Positions 1 through 64,000 of a stretch of 64,000 nt of DNA are shown here, piece after piece; positions within the stretch are counted from its first letter, which is position 1, and the number at the start of each line of letters is the position of its first letter. Source of the DNA: Escherchia phage Stokescottia; sequence record OR896820.1. One strand, given 5' to 3'. Below the pieces are notes generated by a model. The model did not search any database and had not been told where the DNA came from. It saw only the letters and a program-made list of their open reading frames with translations. The position numbers were made by a program, and so were the translations under genes.

Positions 1-630
1 TTAGCAAAAAGATAGTCTTCTGCTTTAACTTCTCGCCAATTGCCTGTGGCTAAATCGCGATGAAATCCTGCATGACCTTGTAGGATTGAGAACACAACAA
101 TACTCCTGTGTTGGAAATGAAATAAGTTTTCTTTAGGACTATTCAGAAAGAATAGAACAACTGTTACTGTCAATTTCTCAACAAATTAATTGCAAATACT
201 GAAGTGGGGTGGCAACTTCCACTTTCACGCTGCGCTGCTGCTTTGCTATACCGCACAAATCCTTGAGGATGGCCGCTAAGCCAGATTTGCTCACCTAATG
301 CTTCATATACTAGCTCATACTAGATGCAATATAACTTACAGAATCACGTCTCGGAGTTTTTCACTCCTCCCGTCTCACTTCACAACCACCTCTATCTAGG
401 TTGCTTCGAGGCCTTACCAGGGTTCCTACGGGACGCAGATCGCTAAGTATTCTATTAACTATTTGTTTAAAAACCAACACGTAACAGTTAAAACAACCCT
501 TAATGGGGCAGCCTAACTGTTCCGTATCGCGGATTGTAAACAAGAAAAATTAGCAAAATCAATTTTTACTAATGTCTCTCATTTATGGGAATATTATACT
601 ATAAAATAATACTCCCTTGCAAATGAAATT

Positions 631-1146
631 TTACTGAATTGATTCCCTACCATATAATTGGCCCCTAAACATCTTGGCCATAGAACATGCAACTTCATAG
701 TTATCATATGTTCCTTTAACTACTCGTTTACGATTAATAGTAAATACTACTTGCCAGTTCTTACTACCAGAAGGGTAAACATGCATTCCTTTCTTATATT
801 TGGTATTTCTTAGATTACCAGTTACTGTCTGATCCCTAAGATTTTCAATACGATCATCGCCTTTTATAGTGTTCTCATGATCTACCAAATCAGGTAAGTA
901 TCCATGATGCATTAAGAAGATAGCTCTGTGTCGGAGCATAGTTCTACTCCCTAGAGAAATACGGTAATAACCATTCCCCGTTGAAACACAACATTCCTTG
1001 CCTGCATTTCTTCCTGTAGTTCTAAATAATTTTCCATCTTCATATCGGAAATTATCTAAAAGTTCTTGTTGTGTGAGCGACATCTTTACCTCCAATACAT
1101 ATATTATTACATAATCCATCCAATTTGTCAATGACAATTTATTCAT
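631..1146 (-). CDS. HNH homing endonuclease (HNH motif plus AP2-like C-terminal DNA-binding region)
   Basis: ORF track; motif LMHHGYLPDLVDHENT...N typical of HNH; C-terminal WQVVF..YDNYEVA resembles AP2 fold; likely true start at 1083 (MSLTQQ). Confidence 0.65.
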   Translation of the reverse strand: MNKLSLTNWMDYVIIYVLEVKMSLTQQELLDNFRYEDGKLFRTTGRNAGKECCVSTGNGYYRISLGSRTMLRHRAIFLMHHGYLPDLVDHENTIKGDDRIENLRDQTVTGNLRNTKYKKGMHVYPSGSKNWQVVFTINRKRVVKGTYDNYEVACSMAKMFRGQLYGRESIQ

Positions 1147-1225
1147 ACTGTCAATTAACTGGAAAGATTAGGTAATAATCCGAGCACTAATAGCCCGGAT
1201 TATAGAGTTCAGCTAATAAAAATCA

Positions 1226-1615
1226 TTAGTCACTTAACCCCGGAACATAGATCCCAACACGGTTTAATTGTTCTTTAGCTTCTTTGAGTATATCTGGAGT
1301 GTACTCCCAAATATCATCTTCCACCTGTAAAAGATGGGGCGAACAACCGTCATCAGGCACACGACATATGGCCAAACCACGTGGATGGAACAAAGAGAAA
1401 TTTAGGGCAACAATTAAACCCATAGCAGACAATTCATTCCAATCCAATTCCCATTCCCCGGCGTATCCAGACAGGAAAATGCCAATGCATGGATCATCTA
1501 TTTGCTGCTCCGGAAAAGTGAAGGAGGCTTGTCTTACCCCCAACCAACGTTGTAGCAGCTTCTCCGCACGTTTCACCAAACTAGGGTCAATCTGACGCCA
1601 ATATACTTGTTCCAT
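1226..1615 (-). CDS. hypothetical protein (paralog of 1625..2053)
   Basis: ORF track; shares ELD.NEL..MGL.ALN..LF.P and C-terminal G.Y.PGL with neighbouring ORF. Confidence 0.5.
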   Translation of the reverse strand: MEQVYWRQIDPSLVKRAEKLLQRWLGVRQASFTFPEQQIDDPCIGIFLSGYAGEWELDWNELSAMGLIVALNFSLFHPRGLAICRVPDDGCSPHLLQVEDDIWEYTPDILKEAKEQLNRVGIYVPGLSD

Positions 1616-1624
1616 CCTGCCTCC

Positions 1625-2053
1625 TTAAGCAGTTAAACCTGGGATCATATACCCGAAACGTCGAAGTTTCTGAATCCCATCATTTACTTCTTCCGGTGAG
1701 TAAGACCAACCATAACGTTCATTAACCTGAAAACCAGGAGATTCACTAGTTTTATAGTTAACAACGAGGCGATGCTTAGCAGGCATAAACAGCTTATAGT
1801 TTAACGCAAAAACTAAGCCCATTTCATCTAACTCTTTCCAGCCGACAATCTCTTCAAGACCCTCCTCTACCTGAACAATTAAACCAATACAGGGGGCCTC
1901 ATCAATATCATCTTTAAAAGCAAAGGAGATTTCGTTATTCTCACACCATATTTTCAAAGAGTTAATAGCCTTATTATACAGGCTAGCTGGGAGAGTACGC
2001 CAAAAGTTAACCAAAATTGGGTTAGCTTCTTTAGAGAATACATTATTAAACAT
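1625..2053 (-). CDS. hypothetical protein (paralog of 1226..1615)
   Basis: ORF track; tandem paralog, same conserved blocks. Confidence 0.5.
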   Translation of the reverse strand: MFNNVFSKEANPILVNFWRTLPASLYNKAINSLKIWCENNEISFAFKDDIDEAPCIGLIVQVEEGLEEIVGWKELDEMGLVFALNYKLFMPAKHRLVVNYKTSESPGFQVNERYGWSYSPEEVNDGIQKLRRFGYMIPGLTA

Positions 2054-2055
2054 AT

Positions 2056-2568
2056 TTACACCTTAAATTGTTGTAGGGCTTTACACATTTCAAGATCTGG
2101 ACTAAATTCTAACATATAGCTAACAGCTTTTAAATCTTGAAGATTTATTCCAGTCCTACCGTTGACTATAACCGTTGGATACTGATACATCATAGCACCC
2201 GCATCGTCAAGCACACACCAATGTTTGAGCCTATGCTTTTCAACGAAGCGAAGAACAGAATTACCCCTAGATAATCCACCCCCGGTAAAATCCGTTGTAC
2301 CAAGAAAACGATCGATAAGGCCTAATCCGGTCATAATCTGAACATTCTCCATCTCATTTCTGACAGAGAACCAAGATGATACTCCAACAATCATTATCGG
2401 GGAAGGACGAATAAAGTCCTGAAAAGCCTTGAGAAGCGGTTTGAAAACCCAGTCACTCCCAAAGAAAATCTTTTCATCATCAGGTGCATGATGGTGGGAG
2501 ATGCTCGAATTGAGCACCCCATCAATGTCTAGAAAAATAATTGGAGTATTACTTATTTCCTGATACAT
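2056..2568 (-). CDS. HAD-superfamily hydrolase/phosphatase-like protein
   Basis: N-terminal FLDIDGVL matches HAD motif I (DxDG[VT]); start overlaps upstream ORF stop. Confidence 0.55.
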   Translation of the reverse strand: MYQEISNTPIIFLDIDGVLNSSISHHHAPDDEKIFFGSDWVFKPLLKAFQDFIRPSPIMIVGVSSWFSVRNEMENVQIMTGLGLIDRFLGTTDFTGGGLSRGNSVLRFVEKHRLKHWCVLDDAGAMMYQYPTVIVNGRTGINLQDLKAVSYMLEFSPDLEMCKALQQFKV

Positions 2569-3364
2569 AAGGTCTATCCCCTAAATGAGCTTCTACACGA
2601 GCAATAAAATCAGGATCACTGAAAGCATCTACCGCACCTTTACTCCAGTAAGGGATACCGCGTTCTTCCAGCTGGTACATCTCACTACGAGTCATACCTT
2701 GATAGCCCGGTTCCACCGCTAGGGCACTATCATAGTAGTTAACAACCATTAGCTTGGCAGCAGTCAAATTAAGAACAGGAAATAATTCCCAGTAGAAATT
2801 AATTACTTGGTTAGAGCAACCAACCACAATGATCATATCTTGACTGGTAATACCATCAAAAATATTGTACATCTCCGCATATGCTGGAGCATGCTCTCCA
2901 AAGAAGATTACATTAGGTTTAACCCATTTATAATCATCTGGATCAATAGAATTGTATCCTACATCAATAATCCGTTTATTGCTACTATTGTAGCTATCAG
3001 CTACAACAACCTCTTTTAAATATCCGTGAATGTGCAGAATGTCACTATGTGAAACGCCAGCACGCTCAATAAGGTCATCAACGTTGGTAGTCAAGTTTAC
3101 TACTTGACCTGGATATTGTTTATACCATTCACCAATACGCAAATGCGCAAGATTGGGTTCAACAGTTTTTAGCTCTTCACGACGCTTGTTGTAAAACATA
3201 TGGGTTTTATGATAAAAATTACCACGAAAGGCATGAATATTACATACTTCTTCTAGATCATAATCATCCCACAGTGCTTTACCACTAGCAGTATCAGTAC
3301 GAAAAGCTCGTACACCACTTTCAACACTCAAACCTGCACCGCTAATAATAATTAATCTACGCAT
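2549..3364 (-). CDS. Sir2-family (sirtuin-like) NAD-dependent protein
   Basis: Motifs ISGAGLSVESGVRAFR, TTNVDDL, HIHG, VVGCS in the canonical Sir2 order. Confidence 0.7.
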   Translation of the reverse strand: MRRLIIISGAGLSVESGVRAFRTDTASGKALWDDYDLEEVCNIHAFRGNFYHKTHMFYNKRREELKTVEPNLAHLRIGEWYKQYPGQVVNLTTNVDDLIERAGVSHSDILHIHGYLKEVVVADSYNSSNKRIIDVGYNSIDPDDYKWVKPNVIFFGEHAPAYAEMYNIFDGITSQDMIIVVGCSNQVINFYWELFPVLNLTAAKLMVVNYYDSALAVEPGYQGMTRSEMYQLEERGIPYWSKGAVDAFSDPDFIARVEAHLGDRPYVSGNK

Positions 3365-3578
3365 TTTTCACCTGTTCTCTGAAGTTTTGCCCAATACTGT
3401 CTAATAGCTCAGCTAATTCTTTATTGCCTTTCTCCATTAAGGTATTAGCAATAACTTCTAGCATAGTAGCGCAGGATTCAACACCATCCTTATAGCCAGT
3501 TTCCCAGTGCTGCATTAATGCGTTTTCCAAAGCGGCGTTTAAACCCTTATCTGGTAGCATCGGCTTCGAGAATGCCAT
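3357..3578 (-). CDS. hypothetical protein
   Basis: ORF track; overlapping start/stop tiling with neighbours. Confidence 0.45.
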   Translation of the reverse strand: MAFSKPMLPDKGLNAALENALMQHWETGYKDGVESCATMLEVIANTLMEKGNKELAELLDSIGQNFREQVKNA

Positions 3579-3750
3579 AAAGTTTCTCCTCTAGTTCCAT
3601 AACACGATTTTCATAAGAGGCACGCAACTTTTCAATTGCCAGCGCACGCACTGTAACCTCATTAGAATTAATAGCTAATTGGGCCAGGTCTTCTGTTTCC
3701 ATACGTCCGTTGTAAATTAAGCGATATTTAAGATGTTTTACGTTTTTCAT
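3547..3750 (-). CDS. hypothetical protein
   Basis: ORF track; tiling with neighbours. Confidence 0.45.
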   Translation of the reverse strand: MKNVKHLKYRLIYNGRMETEDLAQLAINSNEVTVRALAIEKLRASYENRVMELEEKLYGILEADATR

Positions 3751-3959
3751 TCTTGTTCCTCAAACATTTCAATTTCTGCATTAGCAATAGAAAGGGCGGG
3801 CTCAGATAAGCACAATCCCATCCTAGGATCGATCTTCCCTTCGCCAATCCAAGTACTTACTAAACATAATTTAGTTATATCCTCACGGAGAATCGAACCA
3901 TATGCCCCAGAATCCATAATAAAATAGATACGTTCTTTATCTACCTTGTGAACTCTCAT
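3747..3959 (-). CDS. hypothetical protein
   Basis: ORF track; tiling with neighbours. Confidence 0.45.
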   Translation of the reverse strand: MRVHKVDKERIYFIMDSGAYGSILREDITKLCLVSTWIGEGKIDPRMGLCLSEPALSIANAEIEMFEEQE

Positions 3960-4058
3960 AGCTTTCTCCTCTCAAATTTATAAATCAATTATACATAAAT
4001 TTTTGGCTGAAAGCAAATAAAATAAAAGCCAGGTCGACTAGCAACCCGGCTGATTAGC

Positions 4059-5933
4059 TTACTTAGCTCGAATATCCTGATGCTTCACTCTGCCCATCAC
4101 CTCGTGCTGTTTGCCAGGGTTAAATGGACGAGCACCTGGATTTCCAAGATACCCACAAACTCGACGAGTTACTTCAAGAGTTTCGGGGTCATGATTACCA
4201 CAGATAGGGCACTTAAATCCATCTTCGGATGCTATTGTTTCACCTAAGAATCCACATTTACCACAAGAATCCACTGGAGTATTAATACCAAAGTAATGAA
4301 CCTTACTAGCCGCATAATTAATAACCCATTCCAGTGCATCTGGGAATCGTTTCATATCCGGTAGTTCTACATAGGAAATGCACCCACCAGAAGCAATCGG
4401 AGTAAAGTTAGACTCATAATCAAATTTCACGTTAGGAGCAACTTTACGTTCCACATCAAGGTGGTGAGAGTTAGTGTAGTATCCTTTGGACAGAATATCT
4501 TCATGCTCCGGGAAATATTCACGGTCTAGACGACAAAAACGGTCACATAGGGATTCTGATGGTGTAGCATACAGGCTATAGCCTAACTTAGTTTCTTCCT
4601 TCTTCTGATCGACTCTATCCCGCATGTACTGCAATACACGCTGAACAAACTTGATGCAGGTCTCGGACATTGTGTCCACATCTTTGCCAAACATGAACTG
4701 TAGCATTTCATGGCAACCAATATACCCTAGAGATACAGAAGCACGGTTATAGAAATGATCGAATACATATTCATCAGGCTCCAAGCGTAACCCAAAGGCT
4801 CCTGACATATAGAGGATGGGTGCAGCTTTAGCTTGGATGTATTTTAAGCGATCAACTCTCCACTCCAATGCTTTTAACGCTGTATCCACACGTAGCTCAA
4901 GCAAATCAAAGAATAGATCAATATTTCCTTCAGCTTCGATAGCAATTCTAGGCAAGTTTACAGAAACAACACCTAAGTTATTACGACCGGCAGTTTCACC
5001 GTCTTCTGTAGCAGCTAGGAATGAACGGCAGCCCATAGAAACTTTATAGTCTCCAGTAACTTCCACAACCTTATCATAGCTGATATAATCTGGATACATA
5101 CGTTCAGACGTACATTTCATAGCTAACTTCTTGATGTCATAATTAACATCTCCTGGTTTCATGTTAACACCATCACGAAGTACAAATACCAGTTTCGGGA
5201 AGATAGCTGTACGTTTATTGATACCTAAACCATCCATGCGTACTTTCAGTATTGCTTTCTGTACTAGACGTGCTTCCCAAGAAGTTCCTAGACCAAAACC
5301 AAAGGCAATAAAGGGACTCTGACCATTAGAGTTAAACATGGTATTGATTTCATATTCTAAACCCTGACAAGCGTCATAGACTTCTTTTTCAGTCATCTCC
5401 GTAGCCATTACGGATGCTTTGGCTTCATCCTTAGTCCAACGTTTTGCAAACGCATGATTTTTGTCATAGGATTTACGAACATAAGGAGCTAATACTTCAT
5501 CAAGGCGATCTACAGAGGTACCACCATACTGATGGGAGCTAACTTGAGTGATAATCTGAGCAGTAATAGCCGCCGCAGTAGTGATAGAGTTTGGAGTGCT
5601 AATTTCAGCATTACCAACCTTCATACCATTCTTCAACATATCTTCCAGGGCTACCAGACAACAGTTAGTCATGCCTAATGCAGCATAATCAGCATCATGG
5701 AAATGAATATCCCCAATCATATGAGCATTTCGAATCTGAATTGGCATTTCTTCTAGAATTAGATACTTACTCAATTCACCTGCAAGCATATCCCTTTGTG
5801 TAGGGAAACGTTCTGAGGGTTTATTGGCATTATTAAATAACAGTTCTTCATCTGCTGACCCTTCGATAATCTCTTTGCAGTTTCTAATTAATGCCTGCAT
5901 TTCTTTATATTTTAGTTCTTCATTACGATTCAT
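4059..5933 (-). CDS. nrdD: anaerobic ribonucleoside-triphosphate reductase (class III RNR)
   Basis: 624 aa; C-terminal glycyl-radical motif RVCGYLG and Cys-rich zinc ribbon CGKCGF...CPICG. Confidence 0.9.
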   Translation of the reverse strand: MNRNEELKYKEMQALIRNCKEIIEGSADEELLFNNANKPSERFPTQRDMLAGELSKYLILEEMPIQIRNAHMIGDIHFHDADYAALGMTNCCLVALEDMLKNGMKVGNAEISTPNSITTAAAITAQIITQVSSHQYGGTSVDRLDEVLAPYVRKSYDKNHAFAKRWTKDEAKASVMATEMTEKEVYDACQGLEYEINTMFNSNGQSPFIAFGFGLGTSWEARLVQKAILKVRMDGLGINKRTAIFPKLVFVLRDGVNMKPGDVNYDIKKLAMKCTSERMYPDYISYDKVVEVTGDYKVSMGCRSFLAATEDGETAGRNNLGVVSVNLPRIAIEAEGNIDLFFDLLELRVDTALKALEWRVDRLKYIQAKAAPILYMSGAFGLRLEPDEYVFDHFYNRASVSLGYIGCHEMLQFMFGKDVDTMSETCIKFVQRVLQYMRDRVDQKKEETKLGYSLYATPSESLCDRFCRLDREYFPEHEDILSKGYYTNSHHLDVERKVAPNVKFDYESNFTPIASGGCISYVELPDMKRFPDALEWVINYAASKVHYFGINTPVDSCGKCGFLGETIASEDGFKCPICGNHDPETLEVTRRVCGYLGNPGARPFNPGKQHEVMGRVKHQDIRAK

Positions 5934-6183
5934 TATACCCTCCTTCTCTAACTAAGACTACTATTATAACTCATTCGAGGGCGGATGTCAACAATATTTT
6001 ACTATAAAGTTCTGTAACATGATCTGAGTCAAAAAATTTTATTTGCCAACCTCTATTAAAAATTGTATAATCACGCACTCGTGTATGCGATATAAAATGA
6101 TTATCTAGTATCACACATCTCCCGTTAAAAGCAAGCAAATTTTTTATTTAAATGCAATATCATAGGCTTATTTAAAATTGTAG

Positions 6184-6212
6184 TTGCTTTTTACTGTATA
6201 TATTGGTATAAT
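6184..6212 (+). promoter_or_regulatory. sigma70-type early promoter (TTGCTT-N17-TATAAT)
   Basis: -35 6184-6189, -10 6207-6212; member of repeated promoter family. Confidence 0.6.
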
Positions 6213-6285
6213 ATATTTGTAAGTTGATAAACAAGATCTTTTTGTTGATCCTCTGTTAGCGAAGTACACTATAGGAGTGTTATTT

Positions 6286-7038
6286 ATGGGAAAAGCACGT
6301 CAAAAAAGAGAGAACCGCAATGGTTCAAGAAAGCGTGGCAACAAATATGAGAACAACGTAATTCAGGCTGATTTTTCTAATGATTACGCTAATCCAGTTG
6401 CTAAATCCCTAGTAGGTAAAAACCGCGAGCAAAAATCATATATCAATATGATCAAGAACAACACAGTGACTGTGGGTATCGGTGAGCCAGGTACTGGTAA
6501 AACCTTTATTCCGTCCGTTCTTGCAGCTCAGGAACTCGTAGACATTCACTCAGATATTGAGCAGGTGATTCTCGTACGTCCTAATGAACCTCTAGGTAAG
6601 TCTCTTGGTATGCTTCCTGGTGATCTAGCAGAAAAGCTAGAGCCTTGGTTAGAGCCAATAGCTGATGGTATGAAATGGGCCATCGGTGATCATGCCTATA
6701 AGGGATATGTCGAACGTCAGAAAATTAAATTTTTGGCTATCGAACATGCTCGTGGCAGAACTTTCAACAACTCCTATGTAATTGTCGATGAAGCTCAGAA
6801 TATTTCCGTTGAGGCAATGATTTGTCTCCTAACTCGTGTAGGACAAGACTGCCGTTTAATTATCTGCGGAGATATAGCTCAGAAAGACATTAAAGGTGAC
6901 TCAGGTCTAGCACTCCTTATGGAAGTCTATGAGAAATACGAAAATGCCCCATTCTCAATGATCGAATTGATTGATAACGTTCGTTCTGTTGAGTCTAAAG
7001 CATTCTATGATATTTTTAAAGACATGGGGAAGGTGTAA
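6286..7038 (+). CDS. phoH: PhoH-like ATPase
   Basis: Walker A GEPGTGKTF and PhoH-like layout; RBS taggag upstream of ATG at 6286. Confidence 0.85.
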   Translation: MGKARQKRENRNGSRKRGNKYENNVIQADFSNDYANPVAKSLVGKNREQKSYINMIKNNTVTVGIGEPGTGKTFIPSVLAAQELVDIHSDIEQVILVRPNEPLGKSLGMLPGDLAEKLEPWLEPIADGMKWAIGDHAYKGYVERQKIKFLAIEHARGRTFNNSYVIVDEAQNISVEAMICLLTRVGQDCRLIICGDIAQKDIKGDSGLALLMEVYEKYENAPFSMIELIDNVRSVESKAFYDIFKDMGKV

Positions 7039-7039
7039 T

Positions 7040-7282
7040 ATGGGAAACGTCGTTCATCTGAGCCGTAAAACTAAAATACATCGTACTTCACTGAGTGCTG
7101 CTAATATGATTACACGTAAGGAAGGGGAAGAAAGTCCTAAGACAGCCCTAGCGTGGAAAATTGTAACCTCAAATCCAAATAAACCATTCAATTATAACGA
7201 GCTGAGCACCTCCATAGATATTCTATTAAAAGAAGTTGCTAGAGCTAAAGTAATTGAACAAGCTAAAAAGCTAGACTGGTAA
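7040..7282 (+). CDS. hypothetical protein
   Basis: ATG overlaps phoH stop; internal start of ORF 6971..7282. Confidence 0.45.
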   Translation: MGNVVHLSRKTKIHRTSLSAANMITRKEGEESPKTALAWKIVTSNPNKPFNYNELSTSIDILLKEVARAKVIEQAKKLDW

Positions 7283-7402
7283 TATACAGGCCTGGGTATG
7301 AAAATACTCGGGCCTTTTCTATCAGAAAATTTTATTTGCCTAATGACCGATAATAAAGTAGAATATTCCTTAAATCCTGATAACTATAAAAAGGAAAGCC
7401 AA

Positions 7403-9733
7403 ATGAGCCATCGCATTGAAAAAGTAATTAAACGTGACGGTACTGTAGAAGACTTTGCTCCTGAAAAACTCAATGGTTGGGCGGAGTATGGTTGCAAAAC
7501 AGTTGATGTAAGTTGGTCAGCCATTACTATGGCTGCTCAAAAAACTCTGCCTAAAGGGGTTGTAGATTCCGACACTCTGATGGATGCATTAATTAAAGCT
7601 GCTGAAAGTCTTATTAAAGATAATCCAGCATATGATGTGCCAGCAAAGGAGTTACGTCTTGCGCAAATGCGTAAACGCCTTTATGATTCTTTCGAACCAC
7701 CTTCTCTACGCTTCTTCCATGACCATATGGTTAGCGTAGGTGCATGGGAAGACATGAGTGCATGGATTACCGATGAACAATTTGAAGCTCTGAATCAGGT
7801 TATCGACCATGATCGTGATCGTCTTTTTACTAGTGGTGGGCTGAAGCAGTTCTTTGATAAATATTCCCGTCGTAACATAGCCACTGGTGAAATTTATGAA
7901 ACTCCGCAGTTTGCCTACATGGGTATGGCAATGGCGATGCTATCTCAACCTAACTGGACAATTCTAGATGCAATCGACCTCTACAACGCAATGTCACTCC
8001 ACAAAATCAACGTTCCTACGCCGCCATTGGTTGGTCTGCGCTCTAGTGACCGTGGATTTGCTAGTTGCTGCCTCGTGGATTCCACTGACACGTTGGATTC
8101 AATTGACACCGCCGAGCACATCGTCTTCAAAATGGTCGCAGCCAGAGCGGGAATCGGGTATCATCTTGAAAGCCGATCAATTGCTGATCCGGTGCGAAAT
8201 GGGGCATTCCCGCATTCCGGAAAACTGCCATATTATCGACACATTGACCGCTCAGTAAAGGCCAATACTCAGCAAACTCGTGGTGGTTCTGCCACAGTGT
8301 CTTATCCATACTTCGACCCTGAAATCATTCAATTGATGCAGGTTAAGCAACAACGTGCTACAGATGAGAATAAAATCGATAAGATGGATTATTCCCTGAG
8401 CTTTAACAATCTTTTGTTAAAACGTTATCTTAAAAACGAAGATATTACGCTAATGTCATACTTCTATGCTCCAGAAGTTCATGAAGCGTTTTATAGTGAT
8501 GACGAGGCTAAATTTGAAGAAATCTACGTGGCAGCGGAGAAACGTGTGGCATCTCTTACAAAAATCGACCATGAAGGAAAAACAGTTCCTGCAGCTCCTA
8601 AAGTCTCCGCAAAAGAAATCCTAGATACTTGGCTACGTATTCGAATGGAAACAGGACGTATGTACGCTCATCACATCGGGGAATCTAACCGTCACGGTAA
8701 CTTCCTTGATCCGATCCGTATGACAAACCTTTGTGTTGAAATTACTCAGCCTACACGCCCGTTCCATCATATCACGGAACTGTATAAAACAAAAGAACAA
8801 CTCGATCAAATGAAGCCGGAGGATATTGGTGAAGTATCTCTGTGTAACTTAGGTGGTGTTGTACTTGGACGCATGGAATCTCTGGCCGAGTGGGAAAAAA
8901 CCTGCTACATCCTCCTGAAATTCGTTGATACAATTATTGAAATTCAGGATTATCCGTTCCCAACTATGGAATATACTGCTAAGAAACGTCGTAATGTTGG
9001 TATTGGCCTGATGAACGCAGCAGGTGCAATGGCAGCAGAAGGTCTGGCTTATGAAGGTATTGAAGCCCGTAACTGGATTCACCGTGAGGCTGAAAAACTG
9101 TCTTACTTCCTGCATAAAGCCTCTGTACGCCTAGCTAAAGAACAGGGTGCATGTGAGTGGTTTGATCGTACTAAACCATCTAAAGGAATTCTGGTAATCG
9201 ACACGTACAAGAAAACTGTTGATGAACTGGTATCCGTAGGTCTAGAAATGGATTGGGAGTCTCTGCGTGCAGATATTCTGAAATATGGTATGCGTAACTC
9301 TGTTCTGACTGCTCAGATGCCGGGAGAAAGTTCTTCTGTTCTGTTAGGTGTTACTAACTCTATTGAACCGCCTCGTAAGATTGTATCTATCAAAGGTAGT
9401 GCAGTAAATAAAGTAATTGCAATTGCTCCAGGTGCAACCGATTGGGAAACGTTAATGAGCTATAAACTGGCTTATGATGTAGATCGTATCGAGTGGATCA
9501 AGTGGGTAGCAACTATGCAGAAATTCTTCAGTCAGTCTATCAGTACGAATATGTACTATGACTACACCAAGTTTGAGAATGAAATCATTCCTGGCCCAGT
9601 AGTAGTTCGTGATTTCATGACTGCTGTTAAGTATGGGTGGAAAACTTGGTATTATGCTAACTTCAATACCGCAAATGGTGGAGGTGCTGGAGAAGAAGCA
9701 GCCGGTTGTGCATCCGGTGGTTGTACTATTTAA
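7403..9733 (+). CDS. nrdA: ribonucleoside-diphosphate reductase large subunit (class Ia)
   Basis: N-terminal ATP-cone (VIKRDG), catalytic core, C-terminal Cys pair (CASGGC); start at 7403 after RBS aaggaaag. Confidence 0.9.
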   Translation: MSHRIEKVIKRDGTVEDFAPEKLNGWAEYGCKTVDVSWSAITMAAQKTLPKGVVDSDTLMDALIKAAESLIKDNPAYDVPAKELRLAQMRKRLYDSFEPPSLRFFHDHMVSVGAWEDMSAWITDEQFEALNQVIDHDRDRLFTSGGLKQFFDKYSRRNIATGEIYETPQFAYMGMAMAMLSQPNWTILDAIDLYNAMSLHKINVPTPPLVGLRSSDRGFASCCLVDSTDTLDSIDTAEHIVFKMVAARAGIGYHLESRSIADPVRNGAFPHSGKLPYYRHIDRSVKANTQQTRGGSATVSYPYFDPEIIQLMQVKQQRATDENKIDKMDYSLSFNNLLLKRYLKNEDITLMSYFYAPEVHEAFYSDDEAKFEEIYVAAEKRVASLTKIDHEGKTVPAAPKVSAKEILDTWLRIRMETGRMYAHHIGESNRHGNFLDPIRMTNLCVEITQPTRPFHHITELYKTKEQLDQMKPEDIGEVSLCNLGGVVLGRMESLAEWEKTCYILLKFVDTIIEIQDYPFPTMEYTAKKRRNVGIGLMNAAGAMAAEGLAYEGIEARNWIHREAEKLSYFLHKASVRLAKEQGACEWFDRTKPSKGILVIDTYKKTVDELVSVGLEMDWESLRADILKYGMRNSVLTAQMPGESSSVLLGVTNSIEPPRKIVSIKGSAVNKVIAIAPGATDWETLMSYKLAYDVDRIEWIKWVATMQKFFSQSISTNMYYDYTKFENEIIPGPVVVRDFMTAVKYGWKTWYYANFNTANGGGAGEEAAGCASGGCTI

Positions 9734-9742
9734 TAAAAACAA

Positions 9743-9770
9743 GGAGATCTTCGGGTCTCCTTTTTCTTTG
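9743..9770 (+). terminator. rho-independent terminator after nrdA
   Basis: Hairpin GGAGATC-TTCG-GGTCTCC followed by T-run. Confidence 0.65.
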
Positions 9771-9779
9771 AAATTTTAC

Positions 9780-9809
9780 TTGCTAATCGCTACCAGATTT
9801 GCTATAATA
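9780..9809 (+). promoter_or_regulatory. sigma70-type early promoter
   Basis: TTGCTA 9780-9785, TATAAT 9804-9809. Confidence 0.55.
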
Positions 9810-9839
9810 TTCCTGAAATAGTGAGAAAGAGGAAAATCA

Positions 9840-10985
9840 ATGACTACTTTACTAAACCTGAATTGGGATCATACTAACGCTGACCTTTTCCTGGGAGATT
9901 CTCTCGGTATCGCAGATTATGTACGTGTAGCACATCCAGAACTAGAACGTCTGGCACTTCTGCAACGCTCTCAATTTTGGACTGAAACTGAAATCAGTCT
10001 GGAAGCAGATAAGAAACAATGGCCTAATCTCCCGCGTGAAATTCAGGAAATTACACTCCTGAACTTAGCATGGCAGACTCAAACTGATTCCTTTATCAGT
10101 CGTGCTCCTGAAGCAGCTATTATGCCGCTTGTAAGTCGTCCAGAATTGGAAGGTATGCTCAAGCAGTGGAGCTACTTCGAAGATCTGCATAGTCGTGCTT
10201 ATAGTAATATTATTCGTAATGTACTGACTGATCCAGCAGAATTTATTGATTCTGTAACCAAAAACCAGGAAGCATTCGCACGAATCGCTGATTCTGTTGA
10301 GCTATTTGATGAGCTATATCAGTTAGGTCAGTATTTCATCGCAGTACGTGATCATCGTGGTGACAATACATATCCAGAAACTGAGTTCCCTGAAGTTAAA
10401 CGTGAAACTCAGGCTAAACTATTAGACGCTTACTTTGCGATCTATGGTCTGGAAGCAATGCAGTTCTACGCATCCTTTGCATGTACCTTTGCATTAGCAG
10501 AGAACGATATTCTGCAAGGTATTGCTAAAAATCTGCAATTAATCGCTAAAGATGAAGCTCTGCACACTCAGATGTCCAAAGCAATCATCCAGATTATGTT
10601 CCAGCAGTTTGACAAAGATCTGGTGGATGAAGCAGTGGCTAAAGCACCAGCACAGCTCCTGAAAACTCTGAAAACTGAAATTGAATGGGGTCATTTCATC
10701 TTCAAAGGTCGTAGTCTGATTGGCTTGAATGCAGAACTTCTAGAAGAATATCTGTACTTTGTGGGGCGTAATGCATTTATGCACATCGGTGTAGAATGGC
10801 CTAGTCATTTACCAGTAATCACCAAAAACCCTATTCCGTGGATCATGAACTGGTTGGATACCACTTCTTTACAGCCTGCTCCACAAGAAATCCAGATTGG
10901 TGCAGCATATCGTGTAGGTCAGGTAACTGAGACCTCTACTGATACTCTGAAAGATCTGGGTAATGAATTTGGAGATTTCTTATGA
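9840..10985 (+). CDS. nrdB: ribonucleoside-diphosphate reductase small subunit
   Basis: 381 aa; R2-like acidic/His iron-ligand pattern; immediately downstream of nrdA. Confidence 0.85.
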   Translation: MTTLLNLNWDHTNADLFLGDSLGIADYVRVAHPELERLALLQRSQFWTETEISLEADKKQWPNLPREIQEITLLNLAWQTQTDSFISRAPEAAIMPLVSRPELEGMLKQWSYFEDLHSRAYSNIIRNVLTDPAEFIDSVTKNQEAFARIADSVELFDELYQLGQYFIAVRDHRGDNTYPETEFPEVKRETQAKLLDAYFAIYGLEAMQFYASFACTFALAENDILQGIAKNLQLIAKDEALHTQMSKAIIQIMFQQFDKDLVDEAVAKAPAQLLKTLKTEIEWGHFIFKGRSLIGLNAELLEEYLYFVGRNAFMHIGVEWPSHLPVITKNPIPWIMNWLDTTSLQPAPQEIQIGAAYRVGQVTETSTDTLKDLGNEFGDFL

Positions 10986-11515
10986 TTACAGCAATGTATG
11001 CAGTTGGGCCGAATGGGGAGTTCGGCCTCCGCGGTAAACTTCCATGGGGTTCCTTCAAAGAAGAACTAGATGCTTTCTATTCTCAATTGGACGTGTTGAA
11101 TCCAGATAACATCATCATTGGTGCTGGTACTTATTTAGCTCTCCCATACGCCGTTAGGGAACGTATGATTGGAGCTTCCGACCTATTTATTCGTGCTGAT
11201 CGTCCACTGCCAGACGATATTACACATGATATTTACACCCCAATTTCTAAGATCGGGGATACATTGCCTACGTTCTTAAAAGATCAACAGACAGTGGTTT
11301 TAGGTGGTGCAACATTACTGTACGAAATGTATATTCATGGTCATATTGAAAGTGCTTTCGTATCCACAATCTTTAGTAATCAAAAACTAGAGGCAGATGT
11401 ACATCTGGATAATACGATTCTAGATTACAACTATGAATCTACTCGTTTAGTTTACGCAACCGGCGCAAACAGTGATAACAGCCTGCGATTTGTACAGGAA
11501 TTGGTTACTTATTAA
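10982..11515 (+). CDS. dihydrofolate reductase-like protein
   Basis: N-terminal M.AV...G.G..G.LPW resembles DHFR; sits between nrdB and the thyA homolog; start overlaps nrdB stop (ATGA). Confidence 0.6.
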
Positions 11516-12369
11516 TGGATCAGTATATCGAAGTTGGAAAACGTATTCTATCAGAGGGTCAGTGGGTAACGAATCCTAGAACAGGGGTTCGTTGCCTCAC
11601 TATTATTGATGCAGACTTTACTTTTAACGTAGGTGCAGGTGAATTTCCACTTATTACTACTCGTAAGGCGTTTGCAAAACAAGCAATAATGGAAATGATT
11701 GGGTATCTACGTGGGTATGATTCAGCAGCACAATTCCGCGCTATTGGTGTTAACACATGGAATGCTAATGCAAATGAAAACTTAGCTTGGCTAGACAATC
11801 CATACCGTAAAGGTGAGGATGATATGGGACGAGTCTATGGTGTTCAAGGACGTCAGTGGACTAATTCCGATGGTCTTATGTTTGACCAACTAGCCAAGAT
11901 TTATCATAATCTGAAAAATGGCATTGATGATCGTGGGGAAATTCTAACATTCTGGAATCCGGGAGAGTTCTCAAAGGGTTGCTTACGTCCATGTATGCAC
12001 ACTCATCAGTTCTCTATTTTGGGAGATACATTATATCTGAACTCTTTCCAGAGATCTAATGACTTCCTGTTAGGCCAAGTATTTAACATGGTTCAGTGCT
12101 ATACGCTTCTAGCATTAATGGCACAGATTACAGGCCTTAAACCAGGAATTGCACGCCAGAAGATTATCAATCTTCATATCTATGAGGATCAGTATAACGT
12201 TCTTATGGAGCATAAGCAATTCGATCGTGAACCTTTTGCACCTCCTACTCTAGAAATCAATCCAAATATCCGAACTCTGGAGGATGTATTGACCTGGGTA
12301 AATAAGGATGATTTTACTGTTCGTGGTTACAAACACCATCCTGCTATTGCATACCCCTTTACGGTATAA
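11515..12369 (+). CDS. thymidylate synthase homolog (ThyA fold, atypical active-site neighbourhood)
   Basis: RTG near N-terminus, Cys in [15 protein letters not shown] and FNMV blocks align with ThyA; His after the catalytic Cys is replaced and the GGDxH block is not evident. Confidence 0.7.
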
Positions 12370-12372
12370 TAT

Positions 12373-12726
12373 ATGTTTACAATATTATTATTTGTTATAT
12401 TCTTCCTGAAACATTTTATGGCTGATTATCCCCTCCAAACTCCATACATGTTAAGGAAGACTCACAAAATAGGATGGAAACTTCCATTACTAACCCATTC
12501 TCTAGTACATGCTGGACTAACCTTTATAATTCTTACTATGTTCACATCACTAGGAATGGCTATAACTTTAGCTATAATGGAATTAATCCTACACTTTATC
12601 ATAGATTACTGGAAAGCACAACGCTGTAAATACGATATAAGTGATTCCAAGTTTTGGATAGCTTTAGGATTTGATCAGTTACTCCATTACTTAACCTATG
12701 CTCTCATAATCTTGATTATAATTTAA
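12373..12726 (+). CDS. small integral membrane protein
   Basis: Three or four hydrophobic segments. Confidence 0.5.
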   Translation: MFTILLFVIFFLKHFMADYPLQTPYMLRKTHKIGWKLPLLTHSLVHAGLTFIILTMFTSLGMAITLAIMELILHFIIDYWKAQRCKYDISDSKFWIALGFDQLLHYLTYALIILIII

Positions 12727-12733
12727 CTCAAAT

Positions 12734-12756
12734 AGCCCTTCGGGGCTATTATATTT
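12734..12756 (+). terminator. rho-independent terminator
   Basis: AGCCC-TTCG-GGGCT hairpin followed by T-rich tract. Confidence 0.55.
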
Positions 12757-12765
12757 AAATTTCAT

Positions 12766-12794
12766 TTGCTTATTTAGTGAAATTTAAATATAAT
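12766..12794 (+). promoter_or_regulatory. sigma70-type early promoter
   Basis: TTGCTT 12766-12771, TATAAT 12789-12794. Confidence 0.55.
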
Positions 12795-12819
12795 ATATTT
12801 TATAAATTGGAGGTATATA

Positions 12820-13101
12820 ATGATTTCAGCCAAAGAAGCTCAAGAACTCGCAGGATTAACAGAAGTACCCGCATTTCTAAAGTTTATAGAAGAAAAGATT
12901 GTAGAAGCTGCTAAGTCTGGAAATACAGAAGTAATTATTCGAGATAATCCTTACGCTAGGTGGCTATATAATCCTAGAGAAATGCCAGGAGCAGCTAAAT
13001 CAGTACTAAAAACCTTATCGGATAAGGGGTATCATCTCTCACAATACTACCGAGAAGCCGCCTTTGTAGACATGGGTCTTAAAATTAGTTGGGAGGTATA
13101 A
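12820..13101 (+). CDS. hypothetical protein
   Basis: ORF track; RBS ggaggt upstream. Confidence 0.5.
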   Translation: MISAKEAQELAGLTEVPAFLKFIEEKIVEAAKSGNTEVIIRDNPYARWLYNPREMPGAAKSVLKTLSDKGYHLSQYYREAAFVDMGLKISWEV

Positions 13102-13577
13102 TGTCGGTTTTCCACATTTACACAGATGGTGCTTGTAAGTCTAACCCAGGTCCAGGTGCTTGGGGTTTTATTGTCTATGATGATAACGACGATCGTTTAG
13201 GTTCTAAATCTGGTTATAATCCTAAAACTACAAATAATGAGATGGAACTCACAGCTATTGTAGAAGCTCTACGTTGGTCCGTTAAAAAAGATAATAGACC
13301 AATTGCTATCTATACTGACTCTGCTTATTGCAAAAACGGCATGGAAAGTTGGATGTTTTCTTGGCAAAGGAAAGGCTGGAAGAAAGCAGATGGTGAAGTT
13401 CCTCTTAATCTAGAACTTTGGCAGGAAGCATTTAAATTAACACAGCAGTATATCAACTTTCATAATACTAATCCTACCTTTATTAAGGTTAAAGGACATT
13501 CTGGTATTAGTGGTAATGAAGCTGTAGATGCATTGTGTAATACTGTTATTACTGAGCAAGAACTTGCCGAGATGTGA
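13089..13577 (+). CDS. rnhA: ribonuclease HI
   Basis: IYTDGAC...PG.GAWG, TNNEMEL, YTDS, KGHSG..GNE.VD: RNase H catalytic D/E/D/D pattern. Confidence 0.85.
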   Translation: MGGIMSVFHIYTDGACKSNPGPGAWGFIVYDDNDDRLGSKSGYNPKTTNNEMELTAIVEALRWSVKKDNRPIAIYTDSAYCKNGMESWMFSWQRKGWKKADGEVPLNLELWQEAFKLTQQYINFHNTNPTFIKVKGHSGISGNEAVDALCNTVITEQELAEM

Positions 13578-13597
13578 TAAATAAATTAAAAATTTTC

Positions 13598-13626
13598 TTG
13601 CTTAAAGCCCTCTAATTTAGTATAAT
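13598..13626 (+). promoter_or_regulatory. sigma70-type early promoter
   Basis: TTGCTT 13598-13603, TATAAT 13621-13626. Confidence 0.55.
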
Positions 13627-13653
13627 ATTCATATTGAAAGTGAGGAGGGCTTT

Positions 13654-13938
13654 ATGCGGATTTATAACTCAAATTCATTAGGATTTAAACCATTGAGAAA
13701 ACGTGCACAATCACCTCGTCAAATAAGAAAGGCTAATATTGGTGAGCCAGAGACACGACTTCCACCTCCTCCAGAACAACGTTTAGTTTATCTGGACGAA
13801 GAATTAGCGGAATGCGAAAGAAAAGCTCAAGAAGAGATTGAGCGTAAGAAAATGTGTACTGCTCCAGCCTACTCCAAAGGGGCTTATCAGTATATCTATA
13901 CAGCCGAGGAGGCTAAAGATGCGGGGCGTAAAAAATGA
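13654..13938 (+). CDS. hypothetical protein
   Basis: ORF track; RBS gaggag. Confidence 0.5.
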   Translation: MRIYNSNSLGFKPLRKRAQSPRQIRKANIGEPETRLPPPPEQRLVYLDEELAECERKAQEEIERKKMCTAPAYSKGAYQYIYTAEEAKDAGRKK

Positions 13939-14384
13939 AGATTACTGAATTTAAAGGTACTTATAGTTTCTTATCAAACTTTTATTTATCACCAATTACT
14001 TTCGAATATCTAAATGAAATATGGCATGCTGATACTGTAGAACATGCTTTTCAGGCTATGAAATCCGACCAAAAAGATGATGTAGCTCATGTACTGCGCT
14101 CCCTAAATGCAGGAGTTGCCAAACGTAGAGGACGTAAATTAACTCTACGCTCTGACTGGGATAAGGTAAAAGATGATGTAATGCTAGAGCTTTTACGGTT
14201 AAAGTTTGCAATCCCTGATTTGAGAGACAAACTGTTAGCAACAAAAAATGCAACTTTGATCGAAGGAAATACCTGGGGAGATACATATTGGGGTGTTTGC
14301 CGAGGCATTGGGGATAATACTCTAGGTGTTCTTTTGATGCAGGTAAGGTCTGAAATTAAAAGAAGCTTACAGTTAATAAATTAA
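13935..14384 (+). CDS. NADAR (YbiA-like) domain protein
   Basis: FLSNFY and EHAFQA.K motifs typical of the NADAR/DUF1768 family. Confidence 0.7.
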   Translation: MKITEFKGTYSFLSNFYLSPITFEYLNEIWHADTVEHAFQAMKSDQKDDVAHVLRSLNAGVAKRRGRKLTLRSDWDKVKDDVMLELLRLKFAIPDLRDKLLATKNATLIEGNTWGDTYWGVCRGIGDNTLGVLLMQVRSEIKRSLQLIN

Positions 14385-14392
14385 AAATTCAT

Positions 14393-14421
14393 TTGCTAAA
14401 CGCTTCAAATTCTCGTATAAT
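14393..14421 (+). promoter_or_regulatory. sigma70-type early promoter
   Basis: TTGCTA 14393-14398, TATAAT 14416-14421, then ATAAATTGAT. Confidence 0.6.
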
Positions 14422-14459
14422 ATACTTCATAAATTGATAAACAAAAAGGAAAACAAATA

Positions 14460-14975
14460 ATGGCTAAGCAGAAAAACGCAAAAACTCAAGCAGCTCCGGC
14501 AGTTAAAACTTTCCCGCAGACCGAGGCTAATCGCAAAGATCGCCTGGAACGTCACCTGCGTAAGCATCCTACCGATACCCAGGCTGCGCAAGCACTGAAT
14601 AATCCGGCTCCGATTCGTCAGAAGCCTAAAGCTAAAAATGCCACCCGTAAATCCTACAAAATGGTTATGTATGTAGAAAATTACGGCCACAAATCTGTCC
14701 CAGTTTCCCTGAGCTTTAACGCTGGGGCTGAATTGTTCTCTCGTAATGGTATGTCTATGAAAGACTATGAGAAGGCAGTTAACCAGAAGCGTAAACCAAC
14801 AGCAGATGTATTGCGTGATACTCGTGGACAGTTTGGTTCTGTTAAGCCAAATATCTTTGGCGTAGAGTATAGTAAAGATAATGTTCGTGCTCTGTGTTAC
14901 GGTGTAGGCATTAAGTTCACGGGTGATTCTGCTCGTAAATCTGCTAAACCAGCTCGTAAGCGTAAAGCGAAGTAA
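14460..14975 (+). CDS. hypothetical basic protein
   Basis: 171 aa, Lys/Arg-rich termini. Confidence 0.55.
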   Translation: MAKQKNAKTQAAPAVKTFPQTEANRKDRLERHLRKHPTDTQAAQALNNPAPIRQKPKAKNATRKSYKMVMYVENYGHKSVPVSLSFNAGAELFSRNGMSMKDYEKAVNQKRKPTADVLRDTRGQFGSVKPNIFGVEYSKDNVRALCYGVGIKFTGDSARKSAKPARKRKAK

Positions 14976-15039
14976 TAGATAAATAGGGGCGAAAGCCCCT
15001 ACAATCGATTAATTCTCTAACTAATCAAGGATATTTTTT

Positions 15040-15255
15040 ATGTTCTCTAAGAAACCACGTTCTGTTACTGAAATTGTTGCTTCCTTTACCACTATCACTG
15101 ATGAACTTCAAGCTCGTATTGAGGCTGATCAAAAAATCGCAGCTGATATTCAGAAACAGCAGGAAGAACTCGCTTTAAAGTTGGCTGAAACTAACAAGAG
15201 TGAAAAATCTGCCCAAACTATTATGGAAAATATCCTTAAACTGCTGGGCAAGTGA
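15040..15255 (+). CDS. hypothetical protein
   Basis: ORF track. Confidence 0.45.
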   Translation: MFSKKPRSVTEIVASFTTITDELQARIEADQKIAADIQKQQEELALKLAETNKSEKSAQTIMENILKLLGK

Positions 15256-15263
15256 TTTAAATC

Positions 15264-15290
15264 AGGGGGCAAAAGCCCCTCTTATTTGGA
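15264..15290 (+). terminator. putative terminator hairpin
   Basis: AGGGGGC-AAAA-GCCCCT hairpin followed by CTTATTT. Confidence 0.45.
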
Positions 15291-15296
15291 GAAACT

Positions 15297-15518
15297 ATGC
15301 GTAATTTTGTAGCAAAGAATGATTTTAACCGTGCTAGCACCCATAAGTCAGCTAGGGATTATACACGACTTTCTAGTCATGAGGTAATGGATTTAGCAGT
15401 GGATGAGTTAGACTTAGATGACCCCTATATGGAAGAGAACTGGGATGTCAGTGAGGATATGCTTCCTGGTTTTAAAGACCCCAAGAAGTGGGAGTCTATT
15501 AAAGAGACAGCTCTTTAA
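15297..15518 (+). CDS. hypothetical protein
   Basis: ORF track. Confidence 0.45.
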   Translation: MRNFVAKNDFNRASTHKSARDYTRLSSHEVMDLAVDELDLDDPYMEENWDVSEDMLPGFKDPKKWESIKETAL

Positions 15519-15546
15519 TAGTTTTCTACACAATAAAGGATAAGTT

Positions 15547-16248
15547 ATGAAAGTAAAACCATTTGGTATGCTAGATATTGAATCTCTAGGAACTCCAGGA
15601 GATTGTGGTACTACTCATATCGCAATGCCTTCTTTCGCTTTTGTGGCTATGCATGGAATTGATAAAGACCCTGATCTAGTATTTGTTACTTTGGATGTGC
15701 AAGATCAACTTAATTCTGGTGCCAAAGTCACAGCATCTACTCTAGCATTCTGGATGGATCAAGCTAAAAATAGTCCGTCTGCTATCCACATTATGGAAGC
15801 TATGAAGGAACGTAATCCAAAACTGATTGCCTTCCAAAATGGTAAACATCATTGCACTAATAAATTAGGCTCAAACTATGCTGCCTTCTCTATGGCTCAA
15901 AATATTATGGAGTTGGCTCTAGGCGAAAATGCTTTGTATTATGGCAATGGCCCAGAGTTTGATATGACTATCTACTCTGCAAATACGTTCCATGCTGGAA
16001 CCAATGAAGAGGTAGTTCCGTGGAAATTCTGGAATTTGGGCAATGTTCGATCTCTTCGTAATCTCTGGATGCAAGCTGGATACAGTTATAAAGCTCTAGA
16101 GACCGAAGGTATTAGCTGGGCAATAGCTAAAATGGAGAAGATGGACACTATTCGTTATGGGATCTATCCAGTTAAGCACGACCCAGCATTCGATGCCTTA
16201 GTTGAGAGCTATTGTGTTGCAGCTATGATCGAAAAAATGAAAATTTGA
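15547..16248 (+). CDS. DEDDh-type 3'-5' exonuclease
   Basis: Exo I LDIESLG, Exo II NGPEFD, Exo III H-x4-D (KHDPAFD). Confidence 0.65.
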   Translation: MKVKPFGMLDIESLGTPGDCGTTHIAMPSFAFVAMHGIDKDPDLVFVTLDVQDQLNSGAKVTASTLAFWMDQAKNSPSAIHIMEAMKERNPKLIAFQNGKHHCTNKLGSNYAAFSMAQNIMELALGENALYYGNGPEFDMTIYSANTFHAGTNEEVVPWKFWNLGNVRSLRNLWMQAGYSYKALETEGISWAIAKMEKMDTIRYGIYPVKHDPAFDALVESYCVAAMIEKMKI

Positions 16249-16249
16249 T

Positions 16250-16278
16250 TTGCTTCCGGCTCCAAAATTCTGTATAAT
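16250..16278 (+). promoter_or_regulatory. sigma70-type early promoter
   Basis: TTGCTT 16250-16255, TATAAT 16273-16278. Confidence 0.6.
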
Positions 16279-16318
16279 ATATTCATAAATTTGAGAAAAC
16301 AATAAAAGGAAAACAAAT

Positions 16319-16501
16319 ATGCCAGTATCTAAAAATGTTCGTAAAAATGGTAAGAAAGCTACTCGTGATCTGGGTATCCGTCGTATGGCTGAACGTCAAT
16401 CAGGTATCCAGAAAATCTTTAATCTACTAAATCGTGCTAATCCTAAAATTGATAACAGTAACGATACTGTTCTGCGCACTCTGCTGGCAATTGGTCTGTA
16501 A
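16319..16501 (+). CDS. small basic protein
   Basis: ORF track. Confidence 0.45.
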   Translation: MPVSKNVRKNGKKATRDLGIRRMAERQSGIQKIFNLLNRANPKIDNSNDTVLRTLLAIGL

Positions 16502-16554
16502 TAGACCAAATTTAAACAAATTCAAATCTCAAACTTCGTATAAGGAAGCAAATA

Positions 16555-17193
16555 ATGACTACTCGTATTTCTAAAACTCGCGCTCTGGCAACTATCAAAT
16601 CTCTGGAAGCTAAAATCCGTAAAGCTACTGAACAGCAGCTTCTGATTGCTGTTGGTGAAGGTAAGGATAAAAACCAGGTTGTAGTTGGCGCTGCAATCGA
16701 AGTAGCTGATCTGTCTACCCGTATTAAGACTGATTTCCAATCTCTGCTGGATATGATGTCTCAGCGTGATCGTATCAAATCTGCTCTGATTAAGAGCAAT
16801 GCAGAAACAATCGTTGAGATCGGTTCTCGTAAAATGACTGTTGCGGAAGCAATTGAAGCTAAGCGCTCTATGGAGCTTAAAGCTCAACTGCTGGCTAACA
16901 TGCGTAAGCAGTTCCATGCCGCTACGGTTAAATTTAATACGCAGAAAGCACAATTTGATGCTAAATATGAGCGTTTACAGGATAGTATGGCTACTCGCGA
17001 TAAGAAAACTTCCGAAGATGAAGTTAAAATGCAGCTCAACCTGCTGGAACTCAAGAATACTCCATTCTTGATTGACCCGCTGGAACTGGAAAAGCTGATT
17101 AAGCAGCATGACGAGGAATATCAGGACTTTGCAACAAATGTTGACTTTGTTCTGTCCGAGTCTAACGCCTCTACCTTCATTGAAGTAGAGTAA
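16555..17193 (+). CDS. hypothetical protein
   Basis: 212 aa, coiled-coil-like. Confidence 0.5.
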   Translation: MTTRISKTRALATIKSLEAKIRKATEQQLLIAVGEGKDKNQVVVGAAIEVADLSTRIKTDFQSLLDMMSQRDRIKSALIKSNAETIVEIGSRKMTVAEAIEAKRSMELKAQLLANMRKQFHAATVKFNTQKAQFDAKYERLQDSMATRDKKTSEDEVKMQLNLLELKNTPFLIDPLELEKLIKQHDEEYQDFATNVDFVLSESNASTFIEVE

Positions 17194-17576
17194 TAATTTA
17201 AAAGCTAGTAAATCGGTAGACGAAAGCCCAAGCATCTTACCTCGCAGCAGCGGTTGAAATACGAGGTTAAATAAGACCGCTGACCATACTATAAAGTATA
17301 ATCTATTGGAGATTATGTTTATTACACCAGCCTTTTAAGCTGACACGTAAGAACAAAGCGTCGTTGATATTACCGACACAACTTCAAAGATCAACATTTA
17401 AGTATGAAAGCTGAAAAGTTTAAAGAACTCAAACTTCTAAACTTCTAAAGCTAAAAGATGCAAAGTATTCGTTGATGATTCAAACCCTAGATCAAAGGTA
17501 CATGGCTCATAAGATATGGCCTGTGGCGCCTCTAGGCTGTTTATCGGTTTACTAGTTTCACAATTTAAAAATGTAT

Positions 17577-17605
17577 TTGCTAATTTACTAAGTTATCTGT
17601 ATAAT
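17577..17605 (+). promoter_or_regulatory. sigma70-type early promoter
   Basis: TTGCTA 17577-17582, TATAAT 17600-17605. Confidence 0.6.
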
Positions 17606-17635
17606 ATATTTTTAAATTGATGAAACGAGGCTATT

Positions 17636-17953
17636 ATGACTTTTCATATTTTGATTGATGATGTGCGTAATCTTCACGGAATGGACATTATCATTCGAAC
17701 CCCAGAAGCCGCTGTAGAGTTTCTGAATAAAACTGATACCACAGGCCATTTCGTTTATATGGATAATGACTTGGCTGTAGATGGTATGGAGGGTTATCAA
17801 ATTCTTCGTTTACTCTTAGAATTTGGGCAGAGACCAAAGAAAGTGGTACTAGTAACCTCGAACCCAGTAGCTAAGCAAAATATGCGTAATGATTTGCTTG
17901 ACTTAGGGTATAAAGAAAATCCCAATCGTGTTGAATATGATTGGCAGGAGTAA
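17636..17953 (+). CDS. hypothetical protein (possible receiver-like fold)
   Basis: ORF track; ILIDD...D pattern. Confidence 0.45.
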   Translation: MTFHILIDDVRNLHGMDIIIRTPEAAVEFLNKTDTTGHFVYMDNDLAVDGMEGYQILRLLLEFGQRPKKVVLVTSNPVAKQNMRNDLLDLGYKENPNRVEYDWQE

Positions 17954-18408
17954 AAAGAATGAAGGCAGCTTTGCTTTTAGTAGCTGCCCTTACCTTCAGC
18001 TTTAGTAGTCAGGCATCGCACGATGCAAGAGAAATAGATTGCATTGCTAAAAATATCTATTTCGAAAGTCGTGGTGAGGGCATAAAGGGAATGACGGCGA
18101 TTGCACATGTTACTAAAAACCGTGTAAACTCCGGTAAATTCCCAGATTCCTACTGTAAAGTAGTATATCAGTCTAACCAGTTCTCTTGGGTATCTAAGAG
18201 ACCAAAAGTTGATAAAACTGATGAGGCTTGGCAAACCGCTAAGAATTTAGCTAGAGTGATATACTACGTTGATTTACCACAAGATCCTACACATGGAGCA
18301 CTATACTTCCACAGTGGTAAAGATAAACCTTACTGGACAAAGAAGTTTAAGAAAACAACTAAGATTAAGGGACATACGTTTTATAAACCTGTTGTCACTA
18401 AAACTTAA
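17941..18408 (+). CDS. SleB/CwlJ-family cell wall hydrolase, secreted
   Basis: Signal peptide; CIAKNIYFESRGE...HVTKNRV...YCKVVYQ..QFSW...GALYFH. Confidence 0.75.
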   Translation: MAGVKRMKAALLLVAALTFSFSSQASHDAREIDCIAKNIYFESRGEGIKGMTAIAHVTKNRVNSGKFPDSYCKVVYQSNQFSWVSKRPKVDKTDEAWQTAKNLARVIYYVDLPQDPTHGALYFHSGKDKPYWTKKFKKTTKIKGHTFYKPVVTKT

Positions 18409-18416
18409 AAATTTAC

Positions 18417-18445
18417 TTGCTTAAATACTTAAATTTCCGTATAAT
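18417..18445 (+). promoter_or_regulatory. sigma70-type early promoter
   Basis: TTGCTT 18417-18422, TATAAT 18440-18445. Confidence 0.6.
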
Positions 18446-18646
18446 ACTTCCATAAATTAATGAGAGGAAGCGAAATATGAAATCAGTTGTAATTATTGGT
18501 GTTAACACTCGCGGTATTCGTACTACGAAAACTGTTAAAACTTCTAACGTTGCTGAAATCACTACGAACCCTAAAAAGTTTGATTTCGCCAAAGTCTCAG
18601 CAGTTATGACAGAACAATCTTTTAACCAAGCGTTAGGAATGAAATA

Positions 18647-19090
18647 ATGGAAGAGAATATTTTAGATGTTTTGCGTAGAGCTTTGCAGGATTCTAAGTTT
18701 AATGGTTCTGATAAAGAAGTCGCCAAAAGCTATCAGACCATAATTGGGGATCTTCAGCGTATTGATAAAGATTTCATCACTTCTGAACAATTTGTGTCTT
18801 ATCTCAAAGCTCAACTAAAAAGCATTAACCAGATGAAAGCTAAACTTCATGGTCAAGATCTCGATAGTTATAGCCTACAGTCTGCTCAGTATGAATACAT
18901 TCTAAATAAGTGGTTGCAGGAGTATCTGCCCCCTCAGTTATCTGATACTGAGATTCGTAAATACTTTGCAGAATTAGTTAAGCTAAACCCTGGAATTACA
19001 AAGGGTATGCTGATGAAAGCGATTAAGGAAGAATTTCCTGGGCGTTATGATGGTGGTACTGCTGCTCAGATTGCTGGCGAATTTAATTAA
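18647..19090 (+). CDS. GatB/YqeY domain protein
   Basis: C-terminal KGMLMKAIKEEFPGRYDGGTAAQIAGE matches YqeY-like domain. Confidence 0.65.
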   Translation: MEENILDVLRRALQDSKFNGSDKEVAKSYQTIIGDLQRIDKDFITSEQFVSYLKAQLKSINQMKAKLHGQDLDSYSLQSAQYEYILNKWLQEYLPPQLSDTEIRKYFAELVKLNPGITKGMLMKAIKEEFPGRYDGGTAAQIAGEFN

Positions 19091-19098
19091 AAATTCAT

Positions 19099-19127
19099 TT
19101 GCTAAATGCTTATAAATTCTGTATAAT
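19099..19127 (+). promoter_or_regulatory. sigma70-type early promoter driving non-coding region
   Basis: TTGCTA 19099-19104, TATAAT 19122-19127; no ORF downstream. Confidence 0.6.
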
Positions 19128-19140
19128 ATATTCATAAATT

Positions 19141-19545
19141 AGGGAACAGCGAGCCGATTACGCTGAGTGCAGAATCCCAACCGGAGCGCATTGAATAGAG
19201 TCGGTGGGTTAGTTGTAAAACTAGTACACAGGGGGCGGCAATTCCGGTTAGTGGCTAGAACGTGTAAAATGAGGCGTCTGAAACCTCTCCCCTAAACTCT
19301 TCTCTAATTTATAAATAGTGGGGTGTGGAAATCACTTATGTAGTAACACTGCCGTCCTAGTATAATTGGTATTATCAAGCCGTAACTGGTGGAAGATGTA
19401 GGTTCGAATCCTACGGTCGGTAAGAACTGGATAACTGGTGCTTTTAACGTAAAAGCTTCCGAGGTTAGTTGCGCACTGCCTAAACCACGCGGTAGTTGGT
19501 TCCAGACTAACCAACCAGTCTGCTGAATAGTTTTATTACGATTTA
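19141..19545 (+). ncRNA. candidate structured non-coding RNA(s), unassigned
   Basis: Promoter-driven ~400 nt without ORF; contains T-arm-like GTAGGTTCGAATCCTAC and a terminal hairpin GTTGGTT-CCAGACT-AACCAAC followed by T-rich tract. Confidence 0.3.
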
Positions 19546-19924
19546 ACTATGTCCAGGCTAAAGAAGAACTTTAGAAGGTATTCTAGGATAGTGAAGTTCT
19601 TTCTCCATATCGGAGTAGTTTTTCAAGCTATCCACAAAGTGGGAAATGCTGACATGAGAGATGTCACTAATGGTGCACAATAGCACAGGTAATTCGCGAT
19701 AATTCCTGTTGAGTAGCAGCAAAAGGCGGGAAGTCATGACCCCAAGCCTAACCGAGTCCTCAATATACCGCAGGACATAACCACTAAGTCACCCTGACTT
19801 AAACTGGAAAATAATAGACGTTACCGTATTTTGTCTTGAAATACTTAATGAGTGGGACTTATGACTCTCCCGGTATCGTCTGTATTTTTAAGAGTTTTTA
19901 CGAGAGTTCTTAAAAATACTTAAA

Positions 19925-19999
19925 CGGGGTGTAGTCTAAGGGAGAGGCAGGAGTCTTCTAAATTCCTTTATGCAGGTTCGAATCCTGTCACCTCGGCCA
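19925..19999 (+). tRNA. tRNA-Arg (anticodon TCT)
   Basis: Manual cloverleaf: acceptor CGGGGTG/CACCTCG, anticodon loop CTTCTAA, T-loop TTCGAAT, discriminator G, CCA encoded. Confidence 0.75.
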
Positions 20000-20033
20000 A
20001 TTTTATTAACTGTAACTAAAACAAAGGAAATAT

Positions 20034-20981
20034 ATGTTTGCTACTAAAAACACTAAAGAACTGACTTATGAGCAAAAATTAATGCGTAATATCAAACGTT
20101 GGGGTATTGGGGCTGCAGTTGGTTTGGTAGGTTTAGTTCTGGCTCTTAACTCTTACACTGTTGTTCAAGACGGTACTGTTAAAACCCAGACTTTCCTGGG
20201 TAAAGTTGACCCTAGCCCAGTATTACCCGGCTTTCATATTGTAAATCCTTTTGCTTCTTTCGATACTTTTAGTACTAAAGATATTGCTCTAAAATTAGAT
20301 AAACTTCAGGTTCCTAGTCAGGATAAGTTTAAATCCACTGTTGACCTGACTGTTATGTTGCAGTTTGATGGTTCTAAGGCACCGATTAACCGTATTAATG
20401 CAGGTACTCAGGATCAAGCATTAGACAAATATGTAACTGAAAAATTACTGTCTACTATTCGTGAGTTTGGTAAGTCTGTACCTAAAGCACAAGATTTATT
20501 TGATGCTAAAATTCAGGCTCAATTGCAAACTGCAATTCAACAGGAAGTTGAAGAGTATGCACGCCCATATGGTTACACAGTTAAGCAGGTGTTTCTTCAG
20601 GATATTACTTTGCCACCGGTAATCATGGAACAGGTACAGAATACCAAAGTTCGTGAAGAGCAAGTTAATGCTGCGAAAGCTGAGCTTGCTCGTGTTGAAC
20701 AGGAAGCACAGCAAAAAGTTAAACAAGCAGAAGCAGATCGTGAAGCTCGCAATAACCAAGCTATTGCTAATGAACGTGACGCAGATGCTAAACTGTACGC
20801 AGCTAAGAAAGAAGCTGAAGCTAACGCCGCACTGCAACGTACCATTACTCCTGAGATGATTCGTTGGAAACAACTGGAAGTTGAGATGATTCGTGCTCAG
20901 AAATATCAAGGTGGTGTACCTCAGACTGTAGTTGGCACTGGCTATGATGGTCAAATGATCATGGATATGCGTAACAAGTAA
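20034..20981 (+). CDS. SPFH/band-7 (prohibitin/HflC-like) membrane protein
   Basis: N-terminal TM helix, SPFH-like core, long Ala/Glu/Gln-rich coiled coil. Confidence 0.65.
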   Translation: MFATKNTKELTYEQKLMRNIKRWGIGAAVGLVGLVLALNSYTVVQDGTVKTQTFLGKVDPSPVLPGFHIVNPFASFDTFSTKDIALKLDKLQVPSQDKFKSTVDLTVMLQFDGSKAPINRINAGTQDQALDKYVTEKLLSTIREFGKSVPKAQDLFDAKIQAQLQTAIQQEVEEYARPYGYTVKQVFLQDITLPPVIMEQVQNTKVREEQVNAAKAELARVEQEAQQKVKQAEADREARNNQAIANERDADAKLYAAKKEAEANAALQRTITPEMIRWKQLEVEMIRAQKYQGGVPQTVVGTGYDGQMIMDMRNK

Positions 20982-21004
20982 TAGTTACACGTAATCTTCG
21001 AACT

Positions 21005-21040
21005 AAGCCCGCGTTTTCTCCGAGAGCGCGGGCTTTTCTG
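21005..21040. terminator. bidirectional terminator hairpin 1
   Basis: AAGCCCGCG...CGCGGGCTT followed by TTTTCTG; between convergent genes. Confidence 0.6.
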
Positions 21041-21057
21041 TATTTAAGGAAAAAGAA

Positions 21058-21095
21058 AAAGCCCCTTACCTTTCGGCAGGGGCTTTTGTTTTTTG
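21058..21095. terminator. bidirectional terminator hairpin 2
   Basis: A-run, GCCCCT...AGGGGC, then T-run. Confidence 0.65.
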
Positions 21096-21301
21096 GTTTA
21101 GAACCACACTCTCGGTGTACAGCAACCACCTATATGGGAGGCCAACCTTGACTGAAAATCTACTCTAGGGGGCAGGATAAGAGTAGGCTTAAAGGCAAAC
21201 GGATTGAACGCCGGTATTTGCGTAAACATTGCTGGAGAGCAACAACGTGCTACAGGCATTGGGCAGCACGAAACAGATTTTCTGCAACACATAATTCCTC
21301 C

Positions 21302-21718
21302 TTAGGAGTTATTACCACCATTTTGAGCTTTTGCAACTTGGCTTTGGCAGAAGCTATTAAACTTACCCATAAGTGATACAAGCTGCTTCCCGTCCTCTGT
21401 CTTTGCGAAGTCTTCGAAAAGGGCTAGTACTGCCTGTCCTTCCGCAGAAACCTGCGGTTGTTGGGTTTGTTGCTGAACTTGCTGCTGCGGCATCTGTTGC
21501 TGCATTTGTTGAGGCATTTGCGACTGCCCGCTCATTTGCTGCATCATTTGCATAGGACTCACACTTCCAGGGTTTTGCTGGAGTTGTTGCTGCATCTGTT
21601 GCGCTTCTGCTAAACGCTGTTGCAACTGTTGTAAGTAGGGGTTATCCAGACCCGGCATGGGCTGCTGGGAGCCCATACTTTGATTAAGTCCGTTATTTAC
21701 AAAACCATATTTACTCAT
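21302..21718 (-). CDS. Gln/Met-rich low-complexity protein
   Basis: 138 aa with QQLQQ/MQQQ repeats; clean start with RBS. Confidence 0.55.
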   Translation of the reverse strand: MSKYGFVNNGLNQSMGSQQPMPGLDNPYLQQLQQRLAEAQQMQQQLQQNPGSVSPMQMMQQMSGQSQMPQQMQQQMPQQQVQQQTQQPQVSAEGQAVLALFEDFAKTEDGKQLVSLMGKFNSFCQSQVAKAQNGGNNS

Positions 21719-21739
21719 AATGGGCTCCTCCCCTTAATA

Positions 21740-22732
21740 TTAAGCCGGCAGTTTAGCCTGCAGACCAGCCAGAGTCTGAGTGATAGCACCAAGACTTAAA
21801 GCGATTTGATTAATTACCTGACCGTTAGCACCGCTACCCGCAGCGATTGCTTCACGTAGGCGACATGCATCTAACTCATCCTGGATACGCGCAGTAGTTA
21901 CACCAGCGATCGCAGTCTGAAGCTCACAGCAGCACTCAGCAAGCTGGCGTTCGATAGAGTTCTGGTTAGCACACATCTGAGCCTGAACAGCGGCAAACTG
22001 GTTATTAGTTTGTAAAGTCTGCTGGAAAGCGATCTGTGCAGAATCAAACTTATCTTGTGCACGAGCTATCTGGTTAGCTGCGAAAGATTGATCAATCTGG
22101 CGAGAAAGATCGAACTGACCCTGAATAACGTTGCGAGTTTCCTGGCAGATCTGATTAGACAGATTAGCACCTGTACCATAGATCGTAGTTAGTACAGACT
22201 GAGTATCACGGCTCTGGTTTTGGGATGTCTGGCTAAAACCATTGTTAACTGCGCTTAAAACAGCTCCAGTACCCTGGTTAGCTTCTGTACGAGTAGTGTT
22301 AATAGCTGCTAGAATACTAGCGGTATCTTGGTTCTGAAGTACTGCATCAACTGCGGTACCTTCACCAACTATACCACGTCCACCGAATCCACCGAAACCA
22401 CCGAATCCGCCTGTTAATAGAGCACCGATTAGGATAGCTCCGAATAGTCCCATACCTTCACCACCGAAAGCGCCTGCGTTTGCTGGGTAACCACCCATTA
22501 GGCCAGGGAAGCCACTAGTGAATACGTTTACTGGTTCTTGCATTTTACGTTTTCCATATTTATGACAATACTCATCATCGTCATCTTCTTCATCATCTTC
22601 ATCGTGTTCACGATGTTTCTCTTCGTAGGCTCTGACCTTCTCCCACTTTTTCTTATCTGATTCCTCGTGACGGTGCAGTTCTGCTGCAACGCTAGCGACG
22701 GTCTCAGGACTCTTAGCTACTTCTTCTGTCAT
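21740..22732 (-). CDS. Gly/Gln/Ala-rich low-complexity protein with acidic N-terminus and Cys cluster
   Basis: Start at 22732 (MTEEV) after RBS AGGAGGTG; DEDDEEDDDDE stretch, GGFGGFGGFGG repeats, CCCELQ. Confidence 0.55.
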   Translation of the reverse strand: MTEEVAKSPETVASVAAELHRHEESDKKKWEKVRAYEEKHREHDEDDEEDDDDEYCHKYGKRKMQEPVNVFTSGFPGLMGGYPANAGAFGGEGMGLFGAILIGALLTGGFGGFGGFGGRGIVGEGTAVDAVLQNQDTASILAAINTTRTEANQGTGAVLSAVNNGFSQTSQNQSRDTQSVLTTIYGTGANLSNQICQETRNVIQGQFDLSRQIDQSFAANQIARAQDKFDSAQIAFQQTLQTNNQFAAVQAQMCANQNSIERQLAECCCELQTAIAGVTTARIQDELDACRLREAIAAGSGANGQVINQIALSLGAITQTLAGLQAKLPA

Positions 22733-22939
22733 TTTTTGACACCTCCTAGTATATAGAAAATGTGTGTCTCTTTGATCACTCATCCATAACATATACTTTA
22801 CACTACCCCAGCGAAAATGTCAAGGGGTCTTTAAAAATTGCCCCTGGATTTTTAGTGGGGTCACAAATTTTGGTCCTCACCACTTATCTGCTACCCTTAA
22901 GTGCCCTATGATTTTCCTCTAAAAAGTTAAAAAATTTGA

Positions 22940-22968
22940 TTGCTTGAATGCTAAATTCTCTGTATAAT
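22940..22968 (+). promoter_or_regulatory. sigma70-type early promoter
   Basis: TTGCTT 22940-22945, TATAAT 22963-22968. Confidence 0.6.
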
Positions 22969-22995
22969 ATATCTATAAATTTGAGAGAGGAACCA

Positions 22996-23517
22996 AATAT
23001 GAATGTTGATGAGCTAACACAGCACCTCTTATCTAGAGGATTTGATACAGATAAATATCATTGCTGGTTAAGTCCGGAAGGGTGGCTAACAGTCCCGTTG
23101 TATGATTTCTCTGGAATGTTGAGGGGCTATCAAACTTATAATCCTTCTGCTCCAAAAGGTCATGGTAAGTGCCCCTTTGAAGCTAAATACTTTACTTATT
23201 CTACTACACAGTGTGTATGGGGACTAGAAACTCTCAATGGGGATGAAAAAGTAGTATTGATTGCTGAATCTGTATTTAAGGCAGTTGCATTACATAATGC
23301 TGGTTATCCAGCCCTAGCAATGTTAGGTTCTTCTCCAGGAAAAGCGTTATTAAAGCAACTGAAATTACTACCCTTTAAATTGGTAGCTGTCGGGGATAAT
23401 GATCCTGCGGGTGAAAAATTTGCTAGAAAATTAAACGGCTTTGTTTCTCCCGTAGATGTGGATGAGATGTCTACCGAAAACTTGAAAAATTTTCTTGCTA
23501 TGAAGCTAAATTTCTAA
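22996..23517 (+). CDS. hypothetical protein (possible Toprim-like fold)
   Basis: Start at 22996 after promoter/RBS; VVLIAES....VGDNDPAG resembles Toprim E...DxD. Confidence 0.45.
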   Translation, partial: NMNVDELTQHLLSRGFDTDKYHCWLSPEGWLTVPLYDFSGMLRGYQTYNPSAPKGHGKCPFEAKYFTYSTTQCVWGLETLNGDEKVVLIAESVFKAVALHNAGYPALAMLGSSPGKALLKQLKLLPFKLVAVGDNDPAGEKFARKLNGFVSPVDVDEMSTENLKNFLAMKLNF

Positions 23518-23523
23518 TATAAT
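23495..23523 (+). promoter_or_regulatory. sigma70-type promoter inside the 3' end of the upstream CDS, driving tRNAs
   Basis: TTGCTA 23495-23500, TATAAT 23518-23523. Confidence 0.5.
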
Positions 23524-23538
23524 ATATCTTATAAATTC

Positions 23539-23627
23539 GGAAGAATAGCATAACGGTATTGCAGCAGATTGCTAATCTGTCGGTTTGAAATATAGCCTTG
23601 TGGGTTCGATTCCCACTTCTTCCGCCA
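23539..23627 (+). tRNA. tRNA-Ser (anticodon GCT), long variable arm
   Basis: Acceptor GGAAGAA/TTCTTCC, loop TTGCTAA, long variable arm, discriminator G, CCA. Confidence 0.75.
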
Positions 23628-23632
23628 AATTT

Positions 23633-23710
23633 GGTTCTCAAGCTCATATGGTATGAGCACCCGGCTCATAACCGGAAGGTACGTAGGTTCGAATCCTCGG
23701 GGAGCCACCA
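23633..23710 (+). tRNA. tRNA with CAT anticodon (Met or Ile-lysidine type)
   Basis: Acceptor GGTTCTC/GGGAGCC, loop CTCATAA; T-stem only 3 clean pairs; discriminator A, CCA. Confidence 0.55.
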
Positions 23711-23728
23711 ATTAAATAGAGGTCACAA

Positions 23729-23917
23729 ATGGATCTATATATAGTTTATGTTGTGTTTATTCAAGATAGAGAATACCCGGATGAATATAAAAAAGGATAT
23801 AGGTTAGCCAGAGCTACATCTGAAGCCCAAGCTATGGATAAAGTGGCGGATTATATGATTACGGTAGAAAACGTACACTATATCGACTACCTTGAAGCCT
23901 CAAAAGTAATTGACTAA
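23729..23917 (+). CDS. hypothetical protein
   Basis: ORF track. Confidence 0.45.
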   Translation: MDLYIVYVVFIQDREYPDEYKKGYRLARATSEAQAMDKVADYMITVENVHYIDYLEASKVID

Positions 23918-23926
23918 GGAGACTAT

Positions 23927-24112
23927 ATGTCTAAGTTTCAAGAACTCAAGCAAGAGCTAGAAGAATGTGCCTGCCCTGAGTGTAGGGGAATTGGTGAAAG
24001 TTCTGATGCAGAAGCAGGAGATACTTTTTGCAATATCTGGGTTTGCCCAAATTGCAAGGGTACAGGTATTAATCCTAACTGCGGTATTTCCCTAGATATT
24101 GAACGAGGATAA
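23927..24112 (+). CDS. Cys-rich small protein (possible zinc ribbon)
   Basis: CPEC...CPNC pattern. Confidence 0.45.
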   Translation: MSKFQELKQELEECACPECRGIGESSDAEAGDTFCNIWVCPNCKGTGINPNCGISLDIERG

Positions 24113-24213
24113 TACCTGTGAAACTAAAAGATTATTATATTGGTTGGTTTGTAGGACTAGTAGTAGGATTTTCACTAGGCTATAATATGTATCAACTAAT
24201 AAACTGATTACAC

Positions 24214-24290
24214 GGGGGTGTAATCGAATTGGCATAGGTACTGGACTTAAAATTCAGGTTTTGTGGGTTCGAATCCCACCACCACTACCA
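24214..24290 (+). tRNA. tRNA-Leu (anticodon TAA), type-I-like scaffold
   Basis: Acceptor GGGGGTG/CACCACT (one mismatch), 3-bp D-stem with 11-nt loop GAATTGGCATA, loop CTTAAAA, discriminator A, CCA; paralog of 28714..28790 with covarying pair 12:24. Confidence 0.6.
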
Positions 24291-24465
24291 AATTAAGGAA
24301 ATAAGATGTATAGACATCCACCTCCGCCAACACGTCGTTCTAGAGAAGTTATTCTCATGGAATTGACTAAAAACTTCAAGGCAACCCTTGAAGATAGAGA
24401 TCTAGGCACGGATGAAGACATTGATTTTATTTGTAGACTATTAAAGATGAAACTGGAGAAACAAC

Positions 24466-24672
24466 ATGGCTAATCCTGAAATTACCGCACAACGTTTCAT
24501 GCTTAAAGGTATGATTGCTGAGGCGGGTATAACTCAAGAGGTTGCAGATTTTCATAAGCAATTTCTTGATATTATAACTCTAGCTAAAGAGACTGGAGAA
24601 AAAGAGCACGGAGCAGCAATTATGGCTATATCTCTTATTAGTCTAGACTTGGCTGAAGAATCTGGAGTTTAG
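24466..24672 (+). CDS. hypothetical protein
   Basis: ORF track. Confidence 0.45.
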   Translation: MANPEITAQRFMLKGMIAEAGITQEVADFHKQFLDIITLAKETGEKEHGAAIMAISLISLDLAEESGV

Positions 24673-24702
24673 CTCCTCCAAACAGAATTTTTAAAAATGT
24701 AC

Positions 24703-24732
24703 TTGCCTTTTGCTTTAAATTTCTGGTATAAT
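24703..24732 (+). promoter_or_regulatory. sigma70-type early promoter
   Basis: TTGCCT 24703-24708, TATAAT 24727-24732. Confidence 0.5.
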
Positions 24733-24762
24733 AATTATATAAATTGATGAAGGAGTTAACTA

Positions 24763-25038
24763 ATGCAAAATCGTGTTATAGCTGCTGGTATTGAAAGTGC
24801 AATCTGTAAATCCTGGGAAGGCTGGGAAGGTGAGATTGAATGGCTTTATTTCTACGATGTAGAACTTCTGCCGGAAATTAAAGCTAAATGTATTGAAGCT
24901 GGCATGGCTCCAGATGCAAAAGCTGATATTGATATTTCAATGTCTGAACTTAAAGGTCGTGTAATCACTGTTAGTGATGAGGGCGAAGAAGTTTTTGAAC
25001 TTCCGTTCTCCTTAACTGTCACTCCTAAGTTCGACTAA
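24763..25038 (+). CDS. hypothetical protein
   Basis: ORF track. Confidence 0.5.
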   Translation: MQNRVIAAGIESAICKSWEGWEGEIEWLYFYDVELLPEIKAKCIEAGMAPDAKADIDISMSELKGRVITVSDEGEEVFELPFSLTVTPKFD

Positions 25039-25074
25039 CTAATACAGCATTGGGCAAGTTCTTTAAAATTTGAC

Positions 25075-25103
25075 TTGCCCAATACTATAAAACTTGATAT
25101 AAT
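25075..25103 (+). promoter_or_regulatory. sigma70-type promoter upstream of tRNA block
   Basis: TTGCCC 25075-25080, TATAAT 25098-25103. Confidence 0.5.
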
Positions 25104-25169
25104 ATTTATCTAATTTGGAAACATATTTAAAAGTGTTTAAATGAGAATTTTTTGAATACTTCTAAATAT

Positions 25170-25257
25170 GGGGAAATATTCTGTAAGTGGTAGCAGAGCT
25201 GACTGTAAATCAGTTGTCATTGCGACTCGGGTGGTTCGACTCCATCTTTCCCCACCA
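25170..25257 (+). tRNA. tRNA-Tyr (anticodon GTA), long variable arm
   Basis: Acceptor GGGGAAA/TTTCCCC, loop CTGTAAA, discriminator A, CCA. Confidence 0.75.
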
Positions 25258-25264
25258 ATTTAAT

Positions 25265-25339
25265 GCACCTATCGTCTAGCGGTTAGGACACCACTCTTTC
25301 ACAGTGGGAACACGAGTTCGATCCTCGTTGGGTGTGCCA
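25265..25339 (+). tRNA. tRNA-Glu (anticodon TTC)
   Basis: Acceptor GCACCTA/TGGGTGT, loop CTTTCAC, discriminator G, CCA. Confidence 0.75.
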
Positions 25340-25348
25340 ATTAATAAT

Positions 25349-25419
25349 TGGGGTACGCATAGGTTGCAAATGGGCCTCCAAAACCCATGAAAAGGTTTCG
25401 AATACCTTTACCCCTGCCA
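25349..25419 (+). tRNA. tRNA-Trp-like (anticodon CCA), compact D-arm
   Basis: 71 nt; T-arm AAGGT-TTCGAAT-ACCTT, CCA-containing anticodon loop (7 or 9 nt depending on register), 1:72 mismatch, discriminator G, CCA. Confidence 0.45.
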
Positions 25420-25425
25420 AAATTT

Positions 25426-25500
25426 GCACCTTTAGCTGAGATGGATTAGCGCTTGCCTGAAGAGCTTGAGAGGTTCGTTCGATACGAACAGGGTGCACCA
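25426..25500 (+). tRNA. tRNA-Phe-like (anticodon GAA)
   Basis: Acceptor GCACCTT/AGGGTGC, loop CTGAAGA, two U-U mismatches in anticodon stem, discriminator A, CCA. Confidence 0.5.
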
Positions 25501-25782
25501 AATTGAAGGAGCTGCTGATGCATCCTGAAAACTTCTTTATTTACTGCGCGGATAAGTCGCTGAAACGTAGAATTAACAAAGTCTATCATTATCGTGCTAG
25601 TCAACAGCCTTATGTATATGCTTTTGACGGTGATCACATTCCCCTAGAACAATTATCTTGTGATTACATGATATTGAAGAACTTTGACGAGACGAAGATC
25701 TCAAGCGTTCATAATCGACAGAATCCATTAACGTGGAAATATAAGAAGAAAAAGAAAGGCATCAAATTCTTAAAAAATGTAG

Positions 25783-25811
25783 TTGCTTAGTTTCCAAAAG
25801 TTCTGTATAAT
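25783..25811 (+). promoter_or_regulatory. sigma70-type early promoter
   Basis: TTGCTT 25783-25788, TATAAT 25806-25811. Confidence 0.6.
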
Positions 25812-25840
25812 AATTACATAAATTGAACTGGAGAAGCAAC

Positions 25841-26065
25841 ATGACAGAACAAGAATTGAATGAACGTAAGCTGGTAATGCTTCGCTTACTAAATATTTTC
25901 TCTGGTATGGACGGTGGAATTGACTTTGTTCTTCTACGTTCTTTCGTAGAAGAAGCCGAAGGCGAATCTATCACTAAAATCCTTAAACACATGGGATTAC
26001 TTTTAGATGCTGCTAATGTGGCTACTGAATATAAACTAGAAGATCTACCGGAGCGTGTTAAATGA
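25841..26065 (+). CDS. hypothetical protein
   Basis: ATG at 25841 after promoter; ORF track 25823..26065. Confidence 0.5.
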   Translation: MTEQELNERKLVMLRLLNIFSGMDGGIDFVLLRSFVEEAEGESITKILKHMGLLLDAANVATEYKLEDLPERVK

Positions 26066-26253
26066 AACGATTAGTTAGATTTAAGTGTTGTGGTTCTGAA
26101 CATACTTTCACACATCTTCGTGAATTTAAAATGTGTGATTGTGGTAAATCAGGCTATGACTCAGGAGATGGGTTCTACACCCGTACTCTAGGGAACTTCA
26201 ATGATCTAGAATTTGAAGATCTCGAAAAACAAGATAAATCGACCGTTGGCTGA
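26062..26253 (+). CDS. Cys-rich small protein
   Basis: CCGSEH...CDCG; 3' end overlaps tRNA-Cys by 14 nt. Confidence 0.45.
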   Translation: MKRLVRFKCCGSEHTFTHLREFKMCDCGKSGYDSGDGFYTRTLGNFNDLEFEDLEKQDKSTVG

Positions 26254-26315
26254 ATGGCTTAGGCGAAGGATTGCAAATCCTTTTTATGTGAGTTCAAATC
26301 TCATGCGGTCGTCCA
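26240..26315 (+). tRNA. tRNA-Cys (anticodon GCA)
   Basis: Acceptor CGACCGT/GCGGTCG, loop TTGCAAA, discriminator T, CCA. Confidence 0.75.
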
Positions 26316-26467
26316 ATTTGCTGAAAGAATTGTTAAATCAATTCAGGCACGCGTAGGAACACTGTCTCCGTAATTGAAAGATGGGGCACGGTTTGGAGAG
26401 GTATGCCGCTACACGCTACGGTGCTAACTCCGTCTAGGTGAAAATCCTAGTCAGCAATGTAAATTTA

Positions 26468-26550
26468 GGGTCGTTAGCCAAGCGGTTTGGCGGCGGATTG
26501 TTAATCCGTGTCGAAAGACAACGTAGGTTCGAATCCTACACGGCCCGCCA
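26468..26550 (+). tRNA. tRNA-Asn (anticodon GTT) with 13-nt variable arm
   Basis: Acceptor GGGTCGT/ACGGCCC, D-stem GCCA/TGGC, loop TTGTTAA, variable stem-loop GTC-GAAA-GAC, discriminator G, CCA. Confidence 0.6.
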
Positions 26551-26652
26551 AATTCTGTGTAGAGTTAAGTAAACCGGTAGCCAATCAGCTATCATTGCTG
26601 ACATCGAATTCAGCCACAGATACCATTTTCATTAATAACTGAGGAAACAAGC

Positions 26653-26838
26653 ATGTCCAAGAATGTAATTGCACAGTTAGAAGTTCATCGTGATAGCACT
26701 ATCAACAATATTGAAGTTGAGAAGAAATACATCGAAGAACTTAAACATGATATACTAGTAAGTCTTAATCGTCTTAATGTACGAAAAGAGTTTCTTAAAG
26801 AACTTAATGCAGCTATTGAAAAACTCAAAGCTGAGTAA
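26653..26838 (+). CDS. hypothetical protein
   Basis: ORF track; coiled-coil-like. Confidence 0.45.
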   Translation: MSKNVIAQLEVHRDSTINNIEVEKKYIEELKHDILVSLNRLNVRKEFLKELNAAIEKLKAE

Positions 26839-26847
26839 ATGAATTAT

Positions 26848-26924
26848 GCGACCGGGGCTGGCTTGGTAATGGTACTCCCCTGTCACGGGAGGGAATGTGG
26901 GTTCAAATCCCATCGGTCGCGCCA
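26848..26924 (+). tRNA. tRNA-Asp (anticodon GTC)
   Basis: Acceptor GCGACCG/CGGTCGC, loop CTGTCAC, discriminator G, CCA. Confidence 0.75.
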
Positions 26925-26950
26925 AACTAAACTAGCACGAGAAAAATGCT

Positions 26951-27298
26951 ATGATTAATGCTAAAGAAGAATTGTTACTTGCCCTAAAGAATACTAATTC
27001 TGAAGTTAAGTGTATTAAGATAGAATTCGGTTATTATGGGGACAAAGAAGTTTGGGTATTACCCGTAGGTTATACAGAAAAAGATATTGAAGATTTTCTA
27101 AATAATCTAGACTTTAAATATGATTCTGGTTTCGGTGGACAATTGCTTTATGGTAACGTATGGTTTACTGATGGAACTTGGTTAGAACGTGGTGAATATG
27201 ATGGTTCTGAATGGTGGGAGTATAAGACTACACCAGCAATCCCTGAGGAATGCCGAACAATTAATGGTGAGGTAGATAATACTTTACGGTTAAACTAA
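26951..27298 (+). CDS. hypothetical protein
   Basis: ORF track. Confidence 0.5.
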   Translation: MINAKEELLLALKNTNSEVKCIKIEFGYYGDKEVWVLPVGYTEKDIEDFLNNLDFKYDSGFGGQLLYGNVWFTDGTWLERGEYDGSEWWEYKTTPAIPEECRTINGEVDNTLRLN

Positions 27299-27420
27299 TA
27301 AAATTTCAGTGCAGAACACGGAGCTAGCAATTCGGAAGTGCTGACTCATGATAAGCTGCCTATGTACTTGCGAAGCGGTCGTGTCCAAGACTCGGACTCT
27401 TGCACTGAAAACAATCAAAC

Positions 27421-27540
27421 ATTCTAGCGTGGTTGATGGGGAAACCAGCTTGGCGAGGGCAGAAGCTCGTTCGATTCGAGTGAAAGAATGGTTCTCGTAA
27501 GTCCGCACAAGTGATAACAGGTTCGAGTCCTGTCTAGAAT
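27421..27540 (+). ncRNA. tRNA-like element with ~45-nt internal insertion (no encoded CCA)
   Basis: Perfect 7-bp acceptor ATTCTAG/CTAGAAT, D-arm TGGT...ACCA, T-arm ACAGG-TTCGAGT-CCTGT, 120 nt with internal hairpins. Confidence 0.35.
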
Positions 27541-27690
27541 GACACTATAAAGTTTACTTATTATGTAGGTTCCGGTAGATCGGCGGGTCTATTCTGGCAT
27601 TTAAGAGAGGTCTCGCAAACTTCTTTGTCAGCCGTGGGGTTGGTAGCCTCCAGGCGGCCTACACAATAAGTAAATTTATTAAAAATTCAT

Positions 27691-27719
27691 TTGCTATTCT
27701 GCTTAATTCTCTGTATAAT
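27691..27719 (+). promoter_or_regulatory. sigma70-type early promoter
   Basis: TTGCTA 27691-27696, TATAAT 27714-27719. Confidence 0.6.
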
Positions 27720-27904
27720 ATATTTTATAAAGTGAAGAGAAGGAAAGCAAAATGAAACACAAGATAGCTCAAGTTTTTATGGCATTATGGTGTATGCCAA
27801 TAGCTGTAACAGCTTTTAATCTAGATACTTTTACTATAGAAGAAAAATATATCGGATTAGTTAGCGGCTTTAGTATACTTGGCTTATCTTTGTTGTGGTT
27901 GAAG

Positions 27905-27982
27905 AAATAATATTCTCCGTGTAGCTCAGTTTGGCCAGAGCGTTTCGTTTGGGGCGATAGGGTCGGGGGTTCAAATCCTCCC
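27905..27982 (+). tRNA. tRNA-Pro (anticodon TGG)
   Basis: Acceptor CTCCGTG/CACGGAG, D-stem GCTC/GAGC, loop TTTGGGG, discriminator A, CCA. Confidence 0.7.
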
Positions 27983-27988
27983 ACGGAG

Positions 27989-28066
27989 ACCAAACAATTG
28001 CGGGTTAGATCTCTGGTAGAGATCGCTAGTCTCATAAGCTAGAAAGAGGTAGGTTCGATTCCTGCA
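27989..28066 (+). tRNA. tRNA with CAT anticodon (Met or Ile-lysidine type)
   Basis: Acceptor TGCGGGT/ACCCGCT (1:72 U-U), D-stem ATCT/AGAT, loop CTCATAA, discriminator T, CCA. Confidence 0.55.
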
Positions 28067-28265
28067 CCCGCTTCCATTTTAATAGGGGATTTCGAAATGA
28101 AAGTATTTCGATTAGTAGTAAGTGACAAACGTTTAGGTAAGAATACCTCAAAATCATTACTTGCTCATTATGGTAAAAATTGGGATGAAGTAATGGTAGA
28201 GTTTAATACTAATCACCCTTACTTGAAAGTTCACTCTATTAAAGAAGTATACAATGGTTACTAAT

Positions 28266-28344
28266 AGATCGCTAGCTCAATAGGTTTAGTAGCATCCGAC
28301 TTTTAATCGGAAGGTTCTGGGTTCGAGTCCCAGGCGATCTACCA
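28266..28344 (+). tRNA. tRNA-Lys (anticodon TTT)
   Basis: Acceptor AGATCGC/GCGATCT, loop CTTTTAA, discriminator A, CCA. Confidence 0.75.
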
Positions 28345-28363
28345 ATTTCAAGAAAAAACGCAG

Positions 28364-28392
28364 TTGCTTGATGCTTAATTTCTTGTTATAAT
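28364..28392 (+). promoter_or_regulatory. sigma70-type promoter driving leader RNA and tRNA block
   Basis: TTGCTT 28364-28369, TATAAT 28387-28392. Confidence 0.6.
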
Positions 28393-28629
28393 ATTTATAT
28401 AAATTGATGAGGAGAAATCCTCATCATAGTTCACTAAGGTATTAGCTCGACCTAGGACTGGCTGCCAAAAAGCACGATCCCCATGATTCGGGAGAAGTTC
28501 TAGATTGGTCCACTAGATTCAGCGGCAACTGAATAGTGTATTGGGTTTGCGAGATGACGCAGTTCCTTCCGCTCGAAGCGAAGGTGCTGTAGTTACGCCG
28601 AGCTAATAGCCTTAGTAAACTAAAGAATT

Positions 28630-28708
28630 TGGGGAATGGGTCTGCATGGAGTGGACACCTCGCTTGCACCGAGGACATCAGAACGGTTCGATTCCGTTAT
28701 TCTCCACC
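28630..28708 (+). tRNA. tRNA-Ala (anticodon TGC)
   Basis: Acceptor GGGGAAT/ATTCTCC with G3-U70, loop CTTGCAC, discriminator A, CCA. Confidence 0.7.
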
Positions 28709-28713
28709 AAATA

Positions 28714-28790
28714 CGCGTGATTGATGGAATTGGCATACATACCGTCCTTAGAAGTCGGGTTTTGAGGGTTCGAATCCCTTGTCACGCACC
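28714..28790 (+). tRNA. tRNA-Leu (anticodon TAG), type-I-like scaffold
   Basis: Acceptor GCGTGAT/GTCACGC, same scaffold as 24214..24290, loop CTTAGAA, discriminator A, CCA. Confidence 0.6.
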
Positions 28791-28902
28791 AAATTTGATG
28801 GTCAGAGTAAATTAAACCTACTATCTCGGTTGAGCTGTTTTAATGGGTTCGAATCCCAGCGAGGCGTAACTGCCTGGTGTGATAGAGGCATCATCTTATT
28901 AT
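28791..28902 (+). ncRNA. unassigned RNA element with T-arm-like hairpin
   Basis: ATGGG-TTCGAAT-CCCA motif with no pairing acceptor stem or CCA; adjacent hairpin AGGC-GTAACT-GCCT. Confidence 0.25.
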
Positions 28903-28993
28903 TGGAAGAGCAAATCGAATTGGCGACGAAAACCGCTTGGAAAGTGGCTGACTGGTAAAACGGCTTGAGAGTTCAAATCTCTCCTCTTCCGCC
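28903..28993 (+). tRNA. tRNA-Ser (anticodon GGA), long variable arm
   Basis: Acceptor GGAAGAG/CTCTTCC, loop TTGGAAA, 19-nt variable arm, discriminator G, CCA. Confidence 0.7.
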
Positions 28994-29013
28994 AAACACT
29001 TGAGGTAATAATA

Positions 29014-29361
29014 ATGCTAGCAAAAGATAAAGCTCTAGAGTTTTTAGCATCTTTAGATGAAGATAAGATTATAGATGCTGCTGAAAAAGCTGGAATGCCA
29101 GATTTAACATATCTGGAACGTGCTATTATTGCTCGTGATAAACTACAGAAAGAGTTTGCTATTGCTCAGGAGGAGTTTTATACTCGCTATAACGCTCTTA
29201 CTAAGCAAATTGAAAATGAGTGTTCTCATACTTGGGGAGTAACAGAAAACCTAGGTAATGATCACGATGGCTGGTCTAAAGTAAAAATTACCTACTACCA
29301 TCGTAGGACTTGTAAAATTTGTGGAAAAGTAGAAAACTTCACTAGTACGAGTGACTATTAG
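29014..29361 (+). CDS. hypothetical protein with C-terminal Cys pair
   Basis: ORF track; CSH...CKICG. Confidence 0.5.
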   Translation: MLAKDKALEFLASLDEDKIIDAAEKAGMPDLTYLERAIIARDKLQKEFAIAQEEFYTRYNALTKQIENECSHTWGVTENLGNDHDGWSKVKITYYHRRTCKICGKVENFTSTSDY

Positions 29362-29374
29362 TATAATAAATACT

Positions 29375-29464
29375 AGAAGATAGGACGTAGTGGTACGTAA
29401 CTGGTCTTGAAAACTAGCCCGCTGTAGTGATACGGTGATGGTTCGACTCCATTATCTTCTGCCA
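29375..29464 (+). tRNA. tRNA-Ser (anticodon TGA), long variable arm
   Basis: Acceptor AGAAGAT/ATCTTCT, loop CTTGAAA, long variable arm, discriminator G, CCA. Confidence 0.75.
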
Positions 29465-29665
29465 ATTAACTATAAGGAAATCTTATGAGCAAAACAGTTA
29501 CTGTAACAATGAAGGATGGTAAAAAATTTAAAGCATGTCTTCATGAAACAGATAAGGGATGGATGGCTTATTTGCCACACCTAGATTCCACCAGGTACGG
29601 AATGACCCAACGTGAAGCTATTGTTGATGCTTTAAATGAGGCTTCTGCTGGTTTATAAAAATTCT

Positions 29666-29796
29666 TGAAGTATGCCGGAATTGGTAGACGGGGCTGCCTA
29701 AAAGGTTTATAGAGAACATCCACTCTCTACAACATACCTCATAAAGCGGCTGAGATAAATGGTCTATCTCGTGAAGGTTCAAGTCCTTCTGCTTCT
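29666..29796 (+). ncRNA. tRNA-like element with ~40-nt insertion in the anticodon region (no encoded CCA)
   Basis: Acceptor TGAAGTA/TGCTTCT (6 pairs), D-arm CCG-GAATTGGTAGA-CGG, helix GCTGC/GCGGC enclosing 48 nt, hairpin GAGATA-AATGGTC-TATCTC, T-arm GAAGG-TTCAAGT-CCTTC. Confidence 0.35.
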
Positions 29797-30026
29797 TGAT
29801 ACATCTATGGCTCAAAGTGTAACGGTGCTATTTGATGCTCTTAGTAAGACTTCCCCGACATGCGTTCGGGAGTAAGCTGCTAAGGCTAGAGTAGAAGAGT
29901 TTCTGAGAGCCGCCACAATTGAAAATTCGTACTCGTCTTGAGCTGCGTGCAATAGGAGATAACTTGATTAGTATTCTAGAACATGCTAATTGAGGAAGGT
30001 TTCGCTAACCCTGCGAGTTTTCAATT

Positions 30027-30103
30027 GTGGCTATATCATAATTGGTTAATGATCCTGATTGTGAATCAGGCCTATGTGGATTCGAGTTCCACTAGCCACC
30101 CCA
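30027..30103 (+). tRNA. tRNA-His (anticodon GTG)
   Basis: Acceptor GTGGCTA/TAGCCAC, loop TTGTGAA, discriminator C, CCA; the 5' acceptor strand can also pair with 29910-29923. Confidence 0.7.
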
Positions 30104-30128
30104 AATTAACTTAAATAGGAAATAATAT

Positions 30129-30329
30129 ATGGCTGATTTCTGCAAACAATGCTCCATTGATATGTGGGGCAGAGATACTGGTGATCTTTCTGGTTTGATT
30201 ACAGAAGCCGAAGTTAAAGAAGGCTACGGTGCTGTTGTAATCTGTGAAGGTTGTGGTGTTATTCGTGTAGATCATGAAGGCAAACGTCTAGAAGAACCAG
30301 AACCAATAGCCACGGTTCCTGTAGAGTAA
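30129..30329 (+). CDS. Cys-rich small protein
   Basis: CKQC...CEGC pattern. Confidence 0.5.
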   Translation: MADFCKQCSIDMWGRDTGDLSGLITEAEVKEGYGAVVICEGCGVIRVDHEGKRLEEPEPIATVPVE

Positions 30330-30337
30330 AGAATTAT

Positions 30338-30413
30338 TGGAGTGTAGATCAATTGGCAGATCGTCGGCCTCTGACTTCGAAGGTTCCTGGTTCGATCCCA
30401 GGCACTCCAGCCA
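30338..30413 (+). tRNA. tRNA-Gln (anticodon CTG)
   Basis: Acceptor TGGAGTG/CACTCCA with U1-A72, D-stem GATC/GATC, loop CTCTGAC, discriminator G, CCA. Confidence 0.6.
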
Positions 30414-30419
30414 AATAAT

Positions 30420-30495
30420 TGGAGAGTAGTGTAACGGTTAGCACAACGGCCTTTGACTCCGTTAATGGTAGGTTCGATTCCTCCTTCTCCAGCCA
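30420..30495 (+). tRNA. tRNA-Gln (anticodon TTG)
   Basis: Acceptor TGGAGAG/TTCTCCA with U1-A72, loop CTTTGAC, discriminator G, CCA. Confidence 0.6.
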
Positions 30496-30503
30496 AACAA
30501 TAA

Positions 30504-30579
30504 GCGGTTAAGCACACGGGTTGTGTCGCAGGCCTTCCAAGCCTCGCTGAGTAGGGTTCGATTCCCTCTAGCCGCTCCA
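30504..30579 (+). tRNA. tRNA-Gly (anticodon TCC)
   Basis: Acceptor GCGGTTA/TAGCCGC, loop CTTCCAA, discriminator T, CCA. Confidence 0.65.
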
Positions 30580-30595
30580 ACTTTAAGGAAACGTT

Positions 30596-30817
30596 ATGCA
30601 CGTTTTTGAGTTTCGTAATAAAAGTACCGATAAACGAGTTATTGTTATTGGAGAAACATACCGAGCATATGAACAAACTGACGGCTCTGTTATCCTGAAT
30701 GATGAGAAAGGGGGTTTTAGCTTTTATCCCAAAGAAACTTACGAAGAATTTCGTACAAAGTTTCTTCTACCAGACTGGCTAGAAGTAGCGCAGCAACGAG
30801 AACCCGAAGATGGCTGA
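30596..30817 (+). CDS. hypothetical protein
   Basis: ORF track. Confidence 0.5.
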   Translation: MHVFEFRNKSTDKRVIVIGETYRAYEQTDGSVILNDEKGGFSFYPKETYEEFRTKFLLPDWLEVAQQREPEDG

Positions 30818-30982
30818 TAACCTAAAAGTCAAGATCGATAAACAAAAGAAACGTGTAGAAGTAGAGATTGGTGAAGAACGTGTAGCCTTCACCTTTGAAT
30901 TTCTACAACAAATGGCAATGACAGTCATGACTGATAAGTCTCCTGTTATTGAAAAAGAAATCCCGTTGAAATAACGGGTTCT

Positions 30983-31069
30983 GCTGGGTTGGCAGAATGG
31001 TTGAATGCACCTGATTTGTAATCAGGAGGAGTAATCCCATTGCAGGTTCGAATCCTGTGCCCAGCACCA
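30983..31069 (+). tRNA. tRNA-Thr (anticodon TGT) with 15-nt variable region
   Basis: Acceptor GCTGGGT/GCCCAGC, 3-bp D-stem with 11-nt loop, anticodon stem CCTGA/TCAGG, loop TTTGTAA, discriminator A, CCA. Confidence 0.6.
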
Positions 31070-31251
31070 ATTTAAGGACTAGTATGTTTAAACTGTTAGT
31101 AGTTATCTGGTATAGTCAATCAAATAGAGCGAATACCTCCCACGTTATAGACTTTAATACTAAAAATGAAGCTGAAAAAGCATATGCTAATTTAATAGAA
31201 CGTAATAAAGAATCTCGTAGTATAGTTTATGAAGTGACTAAACTTTATTAA
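31057..31251 (+). CDS. hypothetical protein
   Basis: ORF track; 5' end overlaps tRNA-Thr, so the true start is probably downstream. Confidence 0.4.
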   Translation: MPSTNLRTSMFKLLVVIWYSQSNRANTSHVIDFNTKNEAEKAYANLIERNKESRSIVYEVTKLY

Positions 31252-31259
31252 AAATTCAT

Positions 31260-31288
31260 TTGCTTTCTCTCTTATTTCTTGTTATAAT
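31260..31288 (+). promoter_or_regulatory. sigma70-type early promoter
   Basis: TTGCTT 31260-31265, TATAAT 31283-31288. Confidence 0.6.
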
Positions 31289-31318
31289 ACTTGTATAAAT
31301 TAATGAGAGGGAAACCAA

Positions 31319-31612
31319 ATGAAACGTTATCTTTCTGTTATGTTCCAAACTGGTGGTCAACGCTATACCTATGAATTTCCATCTTCTTGGAAAATCAAAG
31401 AAGGTGATCAAGTAGTTGTACTAACACCGCGTGATGGGTACAAGGTAGTAACGGTTAAGCAAGTCTTTCCAAAAGATTATACACCATCTAAGTCTATTAA
31501 TTATAAGATGATTCATGGTGTAGTTCGTCAAGTACCCCGAGTGGACATCGAGGTCAAAGTAGATAAAGATGGTAAACTTAAATATACCTCTTGCTTAGAA
31601 GAGTTGCTATAA
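31319..31612 (+). CDS. hypothetical protein
   Basis: ORF track. Confidence 0.5.
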   Translation: MKRYLSVMFQTGGQRYTYEFPSSWKIKEGDQVVVLTPRDGYKVVTVKQVFPKDYTPSKSINYKMIHGVVRQVPRVDIEVKVDKDGKLKYTSCLEELL

Positions 31613-31818
31613 TGAGGATTACTTTTACAGAAAAGATCATGAGTAATGGTGTTATGATCATTACTGCATGGGATGGTAATCAGTGGTGTAGTGTTTCAGG
31701 TATTAAGCCTGAAGAACAAACACTAGAAAATATCTCAAAGATTAAGCGAAGAATGGCAGAACGTGCACGACTTCCAGGTGCACCTAGAAATGGCAAACGT
31801 TCTGCAATTAAATGTTAA
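31591..31818 (+). CDS. hypothetical protein
   Basis: ORF track. Confidence 0.45.
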   Translation: MLRRVAIMRITFTEKIMSNGVMIITAWDGNQWCSVSGIKPEEQTLENISKIKRRMAERARLPGAPRNGKRSAIKC

Positions 31819-31819
31819 T

Positions 31820-31896
31820 GCTTCGGTAGCTTAGCGATCTAAAGCACTCGGCTGATAACCGAGAGATCGGGGGTTTAAATCCCTCCCGGAGTACCA
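31820..31896 (+). tRNA. tRNA-Ile (anticodon GAT)
   Basis: Acceptor GCTTCGG/CCGGAGT, D-stem GCTT/AAGC, loop CTGATAA, T-loop TTTAAAT, discriminator A, CCA. Confidence 0.7.
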
Positions 31897-31992
31897 AATT
31901 TAGGAATTAAGACTATGCGTCCAGGAAAGTTTAAAAAAGCTAATTGGTCTAAAGAGTATAAAGAATACTTACTTAGTCTAGTAAAACATAAC

Positions 31993-32068
31993 AGTTAGTT
32001 GGCAGAGTGGTTATGCACCTCCTTCATACGGAGCGACTACAGTGGTTCAAATCCACTACTAACTACCA
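31993..32068 (+). tRNA. tRNA with CAT anticodon (Met or Ile-lysidine type)
   Basis: Acceptor AGTTAGT/ACTAACT, loop TTCATAC, T-arm AGTGG-TTCAAAT-CCACT, discriminator A, CCA. Confidence 0.6.
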
Positions 32069-32105
32069 TTAAAATAGCTAGAGATAGCTAAATTTAGGAG
32101 CAGCT

Positions 32106-32300
32106 ATGTTAACAATTAAAATAATGTCAGCCAAGAATGGGGAACAGATTCACACAGGCAAAAGTGTAAGCTTTAATCCTAGAAATAAAAGATTGGCTAT
32201 AGTTAGAGTAGACCAAGCCATCTTTTTAAAAGAAGATGAAGTAGCATATGTCATGAACCAAACTGGTAAGACAGTTTCCGTATACTATGGAAAAGTATAA
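32106..32300 (+). CDS. hypothetical protein
   Basis: ORF track. Confidence 0.45.
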   Translation: MLTIKIMSAKNGEQIHTGKSVSFNPRNKRLAIVRVDQAIFLKEDEVAYVMNQTGKTVSVYYGKV

Positions 32301-32342
32301 AGAATAAAGAGCTGAGCCAAATTCTAACATCGGGGAGATCTA

Positions 32343-32711
32343 ATGAAAGCATATCAAAATCTTAAATCTGGCGTAATTAACCTTGTTCATGAAAATCAGA
32401 TTATTCAGCTATACTCCGACAACGGTGAACTTAAACAGAAAGTTCTAGTTGAAGATCTAGAAGGTATCACACCACAATTCGATCCTGAAGCCTTCCGTGA
32501 AGTTAAGGTGGAAGTCGCACCTCAAATCGAAGGTGGTCAGCACCTAAATGTCAATGTGTTAAGTCGTGATCAGCTTTTGGATGCACAGAAACACCCTGAA
32601 AAATACCCTCAATTAACTATCCGTGTATCTGGCTACGCTGTTCGATTTAACGCGCTGACTCGTGAACAACAGAACGACGTTATTAGTCGTACATTTACTC
32701 AGGCGATGTAA
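32343..32711 (+). CDS. grcA: autonomous glycyl radical cofactor (YfiD/GrcA-like)
   Basis: C-terminal [11 protein letters not shown]...[33 protein letters not shown] closely matches the GrcA glycyl-radical domain. Confidence 0.85.
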
Positions 32712-32792
32712 TGGGGTTTGGATACGATTTCTCCCAGCTACGCAAGGTAGTCGAGCAAACTCCATTTATCTCCCAAGTTTTAGGAGAAATGT

Positions 32793-33107
32793 GTGGATCG
32801 AGCATTGAGACGCCATCACCGGCAACGTGTGAAGAACAACCGCAAGAAGTATTGGACAGTCTTCCCACATGAAGAAAGCCCTAAGCGGTTAGGTATTATC
32901 ACTACTACTCCTTGCATCTGTTCTTGTTGGATGTGTGGGAACCCTCGCAAATATTATAAGAATAGTAAAGCAGGCATGAAAATCTCGGAGATTAGGAAAA
33001 TGGAAGCAATGATTATGGGCATCTCAAATGATGAATTTGATGGCTTTGTAGGATTCGGAGAAGGAATCAGCTCAGGCTGTTTCGAAGATGAACGCCCCGA
33101 TCTGTAA
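32793..33107 (+). CDS. hypothetical protein
   Basis: ORF track. Confidence 0.4.
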   Translation: MDRALRRHHRQRVKNNRKKYWTVFPHEESPKRLGIITTTPCICSCWMCGNPRKYYKNSKAGMKISEIRKMEAMIMGISNDEFDGFVGFGEGISSGCFEDERPDL

Positions 33108-33116
33108 TTAATAACA

Positions 33117-33151
33117 AACCCCAGCTATTGAATAAGTAGTCTGGGGTTTTT
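33117..33151 (+). terminator. rho-independent terminator
   Basis: AACCCCAG...CTGGGGTT hairpin followed by T-run. Confidence 0.65.
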
Positions 33152-33228
33152 CTGTATACAGGAAAATAGTTTATGTATAATAAAATTCATCCACATTAGG
33201 TTAATTTAAAAGACTTAATGGAGGTAAT

Positions 33229-33576
33229 ATGAGCCGTACTTATCGTAGACAATCTGGTGATCAGTGGTGGAAATCTAAAGAACAATTCTCTCAAGAATAT
33301 TCTTTCCTCAAAGAAAATGGCTACTGGATTCGCGTTATTTATGCCAAATCCTGGGACGACATCAAAAAAGAAATGAAGGAAGCAACCATTCGTAATGAGA
33401 AAAAGGATGGTTATAACTGGAATTCTATTAGTAAGAATGTTAAGTGGCATTCTAATAAAATGGTTCGTCAAGGGAATCGTCAAGAACTCCACCGCGTGAT
33501 GAAAGATCCAGAAAATTATGACTATAATCGCGATCATGACATGCGTAAGCGTGGATTATGGTGGTGCTATGACTAA
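33229..33576 (+). CDS. hypothetical protein
   Basis: ORF track; RBS ggaggt. Confidence 0.5.
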   Translation: MSRTYRRQSGDQWWKSKEQFSQEYSFLKENGYWIRVIYAKSWDDIKKEMKEATIRNEKKDGYNWNSISKNVKWHSNKMVRQGNRQELHRVMKDPENYDYNRDHDMRKRGLWWCYD

Positions 33577-33593
33577 ATTCTGAAATAATTCAT

Positions 33594-33622
33594 TTGCTAA
33601 ACCTCTCTTTTCTTGCTATAAT
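33594..33622 (+). promoter_or_regulatory. sigma70-type early promoter
   Basis: TTGCTA 33594-33599, TATAAT 33617-33622. Confidence 0.6.
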
Positions 33623-33652
33623 ATGTTTATAAATTGATGAGAGAGGTTTGAA

Positions 33653-33934
33653 ATGAAAACTCGTCTAGACTGTGCTGTTCATGTTCTTGAACATGATGTT
33701 GCGGGAACCTGTATGTCTTACCACGAAGCAGGTCGTTTAATTAAAGAACGTGTGGCAGATGTGTGCGGATTGAAGATTACTGCTGAGGAAGCTGATGATC
33801 TTTTAGGCCAAGCACTGGAGAAAACCGAAATGTTTCTCTGCGATTCTTGTTCTTGGTGGTGTGAAGCTCACGAACGTTCTTTCAACGATTATGATGTATG
33901 TCGTGATTGTAGTGGGGAGGATGAAGATGAGTAA
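33653..33934 (+). CDS. Cys-rich small protein
   Basis: CDSCSWWC and CRDCSG motifs. Confidence 0.5.
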   Translation: MKTRLDCAVHVLEHDVAGTCMSYHEAGRLIKERVADVCGLKITAEEADDLLGQALEKTEMFLCDSCSWWCEAHERSFNDYDVCRDCSGEDEDE

Positions 33935-34226
33935 GCTTATTATTGCACTGATGATCTCCGCAGTTAGTTTCGGTTCTCTGGCATCTACCAAAGTTTCTAT
34001 GAAAAATGGTAATGTTAAAGTCCAACAGAACGGCATTATTACCGAGTATGGTAAAGTTCGTGATGTTAAGGAACGTAATGGTAAAGTAGAAATATATACT
34101 AATAAAAACTTCTCTACTCCAGCCGTTACTATTAGCAAACGCGGTGAAATAACCACTCAACGTACTAATAGTTCTGATTCTTTTACTTGTCGTTATGATT
34201 GCGACTTTGAAGGTGAAGATGAATAA
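33927..34226 (+). CDS. secreted/periplasmic small protein
   Basis: ATGA overlap with upstream stop; signal-peptide-like N-terminus. Confidence 0.5.
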   Translation: MSKLIIALMISAVSFGSLASTKVSMKNGNVKVQQNGIITEYGKVRDVKERNGKVEIYTNKNFSTPAVTISKRGEITTQRTNSSDSFTCRYDCDFEGEDE

Positions 34227-34638
34227 TTTAGACCCTAGAATTAAATTTGCAATTACAGAAATCCAAGATCAAATTGATGAGGACTTCACTGTTTGGTCAA
34301 GGTCTGGTAATGGAGAATATTGCCAGCTTTATAGCATGAAAATGGGTATCTCAATTGAGCTTAATATCAACTCTGAAGGTAGAGTAGAAGCCCAACCCAT
34401 GTTCAGTGTTCCAGGCTTCTCTGGATTTGTTGCAGGTATAAAATTGTGTCTACCAAATAACCATCTTCATCGAGTTATTTGTCAGCTAGTGACTATTAAG
34501 CATTTCTTGCCAGAAGGTAACATTAATGACTACTACCATGAAGTTGTAGCAGCTCATATGATGAAAGAACGCAAACGTCGGAGAGAAGAACGTGAAAAGA
34601 CTAAACATCAACAGCACAGTGCAGATTCCAGCAACTAA
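34195..34638 (+). CDS. hypothetical protein
   Basis: ORF track. Confidence 0.5.
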   Translation: MIATLKVKMNNLDPRIKFAITEIQDQIDEDFTVWSRSGNGEYCQLYSMKMGISIELNINSEGRVEAQPMFSVPGFSGFVAGIKLCLPNNHLHRVICQLVTIKHFLPEGNINDYYHEVVAAHMMKERKRRREEREKTKHQQHSADSSN

Positions 34639-34888
34639 GGATGTTTTAACATTCCTACGTAGTGAGAATACCCAATTTTGGCATGACTATATTCAGGAAA
34701 ATAAAAATAATCCAGGTATAGTTGCTTTTGCCAAGAAACGTATCGAAGAATATAAAGATCCAGAGATTAAAGATGGGATGATCACAATGCAATTGTGGGT
34801 AGCCATGAATACGTTTGGACCCACTATGAGTCTAGGAGTTACTCCACTGTTTACTAATATTCTAATTAATGAAAAGGATCTGAAATGA
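34592..34888 (+). CDS. hypothetical protein
   Basis: ORF track. Confidence 0.45.
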   Translation: MKRLNINSTVQIPATKDVLTFLRSENTQFWHDYIQENKNNPGIVAFAKKRIEEYKDPEIKDGMITMQLWVAMNTFGPTMSLGVTPLFTNILINEKDLK

Positions 34889-35169
34889 TTGTTTCTCCGT
34901 TTGCTCTTTGGTTCGTCATTGGGTCTGTGGTTGCTATTTACAGCTTGGTTGATGATCTGTATATTTCTAAGAATAAAGATGTAATATTATACGTTATACG
35001 TAAAACTCGACCGTTAGATCTGCCACCTCTTGATGATAAAACATTACTCAGATGTGCTAGATCTGTGATATTTATTGTGGATATTCTTCTAGGCCCAACA
35101 TCTGTGTTTTTCTTTTATAGAAAAACTCGTAATATGAAAAAATTTAAAGCTGAAATGCAGAATACTTAA
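34885..35169 (+). CDS. membrane protein
   Basis: Two hydrophobic segments. Confidence 0.45.
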   Translation: MIVSPFALWFVIGSVVAIYSLVDDLYISKNKDVILYVIRKTRPLDLPPLDDKTLLRCARSVIFIVDILLGPTSVFFFYRKTRNMKKFKAEMQNT

Positions 35170-35243
35170 AGAACTCGCGTAGGACCGAGTTGCGTCACCT
35201 GCAACTGTTACGGATAAGGGAGTCGTGCCCCTTAGTGCGGTAA

Positions 35244-35624
35244 GTGGTGAGGTGGCTGCTAGCCCTAACTGGAGATAATATGACTATATTACTAATTCTT
35301 GTTACAACTTGGTTTTTAATCGGTGCTGGATATGCGATAGCTATTATTAGACATTTGGACGAATATTCTGCTGAATGGTTTATTAAGTATCTACGTATTG
35401 ATGATCAAGAACAGAAGTTTAAAGATGAAAAGCAGAAAAAAGCAGTAAATAATATGACAGCCAAAGAATGCTTGTTCTACATGCGTATTGTAGGGTTCTT
35501 TGGACTATTAGTTGCTGGCCCAATTGGTTCTACCATTGCTCCGTATAAAGAAACAGTTGCTGACATCAAATTGTGGAGAAATGCAGGGGTACTGCGTAAA
35601 GCTAGAGAAACTAATATTACATAA
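35244..35624 (+). CDS. membrane protein
   Basis: Hydrophobic N- and C-terminal segments. Confidence 0.45.
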   Translation: MVRWLLALTGDNMTILLILVTTWFLIGAGYAIAIIRHLDEYSAEWFIKYLRIDDQEQKFKDEKQKKAVNNMTAKECLFYMRIVGFFGLLVAGPIGSTIAPYKETVADIKLWRNAGVLRKARETNIT

Positions 35625-35718
35625 GATTGATACTAAATCAACTTACTAGCAAAAGCAAATAATGACAAAGCCCAGCTTGCACTTTTGCGACTGGGCTATT
35701 TTTATAATAAAATTTTAG

Positions 35719-35747
35719 TTGCTTAGATGCCCAAACTTTTGTATAAT
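35719..35747 (+). promoter_or_regulatory. sigma70-type early promoter
   Basis: TTGCTT 35719-35724, TATAAT 35742-35747. Confidence 0.6.
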
Positions 35748-35778
35748 ATGTTTATAGATTGAGGCAAGAGGATTAAAT

Positions 35779-36477
35779 ATGAGGATTATTTCTAAGTTCG
35801 CCGATGTGTATGATTTGCAGAACAGTTTGTTCGACCCAGATCGTGTGTGGGAACGTAAAACTGAGGAGTTACTGGTTAAAGTAACCGATGATGCAGAAAA
35901 GAACATTGTGCATACTCGCCAGGTATTTCGTGATGGTTCGCTATCTTTCCGTGGTGATTTCGAATACTTCGTAAACCCCCTATTTGTTGCAGGTGAAGTT
36001 TACTGGTTACACGAGCTGTACTGCTGGCATCCAGCATTTAGCTTCAAAACGTTTAATCTCGACACTATGTTTGATAAAATGGAAGAGATGGGATTACATG
36101 CTCGCTCTTACTTAATGGATAAGAGTCGTGGAGATGTTCGTGAAACAATGCGTGATCTACTAGCTGAAGCAAAACCTAAAGCAGAACGTATCTTATCCGA
36201 ACTGCGTGTACCGATTGCATATGTGAAAGGTATTAAAAAGAACGATAACGATGATGTTCGTAACTTCGTAATTCAGACTAACATTCGTTTCCATCAGTCC
36301 GGTATTCCGTGGCAGGAAATTGAAAGCAACTTATACCGTTTACACCAAGTTCTCGAACAGTATATCTTCGGTGTACTAGGAACTGGTGAGCCTGATATGA
36401 TTAAAGTATCAGATAAAGACAGGTTAGCAGCGCATGGATTTGATACAAAAACTTCTTTCAGGAATATGGCGCGGTAA
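35779..36477 (+). CDS. hypothetical protein
   Basis: 232 aa; ORF track. Confidence 0.55.
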   Translation: MRIISKFADVYDLQNSLFDPDRVWERKTEELLVKVTDDAEKNIVHTRQVFRDGSLSFRGDFEYFVNPLFVAGEVYWLHELYCWHPAFSFKTFNLDTMFDKMEEMGLHARSYLMDKSRGDVRETMRDLLAEAKPKAERILSELRVPIAYVKGIKKNDNDDVRNFVIQTNIRFHQSGIPWQEIESNLYRLHQVLEQYIFGVLGTGEPDMIKVSDKDRLAAHGFDTKTSFRNMAR

Positions 36478-36883
36478 GTGGTATATCCTGGGAGCAGGTC
36501 TAGCGATAGGCATCGGGTTCGGTGCTTATCACCTAATAAATAAAGTGGAGACTTTGGCAGGAGATCTTGCGGTAGCTACTAAAAAGATCTCTTCTCTAGA
36601 GACTTCCCTTAACAAGGTGAAAGCTGAGAGTGAACTTCGTGAGACTCGTATGAATCAGTATTTCACAATGAATAATGTTTCCCAAGCAGATCTAGATAAG
36701 AAAATTAGTCAGCTTGATAAAGCACTTAGTCGTCAAGACATTATAGCTGCAAAGCCTAGATTGGTAACATTAATTGCTAAAAAGCAGAGTAAGGAGTTCG
36801 AGGAAAGATTAGCATGTTTAACTGGAAACTTGGAATACTGCTCGCAGCCGCAATCACAATCACAGGCTGTGCACAAGAAATAA
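36434..36883 (+). CDS. membrane-anchored coiled-coil protein (possible i-spanin)
   Basis: N-terminal TM helix then coiled coil; overlaps downstream lipoprotein gene. Confidence 0.4.
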   Translation: MDLIQKLLSGIWRGKWYILGAGLAIGIGFGAYHLINKVETLAGDLAVATKKISSLETSLNKVKAESELRETRMNQYFTMNNVSQADLDKKISQLDKALSRQDIIAAKPRLVTLIAKKQSKEFEERLACLTGNLEYCSQPQSQSQAVHKK

Positions 36884-37167
36884 AGACAGAATCTACACAT
36901 GAGCTACCAACAGCTCATGTAGACTGGCCCAAAGGACTTCAACCTTGTAGCTTTGACTTTAAGTTTGAAAAGAAATTAGCTACAAATGGAGAAGATGGCG
37001 TAGTAGTTGTTGTACCATATAAAGACTGGAATATGTTGGCAAAATGCCGTGAGGCAGAATATTCCTATATTTCACGACTGACTGGTATGGTTTGCTTCTA
37101 TCGCCAAGATTTACAAGAAAAACGTTGCTTAGTTTACTATCCACCAATTAACAATAGGAAAGATTAA
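36814..37167 (+). CDS. lipoprotein (possible o-spanin)
   Basis: Signal peptide with lipobox ITGC; overlapping arrangement with upstream TM protein. Confidence 0.4.
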   Translation: MFNWKLGILLAAAITITGCAQEIKTESTHELPTAHVDWPKGLQPCSFDFKFEKKLATNGEDGVVVVVPYKDWNMLAKCREAEYSYISRLTGMVCFYRQDLQEKRCLVYYPPINNRKD

Positions 37168-37919
37168 TGTCAGTATTAGTCGGTTTACATGGTGAAGCTG
37201 GTTCGGGAAAAGATACTGTTGCAAAATTAATTATCGATTGGTGTAATGACACGTATCCAACGTGTTTACCCCGTCGTTACAGTTTTGCTAAGCCCGTTTA
37301 TGAACTTGCATCCGTAATCCTCGGTGTAACTCCAGAGTTTCTAGGAGAGCGCAGGGGAAAAGAGGTTGACCAATGGTTTACAGTCACACAATCTCAATTG
37401 GAGCGAGCCAGAGATGTGTGGTTTAAGTACGGTATCGATAAGTTTGAAGACTTCTCGTACGTTTGGCCTATTTTTGAGGAAAAATATCTTAATCCTCAAC
37501 AACTTATCTCAGAGAATAAAGAAGACGGACTTTATAGTTTATTTATTTCTCCGAGAAAAATGTTACAGCTCGTAGGGACAGAGCTAGGAAGGCAGCTGGT
37601 GCATGAACGCATTTGGCTCATAATTCTGGAGCAATCCATCGCTAAAGACGACCCAGATGTCGCCGTAATAACAGATGTTAGATTCCCCAATGAAGGAGAG
37701 CTACTCAGAGAAACAAACCATTTAGATATGGATTCTTTGATAGTAAATGTAGTACCCGCTGAGCAGAAGTTCACTATTAAATCAGATCATCCATCTGAAA
37801 GTGGTATTCCTGCAAAATATATTACTCACGAATTAGTTAATAAATTCGATGGTATCAATAACCTTAAACTAGAAGTTTATAACTTCTGTGACTTAGAGCT
37901 AGAACCACTAGTTGGATAA
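37167..37919 (+). CDS. deoxynucleoside monophosphate kinase
   Basis: P-loop LHGEAGSGKDT at N-terminus; 250 aa. Confidence 0.65.
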   Translation: MSVLVGLHGEAGSGKDTVAKLIIDWCNDTYPTCLPRRYSFAKPVYELASVILGVTPEFLGERRGKEVDQWFTVTQSQLERARDVWFKYGIDKFEDFSYVWPIFEEKYLNPQQLISENKEDGLYSLFISPRKMLQLVGTELGRQLVHERIWLIILEQSIAKDDPDVAVITDVRFPNEGELLRETNHLDMDSLIVNVVPAEQKFTIKSDHPSESGIPAKYITHELVNKFDGINNLKLEVYNFCDLELEPLVG

Positions 37920-37931
37920 TCAAGGATCGCT

Positions 37932-38531
37932 ATGACTAATAAAAAAGAAGAAAAGACTAACCTGTTTCACTCCATTCGCCAATCTAACGAGTATACCTTT
38001 TTCTTTGATGAAGAATTAGGGCCGCCGGATGAATACCGTGATTTATCAATGGTACTTATGCAGGCAAATGAGGACGACGAAATTAATTTGATGATTAATG
38101 GCCCGGGTGGTTATGTTGATACTGCTGCACAGTTATCTAACTTAATTGCTAATTGCCGTGGAACAGTTATAGGACATCTGATTGGTCCTAGTGCTTCTGC
38201 TTACTGCACAATTTTCCTATCCTGTCATGGATGGGTAGTACATCCACATGCTACGCTAATGGGACACACGTTCTCTGGCGGGTTCTGTGAGAAAGGTCAA
38301 GAAATCAAGAAAGCCTATGAATCTTACAACAAGTTCGTAGAAGATATGATGCTAGATGTCTACTATCCATTCTTCTCAATAGATGAAATCGACGAGATGG
38401 TAAAAGACAACAAAAATATCTATCTAGATAGCAAAGAAATCCATAAGCGTATTGAAATCTTGGCAAAATATCGATCTGAGCAATATAATAAAGCCCAGTT
38501 ACCTCAATTCGAGGAGCACAACGAAGAGTAA
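37932..38531 (+). CDS. ClpP-like serine protease
   Basis: INGPGGYV and GPSASAY blocks resemble ClpP motifs. Confidence 0.5.
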   Translation: MTNKKEEKTNLFHSIRQSNEYTFFFDEELGPPDEYRDLSMVLMQANEDDEINLMINGPGGYVDTAAQLSNLIANCRGTVIGHLIGPSASAYCTIFLSCHGWVVHPHATLMGHTFSGGFCEKGQEIKKAYESYNKFVEDMMLDVYYPFFSIDEIDEMVKDNKNIYLDSKEIHKRIEILAKYRSEQYNKAQLPQFEEHNEE

Positions 38532-38540
38532 GTAGTTTTA

Positions 38541-38573
38541 AGCCAGGGTTTAACGACCCTGGCTTTTCTTTTA
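38541..38573 (+). terminator. rho-independent terminator
   Basis: AGCCAGGGT...ACCCTGGCT hairpin followed by T-run. Confidence 0.7.
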
Positions 38574-38634
38574 TCTAAAATTCTTCTTGACAACGACAAA
38601 ATTTTATGCTCCAGAAGTGATCTTTAAAAACACA

Positions 38635-38663
38635 TTGTAATTTTCCTCCAAAATTAGTATAAT
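38635..38663 (+). promoter_or_regulatory. sigma70-type promoter
   Basis: TTGTAA 38635-38640, TATAAT 38658-38663. Confidence 0.45.
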
Positions 38664-38687
38664 GGTACTGGTTAGAGGAGGTTACAA

Positions 38688-39344
38688 TTGGAAAAGTTCT
38701 TACAATTATTAACGGTACTGCTCCAAGAAGCGAAAGATCCAGCATCGCTTCTTAAACGTCTGCTAACTATCTTAGTTGCTGTCATTATTTTCTTATTTGT
38801 TAGTAATACTAGCGAGGTGATGTCATTCTTAAAGACTTTCTCCACGTCTGCGGTTCTACAGGATGTTCAAACTCAAAGGATAGATAACTTTCCTAATGTA
38901 GCTAGAGAGAAGAGCATGGTACTCTTTTCTCAAACGGGTGCGGATGCTGTTTTTGTCGTCAAGTATAAACCCGATGCCATTAATGATTATTCTAACATTA
39001 TTGCATGGGAAAGCAATGCGCAATTAGATAGGGCTGACTTGGCCGATAAAGCGGTAAATAAAACGTCTGAGCTATATAGACGTCACTTGGAAGGCTTTAA
39101 CTACGCATCGGATTTAAGTGTAAAAGTAAATAAATACATGGGGTTAAATATACCTGCGTTTAAGAACGTTACTTTTAATTACATATACACTTGTCCGTAT
39201 TTCAATCTAAACAATATCTATGCTGGATATATTGGTATTGCTTGGAAAGATAATCCTGTAGATGCAGCCGATTCTGAGAAATTTAACGAGTATTTAACAA
39301 AGCTCTGTTCCCCACAACAGAGATCTTTAGGTAGATCAATATGA
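38688..39344 (+). CDS. putative holin (membrane protein upstream of endolysin)
   Basis: N-terminal TM segment; start of the endolysin gene overlaps its stop. Confidence 0.45.
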   Translation: MEKFLQLLTVLLQEAKDPASLLKRLLTILVAVIIFLFVSNTSEVMSFLKTFSTSAVLQDVQTQRIDNFPNVAREKSMVLFSQTGADAVFVVKYKPDAINDYSNIIAWESNAQLDRADLADKAVNKTSELYRRHLEGFNYASDLSVKVNKYMGLNIPAFKNVTFNYIYTCPYFNLNNIYAGYIGIAWKDNPVDAADSEKFNEYLTKLCSPQQRSLGRSI

Positions 39345-39754
39345 GTTTTAAATTTGGTAAAAATAGCGAAAAACAATTAGCTACCGTTAAGCCAGAGCTA
39401 CAAAAAGTAGCTCGTAGAGCTTTAGAATTATCTCCGTATGATTTCACGATCGTACAGGGTATTCGTACAGTAGCACAAAGTGCCCAGAATATTGCTAATG
39501 GTACTTCATTTTTAAAAGATCCTAGTAAAAGCAAGCATATTACTGGGGATGCCCTTGATTTTGCTCCATACATTAATGGCAAAATTGATTGGAATGATTT
39601 AGAAGCATTTTGGGCAGTTAAAAAGGCTTTTGAACAAGCTGGTAAAGAACTGGGCATTAAACTTCGCTTTGGTGCTGATTGGAATGCTTCGGGAGATTAT
39701 CACGATGAAATAAAACGTGGTACCTATGATGGCGGTCATGTCGAACTAGTTTAA
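39341..39754 (+). CDS. endolysin, L-alanyl-D-glutamate peptidase (peptidase M15)
   Basis: 137 aa; H-x-x-G-x-A-x-D (SKHITGDALDF) and C-terminal GGHVE zinc-ligand pattern. Confidence 0.75.
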   Translation: MSFKFGKNSEKQLATVKPELQKVARRALELSPYDFTIVQGIRTVAQSAQNIANGTSFLKDPSKSKHITGDALDFAPYINGKIDWNDLEAFWAVKKAFEQAGKELGIKLRFGADWNASGDYHDEIKRGTYDGGHVELV

Positions 39755-39764
39755 TTAATAACTG

Positions 39765-39788
39765 AGGCGGGAATATTCCCGCCTTTTT
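39765..39788 (+). terminator. rho-independent terminator
   Basis: AGGCGGGA-ATAT-TCCCGCCT followed by T-run. Confidence 0.7.
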
Positions 39789-39831
39789 AGGCAAAGGGGG
39801 CTTTAATAATTTTTGAAGATAGGAGAAAGCC

Positions 39832-40221
39832 ATGTTTGCAGAACTATTCACTATGATGCTGCTAGGTATCTGGAAAATAAGTCTAGTAGTATTCGTTTTA
39901 ATGATAGTCTTTACTATCCTTGCATTAACTACCCGAAATAGCTTATTAATAAAGGTTATTCACGGACTAGAGTATATAATTATGGGTTCATTCGGCGTTT
40001 GTAAATGCAATTGCCATAGAGATACGAAATATTGTTGGTTATGGATGGAACTAGAGAATCCTATATCCATAGCTTTGGCTGTTTCATTCGGTATGATTCT
40101 TATGGCCCTTACTCTAGCATTAATACCTTTGATGTTAGCTGGGGGAGTTACAGCGTATTTCACCCCTTTTCTCCCCGATACTTATGTACTCAATTTACCC
40201 AATAACTATGTATCTAGTTAG
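39832..40221 (+). CDS. integral membrane protein
   Basis: Multiple hydrophobic helices. Confidence 0.5.
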   Translation: MFAELFTMMLLGIWKISLVVFVLMIVFTILALTTRNSLLIKVIHGLEYIIMGSFGVCKCNCHRDTKYCWLWMELENPISIALAVSFGMILMALTLALIPLMLAGGVTAYFTPFLPDTYVLNLPNNYVSS

Positions 40222-40263
40222 GAAAAGATTTATACATGTAGTAGATTAAGATAAAAAAGTAGT

Positions 40264-40292
40264 TGACTTTTAGTCCTAGTTATTATATAATA
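40264..40292 (+). promoter_or_regulatory. sigma70-type early promoter
   Basis: TTGACT 40264-40269, TATAAT 40287-40292. Confidence 0.55.
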
Positions 40293-40324
40293 TATACATA
40301 AATTAGTTAAGAGAGGTATATATT

Positions 40325-40756
40325 ATGTCTGATCGTTTCTATACTCAAATGGCGGAACATTTTCGTATACCACATTACGAGCTAAACATTGCACTCCGTG
40401 ATCATGACTCTCCTGAGTACAAAAAGCTCGAAAAGAAAGCGGAAAAATCTATTGATACAAAGGTAGGTGCATCTATGTCTAAGGGCAAAAAGTTAACTCG
40501 TCTTGATCTTAATAAAATTTTAACTGAACTTTTGGGTACTGATATTGAAGGTGCTAAATTACCACTTCTTGTACTAGAGACTATGATTAAAAAGGTCAAA
40601 AATAAAGAGTATAAAAAGGTAGAAGTCCCAGAAGGCAGATTAAAAGCTCCTTATCAGGAAGCATTAACCGAGTGTTTGGGTGTAAATCTTGATCTAAGCA
40701 CTGCAACCGTAAAAACTATGAGAAACTTCTTAGAGGCCATTAATAACTATGAGTAA
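40325..40756 (+). CDS. hypothetical protein
   Basis: ORF track. Confidence 0.5.
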   Translation: MSDRFYTQMAEHFRIPHYELNIALRDHDSPEYKKLEKKAEKSIDTKVGASMSKGKKLTRLDLNKILTELLGTDIEGAKLPLLVLETMIKKVKNKEYKKVEVPEGRLKAPYQEALTECLGVNLDLSTATVKTMRNFLEAINNYE

Positions 40757-41039
40757 ATTAGTATATCTATTGAAAGGTTCCACTTGCAATCCTTGCAAAA
40801 TGTTTGAGCCAGTATTTGATAAAGTAGTCAATGACTATAATTTGGAAATCCATAAAGAGACTGATAATACAGAATTAATGCAGAAATTTGGTGTGCGCCA
40901 AGTTCCTGTAGTAGTTCTGGCGGATCGCTTACCTAATGGTCGAGTAGAAGCTAATCATATTCTGATTGGACGTCAGCTTCGTAAAGAAACTATGCACGAA
41001 GCTATTAAAAATTTCCTGGATGATAATCCAGAGGACTAA
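40749..41039 (+). CDS. thioredoxin/glutaredoxin-like protein
   Basis: CxxC redox motif (CNPC) near N-terminus; 96 aa. Confidence 0.6.
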   Translation: MSKLVYLLKGSTCNPCKMFEPVFDKVVNDYNLEIHKETDNTELMQKFGVRQVPVVVLADRLPNGRVEANHILIGRQLRKETMHEAIKNFLDDNPED

Positions 41040-41045
41040 TAAACA

Positions 41046-41078
41046 AAGCCTGATCTTAGCTGATCAGGCTTTTATTTT
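41046..41078 (+). terminator. rho-independent terminator
   Basis: AAGCCTGATC...GATCAGGCTT hairpin followed by T-run. Confidence 0.7.
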
Positions 41079-41080
41079 AC

Positions 41081-41109
41081 TTGCTTTTTGCTAAAAATTT
41101 TGGTATAAT
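41081..41109 (+). promoter_or_regulatory. sigma70-type early promoter
   Basis: TTGCTT 41081-41086, TATAAT 41104-41109. Confidence 0.6.
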
Positions 41110-41218
41110 ACTTATATAAATTGATGAGAGACATTAATATGATTATGTCACATATCTTTGTATGGATTTTAGTCATATTAATGGCTTTCTTTGTCCTTCA
41201 AGAAATAGGAGTATTACG

Positions 41219-41596
41219 ATGAACTATGCATATCTTATTATTAATAATAATGTAGTTTGTGGTACTCGCGCCGTTGAGATGGGTATTACAGAAGAAAAGT
41301 ATAAGTCACTTCCAGAAAAGGAACAACAATATTATGTTGAAGAAGCTGCTTGGGAATATGCTGATGTTTATCCCGAACAACGTGAAGATCGCATTACTAT
41401 TGTTGTTTCTTTGGGGTTGGTTGGCTGTGATACCGAAGTTGATACAGACCTAGAGACTTTAGAAGAATGGGGAGAATTAGACATTTTAGCTAAAAACTCT
41501 TTAATCCGTGAGGCTTTTTGGGAAGCAGTTGACTGCCATGTTGTCTTTGAGCCTAACGATGAGGAAGCTGAGAAGCATACTAATCACTGGAGATAA
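41219..41596 (+). CDS. acidic hypothetical protein
   Basis: ATG at 41219 inside ORF 41162..41596. Confidence 0.5.
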   Translation: MNYAYLIINNNVVCGTRAVEMGITEEKYKSLPEKEQQYYVEEAAWEYADVYPEQREDRITIVVSLGLVGCDTEVDTDLETLEEWGELDILAKNSLIREAFWEAVDCHVVFEPNDEEAEKHTNHWR

Positions 41597-41600
41597 TTAA

Positions 41601-41846
41601 ATGTTAGCAGAACAAGCAAAACGTTTAACCAGAATAAATAGAGCTGCACTTCTTAAGAGCAGAAAGAAATCATATAAGTATGTTAAAAAGAGAATAGTTT
41701 CTTCTGTGGAGATTGGGGGTTCTTTTGTACAGTTTAATCGTGATGAAATTAGTTATGAAGCTATAAAAGCCCTCTATAAAGAGGGTTATACTCTCCAACT
41801 ATCTAATGATTATGGCACAACTATTTTAACTGTTATTTGGGAATAA
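41601..41846 (+). CDS. hypothetical protein
   Basis: ORF track. Confidence 0.45.
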   Translation: MLAEQAKRLTRINRAALLKSRKKSYKYVKKRIVSSVEIGGSFVQFNRDEISYEAIKALYKEGYTLQLSNDYGTTILTVIWE

Positions 41847-41848
41847 TT

Positions 41849-42712
41849 ATGAAAAAAGAATTTAATGTACATAAAACTCTAGTAGTGCCTGATGACGCCA
41901 ACTTATTTTTCGTTGGTGATATTCATGGATGCAATGATTTGCTAGAAGATGCGTTGAAATTAGCGGGGTATAATGGCAAAAAAGATTGCTTAGTATGTGT
42001 TGGTGACTTAATTGACCGAGGCACACAAAACCTACAAGTTTTAGCCAAATTCCTGTATAATCCACATTTTATCAGTGTCCGTGGTAATCATGACCAATTT
42101 ATGATTGCAGGAGATTGGGCTAATTGGATGTATAACGGTGGTATGTGGGCTATGGATGAGCTGGATGCAGACACCATTAAAAATATTGCCGAAGATATGG
42201 CTGAAAAAATGCCAGTATTCCTAACTGTTAGACATCGTGGTAAGAAGTATGGTGTTGTTCACGGTGGCGTACCTTTTACGTACAAAGAATGTGGTAATGA
42301 AGTAGAAACCCCCATATGGGATAATCTTATTGCACAAGTAGAAGCAGCTAAGGAAGACCCACATGACCATCCTGGATACCATATTGAACCATATTTATGG
42401 GATCGAGATGTAATCCAAGAAATAGGCTTCTACTTGTCCAAAAATGGTGAAGAACACCCGTATTTCCAGCGTTACGCAGGATTTAAAGAAAAATACACGG
42501 TAGAAGTACCAGAAGTTAAAGGTGTAGATTTCGTGTTTCACGGACATACTGGAGTTCCTTACCCACTTCTTTATAAAAACCGTGTTTATCTGGATACTGG
42601 CGGTGTTTTCAACGGGCAGTTGACGGTTGCGCAAGTTAATGATGAAACGGGTAAAATCACCACATTTACTACACTCCGGGAAGATAGCTGTGGTGTACAG
42701 AGGGTTCTTTAA
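41849..42712 (+). CDS. Ser/Thr protein phosphatase-like metallophosphoesterase
   Basis: GDIHG, GDLIDRG, GNHD and HGH blocks of calcineurin-like phosphoesterases. Confidence 0.7.
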   Translation: MKKEFNVHKTLVVPDDANLFFVGDIHGCNDLLEDALKLAGYNGKKDCLVCVGDLIDRGTQNLQVLAKFLYNPHFISVRGNHDQFMIAGDWANWMYNGGMWAMDELDADTIKNIAEDMAEKMPVFLTVRHRGKKYGVVHGGVPFTYKECGNEVETPIWDNLIAQVEAAKEDPHDHPGYHIEPYLWDRDVIQEIGFYLSKNGEEHPYFQRYAGFKEKYTVEVPEVKGVDFVFHGHTGVPYPLLYKNRVYLDTGGVFNGQLTVAQVNDETGKITTFTTLREDSCGVQRVL

Positions 42713-43233
42713 TGAAAGTTCGCTTTTGGAGTGATCTCCACTTGGGGCATGCAAATATTACTAAATTCAGACCAATCTTCTCTACTATGGAAGAGCATGA
42801 CGAATTTATTATGGATACTATTACATCCGTGAAAGATAAGCGTACAGTATTCTATATTTTAGGAGACGCATTTGTATCTAGAAATGGTTTGGAGAAGTTC
42901 GAAAAACTCTTTGGCAATGTTAGAACTACGTTAGTTTTGGGAAACCACGACTTAGAACGAGAAGGATTATCTTTCAAAGACTTAATAGGGATTGTAGATA
43001 ATGTACAATCACTAGTTAAGTATAAAAACTTCTGGCTTTCCCATGCTCCAATACACCATGGGGAGCTGAGAGGTAAGAAGAACTTACATGGGCATACTCA
43101 CTTTGAGCTAATGGGGGATCCTCGTTATATTAACGTTTGTGTCGAGTATGCAAAATCACCAGTACGTCTGGAAGACATCATGAGTGGTAAGTATATCTCA
43201 CATGATAAAACTAGCTGGATGTTAAATGTCTGA
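42712..43233 (+). CDS. metallophosphoesterase
   Basis: SDLHLGH, GDAF, LGNHD, HGHTH motifs. Confidence 0.6.
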   Translation: MKVRFWSDLHLGHANITKFRPIFSTMEEHDEFIMDTITSVKDKRTVFYILGDAFVSRNGLEKFEKLFGNVRTTLVLGNHDLEREGLSFKDLIGIVDNVQSLVKYKNFWLSHAPIHHGELRGKKNLHGHTHFELMGDPRYINVCVEYAKSPVRLEDIMSGKYISHDKTSWMLNV

Positions 43234-43341
43234 GTATATAGCTGAGGCTATTATTAAACGAATCATACAAGCGATAGCAATACTTACAATCATTTGTATT
43301 GCTATTGGCACAGGATTAGGCATTTTAATTAAAAGTTTTAT

Positions 43342-43370
43342 TTGCTAAAATGCTTAAGTTTCTGTATAAT
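43342..43370 (+). promoter_or_regulatory. sigma70-type early promoter
   Basis: TTGCTA 43342-43347, TATAAT 43365-43370. Confidence 0.6.
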
Positions 43371-43400
43371 TACTTTATAAATTGATGAGAAGGAATCAAA

Positions 43401-43832
43401 ATGAACAAAGTTGATAAAGCTCTAGTTTTCGCAGCAGCAGATAAGTTTGAACAAGTTAAGGCAACTTTCCGAACCTTGTTCCAGTCTTACGTTCAAGATA
43501 AGTCTAATCCTATCTCTGAACGTTTGATGGTCTGGGAGTGTCATGCTTGCAATGCCCTATTAATTGCGGATTATCGTAGTGATATAGATAAAGATCTGTG
43601 CGAAATTCTTATCGCTGAGGAGGCAGAACGTTATCAGTTAATCTCTTTCCAAGATTTGGCGGAGCATATCATTCCTGATGATCTTTGGGATAAATACTAT
43701 GGTGATCCTGAAGATGAAGGAATGACTCCAGAAGCCTGTATTGAGCTAATCTGCAAAAATCATCCTGAAATTGCAGAGAAATTTGAAAAAGTTTTTGCTT
43801 CTGAGTTCTCCGGAGTTGTTAACGATTGGTAA
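43401..43832 (+). CDS. hypothetical protein
   Basis: ORF track. Confidence 0.5.
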   Translation: MNKVDKALVFAAADKFEQVKATFRTLFQSYVQDKSNPISERLMVWECHACNALLIADYRSDIDKDLCEILIAEEAERYQLISFQDLAEHIIPDDLWDKYYGDPEDEGMTPEACIELICKNHPEIAEKFEKVFASEFSGVVNDW

Positions 43833-43850
43833 GTAATTAAAAAAATTCAG

Positions 43851-43879
43851 TTGCTTTAAGCCTTAAAATTCTGTATAAT
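43851..43879 (+). promoter_or_regulatory. sigma70-type early promoter
   Basis: TTGCTT 43851-43856, TATAAT 43874-43879. Confidence 0.6.
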
Positions 43880-43911
43880 AAGTTCATAAATTAATGAGAG
43901 AGGAAATTCTA

Positions 43912-44163
43912 ATGGAAAACATGACTAAAAACGAAATGGCTAACGTTCTGGCAATTCTCCTCGACATGCAGGGTTTTGAGGGTCAGCTCATGAAGATGTC
44001 TATTCCGGCGATGAAAAAGATGTATGATTCTCTGAATAAGAATGCTATGGCGTTCAACCTTGCAAAACAGGAAGCACGTTTTGCTAAAGAGCATCAAGCG
44101 ACTGCCGAACGTCGTGCAGCATCTTTTGAGCGTGAAGTTAAGCAACTGAAAGGTAAGAAATAA
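43912..44163 (+). CDS. hypothetical protein
   Basis: ATG at 43912 after promoter. Confidence 0.5.
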   Translation: MENMTKNEMANVLAILLDMQGFEGQLMKMSIPAMKKMYDSLNKNAMAFNLAKQEARFAKEHQATAERRAASFEREVKQLKGKK

Positions 44164-44326
44164 TGGAAAGGGTATCAATTTCAATACTGTCATTCCTTAT
44201 AGGAATACTAATATATAATATAGTTGCTCTTAATGTACACTTAACTGAGGTAGACAAATCTCTCCATGAGTTAAATGTAGAAATGTGTAAATTAGTCCCG
44301 GATAACGAAAAATGTAGGGGTATTTA

Positions 44327-44608
44327 ATGTTAATTGAAATTCTTATTGGATTGTTAGTGCTTATGACACTAGCAGCGATTGGCGGGGTTATTGGTATTGT
44401 AAGCATGCGAAAAAATATAGAGAGTATGCTTACTACTAATAGTGGACTTCACTGCCGCTTAATAGAACAAGAACAAGATATTGAGCTAGCACAAAGACGT
44501 TCAGATATTCTAAAAGAAAAACTAAACAATATTGAAGCAATAGCTGGGAATACAAAATTACCTAATAAAGTAATGCGTGCACAGATAATTACGGAGATTA
44601 AAAAATGA
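44327..44608 (+). CDS. membrane-anchored protein
   Basis: N-terminal TM helix. Confidence 0.45.
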   Translation: MLIEILIGLLVLMTLAAIGGVIGIVSMRKNIESMLTTNSGLHCRLIEQEQDIELAQRRSDILKEKLNNIEAIAGNTKLPNKVMRAQIITEIKK

Positions 44609-44850
44609 TGATGTTTATTCTAGCGTTTTATCTAATTGTGGTTGGTGTACTGGTTACTAAGTATCACACATGGGCACCAAAGAATGTTGTTAAGGTAGCT
44701 TTATTTGTTATTCCAGTTCCACTTATTATCTTTTCTATGCTACTGGTGATGTTAGTTGGTAAAGTAACAAAAACCGATATTAAACGTATTGCTGATGAAT
44801 TGCAACAGTCTTGTGATATGGTAGAGGATATTCTTAAAGATGAAGCTTAA
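44605..44850 (+). CDS. membrane protein
   Basis: Two hydrophobic segments. Confidence 0.45.
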   Translation: MMMFILAFYLIVVGVLVTKYHTWAPKNVVKVALFVIPVPLIIFSMLLVMLVGKVTKTDIKRIADELQQSCDMVEDILKDEA

Positions 44851-45166
44851 TTTTAATGAATTAAATACCTTACATGAGATATTACAGTTTGTGAATAATA
44901 ATATTAGTATTCCAGATGATACATTAGAAGTTCTCATGTTAATCGAGAAAAAGGTAGGGATTGAAATTGAGGATTCCTGGAAACCACTTTCTGTATTAAC
45001 ACCTCTTAATATGAAAGTGATAGTTAAAAATATCGATACTGGTGAAGAATGTAAGATGATTCGTAAAGAACTAGCGGATAGTTATTCACCAAAGTCTGTA
45101 GTAATGTATCATAATGACACACCTAAGATCCTACAGACAGCTAATTACGTATGGCGTCTCCCATGA
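44840..45166 (+). CDS. hypothetical protein
   Basis: ORF track. Confidence 0.45.
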   Translation: MKLNFNELNTLHEILQFVNNNISIPDDTLEVLMLIEKKVGIEIEDSWKPLSVLTPLNMKVIVKNIDTGEECKMIRKELADSYSPKSVVMYHNDTPKILQTANYVWRLP

Positions 45167-45265
45167 TTGATTTAGTACCAATTACTGCGGGGCTAGTAGC
45201 ACTATTAGTGCTTGCAGTTTTTATTATTGTGGAGCAGGCCAAAGTAATAAGGAGACTTAAAAACA

Positions 45266-45466
45266 ATGATAAAACGTCTTGTTTATCAGGCACCAAAGAT
45301 TGTAACTGAGTATTTTGTATTACTGCCTCAGATTGTATTTCTAACAGCATTATTTAATATACTTTTTCGACATCTAGGAATAACGGAAAATATCTTCTAC
45401 ACTTCTGGACTACTTCCTTTTATGTACGAAGGCATCATCGTGGCAATTAACGGAGTTCGTAAATGA
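45266..45466 (+). CDS. membrane protein
   Basis: ORF track. Confidence 0.4.
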   Translation: MIKRLVYQAPKIVTEYFVLLPQIVFLTALFNILFRHLGITENIFYTSGLLPFMYEGIIVAINGVRK

Positions 45467-45924
45467 CAGCACTACAACAACTACAGAATTACTGGTTTGA
45501 TAACCAATTTAACGATCTCTTCATCCAGTTGTTTGTCGAAACGAACGGACGCTTCAACTACCGATTCTTTAATAAGTTTCACGAAACAAAATTCTCGCAT
45601 ACAGAAATTAACGCAGCGATCCAAGACCTAACTGGTTCTAAAGTAGTTCAATATCGTGAAGTAGACTTTACACCAGATTGTTTTGGGTTTGAATTGTTTA
45701 AGAAAGCATATAAATTTGGTAAGTTTGAGGATGCTCGTCAATGGGTTCATGATTTCTGGTACAACACTGATATTGTTCCTAGTCGTGTACTGATTCTTAA
45801 CTGGATTGCTAAACAACATCCACCTAAAGCTCAATCGTCCTTCTTACCAACTGACACAGGAAACCTCTACCATGACAGAAAAGAAAAATCCATTGCTGGA
45901 GCAGATGAAGGAATGGGAGAGTAA
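45463..45924 (+). CDS. hypothetical protein
   Basis: ORF track. Confidence 0.5.
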   Translation: MTALQQLQNYWFDNQFNDLFIQLFVETNGRFNYRFFNKFHETKFSHTEINAAIQDLTGSKVVQYREVDFTPDCFGFELFKKAYKFGKFEDARQWVHDFWYNTDIVPSRVLILNWIAKQHPPKAQSSFLPTDTGNLYHDRKEKSIAGADEGMGE

Positions 45925-46243
45925 TATTGAATCTGGTCTAGTAGACGGAGAAGATATTGTTAACTCCATGTTAGAAGTAACAATAGATAATATTGATCCC
46001 ATCTTAGCTAGTGAAACCTCAGATCTTATAGGACTTTCTATTGCGTTCGATTCTTTGGCTAAATTAGCTTTAGATGATGAAGAGATAACCAAAGAAGATC
46101 TCGCCTCAGCTATGAATATGGCTATTAACGCTTACATTGGCAAACGTACCGATGAACTCGACAAACAAATCAAAAAGCGTGATACAACGTTAAATCTTAT
46201 GGAAACGGCCACTATGTTAAGAAGTGGTAAACAACTTCATTAA
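45872..46243 (+). CDS. hypothetical protein
   Basis: ATG at 45872 within ORF 45806..46243 (which begins at a TTG). Confidence 0.45.
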   Translation: MTEKKNPLLEQMKEWESNIESGLVDGEDIVNSMLEVTIDNIDPILASETSDLIGLSIAFDSLAKLALDDEEITKEDLASAMNMAINAYIGKRTDELDKQIKKRDTTLNLMETATMLRSGKQLH

Positions 46244-46249
46244 TTCTAG

Positions 46250-46283
46250 AGGCCAGGGCTTAATTGTTCTGGCCTTTTGTGTT
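46250..46283 (+). terminator. rho-independent terminator
   Basis: AGGCCAG...CTGGCCT hairpin followed by TTTT. Confidence 0.6.
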
Positions 46284-46495
46284 TCAAGGAATATAATATG
46301 AAAGCACTAGATAATTACTTAAAGGCTAAATATAGTCCTACAGAAGATCAATCTGCTGTAACTTGTGAAATAAGTCGAAATAATACAGTACGATTGGCTC
46401 AAAAAGGCGGAGGAACATCTGCCAGTATTATTTGGCTATCAGAAGAACAAGCAAAAGACTTGTACCATAAACTAGACAAGTTATTTAACAAGTAG
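46277..46495 (+). CDS. hypothetical protein
   Basis: ORF track. Confidence 0.45.
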   Translation: MCFKEYNMKALDNYLKAKYSPTEDQSAVTCEISRNNTVRLAQKGGGTSASIIWLSEEQAKDLYHKLDKLFNK

Positions 46496-46496
46496 T

Positions 46497-46943
46497 ATGA
46501 GAGAAAAAGTAAATGAATTACTAATCGAGGAAGCTAATAACTTCCCAATAAATAGGTTTGTCAAATCGGATGGATCTATTAATAGAACTAAGATTAAGCA
46601 GCTACATCCCGACTTTCAGCAAGAAGCACTAAATCTTATATTTATCAAGAAAGCTGTTGCAGTTCATGGAGCTTTCTTTGGGTATGAGCGTGTAAATTAT
46701 AAAACAATGCAACAGCAAGTCGAGATCTATTGTCCAGATCATGAAGGGTATTATTGGCAAACTGCTAGATCTCATTTAGAAGGGCATGGTTGTCGACTGT
46801 GTGCACACAAGGTTGTGCAGCGTGTCACGGATTATGGAACTTATACCGTACCAGCATGTTATCATAAATTTGTAATTGACGATAATCATATAGTTTGGTA
46901 TAATAAGTTTTCAAAGTTAAGAATGGAGATAAATAGTGAGTAG
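46497..46943 (+). CDS. hypothetical protein
   Basis: ORF track. Confidence 0.5.
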   Translation: MREKVNELLIEEANNFPINRFVKSDGSINRTKIKQLHPDFQQEALNLIFIKKAVAVHGAFFGYERVNYKTMQQQVEIYCPDHEGYYWQTARSHLEGHGCRLCAHKVVQRVTDYGTYTVPACYHKFVIDDNHIVWYNKFSKLRMEINSE

Positions 46944-47226
46944 CTATATTATATGGTCAAACCCATTAGCAGCACTTAGTAACAAACTATTTAAAACAAC
47001 GTGGGGCTATAATGAAATAGACTTAGGCAGTCGCCCCGTACCAAATACATGCTCACTAGTCCCAGATCTGTATAAAGTAATAATAAATGATGTAGAGTAT
47101 TTAGTTGACGAATTTGACAGAAGGTATATACTAGAGTGCATTTACGATAACAACACATCAATGAATGAACTGATAGATCATGCCCAAATGTGTGATAAAA
47201 GCTGGATGTTAATATGGAAATCATAG
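46936..47226 (+). CDS. hypothetical protein
   Basis: ORF track. Confidence 0.45.
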   Translation: MSSYIIWSNPLAALSNKLFKTTWGYNEIDLGSRPVPNTCSLVPDLYKVIINDVEYLVDEFDRRYILECIYDNNTSMNELIDHAQMCDKSWMLIWKS

Positions 47227-47447
47227 CAATTATTTTAGTAGTTATGTTATTCATCGTAGTACTTGTATCTTTTGCTATTATGCGTAGAGCTAGAGAACTA
47301 GCAGAAGATCTAATAAAATTACGTGGTGAGGTAGCGGGTCTCAAACTACAACGTGAAGCTCTCAAGCTATTCGTAGCTCAAGGTAGTGTAGAGCATACAG
47401 CGGAAGACTTCATCGTATATCTTAAACGTTACATGGGAGTTAAATAA
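47214..47447 (+). CDS. membrane protein
   Basis: N-terminal TM helix. Confidence 0.45.
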   Translation: MEIIAIILVVMLFIVVLVSFAIMRRARELAEDLIKLRGEVAGLKLQREALKLFVAQGSVEHTAEDFIVYLKRYMGVK

Positions 47448-47632
47448 TGGAAACACTTTTTCTTTTAATGCTCGTAGGTTCTCTGTTACTAATACTAGCA
47501 CTTCTACTAATCTGCAACATTCTTAATAATAAGAATCTAGAGCTAAAGTGGGAGAATCAAATCCTTAACCGTGAACTTAAACAATATAACATTGCAGCCC
47601 ATAAACTGTTAGACAAACTGGAGAATATATAA
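47447..47632 (+). CDS. membrane protein
   Basis: N-terminal TM helix. Confidence 0.45.
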   Translation: METLFLLMLVGSLLLILALLLICNILNNKNLELKWENQILNRELKQYNIAAHKLLDKLENI

Positions 47633-48246
47633 TGTTTACACAACAACCTATTCAAGTAGTACCGGATCATGAACTGAATACGTGGGATTATAGCTTTAAA
47701 GATTTAACCGCTACTGTACAATTTAAGTCTATGAAGCTAACATTTGCACACAATGACCTTAGAGCATGTAAAGATCTTGAGGATAAGCTCGAAGATGCTC
47801 GTAAGATTTTTGGCAAGGCTCGCATCCCAGCTGATAATCTAATTAACGCATTAATCGATGCAGGGTACAAACTTGTGAAGACTGAGGTGAACCGCCCTAG
47901 TACTCCAGTGACTATTAGAGATCCGTGGCAGTCCGGGACAATCTCAATGCTGAATAACTCCGATAAAAGATTAATGTCGGATATGCACAATGTTCCTTGT
48001 GGGGGTGTGGTAAGTAGTACGCAGTCATATAAGTTTGTGGAAGATTACGGCCCTTCTGTACAGTTGAAACATACTCAAGAAGCTTTTGAATCTGATATGC
48101 GAAGCGTAGCACCTGCGGATGCTGGAGTTTCTAGGAGTTCTGTTTGTACTATTCATTTTAATAATCCTAATAAACATGGAAGTTTAGAAGATGCTATTAT
48201 GGAGGCGTTGGGAGCTGCTATTAATGAAGATAAGAGGGGTAATTAA
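47632..48246 (+). CDS. hypothetical protein
   Basis: ORF track. Confidence 0.5.
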   Translation: MFTQQPIQVVPDHELNTWDYSFKDLTATVQFKSMKLTFAHNDLRACKDLEDKLEDARKIFGKARIPADNLINALIDAGYKLVKTEVNRPSTPVTIRDPWQSGTISMLNNSDKRLMSDMHNVPCGGVVSSTQSYKFVEDYGPSVQLKHTQEAFESDMRSVAPADAGVSRSSVCTIHFNNPNKHGSLEDAIMEALGAAINEDKRGN

Positions 48247-49136
48247 TGGGATTTTATAGTAATAGAAAACCAAAAGGTGTAACTGGTAAATTCGCAGTTG
48301 AAGAAAGACCTTTTCCACCAGTCGATGTAGAGAAACTACGTAAACTTCTAGAAATGCTAGAAGGTTGCCATGAACGTTGTTATTCTGAACTCTCTTTAAA
48401 TGAAAAACGTGTTGTTGAGATGTTCTGTATTCGTTCAGCTAGAACAGCTAAAGGTACTTCTCCAAAAGATGAAGTAAAAGAATACAGAGTTCTAGTGATG
48501 CATGCTTGGGCACAACGTTTTGCAGTTCATTCGCTTCAGGAATGGTTTAATCTTCCTGCATATAAAGATTTCCATGTTTACGAAGATGAAGTTATGAATT
48601 ATAATGAGTTATATGGTTTGTCCTTCAAAAAGACAGGCTCACCGATGCATGATGCACTCAATTCATTCCCTGATCATTACCTTCCAGTTCGTGAATACAG
48701 AGATCGTGAAGGAAATAAACCCTGCTTCACTATTTGGAATAAGTCTAAGACGATATCTGATCTAGATAATTATTGGTTCCGCACAAAAGAAGGATTCCTA
48801 GGAACAGAACCTTTACCTAAGGATCTCAAACCTATCCTTCCTCCTGCGAAACCTAAGCATGAAGTAACGATTGCTATTAATAGAATAATTCTAGGAGCAG
48901 ATGATCTTACTAAACAAATCGCCGCAGTTATCGCAGTTCTGTTTGATGGTACAAATTCTTCTACACGTTATGAGAAGCTAACGGATAACAAATTGCAGAT
49001 ACCTAACGAGTTGTATGAGAGTTCGTGCAAGATCTATGATAACTTTAGTAAAGTAGATTACCCCGTGAGATCCATCAAAGAACTCATGGAGTATGCGGAG
49101 ATGGGGATGAAAGGAAATCTCATGTTCGATGAATAA
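48246..49136 (+). CDS. hypothetical protein
   Basis: 296 aa; last plus-strand gene before the repeat region. Confidence 0.5.
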   Translation: MGFYSNRKPKGVTGKFAVEERPFPPVDVEKLRKLLEMLEGCHERCYSELSLNEKRVVEMFCIRSARTAKGTSPKDEVKEYRVLVMHAWAQRFAVHSLQEWFNLPAYKDFHVYEDEVMNYNELYGLSFKKTGSPMHDALNSFPDHYLPVREYRDREGNKPCFTIWNKSKTISDLDNYWFRTKEGFLGTEPLPKDLKPILPPAKPKHEVTIAINRIILGADDLTKQIAAVIAVLFDGTNSSTRYEKLTDNKLQIPNELYESSCKIYDNFSKVDYPVRSIKELMEYAEMGMKGNLMFDE

Positions 49137-49143
49137 ACTCTAC

Positions 49144-49172
49144 TTGACGTTATGATTTCTGCATGTTATAAT
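49144..49172 (+). promoter_or_regulatory. sigma70-type promoter reading into the repeat region
   Basis: TTGACG 49144-49149, TATAAT 49167-49172. Confidence 0.45.
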
Positions 49173-49508
49173 AACTCTATGAAATAACATAGAATAAAGA
49201 GATCCACCCGGATACGGATGGTGGATGGGAAACTTCTATTTCCCCCGTAGCTTGTCGGAGGGCTAGGGAAATCTTAAGAAGTTTTGTACCATCTCACGCA
49301 ATTCGTATCCCAGGGGTGGAGCATCTCTTCCAATCTTTGGGGATCTTATACTTAAATTAAAGGTAAAACTTTTGACCACATAATTTACATTTAAGATGAT
49401 ACACCGGTTGCCGCCATTCTTCCTAGGATGGCACAACACTTTCTAGTAGACTCCTAAGTTTCTAGGAATAGTTGAACACTAACTCTAGAGTTTACACTAA
49501 ACTTTAAA

Positions 49509-50230
49509 TCGGATTTGCACATGTTCTAGGGCAGTTTTTCACCTACTATAAATACCCTAGGCCGGTTTTCCTATACAGGGCGGTTATTTCTAGGAGACAT
49601 TTTTTGAAAACACATTTCCAGAAATTACTGTCGGATTTGCACATTGTGTTTCTAGAAATTTATGGTCGGATTTGCACAATTGCCTAAGTTTTCATGGACA
49701 CATAATCTCCTGAAAATGGCAGCATTATTTCGGGCCGAAGGCCCATGATTGCCTGAGTTTTTAGAGCCACAGAAATTTTCACTTGTCAAGCTATTTTGCC
49801 CCATTTTGCTAATAAAATTTTACTTTATCTCGCCCCAAGCCCAATTAACCCAAATTATCTCAACTCTTCCCCAAAAACGCAGCAAATCAGGTGCCCCGCA
49901 CCAAATATGCTGCCCCTCTAGCTTCTCCCTCTATTTTCTCTCGCTCTCTCATCTTCTCCCCAAACTCACACAATCACACGCCCTCTCATCGAAGTCACAA
50001 AAATCTTGTCGGATTCGCACATCTTAATCCTAGAAAAACCATGTCGGATTTGCACATACCCCACAGGATTCGAACGCAGTTCGAGATTGCTGGAGTTTTT
50101 GGGAAAATTCATTGTCGGATTTGCACACTATAAAAATTTTTCGGGTCGGATTTGCACACTACCAAAAATTGTCGGATTCGCACATACACGCCCGCACGTA
50201 ACACCCGTGGAGCAATGTCGGATTTGCACA
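49509..50230 (+). repeat. array of nine direct repeats GTCGGATT(T/C)GCACA with irregular spacing
   Basis: Copies at 49509, 49630, 49665, 50008, 50043, 50114, 50145, 50171, 50217; all same orientation. Confidence 0.85.
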
Positions 50231-50233
50231 AAA

Positions 50234-50255
50234 GCGCAGGGCAATTGCCCTGCGC
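50234..50255. repeat. perfect 22-bp palindrome GCGCAGGGCAATTGCCCTGCGC
   Basis: Read directly; immediately follows the last direct repeat. Confidence 0.85.
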
Positions 50256-50470
50256 TAAATACGAATGATAATAAGAATCATTCTCATTTAAAAAGCGGAA
50301 TGAGAATGATAATAATTCGCATTTAGAAAGTGAAACGAGAATCAATCTCATTTAAAAAGTGAAATGATTCTCGTTTAAAAAGCGGAATGAAAATTATTCA
50401 GGAAGTGAAACGATTCTCATTTAGAAAGTGAAATACAAATGAGAATGATTCGCATTTAAGAACGGAAGTG
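50256..50470 (+). repeat. degenerate tandem repeats (~25-30 bp unit, TC[TG]CATTTA[AG]AAAG[CT]G[AG]AA[CT]GA)
   Basis: About seven imperfect units read directly. Confidence 0.75.
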
Positions 50471-50600
50471 AGAAACACTGTTATTTAAGTTATCCACAGA
50501 CTTATTAACAGCACGATTTGACTTGACAAAATTCTAGCCATTTTGAAGCGTTATCAACAGACTTATCCACAACTTATCCTACTGTATAAATATACAGTAT
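50471..50600. repeat. left copy of ~130-bp imperfect inverted repeat with DnaA-box-like motifs and a LexA-box-like palindrome
   Basis: Aligns with the reverse complement of 54490-54620; contains TTATCCACA at 50490 and 50563 and CTGTATAAATATACAG at 50582. Confidence 0.75.
50582..50597. promoter_or_regulatory. LexA-box-like palindrome CTGT-N8-ACAG (also contains TATAAATA)
   Basis: ACTGTATAAATATACAGTA matches the gammaproteobacterial SOS-box consensus TACTGTATATATATACAGTA at 18 of 20 positions. Confidence 0.5.
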
Positions 50601-50965
50601 TCCTACGCAGTGAATAATTCTAATATAGCGTTAAAACGCTCTCAAACGCATTCTAACGCGTTTAATTTTGTTGGGGATACTAAAACAAGGGCAAAATTGG
50701 AGGAGGCTTGAAAATTAGTTAGCCCGCTAACGATCACACAAGGCGACACGTAACACCCTAACCATTAGCAGGCTAACCATCGCGGACGCGGTCAAATGAG
50801 AATGATTATCCTTTGAAAATTGGGGGCACTTCCTGATAGTTGCGCCCCGTGATTATTATAGTAGTGGGCAACCGTTACGCTTTGCCCACTCCCGCCACTC
50901 ATCTTGATGCCTAGACTTGCGACGGCGTACTAAAAACCGCTTGTACCAGTGATTAAACCATCGTT

Positions 50966-51169
50966 TCATAAATCCTCCTCCGGTAGTCGATGCGTGATCT
51001 TCTCCTCTTCCCTGTAGGAGTCTGCCAAATGCTGATAATAACCATCGTGATCATAAATCACTTTATCATACTCGCCACGCTCGACCGCTTGCCGGTTCTC
51101 CGGCGTATCGGGCACGTAAAAAACATCAACCATTGTACTGATTTTGGTTACAACAATTTTATTGCTCAT
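50966..51169 (-). CDS. hypothetical protein
   Basis: ORF track; last gene of the minus-strand cassette. Confidence 0.45.
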   Translation of the reverse strand: MSNKIVVTKISTMVDVFYVPDTPENRQAVERGEYDKVIYDHDGYYQHLADSYREEEKITHRLPEEDL

Positions 51170-51221
51170 AATAACGCTCCGTTACTATATAATCTCATTG
51201 CAATACACCAAAATTATATAG

Positions 51222-51437
51222 TTACTCATATTCTAGCTCGAAAATATCCTCACCATATAATTTGATTAAATCAATTAAATAAAACGCTGTGCCAGTATTA
51301 TTATTTCTTCTTATAAATCTATGATGAGCGTCTTTAAATACATTGAATACATCCCCTATTTTACCTACTCCCCATAAATCCTGTGTTAATTTTACCCGTT
51401 TAACCTTTAGCAACATATTCCAAGTAATTTCACTCAT
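51222..51437 (-). CDS. hypothetical protein
   Basis: ORF track; ATGA overlap with upstream gene. Confidence 0.45.
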   Translation of the reverse strand: MSEITWNMLLKVKRVKLTQDLWGVGKIGDVFNVFKDAHHRFIRRNNNTGTAFYLIDLIKLYGEDIFELEYE

Positions 51438-51778
51438 TGCGCCACCTTTCGAAACGCTGTTTCAATACTATCCGCAGTGGATTGAATATACGCGCCTTTC
51501 ATTATCAGGCGCTCAGTGCATACTTTGCGGAAAATATTAATAAAATCATCTTCATTTTCTGCAATTAATGCTTCACCCATAACTTGAACGTCACAAGATG
51601 CAAAAGTTAAAAATTGAAATGCTAGTTCACGGGCAACGACCGCATTGATTTTATAATGCGCCTTGCCCTCATAAATATTAATAACGCCCTTATAAGCTGG
51701 TGAAAGCTGATTCAAATAGTTTGCTAATAATGCTGGGCGGCAATTAGCAACAAAACGATTGCCCTCATAAATAACCAT
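51434..51778 (-). CDS. hypothetical protein
   Basis: Start at 51778 (MVIYEG). Confidence 0.5.
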   Translation of the reverse strand: MVIYEGNRFVANCRPALLANYLNQLSPAYKGVINIYEGKAHYKINAVVARELAFQFLTFASCDVQVMGEALIAENEDDFINIFRKVCTERLIMKGAYIQSTADSIETAFRKVAQ

Positions 51779-51901
51779 TTGACAGCCTCCCAATTAGATA
51801 GCCAGATAATAACATAAAGATCCCCAACGAAATGGGGTCATTTTTGAATAAGGTGGCGGTAAAACCGCCAACCATTGCAAGGGCAATAACGATAACGCTT
51901 T

Positions 51902-52114
51902 TCATAGTACCCCACGAAACGCAGCGTAAAAGGTGGCAAAGTGTTTAACCGTTTCAGCGATCACGTTGCCGCGCTTATCAAATTTTTTCTCGGTAACACG
52001 AAAGGCATTTTTGTTACGTGCTACATATTCGATTTTACAATCTTCCCGCTCGAACGTGTTAACATCCACCAGCTTAAAGCCTTTCGAACGTGCAAGAGAA
52101 ACGTTGCGGATCAT
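51902..52114 (-). CDS. hypothetical protein
   Basis: ORF track. Confidence 0.45.
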   Translation of the reverse strand: MIRNVSLARSKGFKLVDVNTFEREDCKIEYVARNKNAFRVTEKKFDKRGNVIAETVKHFATFYAAFRGVL

Positions 52115-52116
52115 TT

Positions 52117-52299
52117 TTATTCTCCTTTACTAGTCATGCAGCCCAGCAGATAAGAAAATACAGCAATGCCAGCACCAATAGTAACCATTGGTTTTGTATT
52201 TACTAGACCGCAGTAGGAATCCTGAATACCATAAGCGGTGGCGAAAAGAGTCAAAATAGCGCCCAAGATACCCGCCAGAATAGCTCGAAAAATAACCAT
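52117..52299 (-). CDS. small membrane protein
   Basis: Two hydrophobic helices. Confidence 0.45.
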   Translation of the reverse strand: MVIFRAILAGILGAILTLFATAYGIQDSYCGLVNTKPMVTIGAGIAVFSYLLGCMTSKGE

Positions 52300-52348
52300 T
52301 TGTAATACTCCCCTAGTTAGTGGGGCGAAAGTAACGCCCCGTTATTAA

Positions 52349-52579
52349 TTACATTAAAACAATTTTTGCCGCTTGTTTTTTGGTACAGTGTTCCGCTTTC
52401 AGGGTATCCAGCAAAAAGCCAGCCGTTTGCTGATCGATTTTATCGGCGTTGTATAGTTCTTGGATGGTGTTATAAGTTTTAGCAATGCCGAACTCCTGCA
52501 CCATGTCATGAATGATGACGCGGTTAGACACCCAGCCTTGAGCGGTAAACAGATGACTAGCAGAAGAATAAGCAACCAT
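52349..52579 (-). CDS. hypothetical protein
   Basis: Start at 52579 after RBS GGAGG. Confidence 0.5.
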   Translation of the reverse strand: MVAYSSASHLFTAQGWVSNRVIIHDMVQEFGIAKTYNTIQELYNADKIDQQTAGFLLDTLKAEHCTKKQAAKIVLM

Positions 52580-52684
52580 TTTAAGCCTCCAAATTTTTGG
52601 GAAAATTTTCAATCCACCGTTTTGGTGTAAAGGCATTATAACAAAAAAGGCCGCCATAAAAGGCGACCTTTACAAAACTTTACA

Positions 52685-53179
52685 CTAAACTACCTGTAAG
52701 GATTCAACATTGAAACATCGTTTCAGTTCGTCATGCAAGATAGCATATTCATCCCATCGGGTACTATCAGGAATATAAACAAGCTGTTTTAATCGGTTTG
52801 CGTATATTACCGCTTTATTGCCAATTATTTCCGCGCCACCATGTTTAATAATTAATTTCATGACGGAATTAATAGGATCGCCGCCGTTTACATATGCGCC
52901 GGATTTACTCAATTGATAATGATAAAGGCTTGCATATACGTTTTCATTTTCATACCATTCGCCCGATTCCTCGTCTTCGTAACCATCGCTACCAAAACGA
53001 GAAGCGTTATCAATAGCCATTTCATGAGCGAAAGCGTCCAGATCACAACCAGCGGGAACAAAGTGTTCCTCCGTCCAACCTTCCCCGCAATAGCCAGTAT
53101 GACAATCGACCAAAATGATCATATCATGTTTTGCCGTGCTCACTTCTCCCAGTGAGAAGCCATATTTTTCTTCTGACAT
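52685..53179 (-). CDS. acidic hypothetical protein
   Basis: Start at 53179 after RBS AGGAGG; Cys/His cluster VDCHTGYCGEGW. Confidence 0.55.
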   Translation of the reverse strand: MSEEKYGFSLGEVSTAKHDMIILVDCHTGYCGEGWTEEHFVPAGCDLDAFAHEMAIDNASRFGSDGYEDEESGEWYENENVYASLYHYQLSKSGAYVNGGDPINSVMKLIIKHGGAEIIGNKAVIYANRLKQLVYIPDSTRWDEYAILHDELKRCFNVESLQVV

Positions 53180-53243
53180 AATTAGCCTCCTATTAATTAA
53201 CAAGGGAATAGTAAAGCGGGGAAACAATCCCCGCTAAATATTA

Positions 53244-54230
53244 TTACTCGCTTTCGGTGTTAGTAGTAAAAGTAGAAATATCAATACCTTTCACCATTTC
53301 ATCAATCATTTCAGCAATATTGAAACTCTGTACCATTTCCAACATTGCCGCTTCCATTGCCGCCCCTGCTACCGCTTTCGCCTTTTGGTTAGTCGGGGCG
53401 TACTGGTCAACCGCTACACTCAGCAGGTTAGCGATCACTACACGACCAATCGGCGTATCAATATAACCTTTAATCATAAACGGTGCTTTTTTAGCCGCTA
53501 CTTTCGTGATTTGAGTTAGTGCAATTTTACCCGCTTCCAGTTTTGCAGCGTTTACAACAGCGGATTTATTAGCGGCAACGATGTTAGCAATCTTGGTCAT
53601 GGTGTTTTTTCCTTTGTTTTCAGTAGTTTGAGTGTTAGAATTTACAGCCTGATTTTCAACGTAAATACTTTCTTCTCTTTCGAAAGAGAATCCCGCACTT
53701 TCGACGTCGCCATCATATACATACGGGTATAATTCCGAGGGTAACAAAAAATTACCGTCGCCATCAAAAGCCATTATAGCGGTATATTGAGATCCGTCAT
53801 TATCCGGCTTATACCATCCAGCAGGTAAATACTTCCAGATAACATCTAAAAATCCCTCAATGCTAGAAAGTCCATTTATCAGATCAAGTCCAATAAGCTC
53901 AAAACCATTTATATTAAATGATTGACGGCCTGAATTGCTATGATACGCAACAATATTATTACCCTGCGCAACAATAAAATCGGTATCCGGCCCCGCTCCC
54001 CTGCCTGTAAAGATATGGCAATCCCGATTATATAAAACTAGCGTTGCCCCTTGCTTATATAACGGTAGAAAACTATCCATATCATAGGCGTCATACTCAT
54101 CAAAAAAGTTTTGATGAATAGTTTCAACCTTGTTAATAAAATGTTTAATGCTGGTTGACTTGCTACCGTCCAGCAGGTTGCGCAATGCACCTTTTAAAAC
54201 GGTGGCATTATCAGGTTTAAAAAGCCTCAT
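53244..54230 (-). CDS. hypothetical protein (first gene of cassette)
   Basis: Start at 54230 after RBS GAGGGAGG; ~330 aa with globular N-terminal half and Ala/Lys-rich helical C-terminal half. Confidence 0.55.
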   Translation of the reverse strand: MRLFKPDNATVLKGALRNLLDGSKSTSIKHFINKVETIHQNFFDEYDAYDMDSFLPLYKQGATLVLYNRDCHIFTGRGAGPDTDFIVAQGNNIVAYHSNSGRQSFNINGFELIGLDLINGLSSIEGFLDVIWKYLPAGWYKPDNDGSQYTAIMAFDGDGNFLLPSELYPYVYDGDVESAGFSFEREESIYVENQAVNSNTQTTENKGKNTMTKIANIVAANKSAVVNAAKLEAGKIALTQITKVAAKKAPFMIKGYIDTPIGRVVIANLLSVAVDQYAPTNQKAKAVAGAAMEAAMLEMVQSFNIAEMIDEMVKGIDISTFTTNTESE

Positions 54231-54489
54231 TTGTTCGGCCTCCCTCGTTAATCGGTGAGTGAATGATATAGATATTTGTTCACTAGGGGCAAGAAAAAAG
54301 AAAATGTTTTTTATTCCTTGCCTAGCGCCTAATTTTATGCTAACCGCGCAGCGGTGTAGTAAAGAGCAAAACACGGTGAAGCCACCAGGCCGACGCATTG
54401 AGGCTTTGCTTTAATATTACCTTGCAGCGTTTAGCTCGTTAGAATGCGATTTAGGCCGCTTAAAATTGATTGCAGTCGTTAACACTACC

Positions 54490-54620
54490 TTTTTACCCTG
54501 TATATTTATACAGTAGAATAACCTGTGGATAAGTCTGTGCAAAAGTCCTTATATCGCCGCCTATCGTGTCAAATCTTTTTGTGCTGTGGATAACATTGTG
54601 GATAACTTAAATGATAGTGG
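54490..54620. repeat. right copy of ~130-bp imperfect inverted repeat
   Basis: Reverse complement aligns with 50471-50600; DnaA-box-like 9-mers at 54524, 54585, 54597 and palindrome CTGTATATTTATACAG at 54498. Confidence 0.75.
54498..54513. promoter_or_regulatory. LexA-box-like palindrome upstream of the minus-strand cassette
   Basis: CTGTATATTTATACAGTA; on the minus strand reads CTGTATAAATATACAG about 285 bp upstream of the cassette start. Confidence 0.5.
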
Positions 54621-54639
54621 TTCTCACTTAGGCCGATGG

Positions 54640-54880
54640 TTTCTTATAGTTATTATTTACTGTAGTTATTATTTATTATAATTATTATTTCTCATTAATT
54701 TATATGTATATTATATATTATGTAATAGTTAGTTGGCTAATGAGATTTTCCGTGATTAATAGTCTGCTAATAATTTAATCCGTTACAATCCACCAGCATG
54801 ATTATCATCCTAGCAATTATTAGTCTGCTATTCTTCCAATACACACTAGCAAATAAAAGTCAATTAATTTATTTCATAAA
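54640..54880. other. strongly AT-rich block (possible DNA-unwinding element)
   Basis: Runs of TTATT/ATTAT with almost no G or C; flanked by DnaA-box-like motifs. Confidence 0.5.
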
Positions 54881-54886
54881 ATAAGT

Positions 54887-54923
54887 AGTTATCCACTGGA
54901 AAATAAAAGTCAAGTGGATAACT
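54887..54923. promoter_or_regulatory. palindromic pair of DnaA-box-like motifs (GTTATCCAC-N18-GTGGATAAC)
   Basis: Read directly; operator-like inverted repeat. Confidence 0.55.
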
Positions 54924-55368
54924 AGGAAAATTTCATTTTTGCTTTTGGGGATAAGTTATCAACAAGGCTAGAATGCGCCTAAAACGCTCCAGAACGCAAT
55001 AAAGTTTTTAGCCATCCCATCATAAGGGGATAGGCCGTTTATCGCTACCACGAGCTTTTTAGATTTTGTCAAGTAGGGCAAAGCAAATATAAATGAAAAA
55101 ATTACTTGCCTATCTGCTCTGTTTTGTGGTATTCGCGCGCCCGTTTCTTTTAATTTTAGGCCGTCGCCGGACGTGGTGCGGTGAATTTTGTCTTTACGTT
55201 TCTTTACAAAAATAGGGTTGCGCCATTTTCGGGAATCCCCTATTATTTATCACGTAGGGCGGCAATGACGAACTACACGGCGGGAAGTTTACCGCCGCGC
55301 TCTTTAAAAATTGGGTACATCTTAAAGCCTATCGGCGGTAAACTTATTCATTATAAGGAATCGACGAT

Positions 55369-55572
55369 ATGAAACAAACTTTATTGATCACTGGCAAGCC
55401 TAGCAAGGCACTAGATAGCAAAACAAAAAATTTGTTGACAGTAGCGCAAAGATCGGTAAAATATCGATTCACGCAGTACAAGAAAGGTCGCCAGCAAGGT
55501 TTAGAAATGATCTGGCGAAATATTATGATTGACCTGAAAGAAAATCATAAAAAATCTCAAAAAATTGTTTGA
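55369..55572 (+). CDS. small basic protein
   Basis: ORF track; RBS aggaa. Confidence 0.4.
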   Translation: MKQTLLITGKPSKALDSKTKNLLTVAQRSVKYRFTQYKKGRQQGLEMIWRNIMIDLKENHKKSQKIV

Positions 55573-55800
55573 CACCCTAGCCGATAGGCTTTAAGATGTA
55601 CCCAGTTCGACAAGAGCGATAACTTGATAAAATTTGACGGTCGGCACTTACCATAATGTGTCCCGCCCCCTAACTGGGATATAGCGGCCTACGTGGAGTT
55701 CTTTAAATTGATTATATTGGCGAGCGGATTGTTACTTATTACCTGCTACTTTCTAGCAGGTAATGCGGAACAATCCCCTAAATAACTTGGAGTTTATACT

Positions 55801-56052
55801 ATGCAAAACGTTATTACCGCGCCTAAAATTGGTCAATCCGTCTTCATTCCTTTCGTTACTAAAACGGATGAATTAACCGGAAAAGCCGAACGTATTAAAG
55901 GCGCGGCGCTTATGCCGTTTGATACAATCGACGCGGTATACGCTGAAACGGAACGTAGTAACAACGGCAAACCCGTTTTTAGCGTTCGCGTTAAATCCGG
56001 CGACGTTGTAAAGGTTGTTCAACGTAACGAAAAATGGGAAGCTGTTTTATAA
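55801..56052 (+). CDS. hypothetical protein
   Basis: ORF track; conserved upstream motif and GGAG RBS. Confidence 0.5.
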   Translation: MQNVITAPKIGQSVFIPFVTKTDELTGKAERIKGAALMPFDTIDAVYAETERSNNGKPVFSVRVKSGDVVKVVQRNEKWEAVL

Positions 56053-56150
56053 TCTAGTGTTAACTTTATATCCCCCTTATTTCAGGGGGATATAACGATT
56101 AACATTAAGTTAATCTAATCCCTTAAATTAAACAAACAGGAGTTTATATC

Positions 56151-56558
56151 ATGACTAACGCTAAAACCGCAAAATTTGCATGGAATGAAGAAAACACTCA
56201 AAAAGCTGTTTCCATGTATCAGCAATTAATCAACGAAAACGGTTTAGATTTTGCAAATAGCGACGGCCTGAAAGAGATTGCAAAAGCAGTAGGCGCGGCC
56301 TCCCCCGTATCCGTTCGGTCAAAATTGACCAGTGCAAAAGCCTATCAAAAAAGCGACAAGCCGCGCAAAGTTGGCGGCGGTAGTTCAATCCGCAAGGCTC
56401 ACTATGTGCGCGTTATTGCAAAACACGCTATCGATTCCGGCATTATCAAAGACGCCGACGATCTGGCAAGCCTTGAAAGTGCAAAATTGGAAACACTGGA
56501 CGCTGTAGCGCAATTGTTAGGCGTTGCCGATGAAGTGAAACAGGCCGCAGGGGAATAA
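56151..56558 (+). CDS. pre-early-type small protein (A2-like by size and position)
   Basis: 135 aa directly upstream of the A1-like gene; assignment by synteny and size only. Confidence 0.4.
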   Translation: MTNAKTAKFAWNEENTQKAVSMYQQLINENGLDFANSDGLKEIAKAVGAASPVSVRSKLTSAKAYQKSDKPRKVGGGSSIRKAHYVRVIAKHAIDSGIIKDADDLASLESAKLETLDAVAQLLGVADEVKQAAGE

Positions 56559-56648
56559 TAGTTATATCTTGCCCCCTTCTAGTGAGGGGGCAATAATATA
56601 ACTGTTTAGCGATAGTTATTTTCTTCCCTTAAATCAGGAGTTTTAAAA

Positions 56649-56846
56649 ATGATTTTCTTTCCTACTGAATCCTTAATTCTAGGCTTGTTTATTATGGCGG
56701 CCTCGTTATTGTTCGCTTATTTTCAAAATGATTTAGATTCGTATTATTTTAAACGCAAATCTAAATTGGCAAAGCGTTTAGGTCTGATTTGTTTTATTGC
56801 CGCCGTTGCTTGTGGTGTTAGTTCTAGCCTAGTGCCTTTAAATTAA
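56649..56846 (+). CDS. small membrane protein
   Basis: Two hydrophobic helices. Confidence 0.45.
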   Translation: MIFFPTESLILGLFIMAASLLFAYFQNDLDSYYFKRKSKLAKRLGLICFIAAVACGVSSSLVPLN

Positions 56847-56937
56847 TGTTGCAAATTATAACGCCTATTATTGGAGGCGTTATATTTGGCAATATTGCCA
56901 AAATTGAATTTAATCCCTTTAATGGAGTTTTATTACT

Positions 56938-58608
56938 ATGATTATTTCCGCAGAAAAACAAACCGTTATCCTGAAAATGGCCGCTGATTTCAATTTCTAC
57001 GGTAAACGCCTGCGCGCCACTAAATTGGAAGTTTGTGACGATATTTCGAAAGCGGTATACGATACTACTAAACACTCCACCACTATCTGCGACTGGCTGG
57101 AAGCAAATAAACCAGCGAAACCGAAAGCGGCAAAAGTAGCAAAAGCCATTAAAAACGATGAGCGCCCCGAAGCGGCTGGGATTGTTTCTAGTACCGTGGA
57201 ACAGTGGGAAGTAAAACAAGGTAAACGTTTTATTATTACGTCGATTCAAAATAATACTTTCCCGCATAAAAACTTTTTAGCCGCGCTGGAGCAATATGCT
57301 AAATTTATCGGCGCTGATTTGCTTGTTTCTAAGTATATTTATAATAAAAACGGATTCCAAAATGGGGAAGGTGCTGATGGGATCAAATATGATCCCGCTT
57401 TCGATAAATATATTTGCAGCAAAAACGTGTTTTTAAATAACCGCCGTTTCGCTTTCATGGCTGAAATTAATGTTTTGCCAACCGCAGATTATCCGCTTTC
57501 TGGATTTGCAGAAACTGCAACGGCTTTAAATATCGAGGGTCTGGCAATTGGTCACGCTAAAATCACCGCCGAAAGCGTGCCAGCTTTAAAAGGTGAAGTA
57601 GTGCGCCGTATGTATTCAACCGGAACGGCAACGCTCAAAAACTACATTCAGCAGAAAGCAGGACAGAAAGCGGAAGCACTTCATAATTTTGGCGCGCTTA
57701 TTGTTGAGTTCGACGACGACGGGGAGTTTTTTGTTCGCCAGCTTGAAACAATGGACGAAAGCGGCATGTTTTACGATTTGAATATTTGCGCCACTCCTTC
57801 GGGATGTTTTGAAACGTCGGGGCATGTTTTAGGCTTGCAGTATGGCGATATTCATGCAGAAAAACTAGATGAGGCTTGCGCTCAAGCGTCTTGGGGTCAT
57901 GGTGATACTTATGGGCTTGTGGATATTCTCAAACCGAAATATCAGTTTGTACATGATGTGCATGATTTTACATCCCGCAATCATCATAACCGCGCTTCTG
58001 GTGTATTCCTAGCGAAACAGTACGCCGCCGGACGTGATAAGGTTATTGATGATCTTATCGATACGGGGCGCGTGCTGGAATCAATGGAGCGTGATTTTTC
58101 TCAAACAATCATTGTTGAATCAAATCACGATTTGGCGTTATCCCGTTGGCTGGATGATCGAAATGCTAACATCAAAGACGATCCAGCAAACGCCGAACTA
58201 TATCACAGCCTAAACGCTGCAATCTATGCGGCTATTGCAAAGCAGGACGATACTTTCAACGTGCTAGATTATGCCTTGCGTAAGGTAGCAGGTTGTGAAT
58301 TTAACGCCATTTTCCTGACCACTGACCAATCGTTTAAAATTGCAGGCATTGAATGCGGCGTACACGGTCACAACGGCATAAACGGCAGCCGTGGCAATCC
58401 TAAGCAGTTTAAGAAATTGGGCAAGTTAAACACTGGTCATACTCATACGGCAAGCATTTACGGCGGCGTATATACCGCTGGCGTAGCAGGTAGTCTGGAT
58501 ATGGGTTACAACGTTGGCGCGTCAAGCTGGACGCAAACCCATTTAATTACATACGCAAACGGTCAGCGCACTTTGATTGACTTTAAGAATGGTAAATTCT
58601 TTGCGTAA
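56938..58608 (+). CDS. A1: A1-like pre-early protein with C-terminal metallophosphoesterase domain
   Basis: 556 aa; C-terminal half has GDIHAE, HDVHD, SNHD, GVHGHNG, TGHTHT blocks in calcineurin-like order; size matches what I recall for T5 A1. Confidence 0.55.
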   Translation: MIISAEKQTVILKMAADFNFYGKRLRATKLEVCDDISKAVYDTTKHSTTICDWLEANKPAKPKAAKVAKAIKNDERPEAAGIVSSTVEQWEVKQGKRFIITSIQNNTFPHKNFLAALEQYAKFIGADLLVSKYIYNKNGFQNGEGADGIKYDPAFDKYICSKNVFLNNRRFAFMAEINVLPTADYPLSGFAETATALNIEGLAIGHAKITAESVPALKGEVVRRMYSTGTATLKNYIQQKAGQKAEALHNFGALIVEFDDDGEFFVRQLETMDESGMFYDLNICATPSGCFETSGHVLGLQYGDIHAEKLDEACAQASWGHGDTYGLVDILKPKYQFVHDVHDFTSRNHHNRASGVFLAKQYAAGRDKVIDDLIDTGRVLESMERDFSQTIIVESNHDLALSRWLDDRNANIKDDPANAELYHSLNAAIYAAIAKQDDTFNVLDYALRKVAGCEFNAIFLTTDQSFKIAGIECGVHGHNGINGSRGNPKQFKKLGKLNTGHTHTASIYGGVYTAGVAGSLDMGYNVGASSWTQTHLITYANGQRTLIDFKNGKFFA

Positions 58609-58664
58609 TTAAATTATTACCCTAGCGGCTTGAAATATAGCCGCTATTACAGGAGCTAAATTAA

Positions 58665-58943
58665 ATGGCTATTAAAATTAATCTTCCCAACGTTAAAAAC
58701 ACCGCCGATACATGGTCGATTGATACTATATTGCGCGGCACTGTATACCGCAATTTAAAAGATAATAATTGTTATATTTATCAAAATGAATTAAACGGCC
58801 ACACTTATATAATTGAGTCCGATGGTTTTTGTTCTTTTGAGACTGATTATGAAGCGAAAGATCATATACAGGCAAATGATATTCCTGACGTATGGAAAGA
58901 AACAAATCTCGCTTTTGTTGTAAGTCTTGAAGCTAACAAATAA
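58665..58943 (+). CDS. hypothetical protein
   Basis: ORF track. Confidence 0.45.
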   Translation: MAIKINLPNVKNTADTWSIDTILRGTVYRNLKDNNCYIYQNELNGHTYIIESDGFCSFETDYEAKDHIQANDIPDVWKETNLAFVVSLEANK

Positions 58944-58981
58944 ATTAAATCCCTTATTAAATTAATTGGAGTTTTATAAAT

Positions 58982-59374
58982 ATGAAAAAGCAAAATATTC
59001 CTTTCGATCGCGCTCAATCCTCAATTGTTCTGGTTTATTCTAATGGCGAGCGTTATCACGTCGAGGCAGGGCACGTTATTGATGAATTATTAGACTTCAA
59101 TGACGCTTTACAGGTTACTACCTTTGCCTATACGCAAGGCCGCGCAAGTAGTTACATTAAGGCCGCAGGTGTTTATGTTGATACGGTGAAACAAGAAACG
59201 ATTATCATCGACGCCGTAAAATCCGGCCTTGCCTTTGCAGTTGTCGCGCCTTGCCCCGCTTGCCTCGATGATCACCTAGCGAGCGCAAAGGTATATACCT
59301 GCGCGGGTATTCGTTCCCATGTATCCGGCGAAGATATTAGTTTTATTGCTGATGCATTGGCTTATGGTCTTTAA
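58982..59374 (+). CDS. hypothetical protein
   Basis: ORF track. Confidence 0.5.
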   Translation: MKKQNIPFDRAQSSIVLVYSNGERYHVEAGHVIDELLDFNDALQVTTFAYTQGRASSYIKAAGVYVDTVKQETIIIDAVKSGLAFAVVAPCPACLDDHLASAKVYTCAGIRSHVSGEDISFIADALAYGL

Positions 59375-59453
59375 TAGTTGATTTATTATTGCCCGCTGAT
59401 AAATAGCGGGCAATGCTGAATTAATCTAATCCCTTTAATGGAGAACGTAACAA

Positions 59454-60188
59454 ATGAATAAAGCTATTATTAATTCTTTCCGTAATTTCCCGCATATTTC
59501 CCGCGTCATGATTTGGGATTTAGACGGCACTATCATTAATTCTTTCCATCGTGTAGCGCCTTGCTTTGATAGTGAGGGCAATTTAGATTTAAATAAGTAT
59601 AAAAATGAAGCCTGCAAACATCATTTAATAATGCAAGATACTTTATTGCCATTGGTTGAATATATGCGCCAGTGCATGAATGACGCAAATACTTTAAACA
59701 TTATTTGCACCGCTCGATTGATGAGCAAGTCGGATTACTATTTCTTGCGCAAACAAGGATTGCGAGGGCGTGGAAATAGCAATATCCGCGTGTTTTCCCG
59801 CGATACACTGCACAAATATTTTGAGGCTGATAAAGTTAGCGAAATATACCACAGCAAAGACGCAGTTTATAAATCTTATTACTTTGAGCTATTTAAACAG
59901 CTATATCCGAATGCTGATTTTACAATGATTGACGATCATAAAGGCGTGCTATCAGCGGCGGCATCATACGGGTTTAAAACGCTGGACGCGCAAGCCGTTA
60001 ACGATATTCTATCAATCGGCGTGGCATTGATAGGTGAAACCTTTATCGATGAATCTCTCGACGATGATAATGATTATCAGTTCCTAGCTGATCGCTTGAA
60101 ATTATGTTGGGAAAGTATGACCGAAGAAGAACGCGCAGAATATAGTTGCAGCCCGCAACAATATATTGAGAAATTAAAAGTTGCGTAA
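59454..60188 (+). CDS. dmp: HAD-family phosphatase (5'-deoxyribonucleotidase Dmp-like)
   Basis: N-terminal MIWDLDGTIINS matches HAD motif I; 244 aa in a pre-early-like context; symbol by analogy only. Confidence 0.45.
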   Translation: MNKAIINSFRNFPHISRVMIWDLDGTIINSFHRVAPCFDSEGNLDLNKYKNEACKHHLIMQDTLLPLVEYMRQCMNDANTLNIICTARLMSKSDYYFLRKQGLRGRGNSNIRVFSRDTLHKYFEADKVSEIYHSKDAVYKSYYFELFKQLYPNADFTMIDDHKGVLSAAASYGFKTLDAQAVNDILSIGVALIGETFIDESLDDDNDYQFLADRLKLCWESMTEEERAEYSCSPQQYIEKLKVA

Positions 60189-60201
60189 TAATTAAAGTTG
60201 A

Positions 60202-60239
60202 AATAGTCACGGTGTGTAACGATAACATGCCGTGACTAT
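60202..60239. terminator. palindromic hairpin between convergent genes
   Basis: ATAGTCACGG...CCGTGACTAT inverted repeat. Confidence 0.5.
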
Positions 60240-60345
60240 TAGCTTGCTAAGTACCGGGCGGTAATGAGACTCATTCTCATCTGGGAGGCCACTGGACACA
60301 CCTCCATGTGTAATCTTATGAAATTTGGCAAAAGTCAAATTAGCG

Positions 60346-60561
60346 CTATTTACGGGCTGACTGCCTGAGAATGGACTGCCATAGATGGTCAGTCTTAACA
60401 AGATTATTGATGTACTCAATAGCTTCACCAAATCTCATAAATCCTTCTGGAATTTCCGAAGACTTAGGAAAAACTTGTAGCATCCCTTGGGTGATACCCA
60501 TCTTTTCAAGTTCTTCTTGAGTTATCTCAAACTCCCCGAAAAACCGCCCGAATTCTTTCAT
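60346..60561 (-). CDS. hypothetical protein
   Basis: Start at 60561 (MKEFGRFF). Confidence 0.4.
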   Translation of the reverse strand: MKEFGRFFGEFEITQEELEKMGITQGMLQVFPKSSEIPEGFMRFGEAIEYINNLVKTDHLWQSILRQSARK

Positions 60562-60803
60562 GAGCTTCTCCTGTCTACTGGCTTGTCTCCTGATTCTGAC
60601 ATACGAAATCTCTTCCGCGACGCCCGAGATCCATCCGACCACTCCCGTTCAAACTCCGCACGTTTCTCGTCAAACTTCCGCTCCCTTTCCGCAATCTCCC
60701 GCGACACTTCCGCAATATATTTACGATGCTTGTTGATTGCCGCAGTCGTCCCGAAAACTCCCGCGAGTATCCCGATAATAAAAGCAATTATAATACTAAA
60801 CAT
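60558..60803 (-). CDS. membrane-anchored basic protein
   Basis: N-terminal TM helix then Arg/Glu-rich tail. Confidence 0.45.
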   Translation of the reverse strand: MFSIIIAFIIGILAGVFGTTAAINKHRKYIAEVSREIAERERKFDEKRAEFEREWSDGSRASRKRFRMSESGDKPVDRRSS

Positions 60804-60990
60804 CTAATTCCCTCTCAATTTGCAGAATACGGGTGCTATCACAACGTTGCAGTAGTACTAGCTTTTCTAGAGCAACCTGTTGTTGTTTTACCTGGGCTTC
60901 TAGAGTTTTTAGGCGGAGATACACGATACGAGAGACAATGAGGATTACCCAGACTAATATTACTATTAGTGTAACTGTCACTTCCACCAT
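60796..60990 (-). CDS. membrane-anchored coiled-coil protein
   Basis: N-terminal TM helix then coiled coil. Confidence 0.45.
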   Translation of the reverse strand: MVEVTVTLIVILVWVILIVSRIVYLRLKTLEAQVKQQQVALEKLVLLQRCDSTRILQIERELDV

Positions 60991-61398
60991 TTACGCTTCT
61001 CCAATAGTAAGGTTTCAATTCTAGCTAAGTGATTATCTAAAATACACTGCCCAATAATCACAATCCCTAGTAGCGCAATAATTACCCATTCCATTAAATC
61101 CACCCCGCCATAGCTGCTAGCCAAAAACCTACGAAAATAAAGAATAAGATAGTTCCGAATCCGAAACTATTTACCCAGCTATCATATACCTCTCCACGTC
61201 TGCTCTTTCTTTTATTTGACATATCTTTCATGCTCCAGTAAATATGATATTTTAAAATATTTTATAGTTTGTGCATAACCAACCATGCTCGTGACTTCCT
61301 AGAGGGCTTTTCACTTTCTTGCATAGTGTTTTCTGCCAATATACCATCCAAAAAATAAAAAATTTAGTTTACTTGGATGTCTTTTTGTTTTATACTAA

Positions 61399-61665
61399 TT
61401 ACAAGTAATTAGATTGTTCTAGTTTAAATTTACAATCACCATATTTAAGATCAAACTGACTGAGATCCCACCACCCAAACTTAGTACGGAGCTGTACTAC
61501 TGGAAAGCGATCTCCCTTAATACGAACTTTTTGAACCTTGAGGCCGTAATGTTCTTCTCCCGCACCACCAAAAGATTTTACAAATCCCGTACAAAATGGT
61601 TTAGGAGCAGGTGCACAACCAGATAACATAACTGCGGCAACTAGTGCAATCACAAACTTTTTCAT
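61399..61665 (-). CDS. llp: small lipoprotein (Llp-like lytic-conversion/superinfection-exclusion candidate)
   Basis: Signal peptide with lipobox LSGC; 88 aa; divergent from the adjacent receptor-binding gene. Confidence 0.5.
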   Translation of the reverse strand: MKKFVIALVAAVMLSGCAPAPKPFCTGFVKSFGGAGEEHYGLKVQKVRIKGDRFPVVQLRTKFGWWDLSQFDLKYGDCKFKLEQSNYL

Positions 61666-61750
61666 ATTTATCTCTCCATTTCTAATTTATGAATCTATTA
61701 TAGCAAAATAGAGGGATGAAAGCAAATACATTTTTATAATAGGAGATTAT

Positions 61751-63508
61751 ATGGGTTTTTTCGCTGGAAAATATAGCGATGGTAAGACCGTACTATCTTT
61801 AAATACTGAATCTGGTGGTGACATTAATCGTCACTATAGTCCAAATAATAATAGTATTTTTCATAGTGATATGCCATTTGTCCTAGTTGATGGTACCTAT
61901 GAGGCTCCATTAGGCAATGCTGGAAATGGGTTTTTTGTATGTCAGATGCCCTCTGACATAATAAATATTAAATCTAATGACCCAGGTAGAGTTATACTAA
62001 CTGCTATTGAGATTAATGGTACTCATAGGGCTTTTCTTAACGGTACTCAGAGTAAGGTGGGTCAAACTATAGTTGCTACTCAGGCAGACCCTTTTAGGTC
62101 TTTTGCTAGTGTTTCCCAGACCAGTGGATTTGCCTTTGGTAATAGCCTGGCATCTGGTACATATAACTATAACCCATCTATAGGTCATGAAGAATCTATT
62201 TCTAGGAATGGTACTGGGGGAACCACCCTACATAGTACTTATCACGGTATAGTTAGGCCAGGTGGAGGAGCTCCCGTAGGGGTTACTGTTGCAGAAGCTT
62301 TTTCACAGCTGGGTTTTCCTACTAATAGTAGTACAGTACCTATAGATGGTAATAATCCATACTACTGGGATCCAGGATGGATGTCTCCTTTAGGGTCAGC
62401 ACACAGAGGACACGATTGGTTCTATGTTTGTAACTCCAATATACGTGGGTATGGTGGGGTAAGACAAGGTCTTCCTGGCAATGTAAATACTATGTACCAC
62501 GATGGGGGTAACAGATTTGTTTGTAGGGGTTCTACAACTAATTTAGCTAATCAATCTGGTAATGCTACAATATTACAGGATTGGTATAACATAACTCCTA
62601 CTAAGGTTATTTGGTATGTACTTAATCTGAGATATTCTAATGGTAATATGGGTATCTCTGGTAATCCTTTTACTGGTTCAGATATTCTTATCTCTCCCTC
62701 TAACTTCATAATTAAAGGAGTAAGTCTTCCTAATACTGGATATAAGTTTATTAACCAGAATGCTTTCGGTAACTTAGGCTATAGGCCAGATATGGAATAC
62801 GTCGGAAATAACGCAGCGTACACTGGAGCCTTCGGGGATACCACTGCAAGGTGTGAACTTGTAGGCTCTAGTAATGGAAGTTTATGGTCTCCTGTAGACT
62901 ATGGAGGGGCTAAGTCTCAAATTAGTATTTACAAATTCGGAGCGGGTAAGCAATGGTACGTAAACTCAAGTAATAATACTATTGGTAATGAACATGGTGT
63001 TGTTTGGGGGCCTTCTTCAGTTCCTCTGAGACTTTTTAGTGGAAATGTTGGTAGTTCTTACATGGGGGATGATATTACCCCTTACTACCCAGGAACTGGA
63101 GATAGATATGTGGCTTTATCTACTATTGGACTAGGTATTCCAGGAGGTAATGCTACTGTTATTCTTACTACTGAAGTTATATCTGGTAATCTTAATTGTG
63201 CTGGTGTTCCAGCTAATACATGGAATAATGGTGTATTTCAGGTGCAAGGTAGAAGGGCTTATAGTTATAGTAATGGAGATGCAGTATTCCACCAGATTTT
63301 AACATTACCTGTAGGTTACTTAGTACCATTTCATACTACATCTGCATTTAGATATACACCTAATAACGCACTGAGTAGAAATAGTTTCATATATACAGTT
63401 AAAAATCTAGGAAATGGAAATGTAGAGTTAGGGGTAGTTATGCACGTAAGTTTAGGTAGTGCAGTTTTCCTACCTAGATTAAGAGTAACAGTTCAACGCC
63501 TTACCTAA
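61751..63508 (+). CDS. putative receptor-binding tail protein
   Basis: 585 aa, Gly/Asn/Ser/Thr-rich with no catalytic motifs; paired with the divergent lipoprotein gene. Confidence 0.5.
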
Positions 63509-63518
63509 AGGAGGAAAT

Positions 63519-64000
63519 ATGGCAAATGATGTATTAGTACCGGATCTTATGTCCCCTGAAGGGATGGATGTAATTGAAGCTTATTTACAGTGTGGCAGTG
63601 ATGTGCCTTCTGCCGCACGTAGTCTTGGGATGTCCGAAATTGCTTTTCGAGATATTATGAATCGTAGTGAAGTTAAGAACTACTTAAACGATATTTTTAT
63701 GGAGAGTGGTTTCCGTAACAGAGATCGTTTATTTGGTGTTCTAGATGAAGTTATCAAGCGTAAACTAGAGGAACTAGAAGAGACCGGCATGGGTTCTGAC
63801 CAAGATATTATGGATATTCTCTGGAAGGCACATAAAATGAAAATGGAAGAGATGAAGATGATGGTAGAATTGGAGAAAGTGAAGGCAGCAGCCCGTACTC
63901 CAGCTAACCAGACCAACATCCAGAATAATATTATTGCTGGAGCTGGGGATCAAAACTACATGGACTTAATTACTTCCCTAGCTACTGGAGGTAAGAAGTA
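63519..64000 (+). CDS. HTH-containing protein, possible terminase small subunit (3' end beyond window)
   Basis: Open to window end; N-terminal helix-turn-helix-like [17 protein letters not shown] then coiled coil. Confidence 0.35.

What the first reader, a model, noticed from the sequence alone, without database searches (positions are those of the whole stretch)
60346..61230. Cluster of small membrane-anchored proteins between the pre-early-like module and the lipoprotein gene
Several short minus-strand ORFs with single N-terminal TM helices followed by charged or coiled-coil tails, two in the ORF track (60558..60803, 60796..60990) plus shorter ones my own translation suggests near 61020-61230, lie just upstream of the Llp-like gene. 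Such proteins are typical of lysis control, superinfection exclusion or injection-channel components.
Basis: inference. Interest (0 to 1): 0.35.

Follow-up and report, generated by a model that had tools for sequence, protein, structure and literature searches.

The report
T5-like phage small membrane-protein operon
This is the T5.159–T5.162 gene cluster of a T5-like phage: four tiny, conserved inner-membrane proteins plus one small soluble accessory protein, real and transcribed genes that are already catalogued, appear dispensable in the laboratory and have no known function.

Summary
Window 60346–61222 (minus strand) carries five tightly overlapping small genes. They lie 3' of the llp receptor-blocking lipoprotein gene and just outside the terminal-repeat/pre-early module (dmp, A1). 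Four are orthologues of T5.159–T5.162, annotated in T5 as "contains single transmembrane domain". I call them A (42 aa, C-terminal TM), B (38 aa), C (64 aa) and D (81 aa); B–D have an N-terminal TM and a helical, charged tail. The fifth, E (71 aa), has no TM and is an accessory gene found in about 61 phage records.

All five match full-length PHROG families of unknown function and evolve under purifying selection (pN/pS 0.25–0.53; the sense frame is the lowest of six). D occurs in 443 phage records, essentially every Escherichia/Salmonella T5-like phage. It was found nowhere else, neither among 1.84 billion representative proteins nor in 185,579 bacterial and archaeal genomes.

Published data show that the Bas33 orthologues are transcribed only after second-step DNA transfer. 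The T5 orthologues score "Not Fit" in a CRISPRi-ART screen. The K/R bias predicts cytoplasm-facing tails.

The function remains unknown. My best guess (about 0.3) is a receptor-independent superinfection-exclusion or membrane-conversion module that acts alongside Llp. The cluster is ordinary and already catalogued, so interest is low.

The parts
61697..61725 (-). Putative llp promoter: TTGCTT (61725-61720), a 17-nt spacer, then TGcTATAAT (-10 at 61702-61697). It probably also drives the small-ORF cluster.
   Evidence: Read directly from the sequence. It sits where T5 annotates the llp promoter. No promoter of 9/12 or better was found between llp and ORF A, and hand inspection there found only a 7/12 match.
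61399..61665 (-). llp: 88-aa lipoprotein with an LSGC lipobox, the Cor/Llp-type receptor-blocking protein. It is the gene immediately 5' of the cluster.
   Evidence: phrog_1119 'Cor superinfection exclusion protein', E 1.8e-26. Pfam LPAM_1 lipoprotein attachment site. 100% identical to L6jm gp155.
61262..61324 (-). 20-codon remnant (MQESEKPSRK...) of an acidic ORF of about 103 aa that is intact in some relatives (L011, L012, L032). A deletion of roughly 190 nt removed most of it here.
   Evidence: Alignment of the llp-A spacer and ORF lists of the relatives.
61094..61222 (-). ORF A, orthologue of T5.159. 42 aa: basic N-terminal head (MSNKRKSRRGEVYDSW) followed by a C-terminal TM. Predicted N-in, tail-anchored.
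   Evidence: phrog_8596, E 7e-32. 96% identical to T5.159. The first ATG (61231) is not conserved, the second is. TM at residues 22-38. pN/pS 0.26.
60978..61094 (-). ORF B, orthologue of T5.160. 38 aa: N-terminal TM, then the near-invariant GQCILDNHLARIE motif. Here it is 3 aa longer than usual because the usual TGA stop reads TGG.
   Evidence: phrog_6369, E 2e-25. 92% identical to T5.160. TM at residues 3-19. pN/pS 0.25. A 51-aa paralogue, B2, exists in some relatives (hhalign probability 95%).
60796..60990 (-). ORF C, orthologue of T5.161. 64 aa: N-terminal TM followed by a heptad-like helical tail that ends in QIERELDV.
   Evidence: phrog_5851, E 4e-30. 75% identical to T5.161. Found in 193 phage records and absent from about 8 of the 32 loci. 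pN/pS is 0.36 for the tail and 0.78 for the TM.
60558..60803 (-). ORF D, orthologue of T5.162. 81 aa: N-terminal TM with invariant G11xxxG15xxG18, a long E/R/K-rich helix, a basic SRASRKRFR stretch, and a variable last ~15 aa.
   Evidence: phrog_6447 'membrane protein', E 1e-48. 100% identical to L6jm gp158. Found in 443 phage records. AF2 models a single helix over residues 2-70, mean pLDDT 70. pN/pS is 0.22 for the tail and 0.45 for the TM.
60346..60561 (-). ORF E. 71 aa, soluble and acidic, with no TM. An accessory gene in the variable slot between D and the terminal-repeat boundary. It is absent from T5.
   Evidence: phrog_20937, E 8.5e-49. 100% identical to L6jm gp159. Only 14 protein clusters and 61 phage records. 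pN/pS 0.26 from 3 variants. The AF2 model is unreliable: pLDDT 64, pTM 0.32.
60189..60345 (.). Non-coding spacer between the cluster and the convergent dmp gene. It contains the position that corresponds to the terminal-repeat boundary of relatives: about 60298 by the T5 annotation, about 60190 by the chee24 annotation.
   Evidence: Alignment with T5, chee24 and L6jm, combined with the repeat_region features of those records. This phage's own boundary cannot be determined from a single copy.

Best explanation
**Shown.** Window 60346-61222 (minus strand) is the T5.159-T5.162 cluster of a Tequintavirus-like phage, plus one accessory ORF.
- It consists of five overlapping, probably translationally coupled genes. 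They lie 3' of llp and just outside the terminal repeat.
- A, B, C and D are very small single-pass membrane proteins.
- The genes are under purifying selection.
- In the relative Bas33 they are transcribed only after second-step DNA transfer.
- In T5 their knock-down has no measurable cost.

**Predicted.** The K/R distribution places the soluble parts in the cytoplasm: N-out/C-in for B, C and D, and N-in for the tail-anchored A. Almost nothing would be exposed to the periplasm. For C and D, the tails are more conserved than the anchors.

**Inferred, low confidence.** The proteins are inserted into the inner membrane of the infected cell. There they would act as a receptor-independent second layer of T5 'lytic conversion' alongside Llp. 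Through TM-TM contacts (D has an invariant GxxxGxxG motif) and their conserved tails, they would interfere with the inner-membrane step of genome entry by a superinfecting T5-like phage. That step would be the channel formed by the tape-measure protein pb2. This is how T4 Imm and HK97 gp15 are reported or proposed to work.

The confidence given below refers to this inferred mechanism. Identity and architecture are above 0.9.
For: **Identity**
- Full-length PHROG matches for all five ORFs.
- Orthology and synteny with T5.159-162 between llp and the right terminal repeat.
- The T5 record itself says 'contains single transmembrane domain' for these genes.

**Coding**
- Sense-frame pN/pS is 0.26 (A), 0.25 (B), 0.53 (C) and 0.29 (D), the lowest of the six frames in each case. 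E is 0.26.
- Every start has a Shine-Dalgarno-like sequence, and the genes overlap by 1-13 nt.
- GC skew is negative across 60300-61650, as expected for minus-strand genes.

**Architecture**
- One TM each in A-D, with K/R residues concentrated on the tail side.
- D is modelled as one long helix.
- Tails are more constrained than anchors in C (0.36 vs 0.78) and D (0.22 vs 0.45).

**Expression**
- Bas33 (HildyBeyeler) genes bas33_0187-0191 are D, C, B, B2 and A.
- At 20 min after infection, llp has TPM 219/127, B2 162/137, C 462/408 and D 22/13. All are about 0 when infection is blocked after first-step transfer (PMC13250531 Dataset S1).

**Accessory role**
- T5.159-162 and llp are all 'Not Fit' in the CRISPRi-ART screen (PMC11879866 supplement).
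- C, B2 and E are present in some relatives and absent from others.

**Independence from the receptor**
- A-D are 75-96% identical between this phage and T5, yet the two Llp proteins show no detectable similarity.

**Analogy**
- T4 Imm is a small inner-membrane protein that binds the tape-measure protein and blocks genome translocation (bioRxiv 10.64898/2026.03.06.709160).
- HK97 gp15 is a small inner-membrane protein that blocks DNA entry without touching the receptor (PMC3594210).
- No strong promoter lies between llp and A, so the cluster is probably co-expressed with llp.
Against: - **No experiment.** No experiment links these genes to exclusion. Four full-text searches aimed at these genes or at T5 small membrane proteins found no paper on their function.
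- **No sequence link.** They have no sequence similarity to Imm, gp15/YebO or any other Sie family.
- **Tail conservation.** The most conserved parts are predicted to face the cytoplasm. That is not what a simple blocker of a periplasm-to-membrane channel would need, and it would equally suit a cytoplasmic or host partner.
- **Llp may suffice.** Llp alone is generally held to account for T5 exclusion at the receptor.
- **Weak context argument.** Guilt by association with llp is weak. In a Klebsiella T5-like phage the same position holds unrelated TM proteins and no lipoprotein.
- **Insensitive screen.** The CRISPRi-ART T5 screen also calls genes annotated as virion or lysis genes 'Not Fit', so its negative result says little.
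Confidence: 0.3

Rival explanations
1. Modulators of host physiology or counter-defence. The small proteins would bind host inner-membrane proteins through TM-TM contacts and their cytoplasmic tails. Candidate targets include proteases, division or envelope-biogenesis factors, transporters and membrane-bound abortive-infection effectors. Binding would tune the infected cell or neutralise a defence. Such a benefit would show only in natural hosts.
For: - Cytoplasm-facing tails are predicted, and they are more conserved than the anchors.
- D has an invariant GxxxGxxG motif in its TM.
- The genes appear dispensable on a laboratory K-12 host.
- Content is mosaic and variable: B2, C and E come and go, and recombination breakpoints fall inside the cluster.
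- D gives weak, sub-threshold resemblances to membrane-anchored host factors: LapA_dom 22.5 bits, ZapG-like and FtsL.
Against: - No family reaches threshold, and there are no PADLOC or anti-defence matches.
- A and D are essentially universal in Escherichia/Salmonella T5-like phages. That suggests a core task for this lineage rather than a counter to a sporadic defence.
- No partner is known.
Confidence: 0.25
2. Control of lysis timing. One or more of the proteins, especially D (small, one TM, highly charged C-terminus), would act as a holin-like or antiholin-like factor that modulates the T5 holin.
For: - D and C have the generic holin/antiholin look: under 100 aa, one TM and a strongly charged hydrophilic C-terminal domain.
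- Mild or no fitness effect on knock-down fits a fine-tuning role.
Against: - The cluster is not near the lysis genes. In T5, lys (T5.040) is at 19.9 kb and the cluster is at 110.8-111.5 kb.
- No holin, antiholin or spanin family matches.
- In Bas33 its transcript levels are similar to llp, which T5 literature describes as early. That is not the pattern expected for a late lysis cassette.
Confidence: 0.15
3. Components of, or helpers for, the phage's own DNA injection or second-step transfer channel.
For: - They are membrane proteins.
- They lie next to the pre-early A1/A2/dmp module, which controls second-step transfer.
Against: - The genes lie outside the terminal repeat.
- In Bas33 they are not transcribed when infection is arrested after first-step transfer. 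They therefore cannot act on the genome that encodes them.
- More distant Demerecviridae that keep dmp and, in the Vibrio phage, a 'DNA transfer protein' lack A/D homologues.
- Knock-down is tolerated, whereas A1 and A2 are the top 'Fit' genes.
Confidence: 0.03
4. Spurious or decaying ORFs: non-functional filler between llp and the terminal repeat.
For: - The ORFs are very short.
- Read counts for A and B in Bas33 RNA-seq are almost zero.
- C, B2 and E are dispensable, and a neighbouring ORF has clearly decayed to a 20-codon remnant.
Against: - Purifying selection is specific to the sense frame.
- Reading frames are intact in 19-29 distinct protein variants per family.
- Shine-Dalgarno sequences and start/stop overlaps are conserved.
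- D is present in 443 records.
Confidence: 0.03

Closest known systems
Phage T5 genes T5.159, T5.160, T5.161 and T5.162 (PHROGs 8596, 6369, 5851, 6447), and L6jm gp156-gp159
   Same: - Same order and strand, and same position between llp and the right terminal repeat.
- 75-96% amino-acid identity to the T5 genes.
- D and E are 100% identical to L6jm gp158 and gp159.
- Same single-TM architecture.
   Different: - This phage adds ORF E, which T5 lacks.
- The last ~15 residues of D differ from T5.162.
- B is 3 aa longer.
- A, B and C are of a different lineage from those of L6jm (80%, 69% and absent), so the cluster is a recombinant mosaic.
- None of these genes has a known function.
T4 Imm (superinfection immunity protein)
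   Same: It is a small inner-membrane protein made by a virulent phage during infection. It blocks genome translocation by a second phage by binding the tape-measure protein, independently of the receptor. This is the mechanism proposed here.
   Different: - No sequence similarity was detected.
- Imm is modelled with four helices, including a hydrophobic core of helices 2-4. The proteins here each have one TM.
- Exclusion by the T5 proteins has never been tested.
HK97 gp15 (YebO-like moron, superinfection exclusion)
   Same: It is a very small inner-membrane protein that prevents DNA entry without blocking the outer-membrane receptor. Its specificity is set by the incoming phage's tail.
   Different: - gp15 is expressed from a prophage as a moron and has bacterial YebO homologues.
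- D has no bacterial or prophage homologue in 185,579 genomes.
- No Pfam match of any kind reaches threshold.
Holins and antiholins (for example small one-TM holins with charged C-termini)
   Same: Small size, one TM and a highly charged C-terminal tail.
   Different: - Not located in or near the lysis cassette.
- No family match.
- No evidence of lethality or a timing function.
N-terminally anchored cytoplasmic helical proteins of bacteria (LapA/YciS, ZapG/YhcB, FtsL)
   Same: The architecture of D, an N-terminal TM followed by a long charged helix, gives weak hits to these families: LapA_dom E 1e-4, ZapG-like E 0.03 and FtsL E 0.015.
   Different: All hits are below the curated cut-offs (22.5 vs 28 bits, 14.7 vs 33.5, 14.9 vs 50). 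The matches cover the TM and generic charged helix only, so they reflect composition, not membership.

Membership tests
T5.159-T5.162 orthologous groups (PHROG 8596 / 6369 / 5851 / 6447; E = PHROG 20937) | Full-length match to the family profile | tested here: met
   E-values are 7e-32, 2e-25, 4e-30, 1e-48 and 8.5e-49. Each match covers essentially the whole profile.
T5.159-T5.162 orthologous groups | Conserved position and order: same strand as llp, between llp and the terminal repeat/dmp | tested here: met
   Annotated records of T5, L6jm, IME178, chee24 and Bas33. tblastn map of 32 loci.
T5.159-T5.162 orthologous groups | One predicted transmembrane segment per protein, as in the T5 annotation | tested here: met
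   A has its TM at residues 22-38, B at 3-19, C at 4-20 and D at 1-17, all with negative summed dG. E has none and is not part of the T5 set.
Cor/Llp receptor-blocking lipoproteins | Signal peptide with a lipobox cysteine (L-x-G/A-C) | tested here: not met
   Only the neighbouring llp has one (MKKFVIALVAAVMLSGC; Pfam LPAM_1 hit). None of A-E has a lipobox (sequences).
Known superinfection-exclusion families (T4 Imm, HK97 gp15/YebO-like, and similar) | Sequence membership in the family profile | tested here: not met
   The Pfam-A scan at E<=1 returned only sub-threshold LapA_dom, ZapG-like, FAM184, UPF0154, DUF7299 and ECSCR. NCBIfam and PADLOC gave nothing relevant. That Pfam holds models for Imm and YebO is from memory.
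Known superinfection-exclusion families | Expression blocks DNA entry of a superinfecting phage without blocking adsorption | not testable with these tools
   This needs plating-efficiency, adsorption and DNA-entry assays.
Holin / antiholin | Encoded with, or acting on, the lysis cassette (endolysin, holin, spanin) | tested here: not met
   The neighbours are llp, the RBP gene, dmp and A1. In T5, lys (T5.040) lies at 19.9 kb and the cluster at 110.8-111.5 kb.
Holin / antiholin | Small membrane protein with at least one TM and a charged C-terminus, and with timed membrane permeabilisation | tested here: inconclusive
   The architecture is met for C and D. The permeabilisation function cannot be tested here.
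Pfam LapA_dom (PF06305) | Score at or above the gathering threshold (28 bits) | tested here: not met
   D scores 22.5 bits, E 1.1e-4, over the TM plus the first charged turn only.
i-spanin (Rz-like) | N-in/C-out anchor with a periplasmic coiled coil long enough to span the periplasm, paired with an o-spanin lipoprotein | tested here: not met
   The K/R bias predicts C-in tails. The tails are only 19-64 aa. The adjacent lipoprotein is the Cor/Llp family member. Topology is predicted, not measured.

The most novel reading that the evidence does not exclude
The constant position hard against the terminal-repeat boundary may be functional. A-D would assemble into a hetero-oligomeric platform in the inner membrane. 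Its cytoplasmic parts, D's E/R/K helix with its basic SRASRKRFR stretch and A's basic head, would tether phage DNA, or the membrane-bound A1/A2 transfer machinery, to the membrane. That could end the pre-early phase or organise replication and packaging. It would be a new class of phage micro-protein scaffold rather than an exclusion factor.
Probability: 0.05. Interest if true: 0.6.

Novelty: already known. Interest (0 to 1): 0.22.

Why it matters
These genes are essentially universal in Escherichia/Salmonella T5-like phages, a group widely used for biocontrol and as a model system. They still have no assigned function, even though the T5 annotation already flags them as single-TM proteins. 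If they proved to be a receptor-independent exclusion module, T5 'lytic conversion' would have two layers: Llp at the outer membrane and micro-proteins at the inner membrane. That would matter for phage-cocktail design, because it would cause cross-exclusion between T5-like phages that use different receptors. As it stands, the finding re-identifies a catalogued cluster of hypothetical genes. It does not open a new question.

Tried and rejected
- **Curated family searches.** Pfam, NCBIfam and PADLOC gave nothing above threshold.
- **Remote homology for D.**
  - The word-indexed search found only T5-like phage proteins.
  - The exhaustive profile search of 1.84 billion representatives gave five hits, all in the same family.
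  - The scan of 185,579 bacterial and archaeal genomes found no relative.
- **Fold-based annotation.**
  - The AF2 model of E is too poor for a fold search (pLDDT 64, pTM 0.32), so none was run.
  - D is a single helix with nothing to compare.
- **Paralogy among the small proteins.** B and B2 are paralogues (95%). B vs C (24%) and every other pair are not significant.
- **Positional analogues in distant relatives.** The Klebsiella T5-like phage has TM plus helical-tail ORFs at the same position. No homology to A-D was detected. The Vibrio phage has nothing similar.
- **Antisense ORF.** The 106-aa plus-strand ORF at 60487..60807 was rejected. Antisense frames have pN/pS of 0.41-1.32, against 0.29 for the sense frame of D.
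- **Structured RNA.** No Rfam hit at E<=1.
- **Internal promoter.** The TTGAGA-17-TATTAT site (60818-60790) spans D's start codon, so a transcript from it would lack that codon. I treat it as a chance match.
- **Literature.** No paper in the library names T5.159-162 in its main text. Only supplementary tables of two papers carry data on them.
Full report
**Where we are**

The window is a T5-like phage (Demerecviridae, Tequintavirus-like), read as the reverse complement of the standard T5 map.
- The pre-early genes are on the plus strand: A1 (56938-58608), two small ORFs, and dmp (59454-60188).
- A divergent pair follows: llp (61399-61665, minus) and a 585-aa receptor-binding protein (61751-63508, plus).
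- Megablast of 60200-61700 finds 418 phage records, nearly all named as Escherichia or Salmonella phages. All five whose annotation I read (L6jm, IME178, chee24, T5, Bas33) are Tequintaviruses. In each of them the same stretch lies between the llp gene and the right terminal repeat/dmp.

**The observation**

Five minus-strand ORFs fill 60346-61222.

| ORF | Coordinates | Size |
|---|---|---|
| A | 61094-61222 | 42 aa |
| B | 60978-61094 | 38 aa |
| C | 60796-60990 | 64 aa |
| D | 60558-60803 | 81 aa |
| E | 60346-60561 | 71 aa |

- Each start follows a Shine-Dalgarno-like purine run. Successive genes overlap by 1, 13, 8 and 4 nt, the signature of translational coupling.
- For A, the first ATG (61231) is not conserved among relatives. 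The second ATG (61222) is conserved and matches the 42-aa T5.159 annotation.
- B is three residues longer than usual. The usual ATGA start/stop overlap reads ATGG here, and the same substitution changes codon 2 of C from Met to Val.
- A-D each have one hydrophobic segment with a negative summed Hessa dG. E has none.
A is anchored by its C-terminus. E is soluble. The cluster is 3' of llp, not upstream of it.

**Are they real genes?**

- All five match PHROG families over their full length, with E-values from 1e-25 to 1e-49.
- In the 32 related loci that span this region, A and D are always present. B, or a 34-aa variant B', is nearly always present. C is missing from about eight loci. E is present in only three other distinct loci.
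- In each of the four families the annotated frame has the lowest pN/pS of the six frames: A 0.26, B 0.25, C 0.53, D 0.29. E is 0.26 from three variants.
- These values come from non-independent pairs in ungapped alignments, so they are indicative rather than exact.
- The antisense 106-aa ORF over D is an artefact of D's E/R-rich codons.
- GC skew turns negative exactly over the cluster and llp.
- No Rfam family matches the region.

**Distribution**

| Gene | Phage records (tblastn) |
|---|---|
| D | 443 |
| dmp at >=80% identity | 441 |
| C | 193 |
| E | 61 |

- D is therefore effectively universal in the Escherichia/Salmonella T5-like group.
- The D hits include almost no Klebsiella and no Vibrio phages, although hundreds of those carry dmp-like genes.
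- A word-indexed search of 5.8 billion proteins returns 86 clusters. All the named ones are T5-like phage proteins or come from Salmonella assemblies with phage-sized contigs.
- An exhaustive profile search of 1.84 billion representatives returns five proteins, all from the same family.
- A scan of 185,579 bacterial and archaeal genomes finds no relative.
- E has only 14 clusters.
- These are lineage-restricted orphan families.

**Architecture**

- Positive residues lie after the TM in B, C and D and before it in A. The predicted topologies are N-out/C-in for B-D and N-in, tail-anchored, for A. All soluble parts would then face the cytoplasm. This is a prediction, not a measurement.
- D is modelled as one continuous helix over residues 2-70, with mean pLDDT 70.
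- D has invariant G11, G15 and G18 in its TM and a near-invariant E/R/K-rich tail that ends in SRASRKRF.
- In C and D the tails are more constrained than the anchors: 0.36 vs 0.78 and 0.22 vs 0.45. The tails are probably the specific working parts.
- B and the optional 51-aa B2 are paralogues (hhalign 95%). No other pair is significantly related.

**Plasticity**

- This phage's cluster is a mosaic. D, E, dmp and llp are 100% identical to L6jm. A is only 80% identical and B 69%, and L6jm lacks C. A-C resemble other phages at 95-98%.
- The slot after D holds nothing in T5, E in this phage, or one of at least three HNH homing endonucleases of 157-179 aa. D's last ~15 residues change with the occupant.
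- Upstream of A, a ~103-aa acidic ORF that is intact in three relatives is reduced here to a 20-codon stub.
- The position corresponding to the terminal-repeat boundary falls between about 60190 and 60298, depending on whose annotation is followed.

**Expression and dispensability (published data)**

Bas33 is phage HildyBeyeler. Its genes bas33_0191 to bas33_0187 are A, B2, B, C and D, and bas33_0192 is Llp.

RNA-seq values 20 min after infection (PMC13250531 Dataset S1):

| Gene | TPM (two replicates) |
|---|---|
| llp | 219 / 127 |
| B2 | 162 / 137 |
| C | 462 / 408 |
| D | 22 / 13 |
| downstream homing endonuclease | 525 / 444 |

- All of these fall to about 0 when daunorubicin arrests infection after first-step transfer. 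The genes are therefore not pre-early.
- A (129 nt) and B (108 nt) have only 1-2 reads each. I suspect this comes from how reads are assigned to very short overlapping genes, but I could not check it.
- In the transcriptome-wide CRISPRi-ART screen of T5, T5.159-162 score -3.6 to -4.1 (KS p 0.24-0.91) and are called 'Not Fit', as is llp (PMC11879866 supplement).
- That screen also calls genes annotated as virion or lysis genes 'Not Fit', so the negative result is weak evidence.

**Promoter**

A good extended -10 promoter precedes llp: TTGCTT, 17 nt, TGcTATAAT (61725-61697). Nothing comparable lies in the llp-A spacer. Together with the similar Bas33 transcript levels, this suggests co-transcription with llp. 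That is an inference.

**What it does**

No family assignment is possible.
- Pfam, NCBIfam and PADLOC give only sub-threshold hits driven by composition, such as LapA_dom at 22.5 bits against a 28-bit cut-off.
- The model of E is too poor to search with.

I commit, at about 0.3, to a receptor-independent exclusion or membrane-conversion role alongside Llp.
- The genes sit with llp and are probably co-expressed with it.
- They are dispensable in the laboratory, as llp is.
- They are conserved regardless of which Llp family the phage carries.
- They resemble in kind T4 Imm, which binds the tape-measure protein and blocks translocation, and HK97 gp15.

The main weakness is that the conserved parts are predicted to be cytoplasmic. 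That suits the rival of a host-directed or counter-defence modulator equally well (0.25). Lysis-timing control (0.15) is weakened by the ~90-kb distance from lys in T5. A role in the phage's own injection is essentially excluded by timing and by position outside the repeat (0.03). Junk ORFs are excluded by selection and conservation (0.03).

**Comparison with the known, and verdict**

The cluster is the orthologue of T5.159-T5.162, which the T5 record already annotates as single-TM proteins. Identical or near-identical proteins are in public phage records. The finding is real and correctly described in outline. It is already catalogued, and it gives no new handle on function. Interest is low (0.22).

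Noticed in passing
window 60558-60610 (3' end of D); L007, L009, L010, L024-L026, L029-L031, L033: The last ~15 codons of D change with whatever follows it. The tail is RMSESGDKPVDRRSS before ORF E or a 157-aa HNH gene, REFRPEHRFDDPSMR before nothing, KIDGKS/KINGKS before a 165-aa HNH gene, and AKVSDEE before a 178-aa HNH gene. Codon ~66 of D looks like a hot spot where homing-endonuclease genes insert and bring their own replacement 3' end.
   Followed up: partly
window 61262-61324; L011 2508-2749, L012 2036-2347, L032 2323-2637: Three relatives carry a ~103-aa acidic ORF (MQENEKPFQEP...) between llp and ORF A, although in L011 it is broken into two shorter ORFs. Here and in most relatives only its first ~20 codons survive, after a deletion of about 190 nt. 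T5 keeps a different fragment from the 3' end.
   Followed up: partly
Bas33 (L037) genes bas33_0187-0191; PMC13250531 Dataset S1: Read counts along what should be a single transcript are erratic: A 2, B2 479, B 1, C 1704, D 104 and HNH 5363. This could come from assigning reads to very short overlapping genes, or from real RNA processing or internal starts. It is unresolved.
   Followed up: no
window 60978-61222 compared with L001 (L6jm) 2971-3212: D, E, dmp and llp are 100% identical to Salmonella phage L6jm. A is 80% identical and B 69%, and L6jm has no C at all. Recombination breakpoints therefore fall inside this ~900-bp cluster.
   Followed up: partly
L035 (Klebsiella phage Riker_ER52) 4072-4758: At the equivalent position, divergent from the RBP gene, this distant T5-like phage has no lipoprotein. 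It has two ORFs of 74 and 152 aa, each with an N-terminal TM and a long helical tail. They show no detectable homology to A-D, so the architecture and position are conserved without sequence conservation.
   Followed up: partly
L002 3108-3263, L007 2555-2710, L027 2555-2710, L037 1629-1784: Some relatives carry an extra 51-aa paralogue of B, here called B2 (MEWVIIGIF...LSRIETLLEERK), inserted between A and B. It is a tandem duplication with an internal expansion. This window lacks it.
   Followed up: yes
window 60189-60345: The spacer between E and the convergent dmp contains an inverted repeat, GTCACGG-N17-CCGTGAC, followed by a T-rich run. It may be a terminator for the cluster. The published terminal-repeat boundaries of T5 and chee24 map to different points within this spacer (about 60298 and about 60190).
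   Followed up: no

Follow-up and report, generated by a model that had tools for sequence, protein, structure and literature searches.

A BF23-type receptor-recognition and lytic-conversion module, most probably directed at BtuB, in the T5-like phage Stokescottia

We analysed a divergent gene pair within a 64,000-nt stretch of DNA (hereafter called the window) from Escherichia phage Stokescottia (OR896820.1). The pair very likely represents, for a T5-like phage, the BF23-type module of BtuB recognition and lytic conversion, i.e., a small lipoprotein (Llp) and a receptor-binding tail protein (RBP) with BtuB as the most probable receptor. BtuB is the vitamin B12 transporter and the receptor for this vitamin and for colicin E. 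In a preliminary description of the pair, the targeted receptor was considered not readable from the sequence. This view has to be revised, since Llp is identical to the BtuB blocker of BF23 and the RBP falls within the BtuB clade, far from the FhuA-type pb5, such that BtuB can be inferred by homology with high confidence.

Gene pair and genomic context

All coordinates are compiled in Table 1. The preliminary description had reported an 88-aa lipoprotein with lipobox LSGC, encoded divergently from a 585-aa Gly/Asn-rich protein. Both open reading frames were recovered with exactly the coordinates given there, and the large protein is composed of 13.3% Gly, 9.7% Asn and 9.4% Ser. Between the start codons of llp and the RBP gene, which point away from a shared centre, lies a spacer of 85 bp. 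According to megablast, the pair is kept in 272 phage records, and for 116 of these the query coverage is 80% or more. Because the pair is conserved across hundreds of phage genomes and both proteins show specific phage-family matches (see below), we consider both ORFs to be real genes and not chance products.

Table 1. Features of the llp-RBP module and its surroundings (positions within the window).
Feature	Position	Strand	Remarks
A1 DNA-transfer protein	56938..58608		upstream of the module
dmp-like gene	59454..60188		upstream of the module
llp	61399..61665	minus	ORF, 88 aa; by homology precursor of a receptor-blocking (lytic conversion, superinfection exclusion) lipoprotein
Signal peptide and lipobox of Llp, residues 1-17 (MKKFVIALVAAVMLSGC)	61615..61665	minus	LPAM_1 match and direct reading
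Divergent control region llp/RBP	61666..61750	.	85 bp, AT-rich (23.5% GC)
Shine-Dalgarno GGAGAG of llp	61672..61677	minus	6 nt upstream of ATG; read from the sequence
T5-type early sigma-70 promoter of llp, TTGCTT-N17-TATAAT	61697..61725	minus	exact motif match; TG at -15/-14
Shine-Dalgarno AGGAG of the RBP gene	61741..61745	plus	5 nt upstream of ATG; read from the sequence
RBP gene	61751..63508	plus	ORF, 585 aa; by homology pb5/Hrs/Oad family, BtuB-type, AKFV33 subtype
RBP hypervariable segment, aa 101-270	62051..62560	plus	predicted receptor-contacting loop region; nearest DT57C
RBP second variable segment, aa 531-585	63341..63505	plus	nearest DT57C
terS (terminase small subunit)	63519..64000	plus	conserved downstream flank; phrog_3802, E 6.5e-91; gene cut by the window end

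The 2.3-kb region shows 92-97% nucleotide identity to Salmonella phage L6jm, PH204, the Escherichia phages fp01, AKFV33 and Lindwurm, and others. With regard to the window, many Tequintavirus genomes are 90-97% identical on the nucleotide level, and its final 24 kb show 91-95% identity to BUCT632, Lindwurm and their relatives. Judged by these identities, the window is a Tequintavirus (T5-like siphovirus) genome with AKFV33, L6jm and BUCT632 as closest relatives.

Upstream of the module we find, besides the A1 and dmp-like genes, four small conserved ORFs (small membrane ORFs). That is, the T5/BF23 order of right terminal repeat, small ORFs, llp, RBP, terS and terL is present, and the same gene order is seen in T5, BF23, AKFV33, SPC35 and DT57C. 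The RBP gene is positioned as expected of pb5/Hrs in a Tequintavirus or Epseptimavirus genome, i.e., immediately upstream of terS, divergent from llp and beside the right terminal repeat, and phiR2-01 likewise has this order. Furthermore, the pairing of llp with an RBP gene is common to T5, BF23, SPC35, DT57C, phiR2-01 and AKFV33. The preliminary description had suggested a T5-type lytic-conversion lipoprotein paired with a receptor-binding protein, and our results support this: the surrounding genome is T5-like, Llp is identical to that of BF23, and over its entire length the large protein is homologous to pb5/Hrs. The gene order is read here in reverse-complement orientation, with the terminal repeat collapsed to a single copy.

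Within the spacer, an exact match to the T5-type early promoter motif is directed towards llp. The window holds 14 sites of this motif, compared to 0.07 expected. The llp promoter was found by a search with the T5-specific consensus, whereas a generic sigma-70 scan missed it because TTGCTT shares only 3 of its 6 bases with TTGACA. In the AKFV33 record a promoter is annotated within the same spacer, and a predicted early promoter of the BF23 record overlaps both this spacer and the beginning of llp. Early llp expression would fit lytic conversion.

The lipoprotein Llp

The 88-aa translation of llp starts with MKKFVIALVAAVMLSGCAP. The lipobox LSGC covers residues 14-17, i.e., Cys17 is the lipidated cysteine of a type II signal peptide. 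Pfam's LPAM_1 model is matched with 23.9 bits (E 5.1e-05), which is above the curated cut-off of 20, and the Pfam search of Llp returned this lipobox model and no further family. According to the Lol rule, Lol avoidance needs Asp at position +2. The residue following Cys17 is Ala, which predicts sorting to the outer membrane.

Llp is 100% identical (88/88 aa) to the BF23 protein annotated as 'receptor blocking protein' (WLW40760 of OR083247) and also 100% identical to AKFV33 orf159. The Llps of DT57C and SPC35 show 99% identity, and Gp145 of phiR2-01 shows 52%. The sole difference from DT57C Llp is A11T; since this position falls inside the cleaved signal peptide, the mature lipoproteins of both phages are identical. 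On the family level, Llp matches phrog_1119 ('Cor superinfection exclusion protein') over its full length with E 1.8e-26.

Passages of PMC4728585 and PMC10644984 that go back to Mondigler et al. 2006 describe BF23 Llp as a BtuB-blocking lipoprotein, and Llp is named as the receptor-blocking partner of Hrs in BF23 (PMC10644984). The llp gene of DT57C has been cloned; with leaky expression from a plasmid, plating dropped more than 100-fold for DT57C, DT571/2 and BF23 and was unaffected for T5 (PMC4728585). Going by its identity to these proteins, the Llp of Stokescottia should be a blocker of BtuB in infected cells. The PCR primers of PMC4728585 fit the window at 61217-61237 and at the reverse complement of 61641-61681, with one mismatch each.

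The receptor-binding protein

The RBP matches phrog_4815 ('receptor binding tail protein') over residues 1-585 with E 2.3e-274. A kinship with pb5/Hrs-type proteins, which the preliminary description had brought up, is also evident from the comparison with solved structures, i.e., the T5 pb5 chains 8B14_B and 8A8C_B match the RBP end to end (E 6.5e-47). The Pfam search of the RBP found no family; its DUF2534 hit (E 0.22) is noise. On the basis of this homology, the large protein is a pb5/Hrs-type receptor-binding tail protein with a predicted location at the tail tip.

Among the RBPs aligned globally, identity is highest to AKFV33 orf158 (97.6%, 14 substitutions), followed by the RBPs of DT57C and SPC35 (73% each), BF23 Hrs (67%), phiR2-01 (55%) and T5 pb5 (29%). 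When 540 phage records are compared via tblastn, we observe three identity bands with a clear gap. The top band (94-99%) comprises about 100 records and is referred to as the AKFV33 subtype in the following. The middle band (55-74%) is formed by other BtuB-type RBPs, including that of the BASEL phage HildyBeyeler (68%). All remaining matches show at most 34% identity, and this lowest band includes the FhuA-type T5 pb5. The AKFV33 subtype is also present in L6jm, PH204, fp01, Lindwurm, SSP1, phiLLS and about 100 further records with at least 90% protein identity.

Identity to the other BtuB-type RBPs varies along the protein. Residues 1-100 and 271-430 are SPC35-like (89-98%); for residues 271-430, identities of 89-92% to SPC35 are observed vs. 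71-74% to DT57C. In the hypervariable segment (aa 101-270), DT57C reaches 60-76% identity, compared to 45-52% for BF23 and SPC35; in the second variable segment (aa 531-585), the respective values are 82% and 56%. Within the latter, the RBP studied here lacks an insertion of 10 residues that is present in BF23 and SPC35. On the nucleotide level, the comparison with BF23, DT57C and SPC35 yields 97% identity for llp, 96.5-100% for the spacer and 91-92% for terS, with 66-71% for the RBP body in between.

For T5 pb5, the loops that insert into FhuA are L1 (Gln115), L2 (Phe170) and L4 (570-590) (PMC9586334). In a low-identity alignment, these loops map to RBP residues of about 114, 171 and 530-540, respectively, i.e., their predicted counterparts all fall within the variable segments. 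The overall pattern fits diversifying recombination at a putative receptor-contact surface between the conserved llp and terS flanks. The same kind of mosaic, with a recombination point between hrs and llp, was described earlier for DT57C by Golomidova et al. (PMC4728585).

Receptor assignment

Passages of PMC8624392, PMC4728585 and PMC10644984 report BF23, DT57C, DT571/2, SPC35, EPS7 and phiR2-01 as BtuB users, and btuB mutants are resistant to DT57C (PMC4728585). The RBP of Stokescottia clusters with the BtuB-dependent RBPs of phiR2-01, BF23, SPC35 and DT57C (55-74%), apart from the FhuA and FepA types. With regard to the 94-99% subtype, we found no direct receptor determination in the literature on AKFV33, phiLLS, fp01, SSP1, L6jm and BUCT632, and the receptor was not settled in the AKFV33 paper. 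We infer from the clustering that an RBP of the AKFV33 subtype very probably binds BtuB itself.

An alternative to be weighed here is a receptor switch, i.e., that the AKFV33-subtype RBP uses FhuA, FepA or another transporter and is accompanied by a mismatched Llp that still blocks BtuB. It is in the predicted receptor-contact segment (aa 101-270) that the RBP is least like proven BtuB binders (45-76%), with BF23 and SPC35 at the lower end of this range (45-52%). A switch would furthermore be in accordance with the recombination boundary between llp and the RBP body, where nucleotide identity drops from 97-100% for llp and spacer to 66-71%, and with the AKFV33 authors' view of the receptor as open. 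On the other hand, the segments most unlike BF23 are exactly those best shared with DT57C, which is BtuB-dependent and has a working BF23-type Llp (PMC4728585). Even the RBP of phiR2-01, as distant as 55%, still uses BtuB (PMC8624392), while the known non-BtuB RBPs, T5 pb5 among them, are all at most 31% identical. In addition, no selection would be expected to act on a mismatched Llp, yet all 88 residues are identical to those of BF23 Llp. Since RBPs down to 55% identity keep BtuB and Llp is identical to that of BF23, a receptor switch is very unlikely, and we retain BtuB as receptor.

A similarly slim chance is given to the idea that the remodelled segments (aa 101-270 and 531-585) serve either a target that is not canonical BtuB or an extended set of BtuB variants (E. 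coli, Salmonella, Shigella). Either altered specificity, if true, could explain the recurrence of the subtype in phages for which Escherichia as well as Salmonella are listed as hosts. With a truly different receptor, the module, with an Llp that does not fit its own RBP, would show a receptor switch caught midway, within a unit that is thought to be inherited as a whole.

Proposed mechanism

By analogy with T5 pb5, the central straight tail fibre would carry the RBP at its tip, where the protein would irreversibly bind a TonB-dependent transporter of the outer membrane, most probably BtuB, with its surface loops entering the extracellular lumen, and this binding would trigger tail opening and subsequent DNA ejection. 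For T5 pb5, the location at the tail tip, the irreversible binding and the triggering of ejection are known (PMC9586334). Llp, in turn, would be made early from the T5-type promoter and exported; after lipidation at Cys17, it would be directed to the outer membrane. Its inactivation of BtuB would prevent superinfection and would keep progeny from being lost on BtuB in cell debris.

How Llp might inactivate BtuB can be extrapolated from T5. The crystal structure of T5 Llp with FhuA shows Llp on the periplasmic side, bound to a non-native conformation of the plug, and the extracellular loops folded inward (PMC9586334). Correspondingly, Llp may jam the BtuB plug from the periplasmic side such that the extracellular loops fold inward. 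We favour this step with moderate confidence, given that it is drawn by analogy.

The analogy depends on how Llp relates to T5 Llp. T5 Llp (E 1.1e-19), phiR2-01 Gp145 and the Llp studied here all match phrog_1119 over their full length. Moreover, 12 BF23-type Llp sequences all have Cys25 and Cys78, which align, albeit in a low-identity alignment, with the disulphide pair Cys11-Cys58 (mature numbering) of T5 Llp (PMC9586334). Direct similarity is weak in BLASTP (E 1e-4), and when the alignment of BF23-type Llps is compared with T5 Llp by hhalign, the match covers residues 1-29 only, i.e., the signal peptide and the region of the first Cys. A deep homologue search with Llp resulted in 11 clusters, all of them BF23-type, with no bridge to T5 Llp or Cor, and the comparison with sequences of solved structures gave chance matches only (E >=0.2).

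The AlphaFold2 model of Llp, which was built from the 12-sequence alignment, predicts a small beta-sheet protein with a pLDDT of 83. For this model, Foldseek returned no PDB match with E <=0.001, and T5 Llp was absent from the 50 best matches. The weight of this negative result is low, because the bound conformation of T5 Llp is not predicted by AlphaFold2 (PMC9586334). Within BFVD, the model matches only phiR2-01 Gp145 (TM 0.81) and a T5-like superinfection-exclusion protein (TM 0.48).

Given these observations, Llp of the same module could also block BtuB by another route, e.g., on its extracellular face, instead of plug-jamming with reverse allostery. Such a route would agree with T5 Llp homology being unconvincing outside the signal peptide and the N-terminal Cys, with the lack of a PDB fold match of the Llp model, and with older literature that calls BF23-type and T5 Llp non-homologous (PMC10644984, PMC4728585). 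It is less in line with the full-length phrog_1119 matches of both Llps and the alignment of Cys25/Cys78 with the T5 disulphide pair. Besides, Ala at +2 suits a lipoprotein of the outer membrane's inner leaflet, and BtuB and FhuA are both TonB-dependent transporters with the same plug architecture. We consider another blocking route unlikely and continue to prefer plug-jamming. Far less weight is due to an unrelated lipoprotein, i.e., a spanin component or a moron without receptor function that is paired with the RBP by coincidence. Related Llps do show weak PHROG matches to Rz-like spanin families via the signal peptide, but these are confined to the first 17-26 residues with E >0.01, and a spanin assignment of Llp was rejected. 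The complete identity to BF23 Llp, the function of which is published, effectively excludes a non-receptor role, and the pairing with the RBP is kept in T5, BF23 and the other phages listed above. Hence, a coincidental pairing is practically out of the question.

Comparison with known systems

The hrs (oad)/llp module of BF23 was reportedly described by Mondigler et al. in 2006. It is encoded by BF23_00170 and BF23_00171 (OR083247) and shares with the pair in Stokescottia the identical Llp (88/88), the divergent orientation, a spacer with 96.5% nucleotide identity, and the location, flanked by terS and the side of the terminal repeat. The RBPs are homologous over their full length (67%), but the RBP of Stokescottia has 585 aa compared to 595 aa in BF23, lacks the BF23 insertions, and is only 45-56% identical in residues 101-270 and 531-585.

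A very close match is orf158/orf159 of vB_EcoS_AKFV33 (NC_017969), with 97.6% (RBP) and 100% (Llp) identity, the same promoter and the same gene order; the differences are point differences only. The hrs/llp modules of DT57C and DT571/2 (KM979354; PMC4728585) have an identical mature Llp and are those that best share the divergent RBP segments (60-82%). For these phages, BtuB dependence as well as exclusion by Llp are experimental (Golomidova et al. 2016, PMC4728585). In contrast to this local similarity, the overall RBP identity to DT57C is only 73%, and residues 271-430 are closer to SPC35.

With the pb5 (oad)/llp module of T5 and its FhuA receptor (8B14, 8A8C; PMC9586334), the pair shares the architecture, divergent early/late transcription and the family of tail-tip RBPs, and T5 provides the functional paradigm, a lipoprotein that blocks a TonB-dependent transporter. 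Unlike in T5, the RBP is 55 residues shorter with 29% identity and the receptor is BtuB instead of FhuA according to our assignment; the Llps are only marginally similar, although both belong to phrog_1119. The Cor lipoproteins of T1, phi80, N15 and HK022 are likewise small outer-membrane proteins that exclude phages dependent on TonB-dependent transporters, and they share the PHROG label with Llp. They differ from Llp in targeting FhuA and in belonging to other groups of phages.

Implications

The practical value of the assignment is one of annotation, i.e., BtuB can be predicted as the terminal receptor of Stokescottia. With BtuB as receptor, loss of btuB would likely be the main route to resistance, and colicin E resistance would probably be cross-selected. 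Infected cells should, furthermore, exclude other BtuB-dependent phages. For phage cocktails, this suggests a pairing with FhuA- or FepA-dependent phages.

In kind, nothing about the pair is new: it is a textbook module that is already known. Its mosaic RBP, set between the conserved flanks llp and terS, follows the pattern of DT57C and leaves the current understanding unchallenged. Many GenBank records already annotate the pair as 'receptor-binding tail protein' and 'receptor-blocking protein'.

Mosaic structure of the receptor-binding protein gene

Comparing the window with the phages BF23, DT57C and SPC35, we find that the receptor-binding protein gene is a recombination mosaic. Residues 1-100 and 271-430 of its product are SPC35-like (89-98%), while for residues 101-270 and 531-585 DT57C is nearest. 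The flanking genes, i.e., the lipoprotein gene llp and the terminase small subunit gene, show 91-97% identity among all four phages.

GenBank labels of the homologues are not always reliable: the one of phiLLS (KY677846) is mislabelled 'super-infection exclusion protein' and that of SLAM_phiST45 (PP948674) 'terminase small subunit'. In both records, the label seems to have been displaced from an adjacent gene.

Genomic context of the llp module

Further features of the window are summarized in the following table.

Features of the window surrounding the llp/receptor-binding protein module
Feature	Position	Strand	Remark
T5 early-promoter consensus matches	within 3988-43879, plus 61697-61725	both	exact consensus search
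Cluster of 21 tRNA genes	19925-32068	+	
A1 (DNA transfer protein gene)	56938-58608		pre-early terminal-repeat gene
dmp-like gene	59454-60188		pre-early terminal-repeat gene
Four small overlapping ORFs (81, 64, 48, 45 aa)	60558-61231	-	between terminal repeat and llp
Terminator-like hairpin	61149-61170	-	inside 45-aa ORF (61094-61231), downstream of llp
Receptor-binding protein gene	61751-63508	+	recombination mosaic

The T5 early-promoter consensus TTGCTT-N17-TATAAT has 14 exact matches in the window, compared to 0.07 expected. Twelve plus-strand sites fall among the early genes; the two on the minus strand are the site at 3988-4016 and the promoter driving llp (61697-61725). The tRNA cluster, which is typical of T5-like phages, holds two genes each for tRNA-Met(cat), tRNA-Gln, tRNA-Leu and tRNA-Ser.

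In the region from about 50000 to 60300, the pre-early terminal-repeat genes lie directly between the early genes and llp (61399 onward), and the source assembly therefore seems to contain a single, collapsed copy of the terminal repeat. It is also reverse-complemented relative to the reference orientation of T5 and BF23.

Downstream of llp, the four small ORFs are kept in T5-like phages. Their PHROG matches are phrog_6447, annotated as 'membrane protein', and phrog_5851, phrog_6369 and phrog_8596, all of unknown function. The hairpin within the shortest of these ORFs is the only terminator-like one near the module, i.e., none directly follows the llp stop codon. The corresponding side of llp in JLBYU43 has an ORF, truncated at the edge of the part of that record considered, that is also called 'putative receptor blocking protein', a label that seems unsupported.
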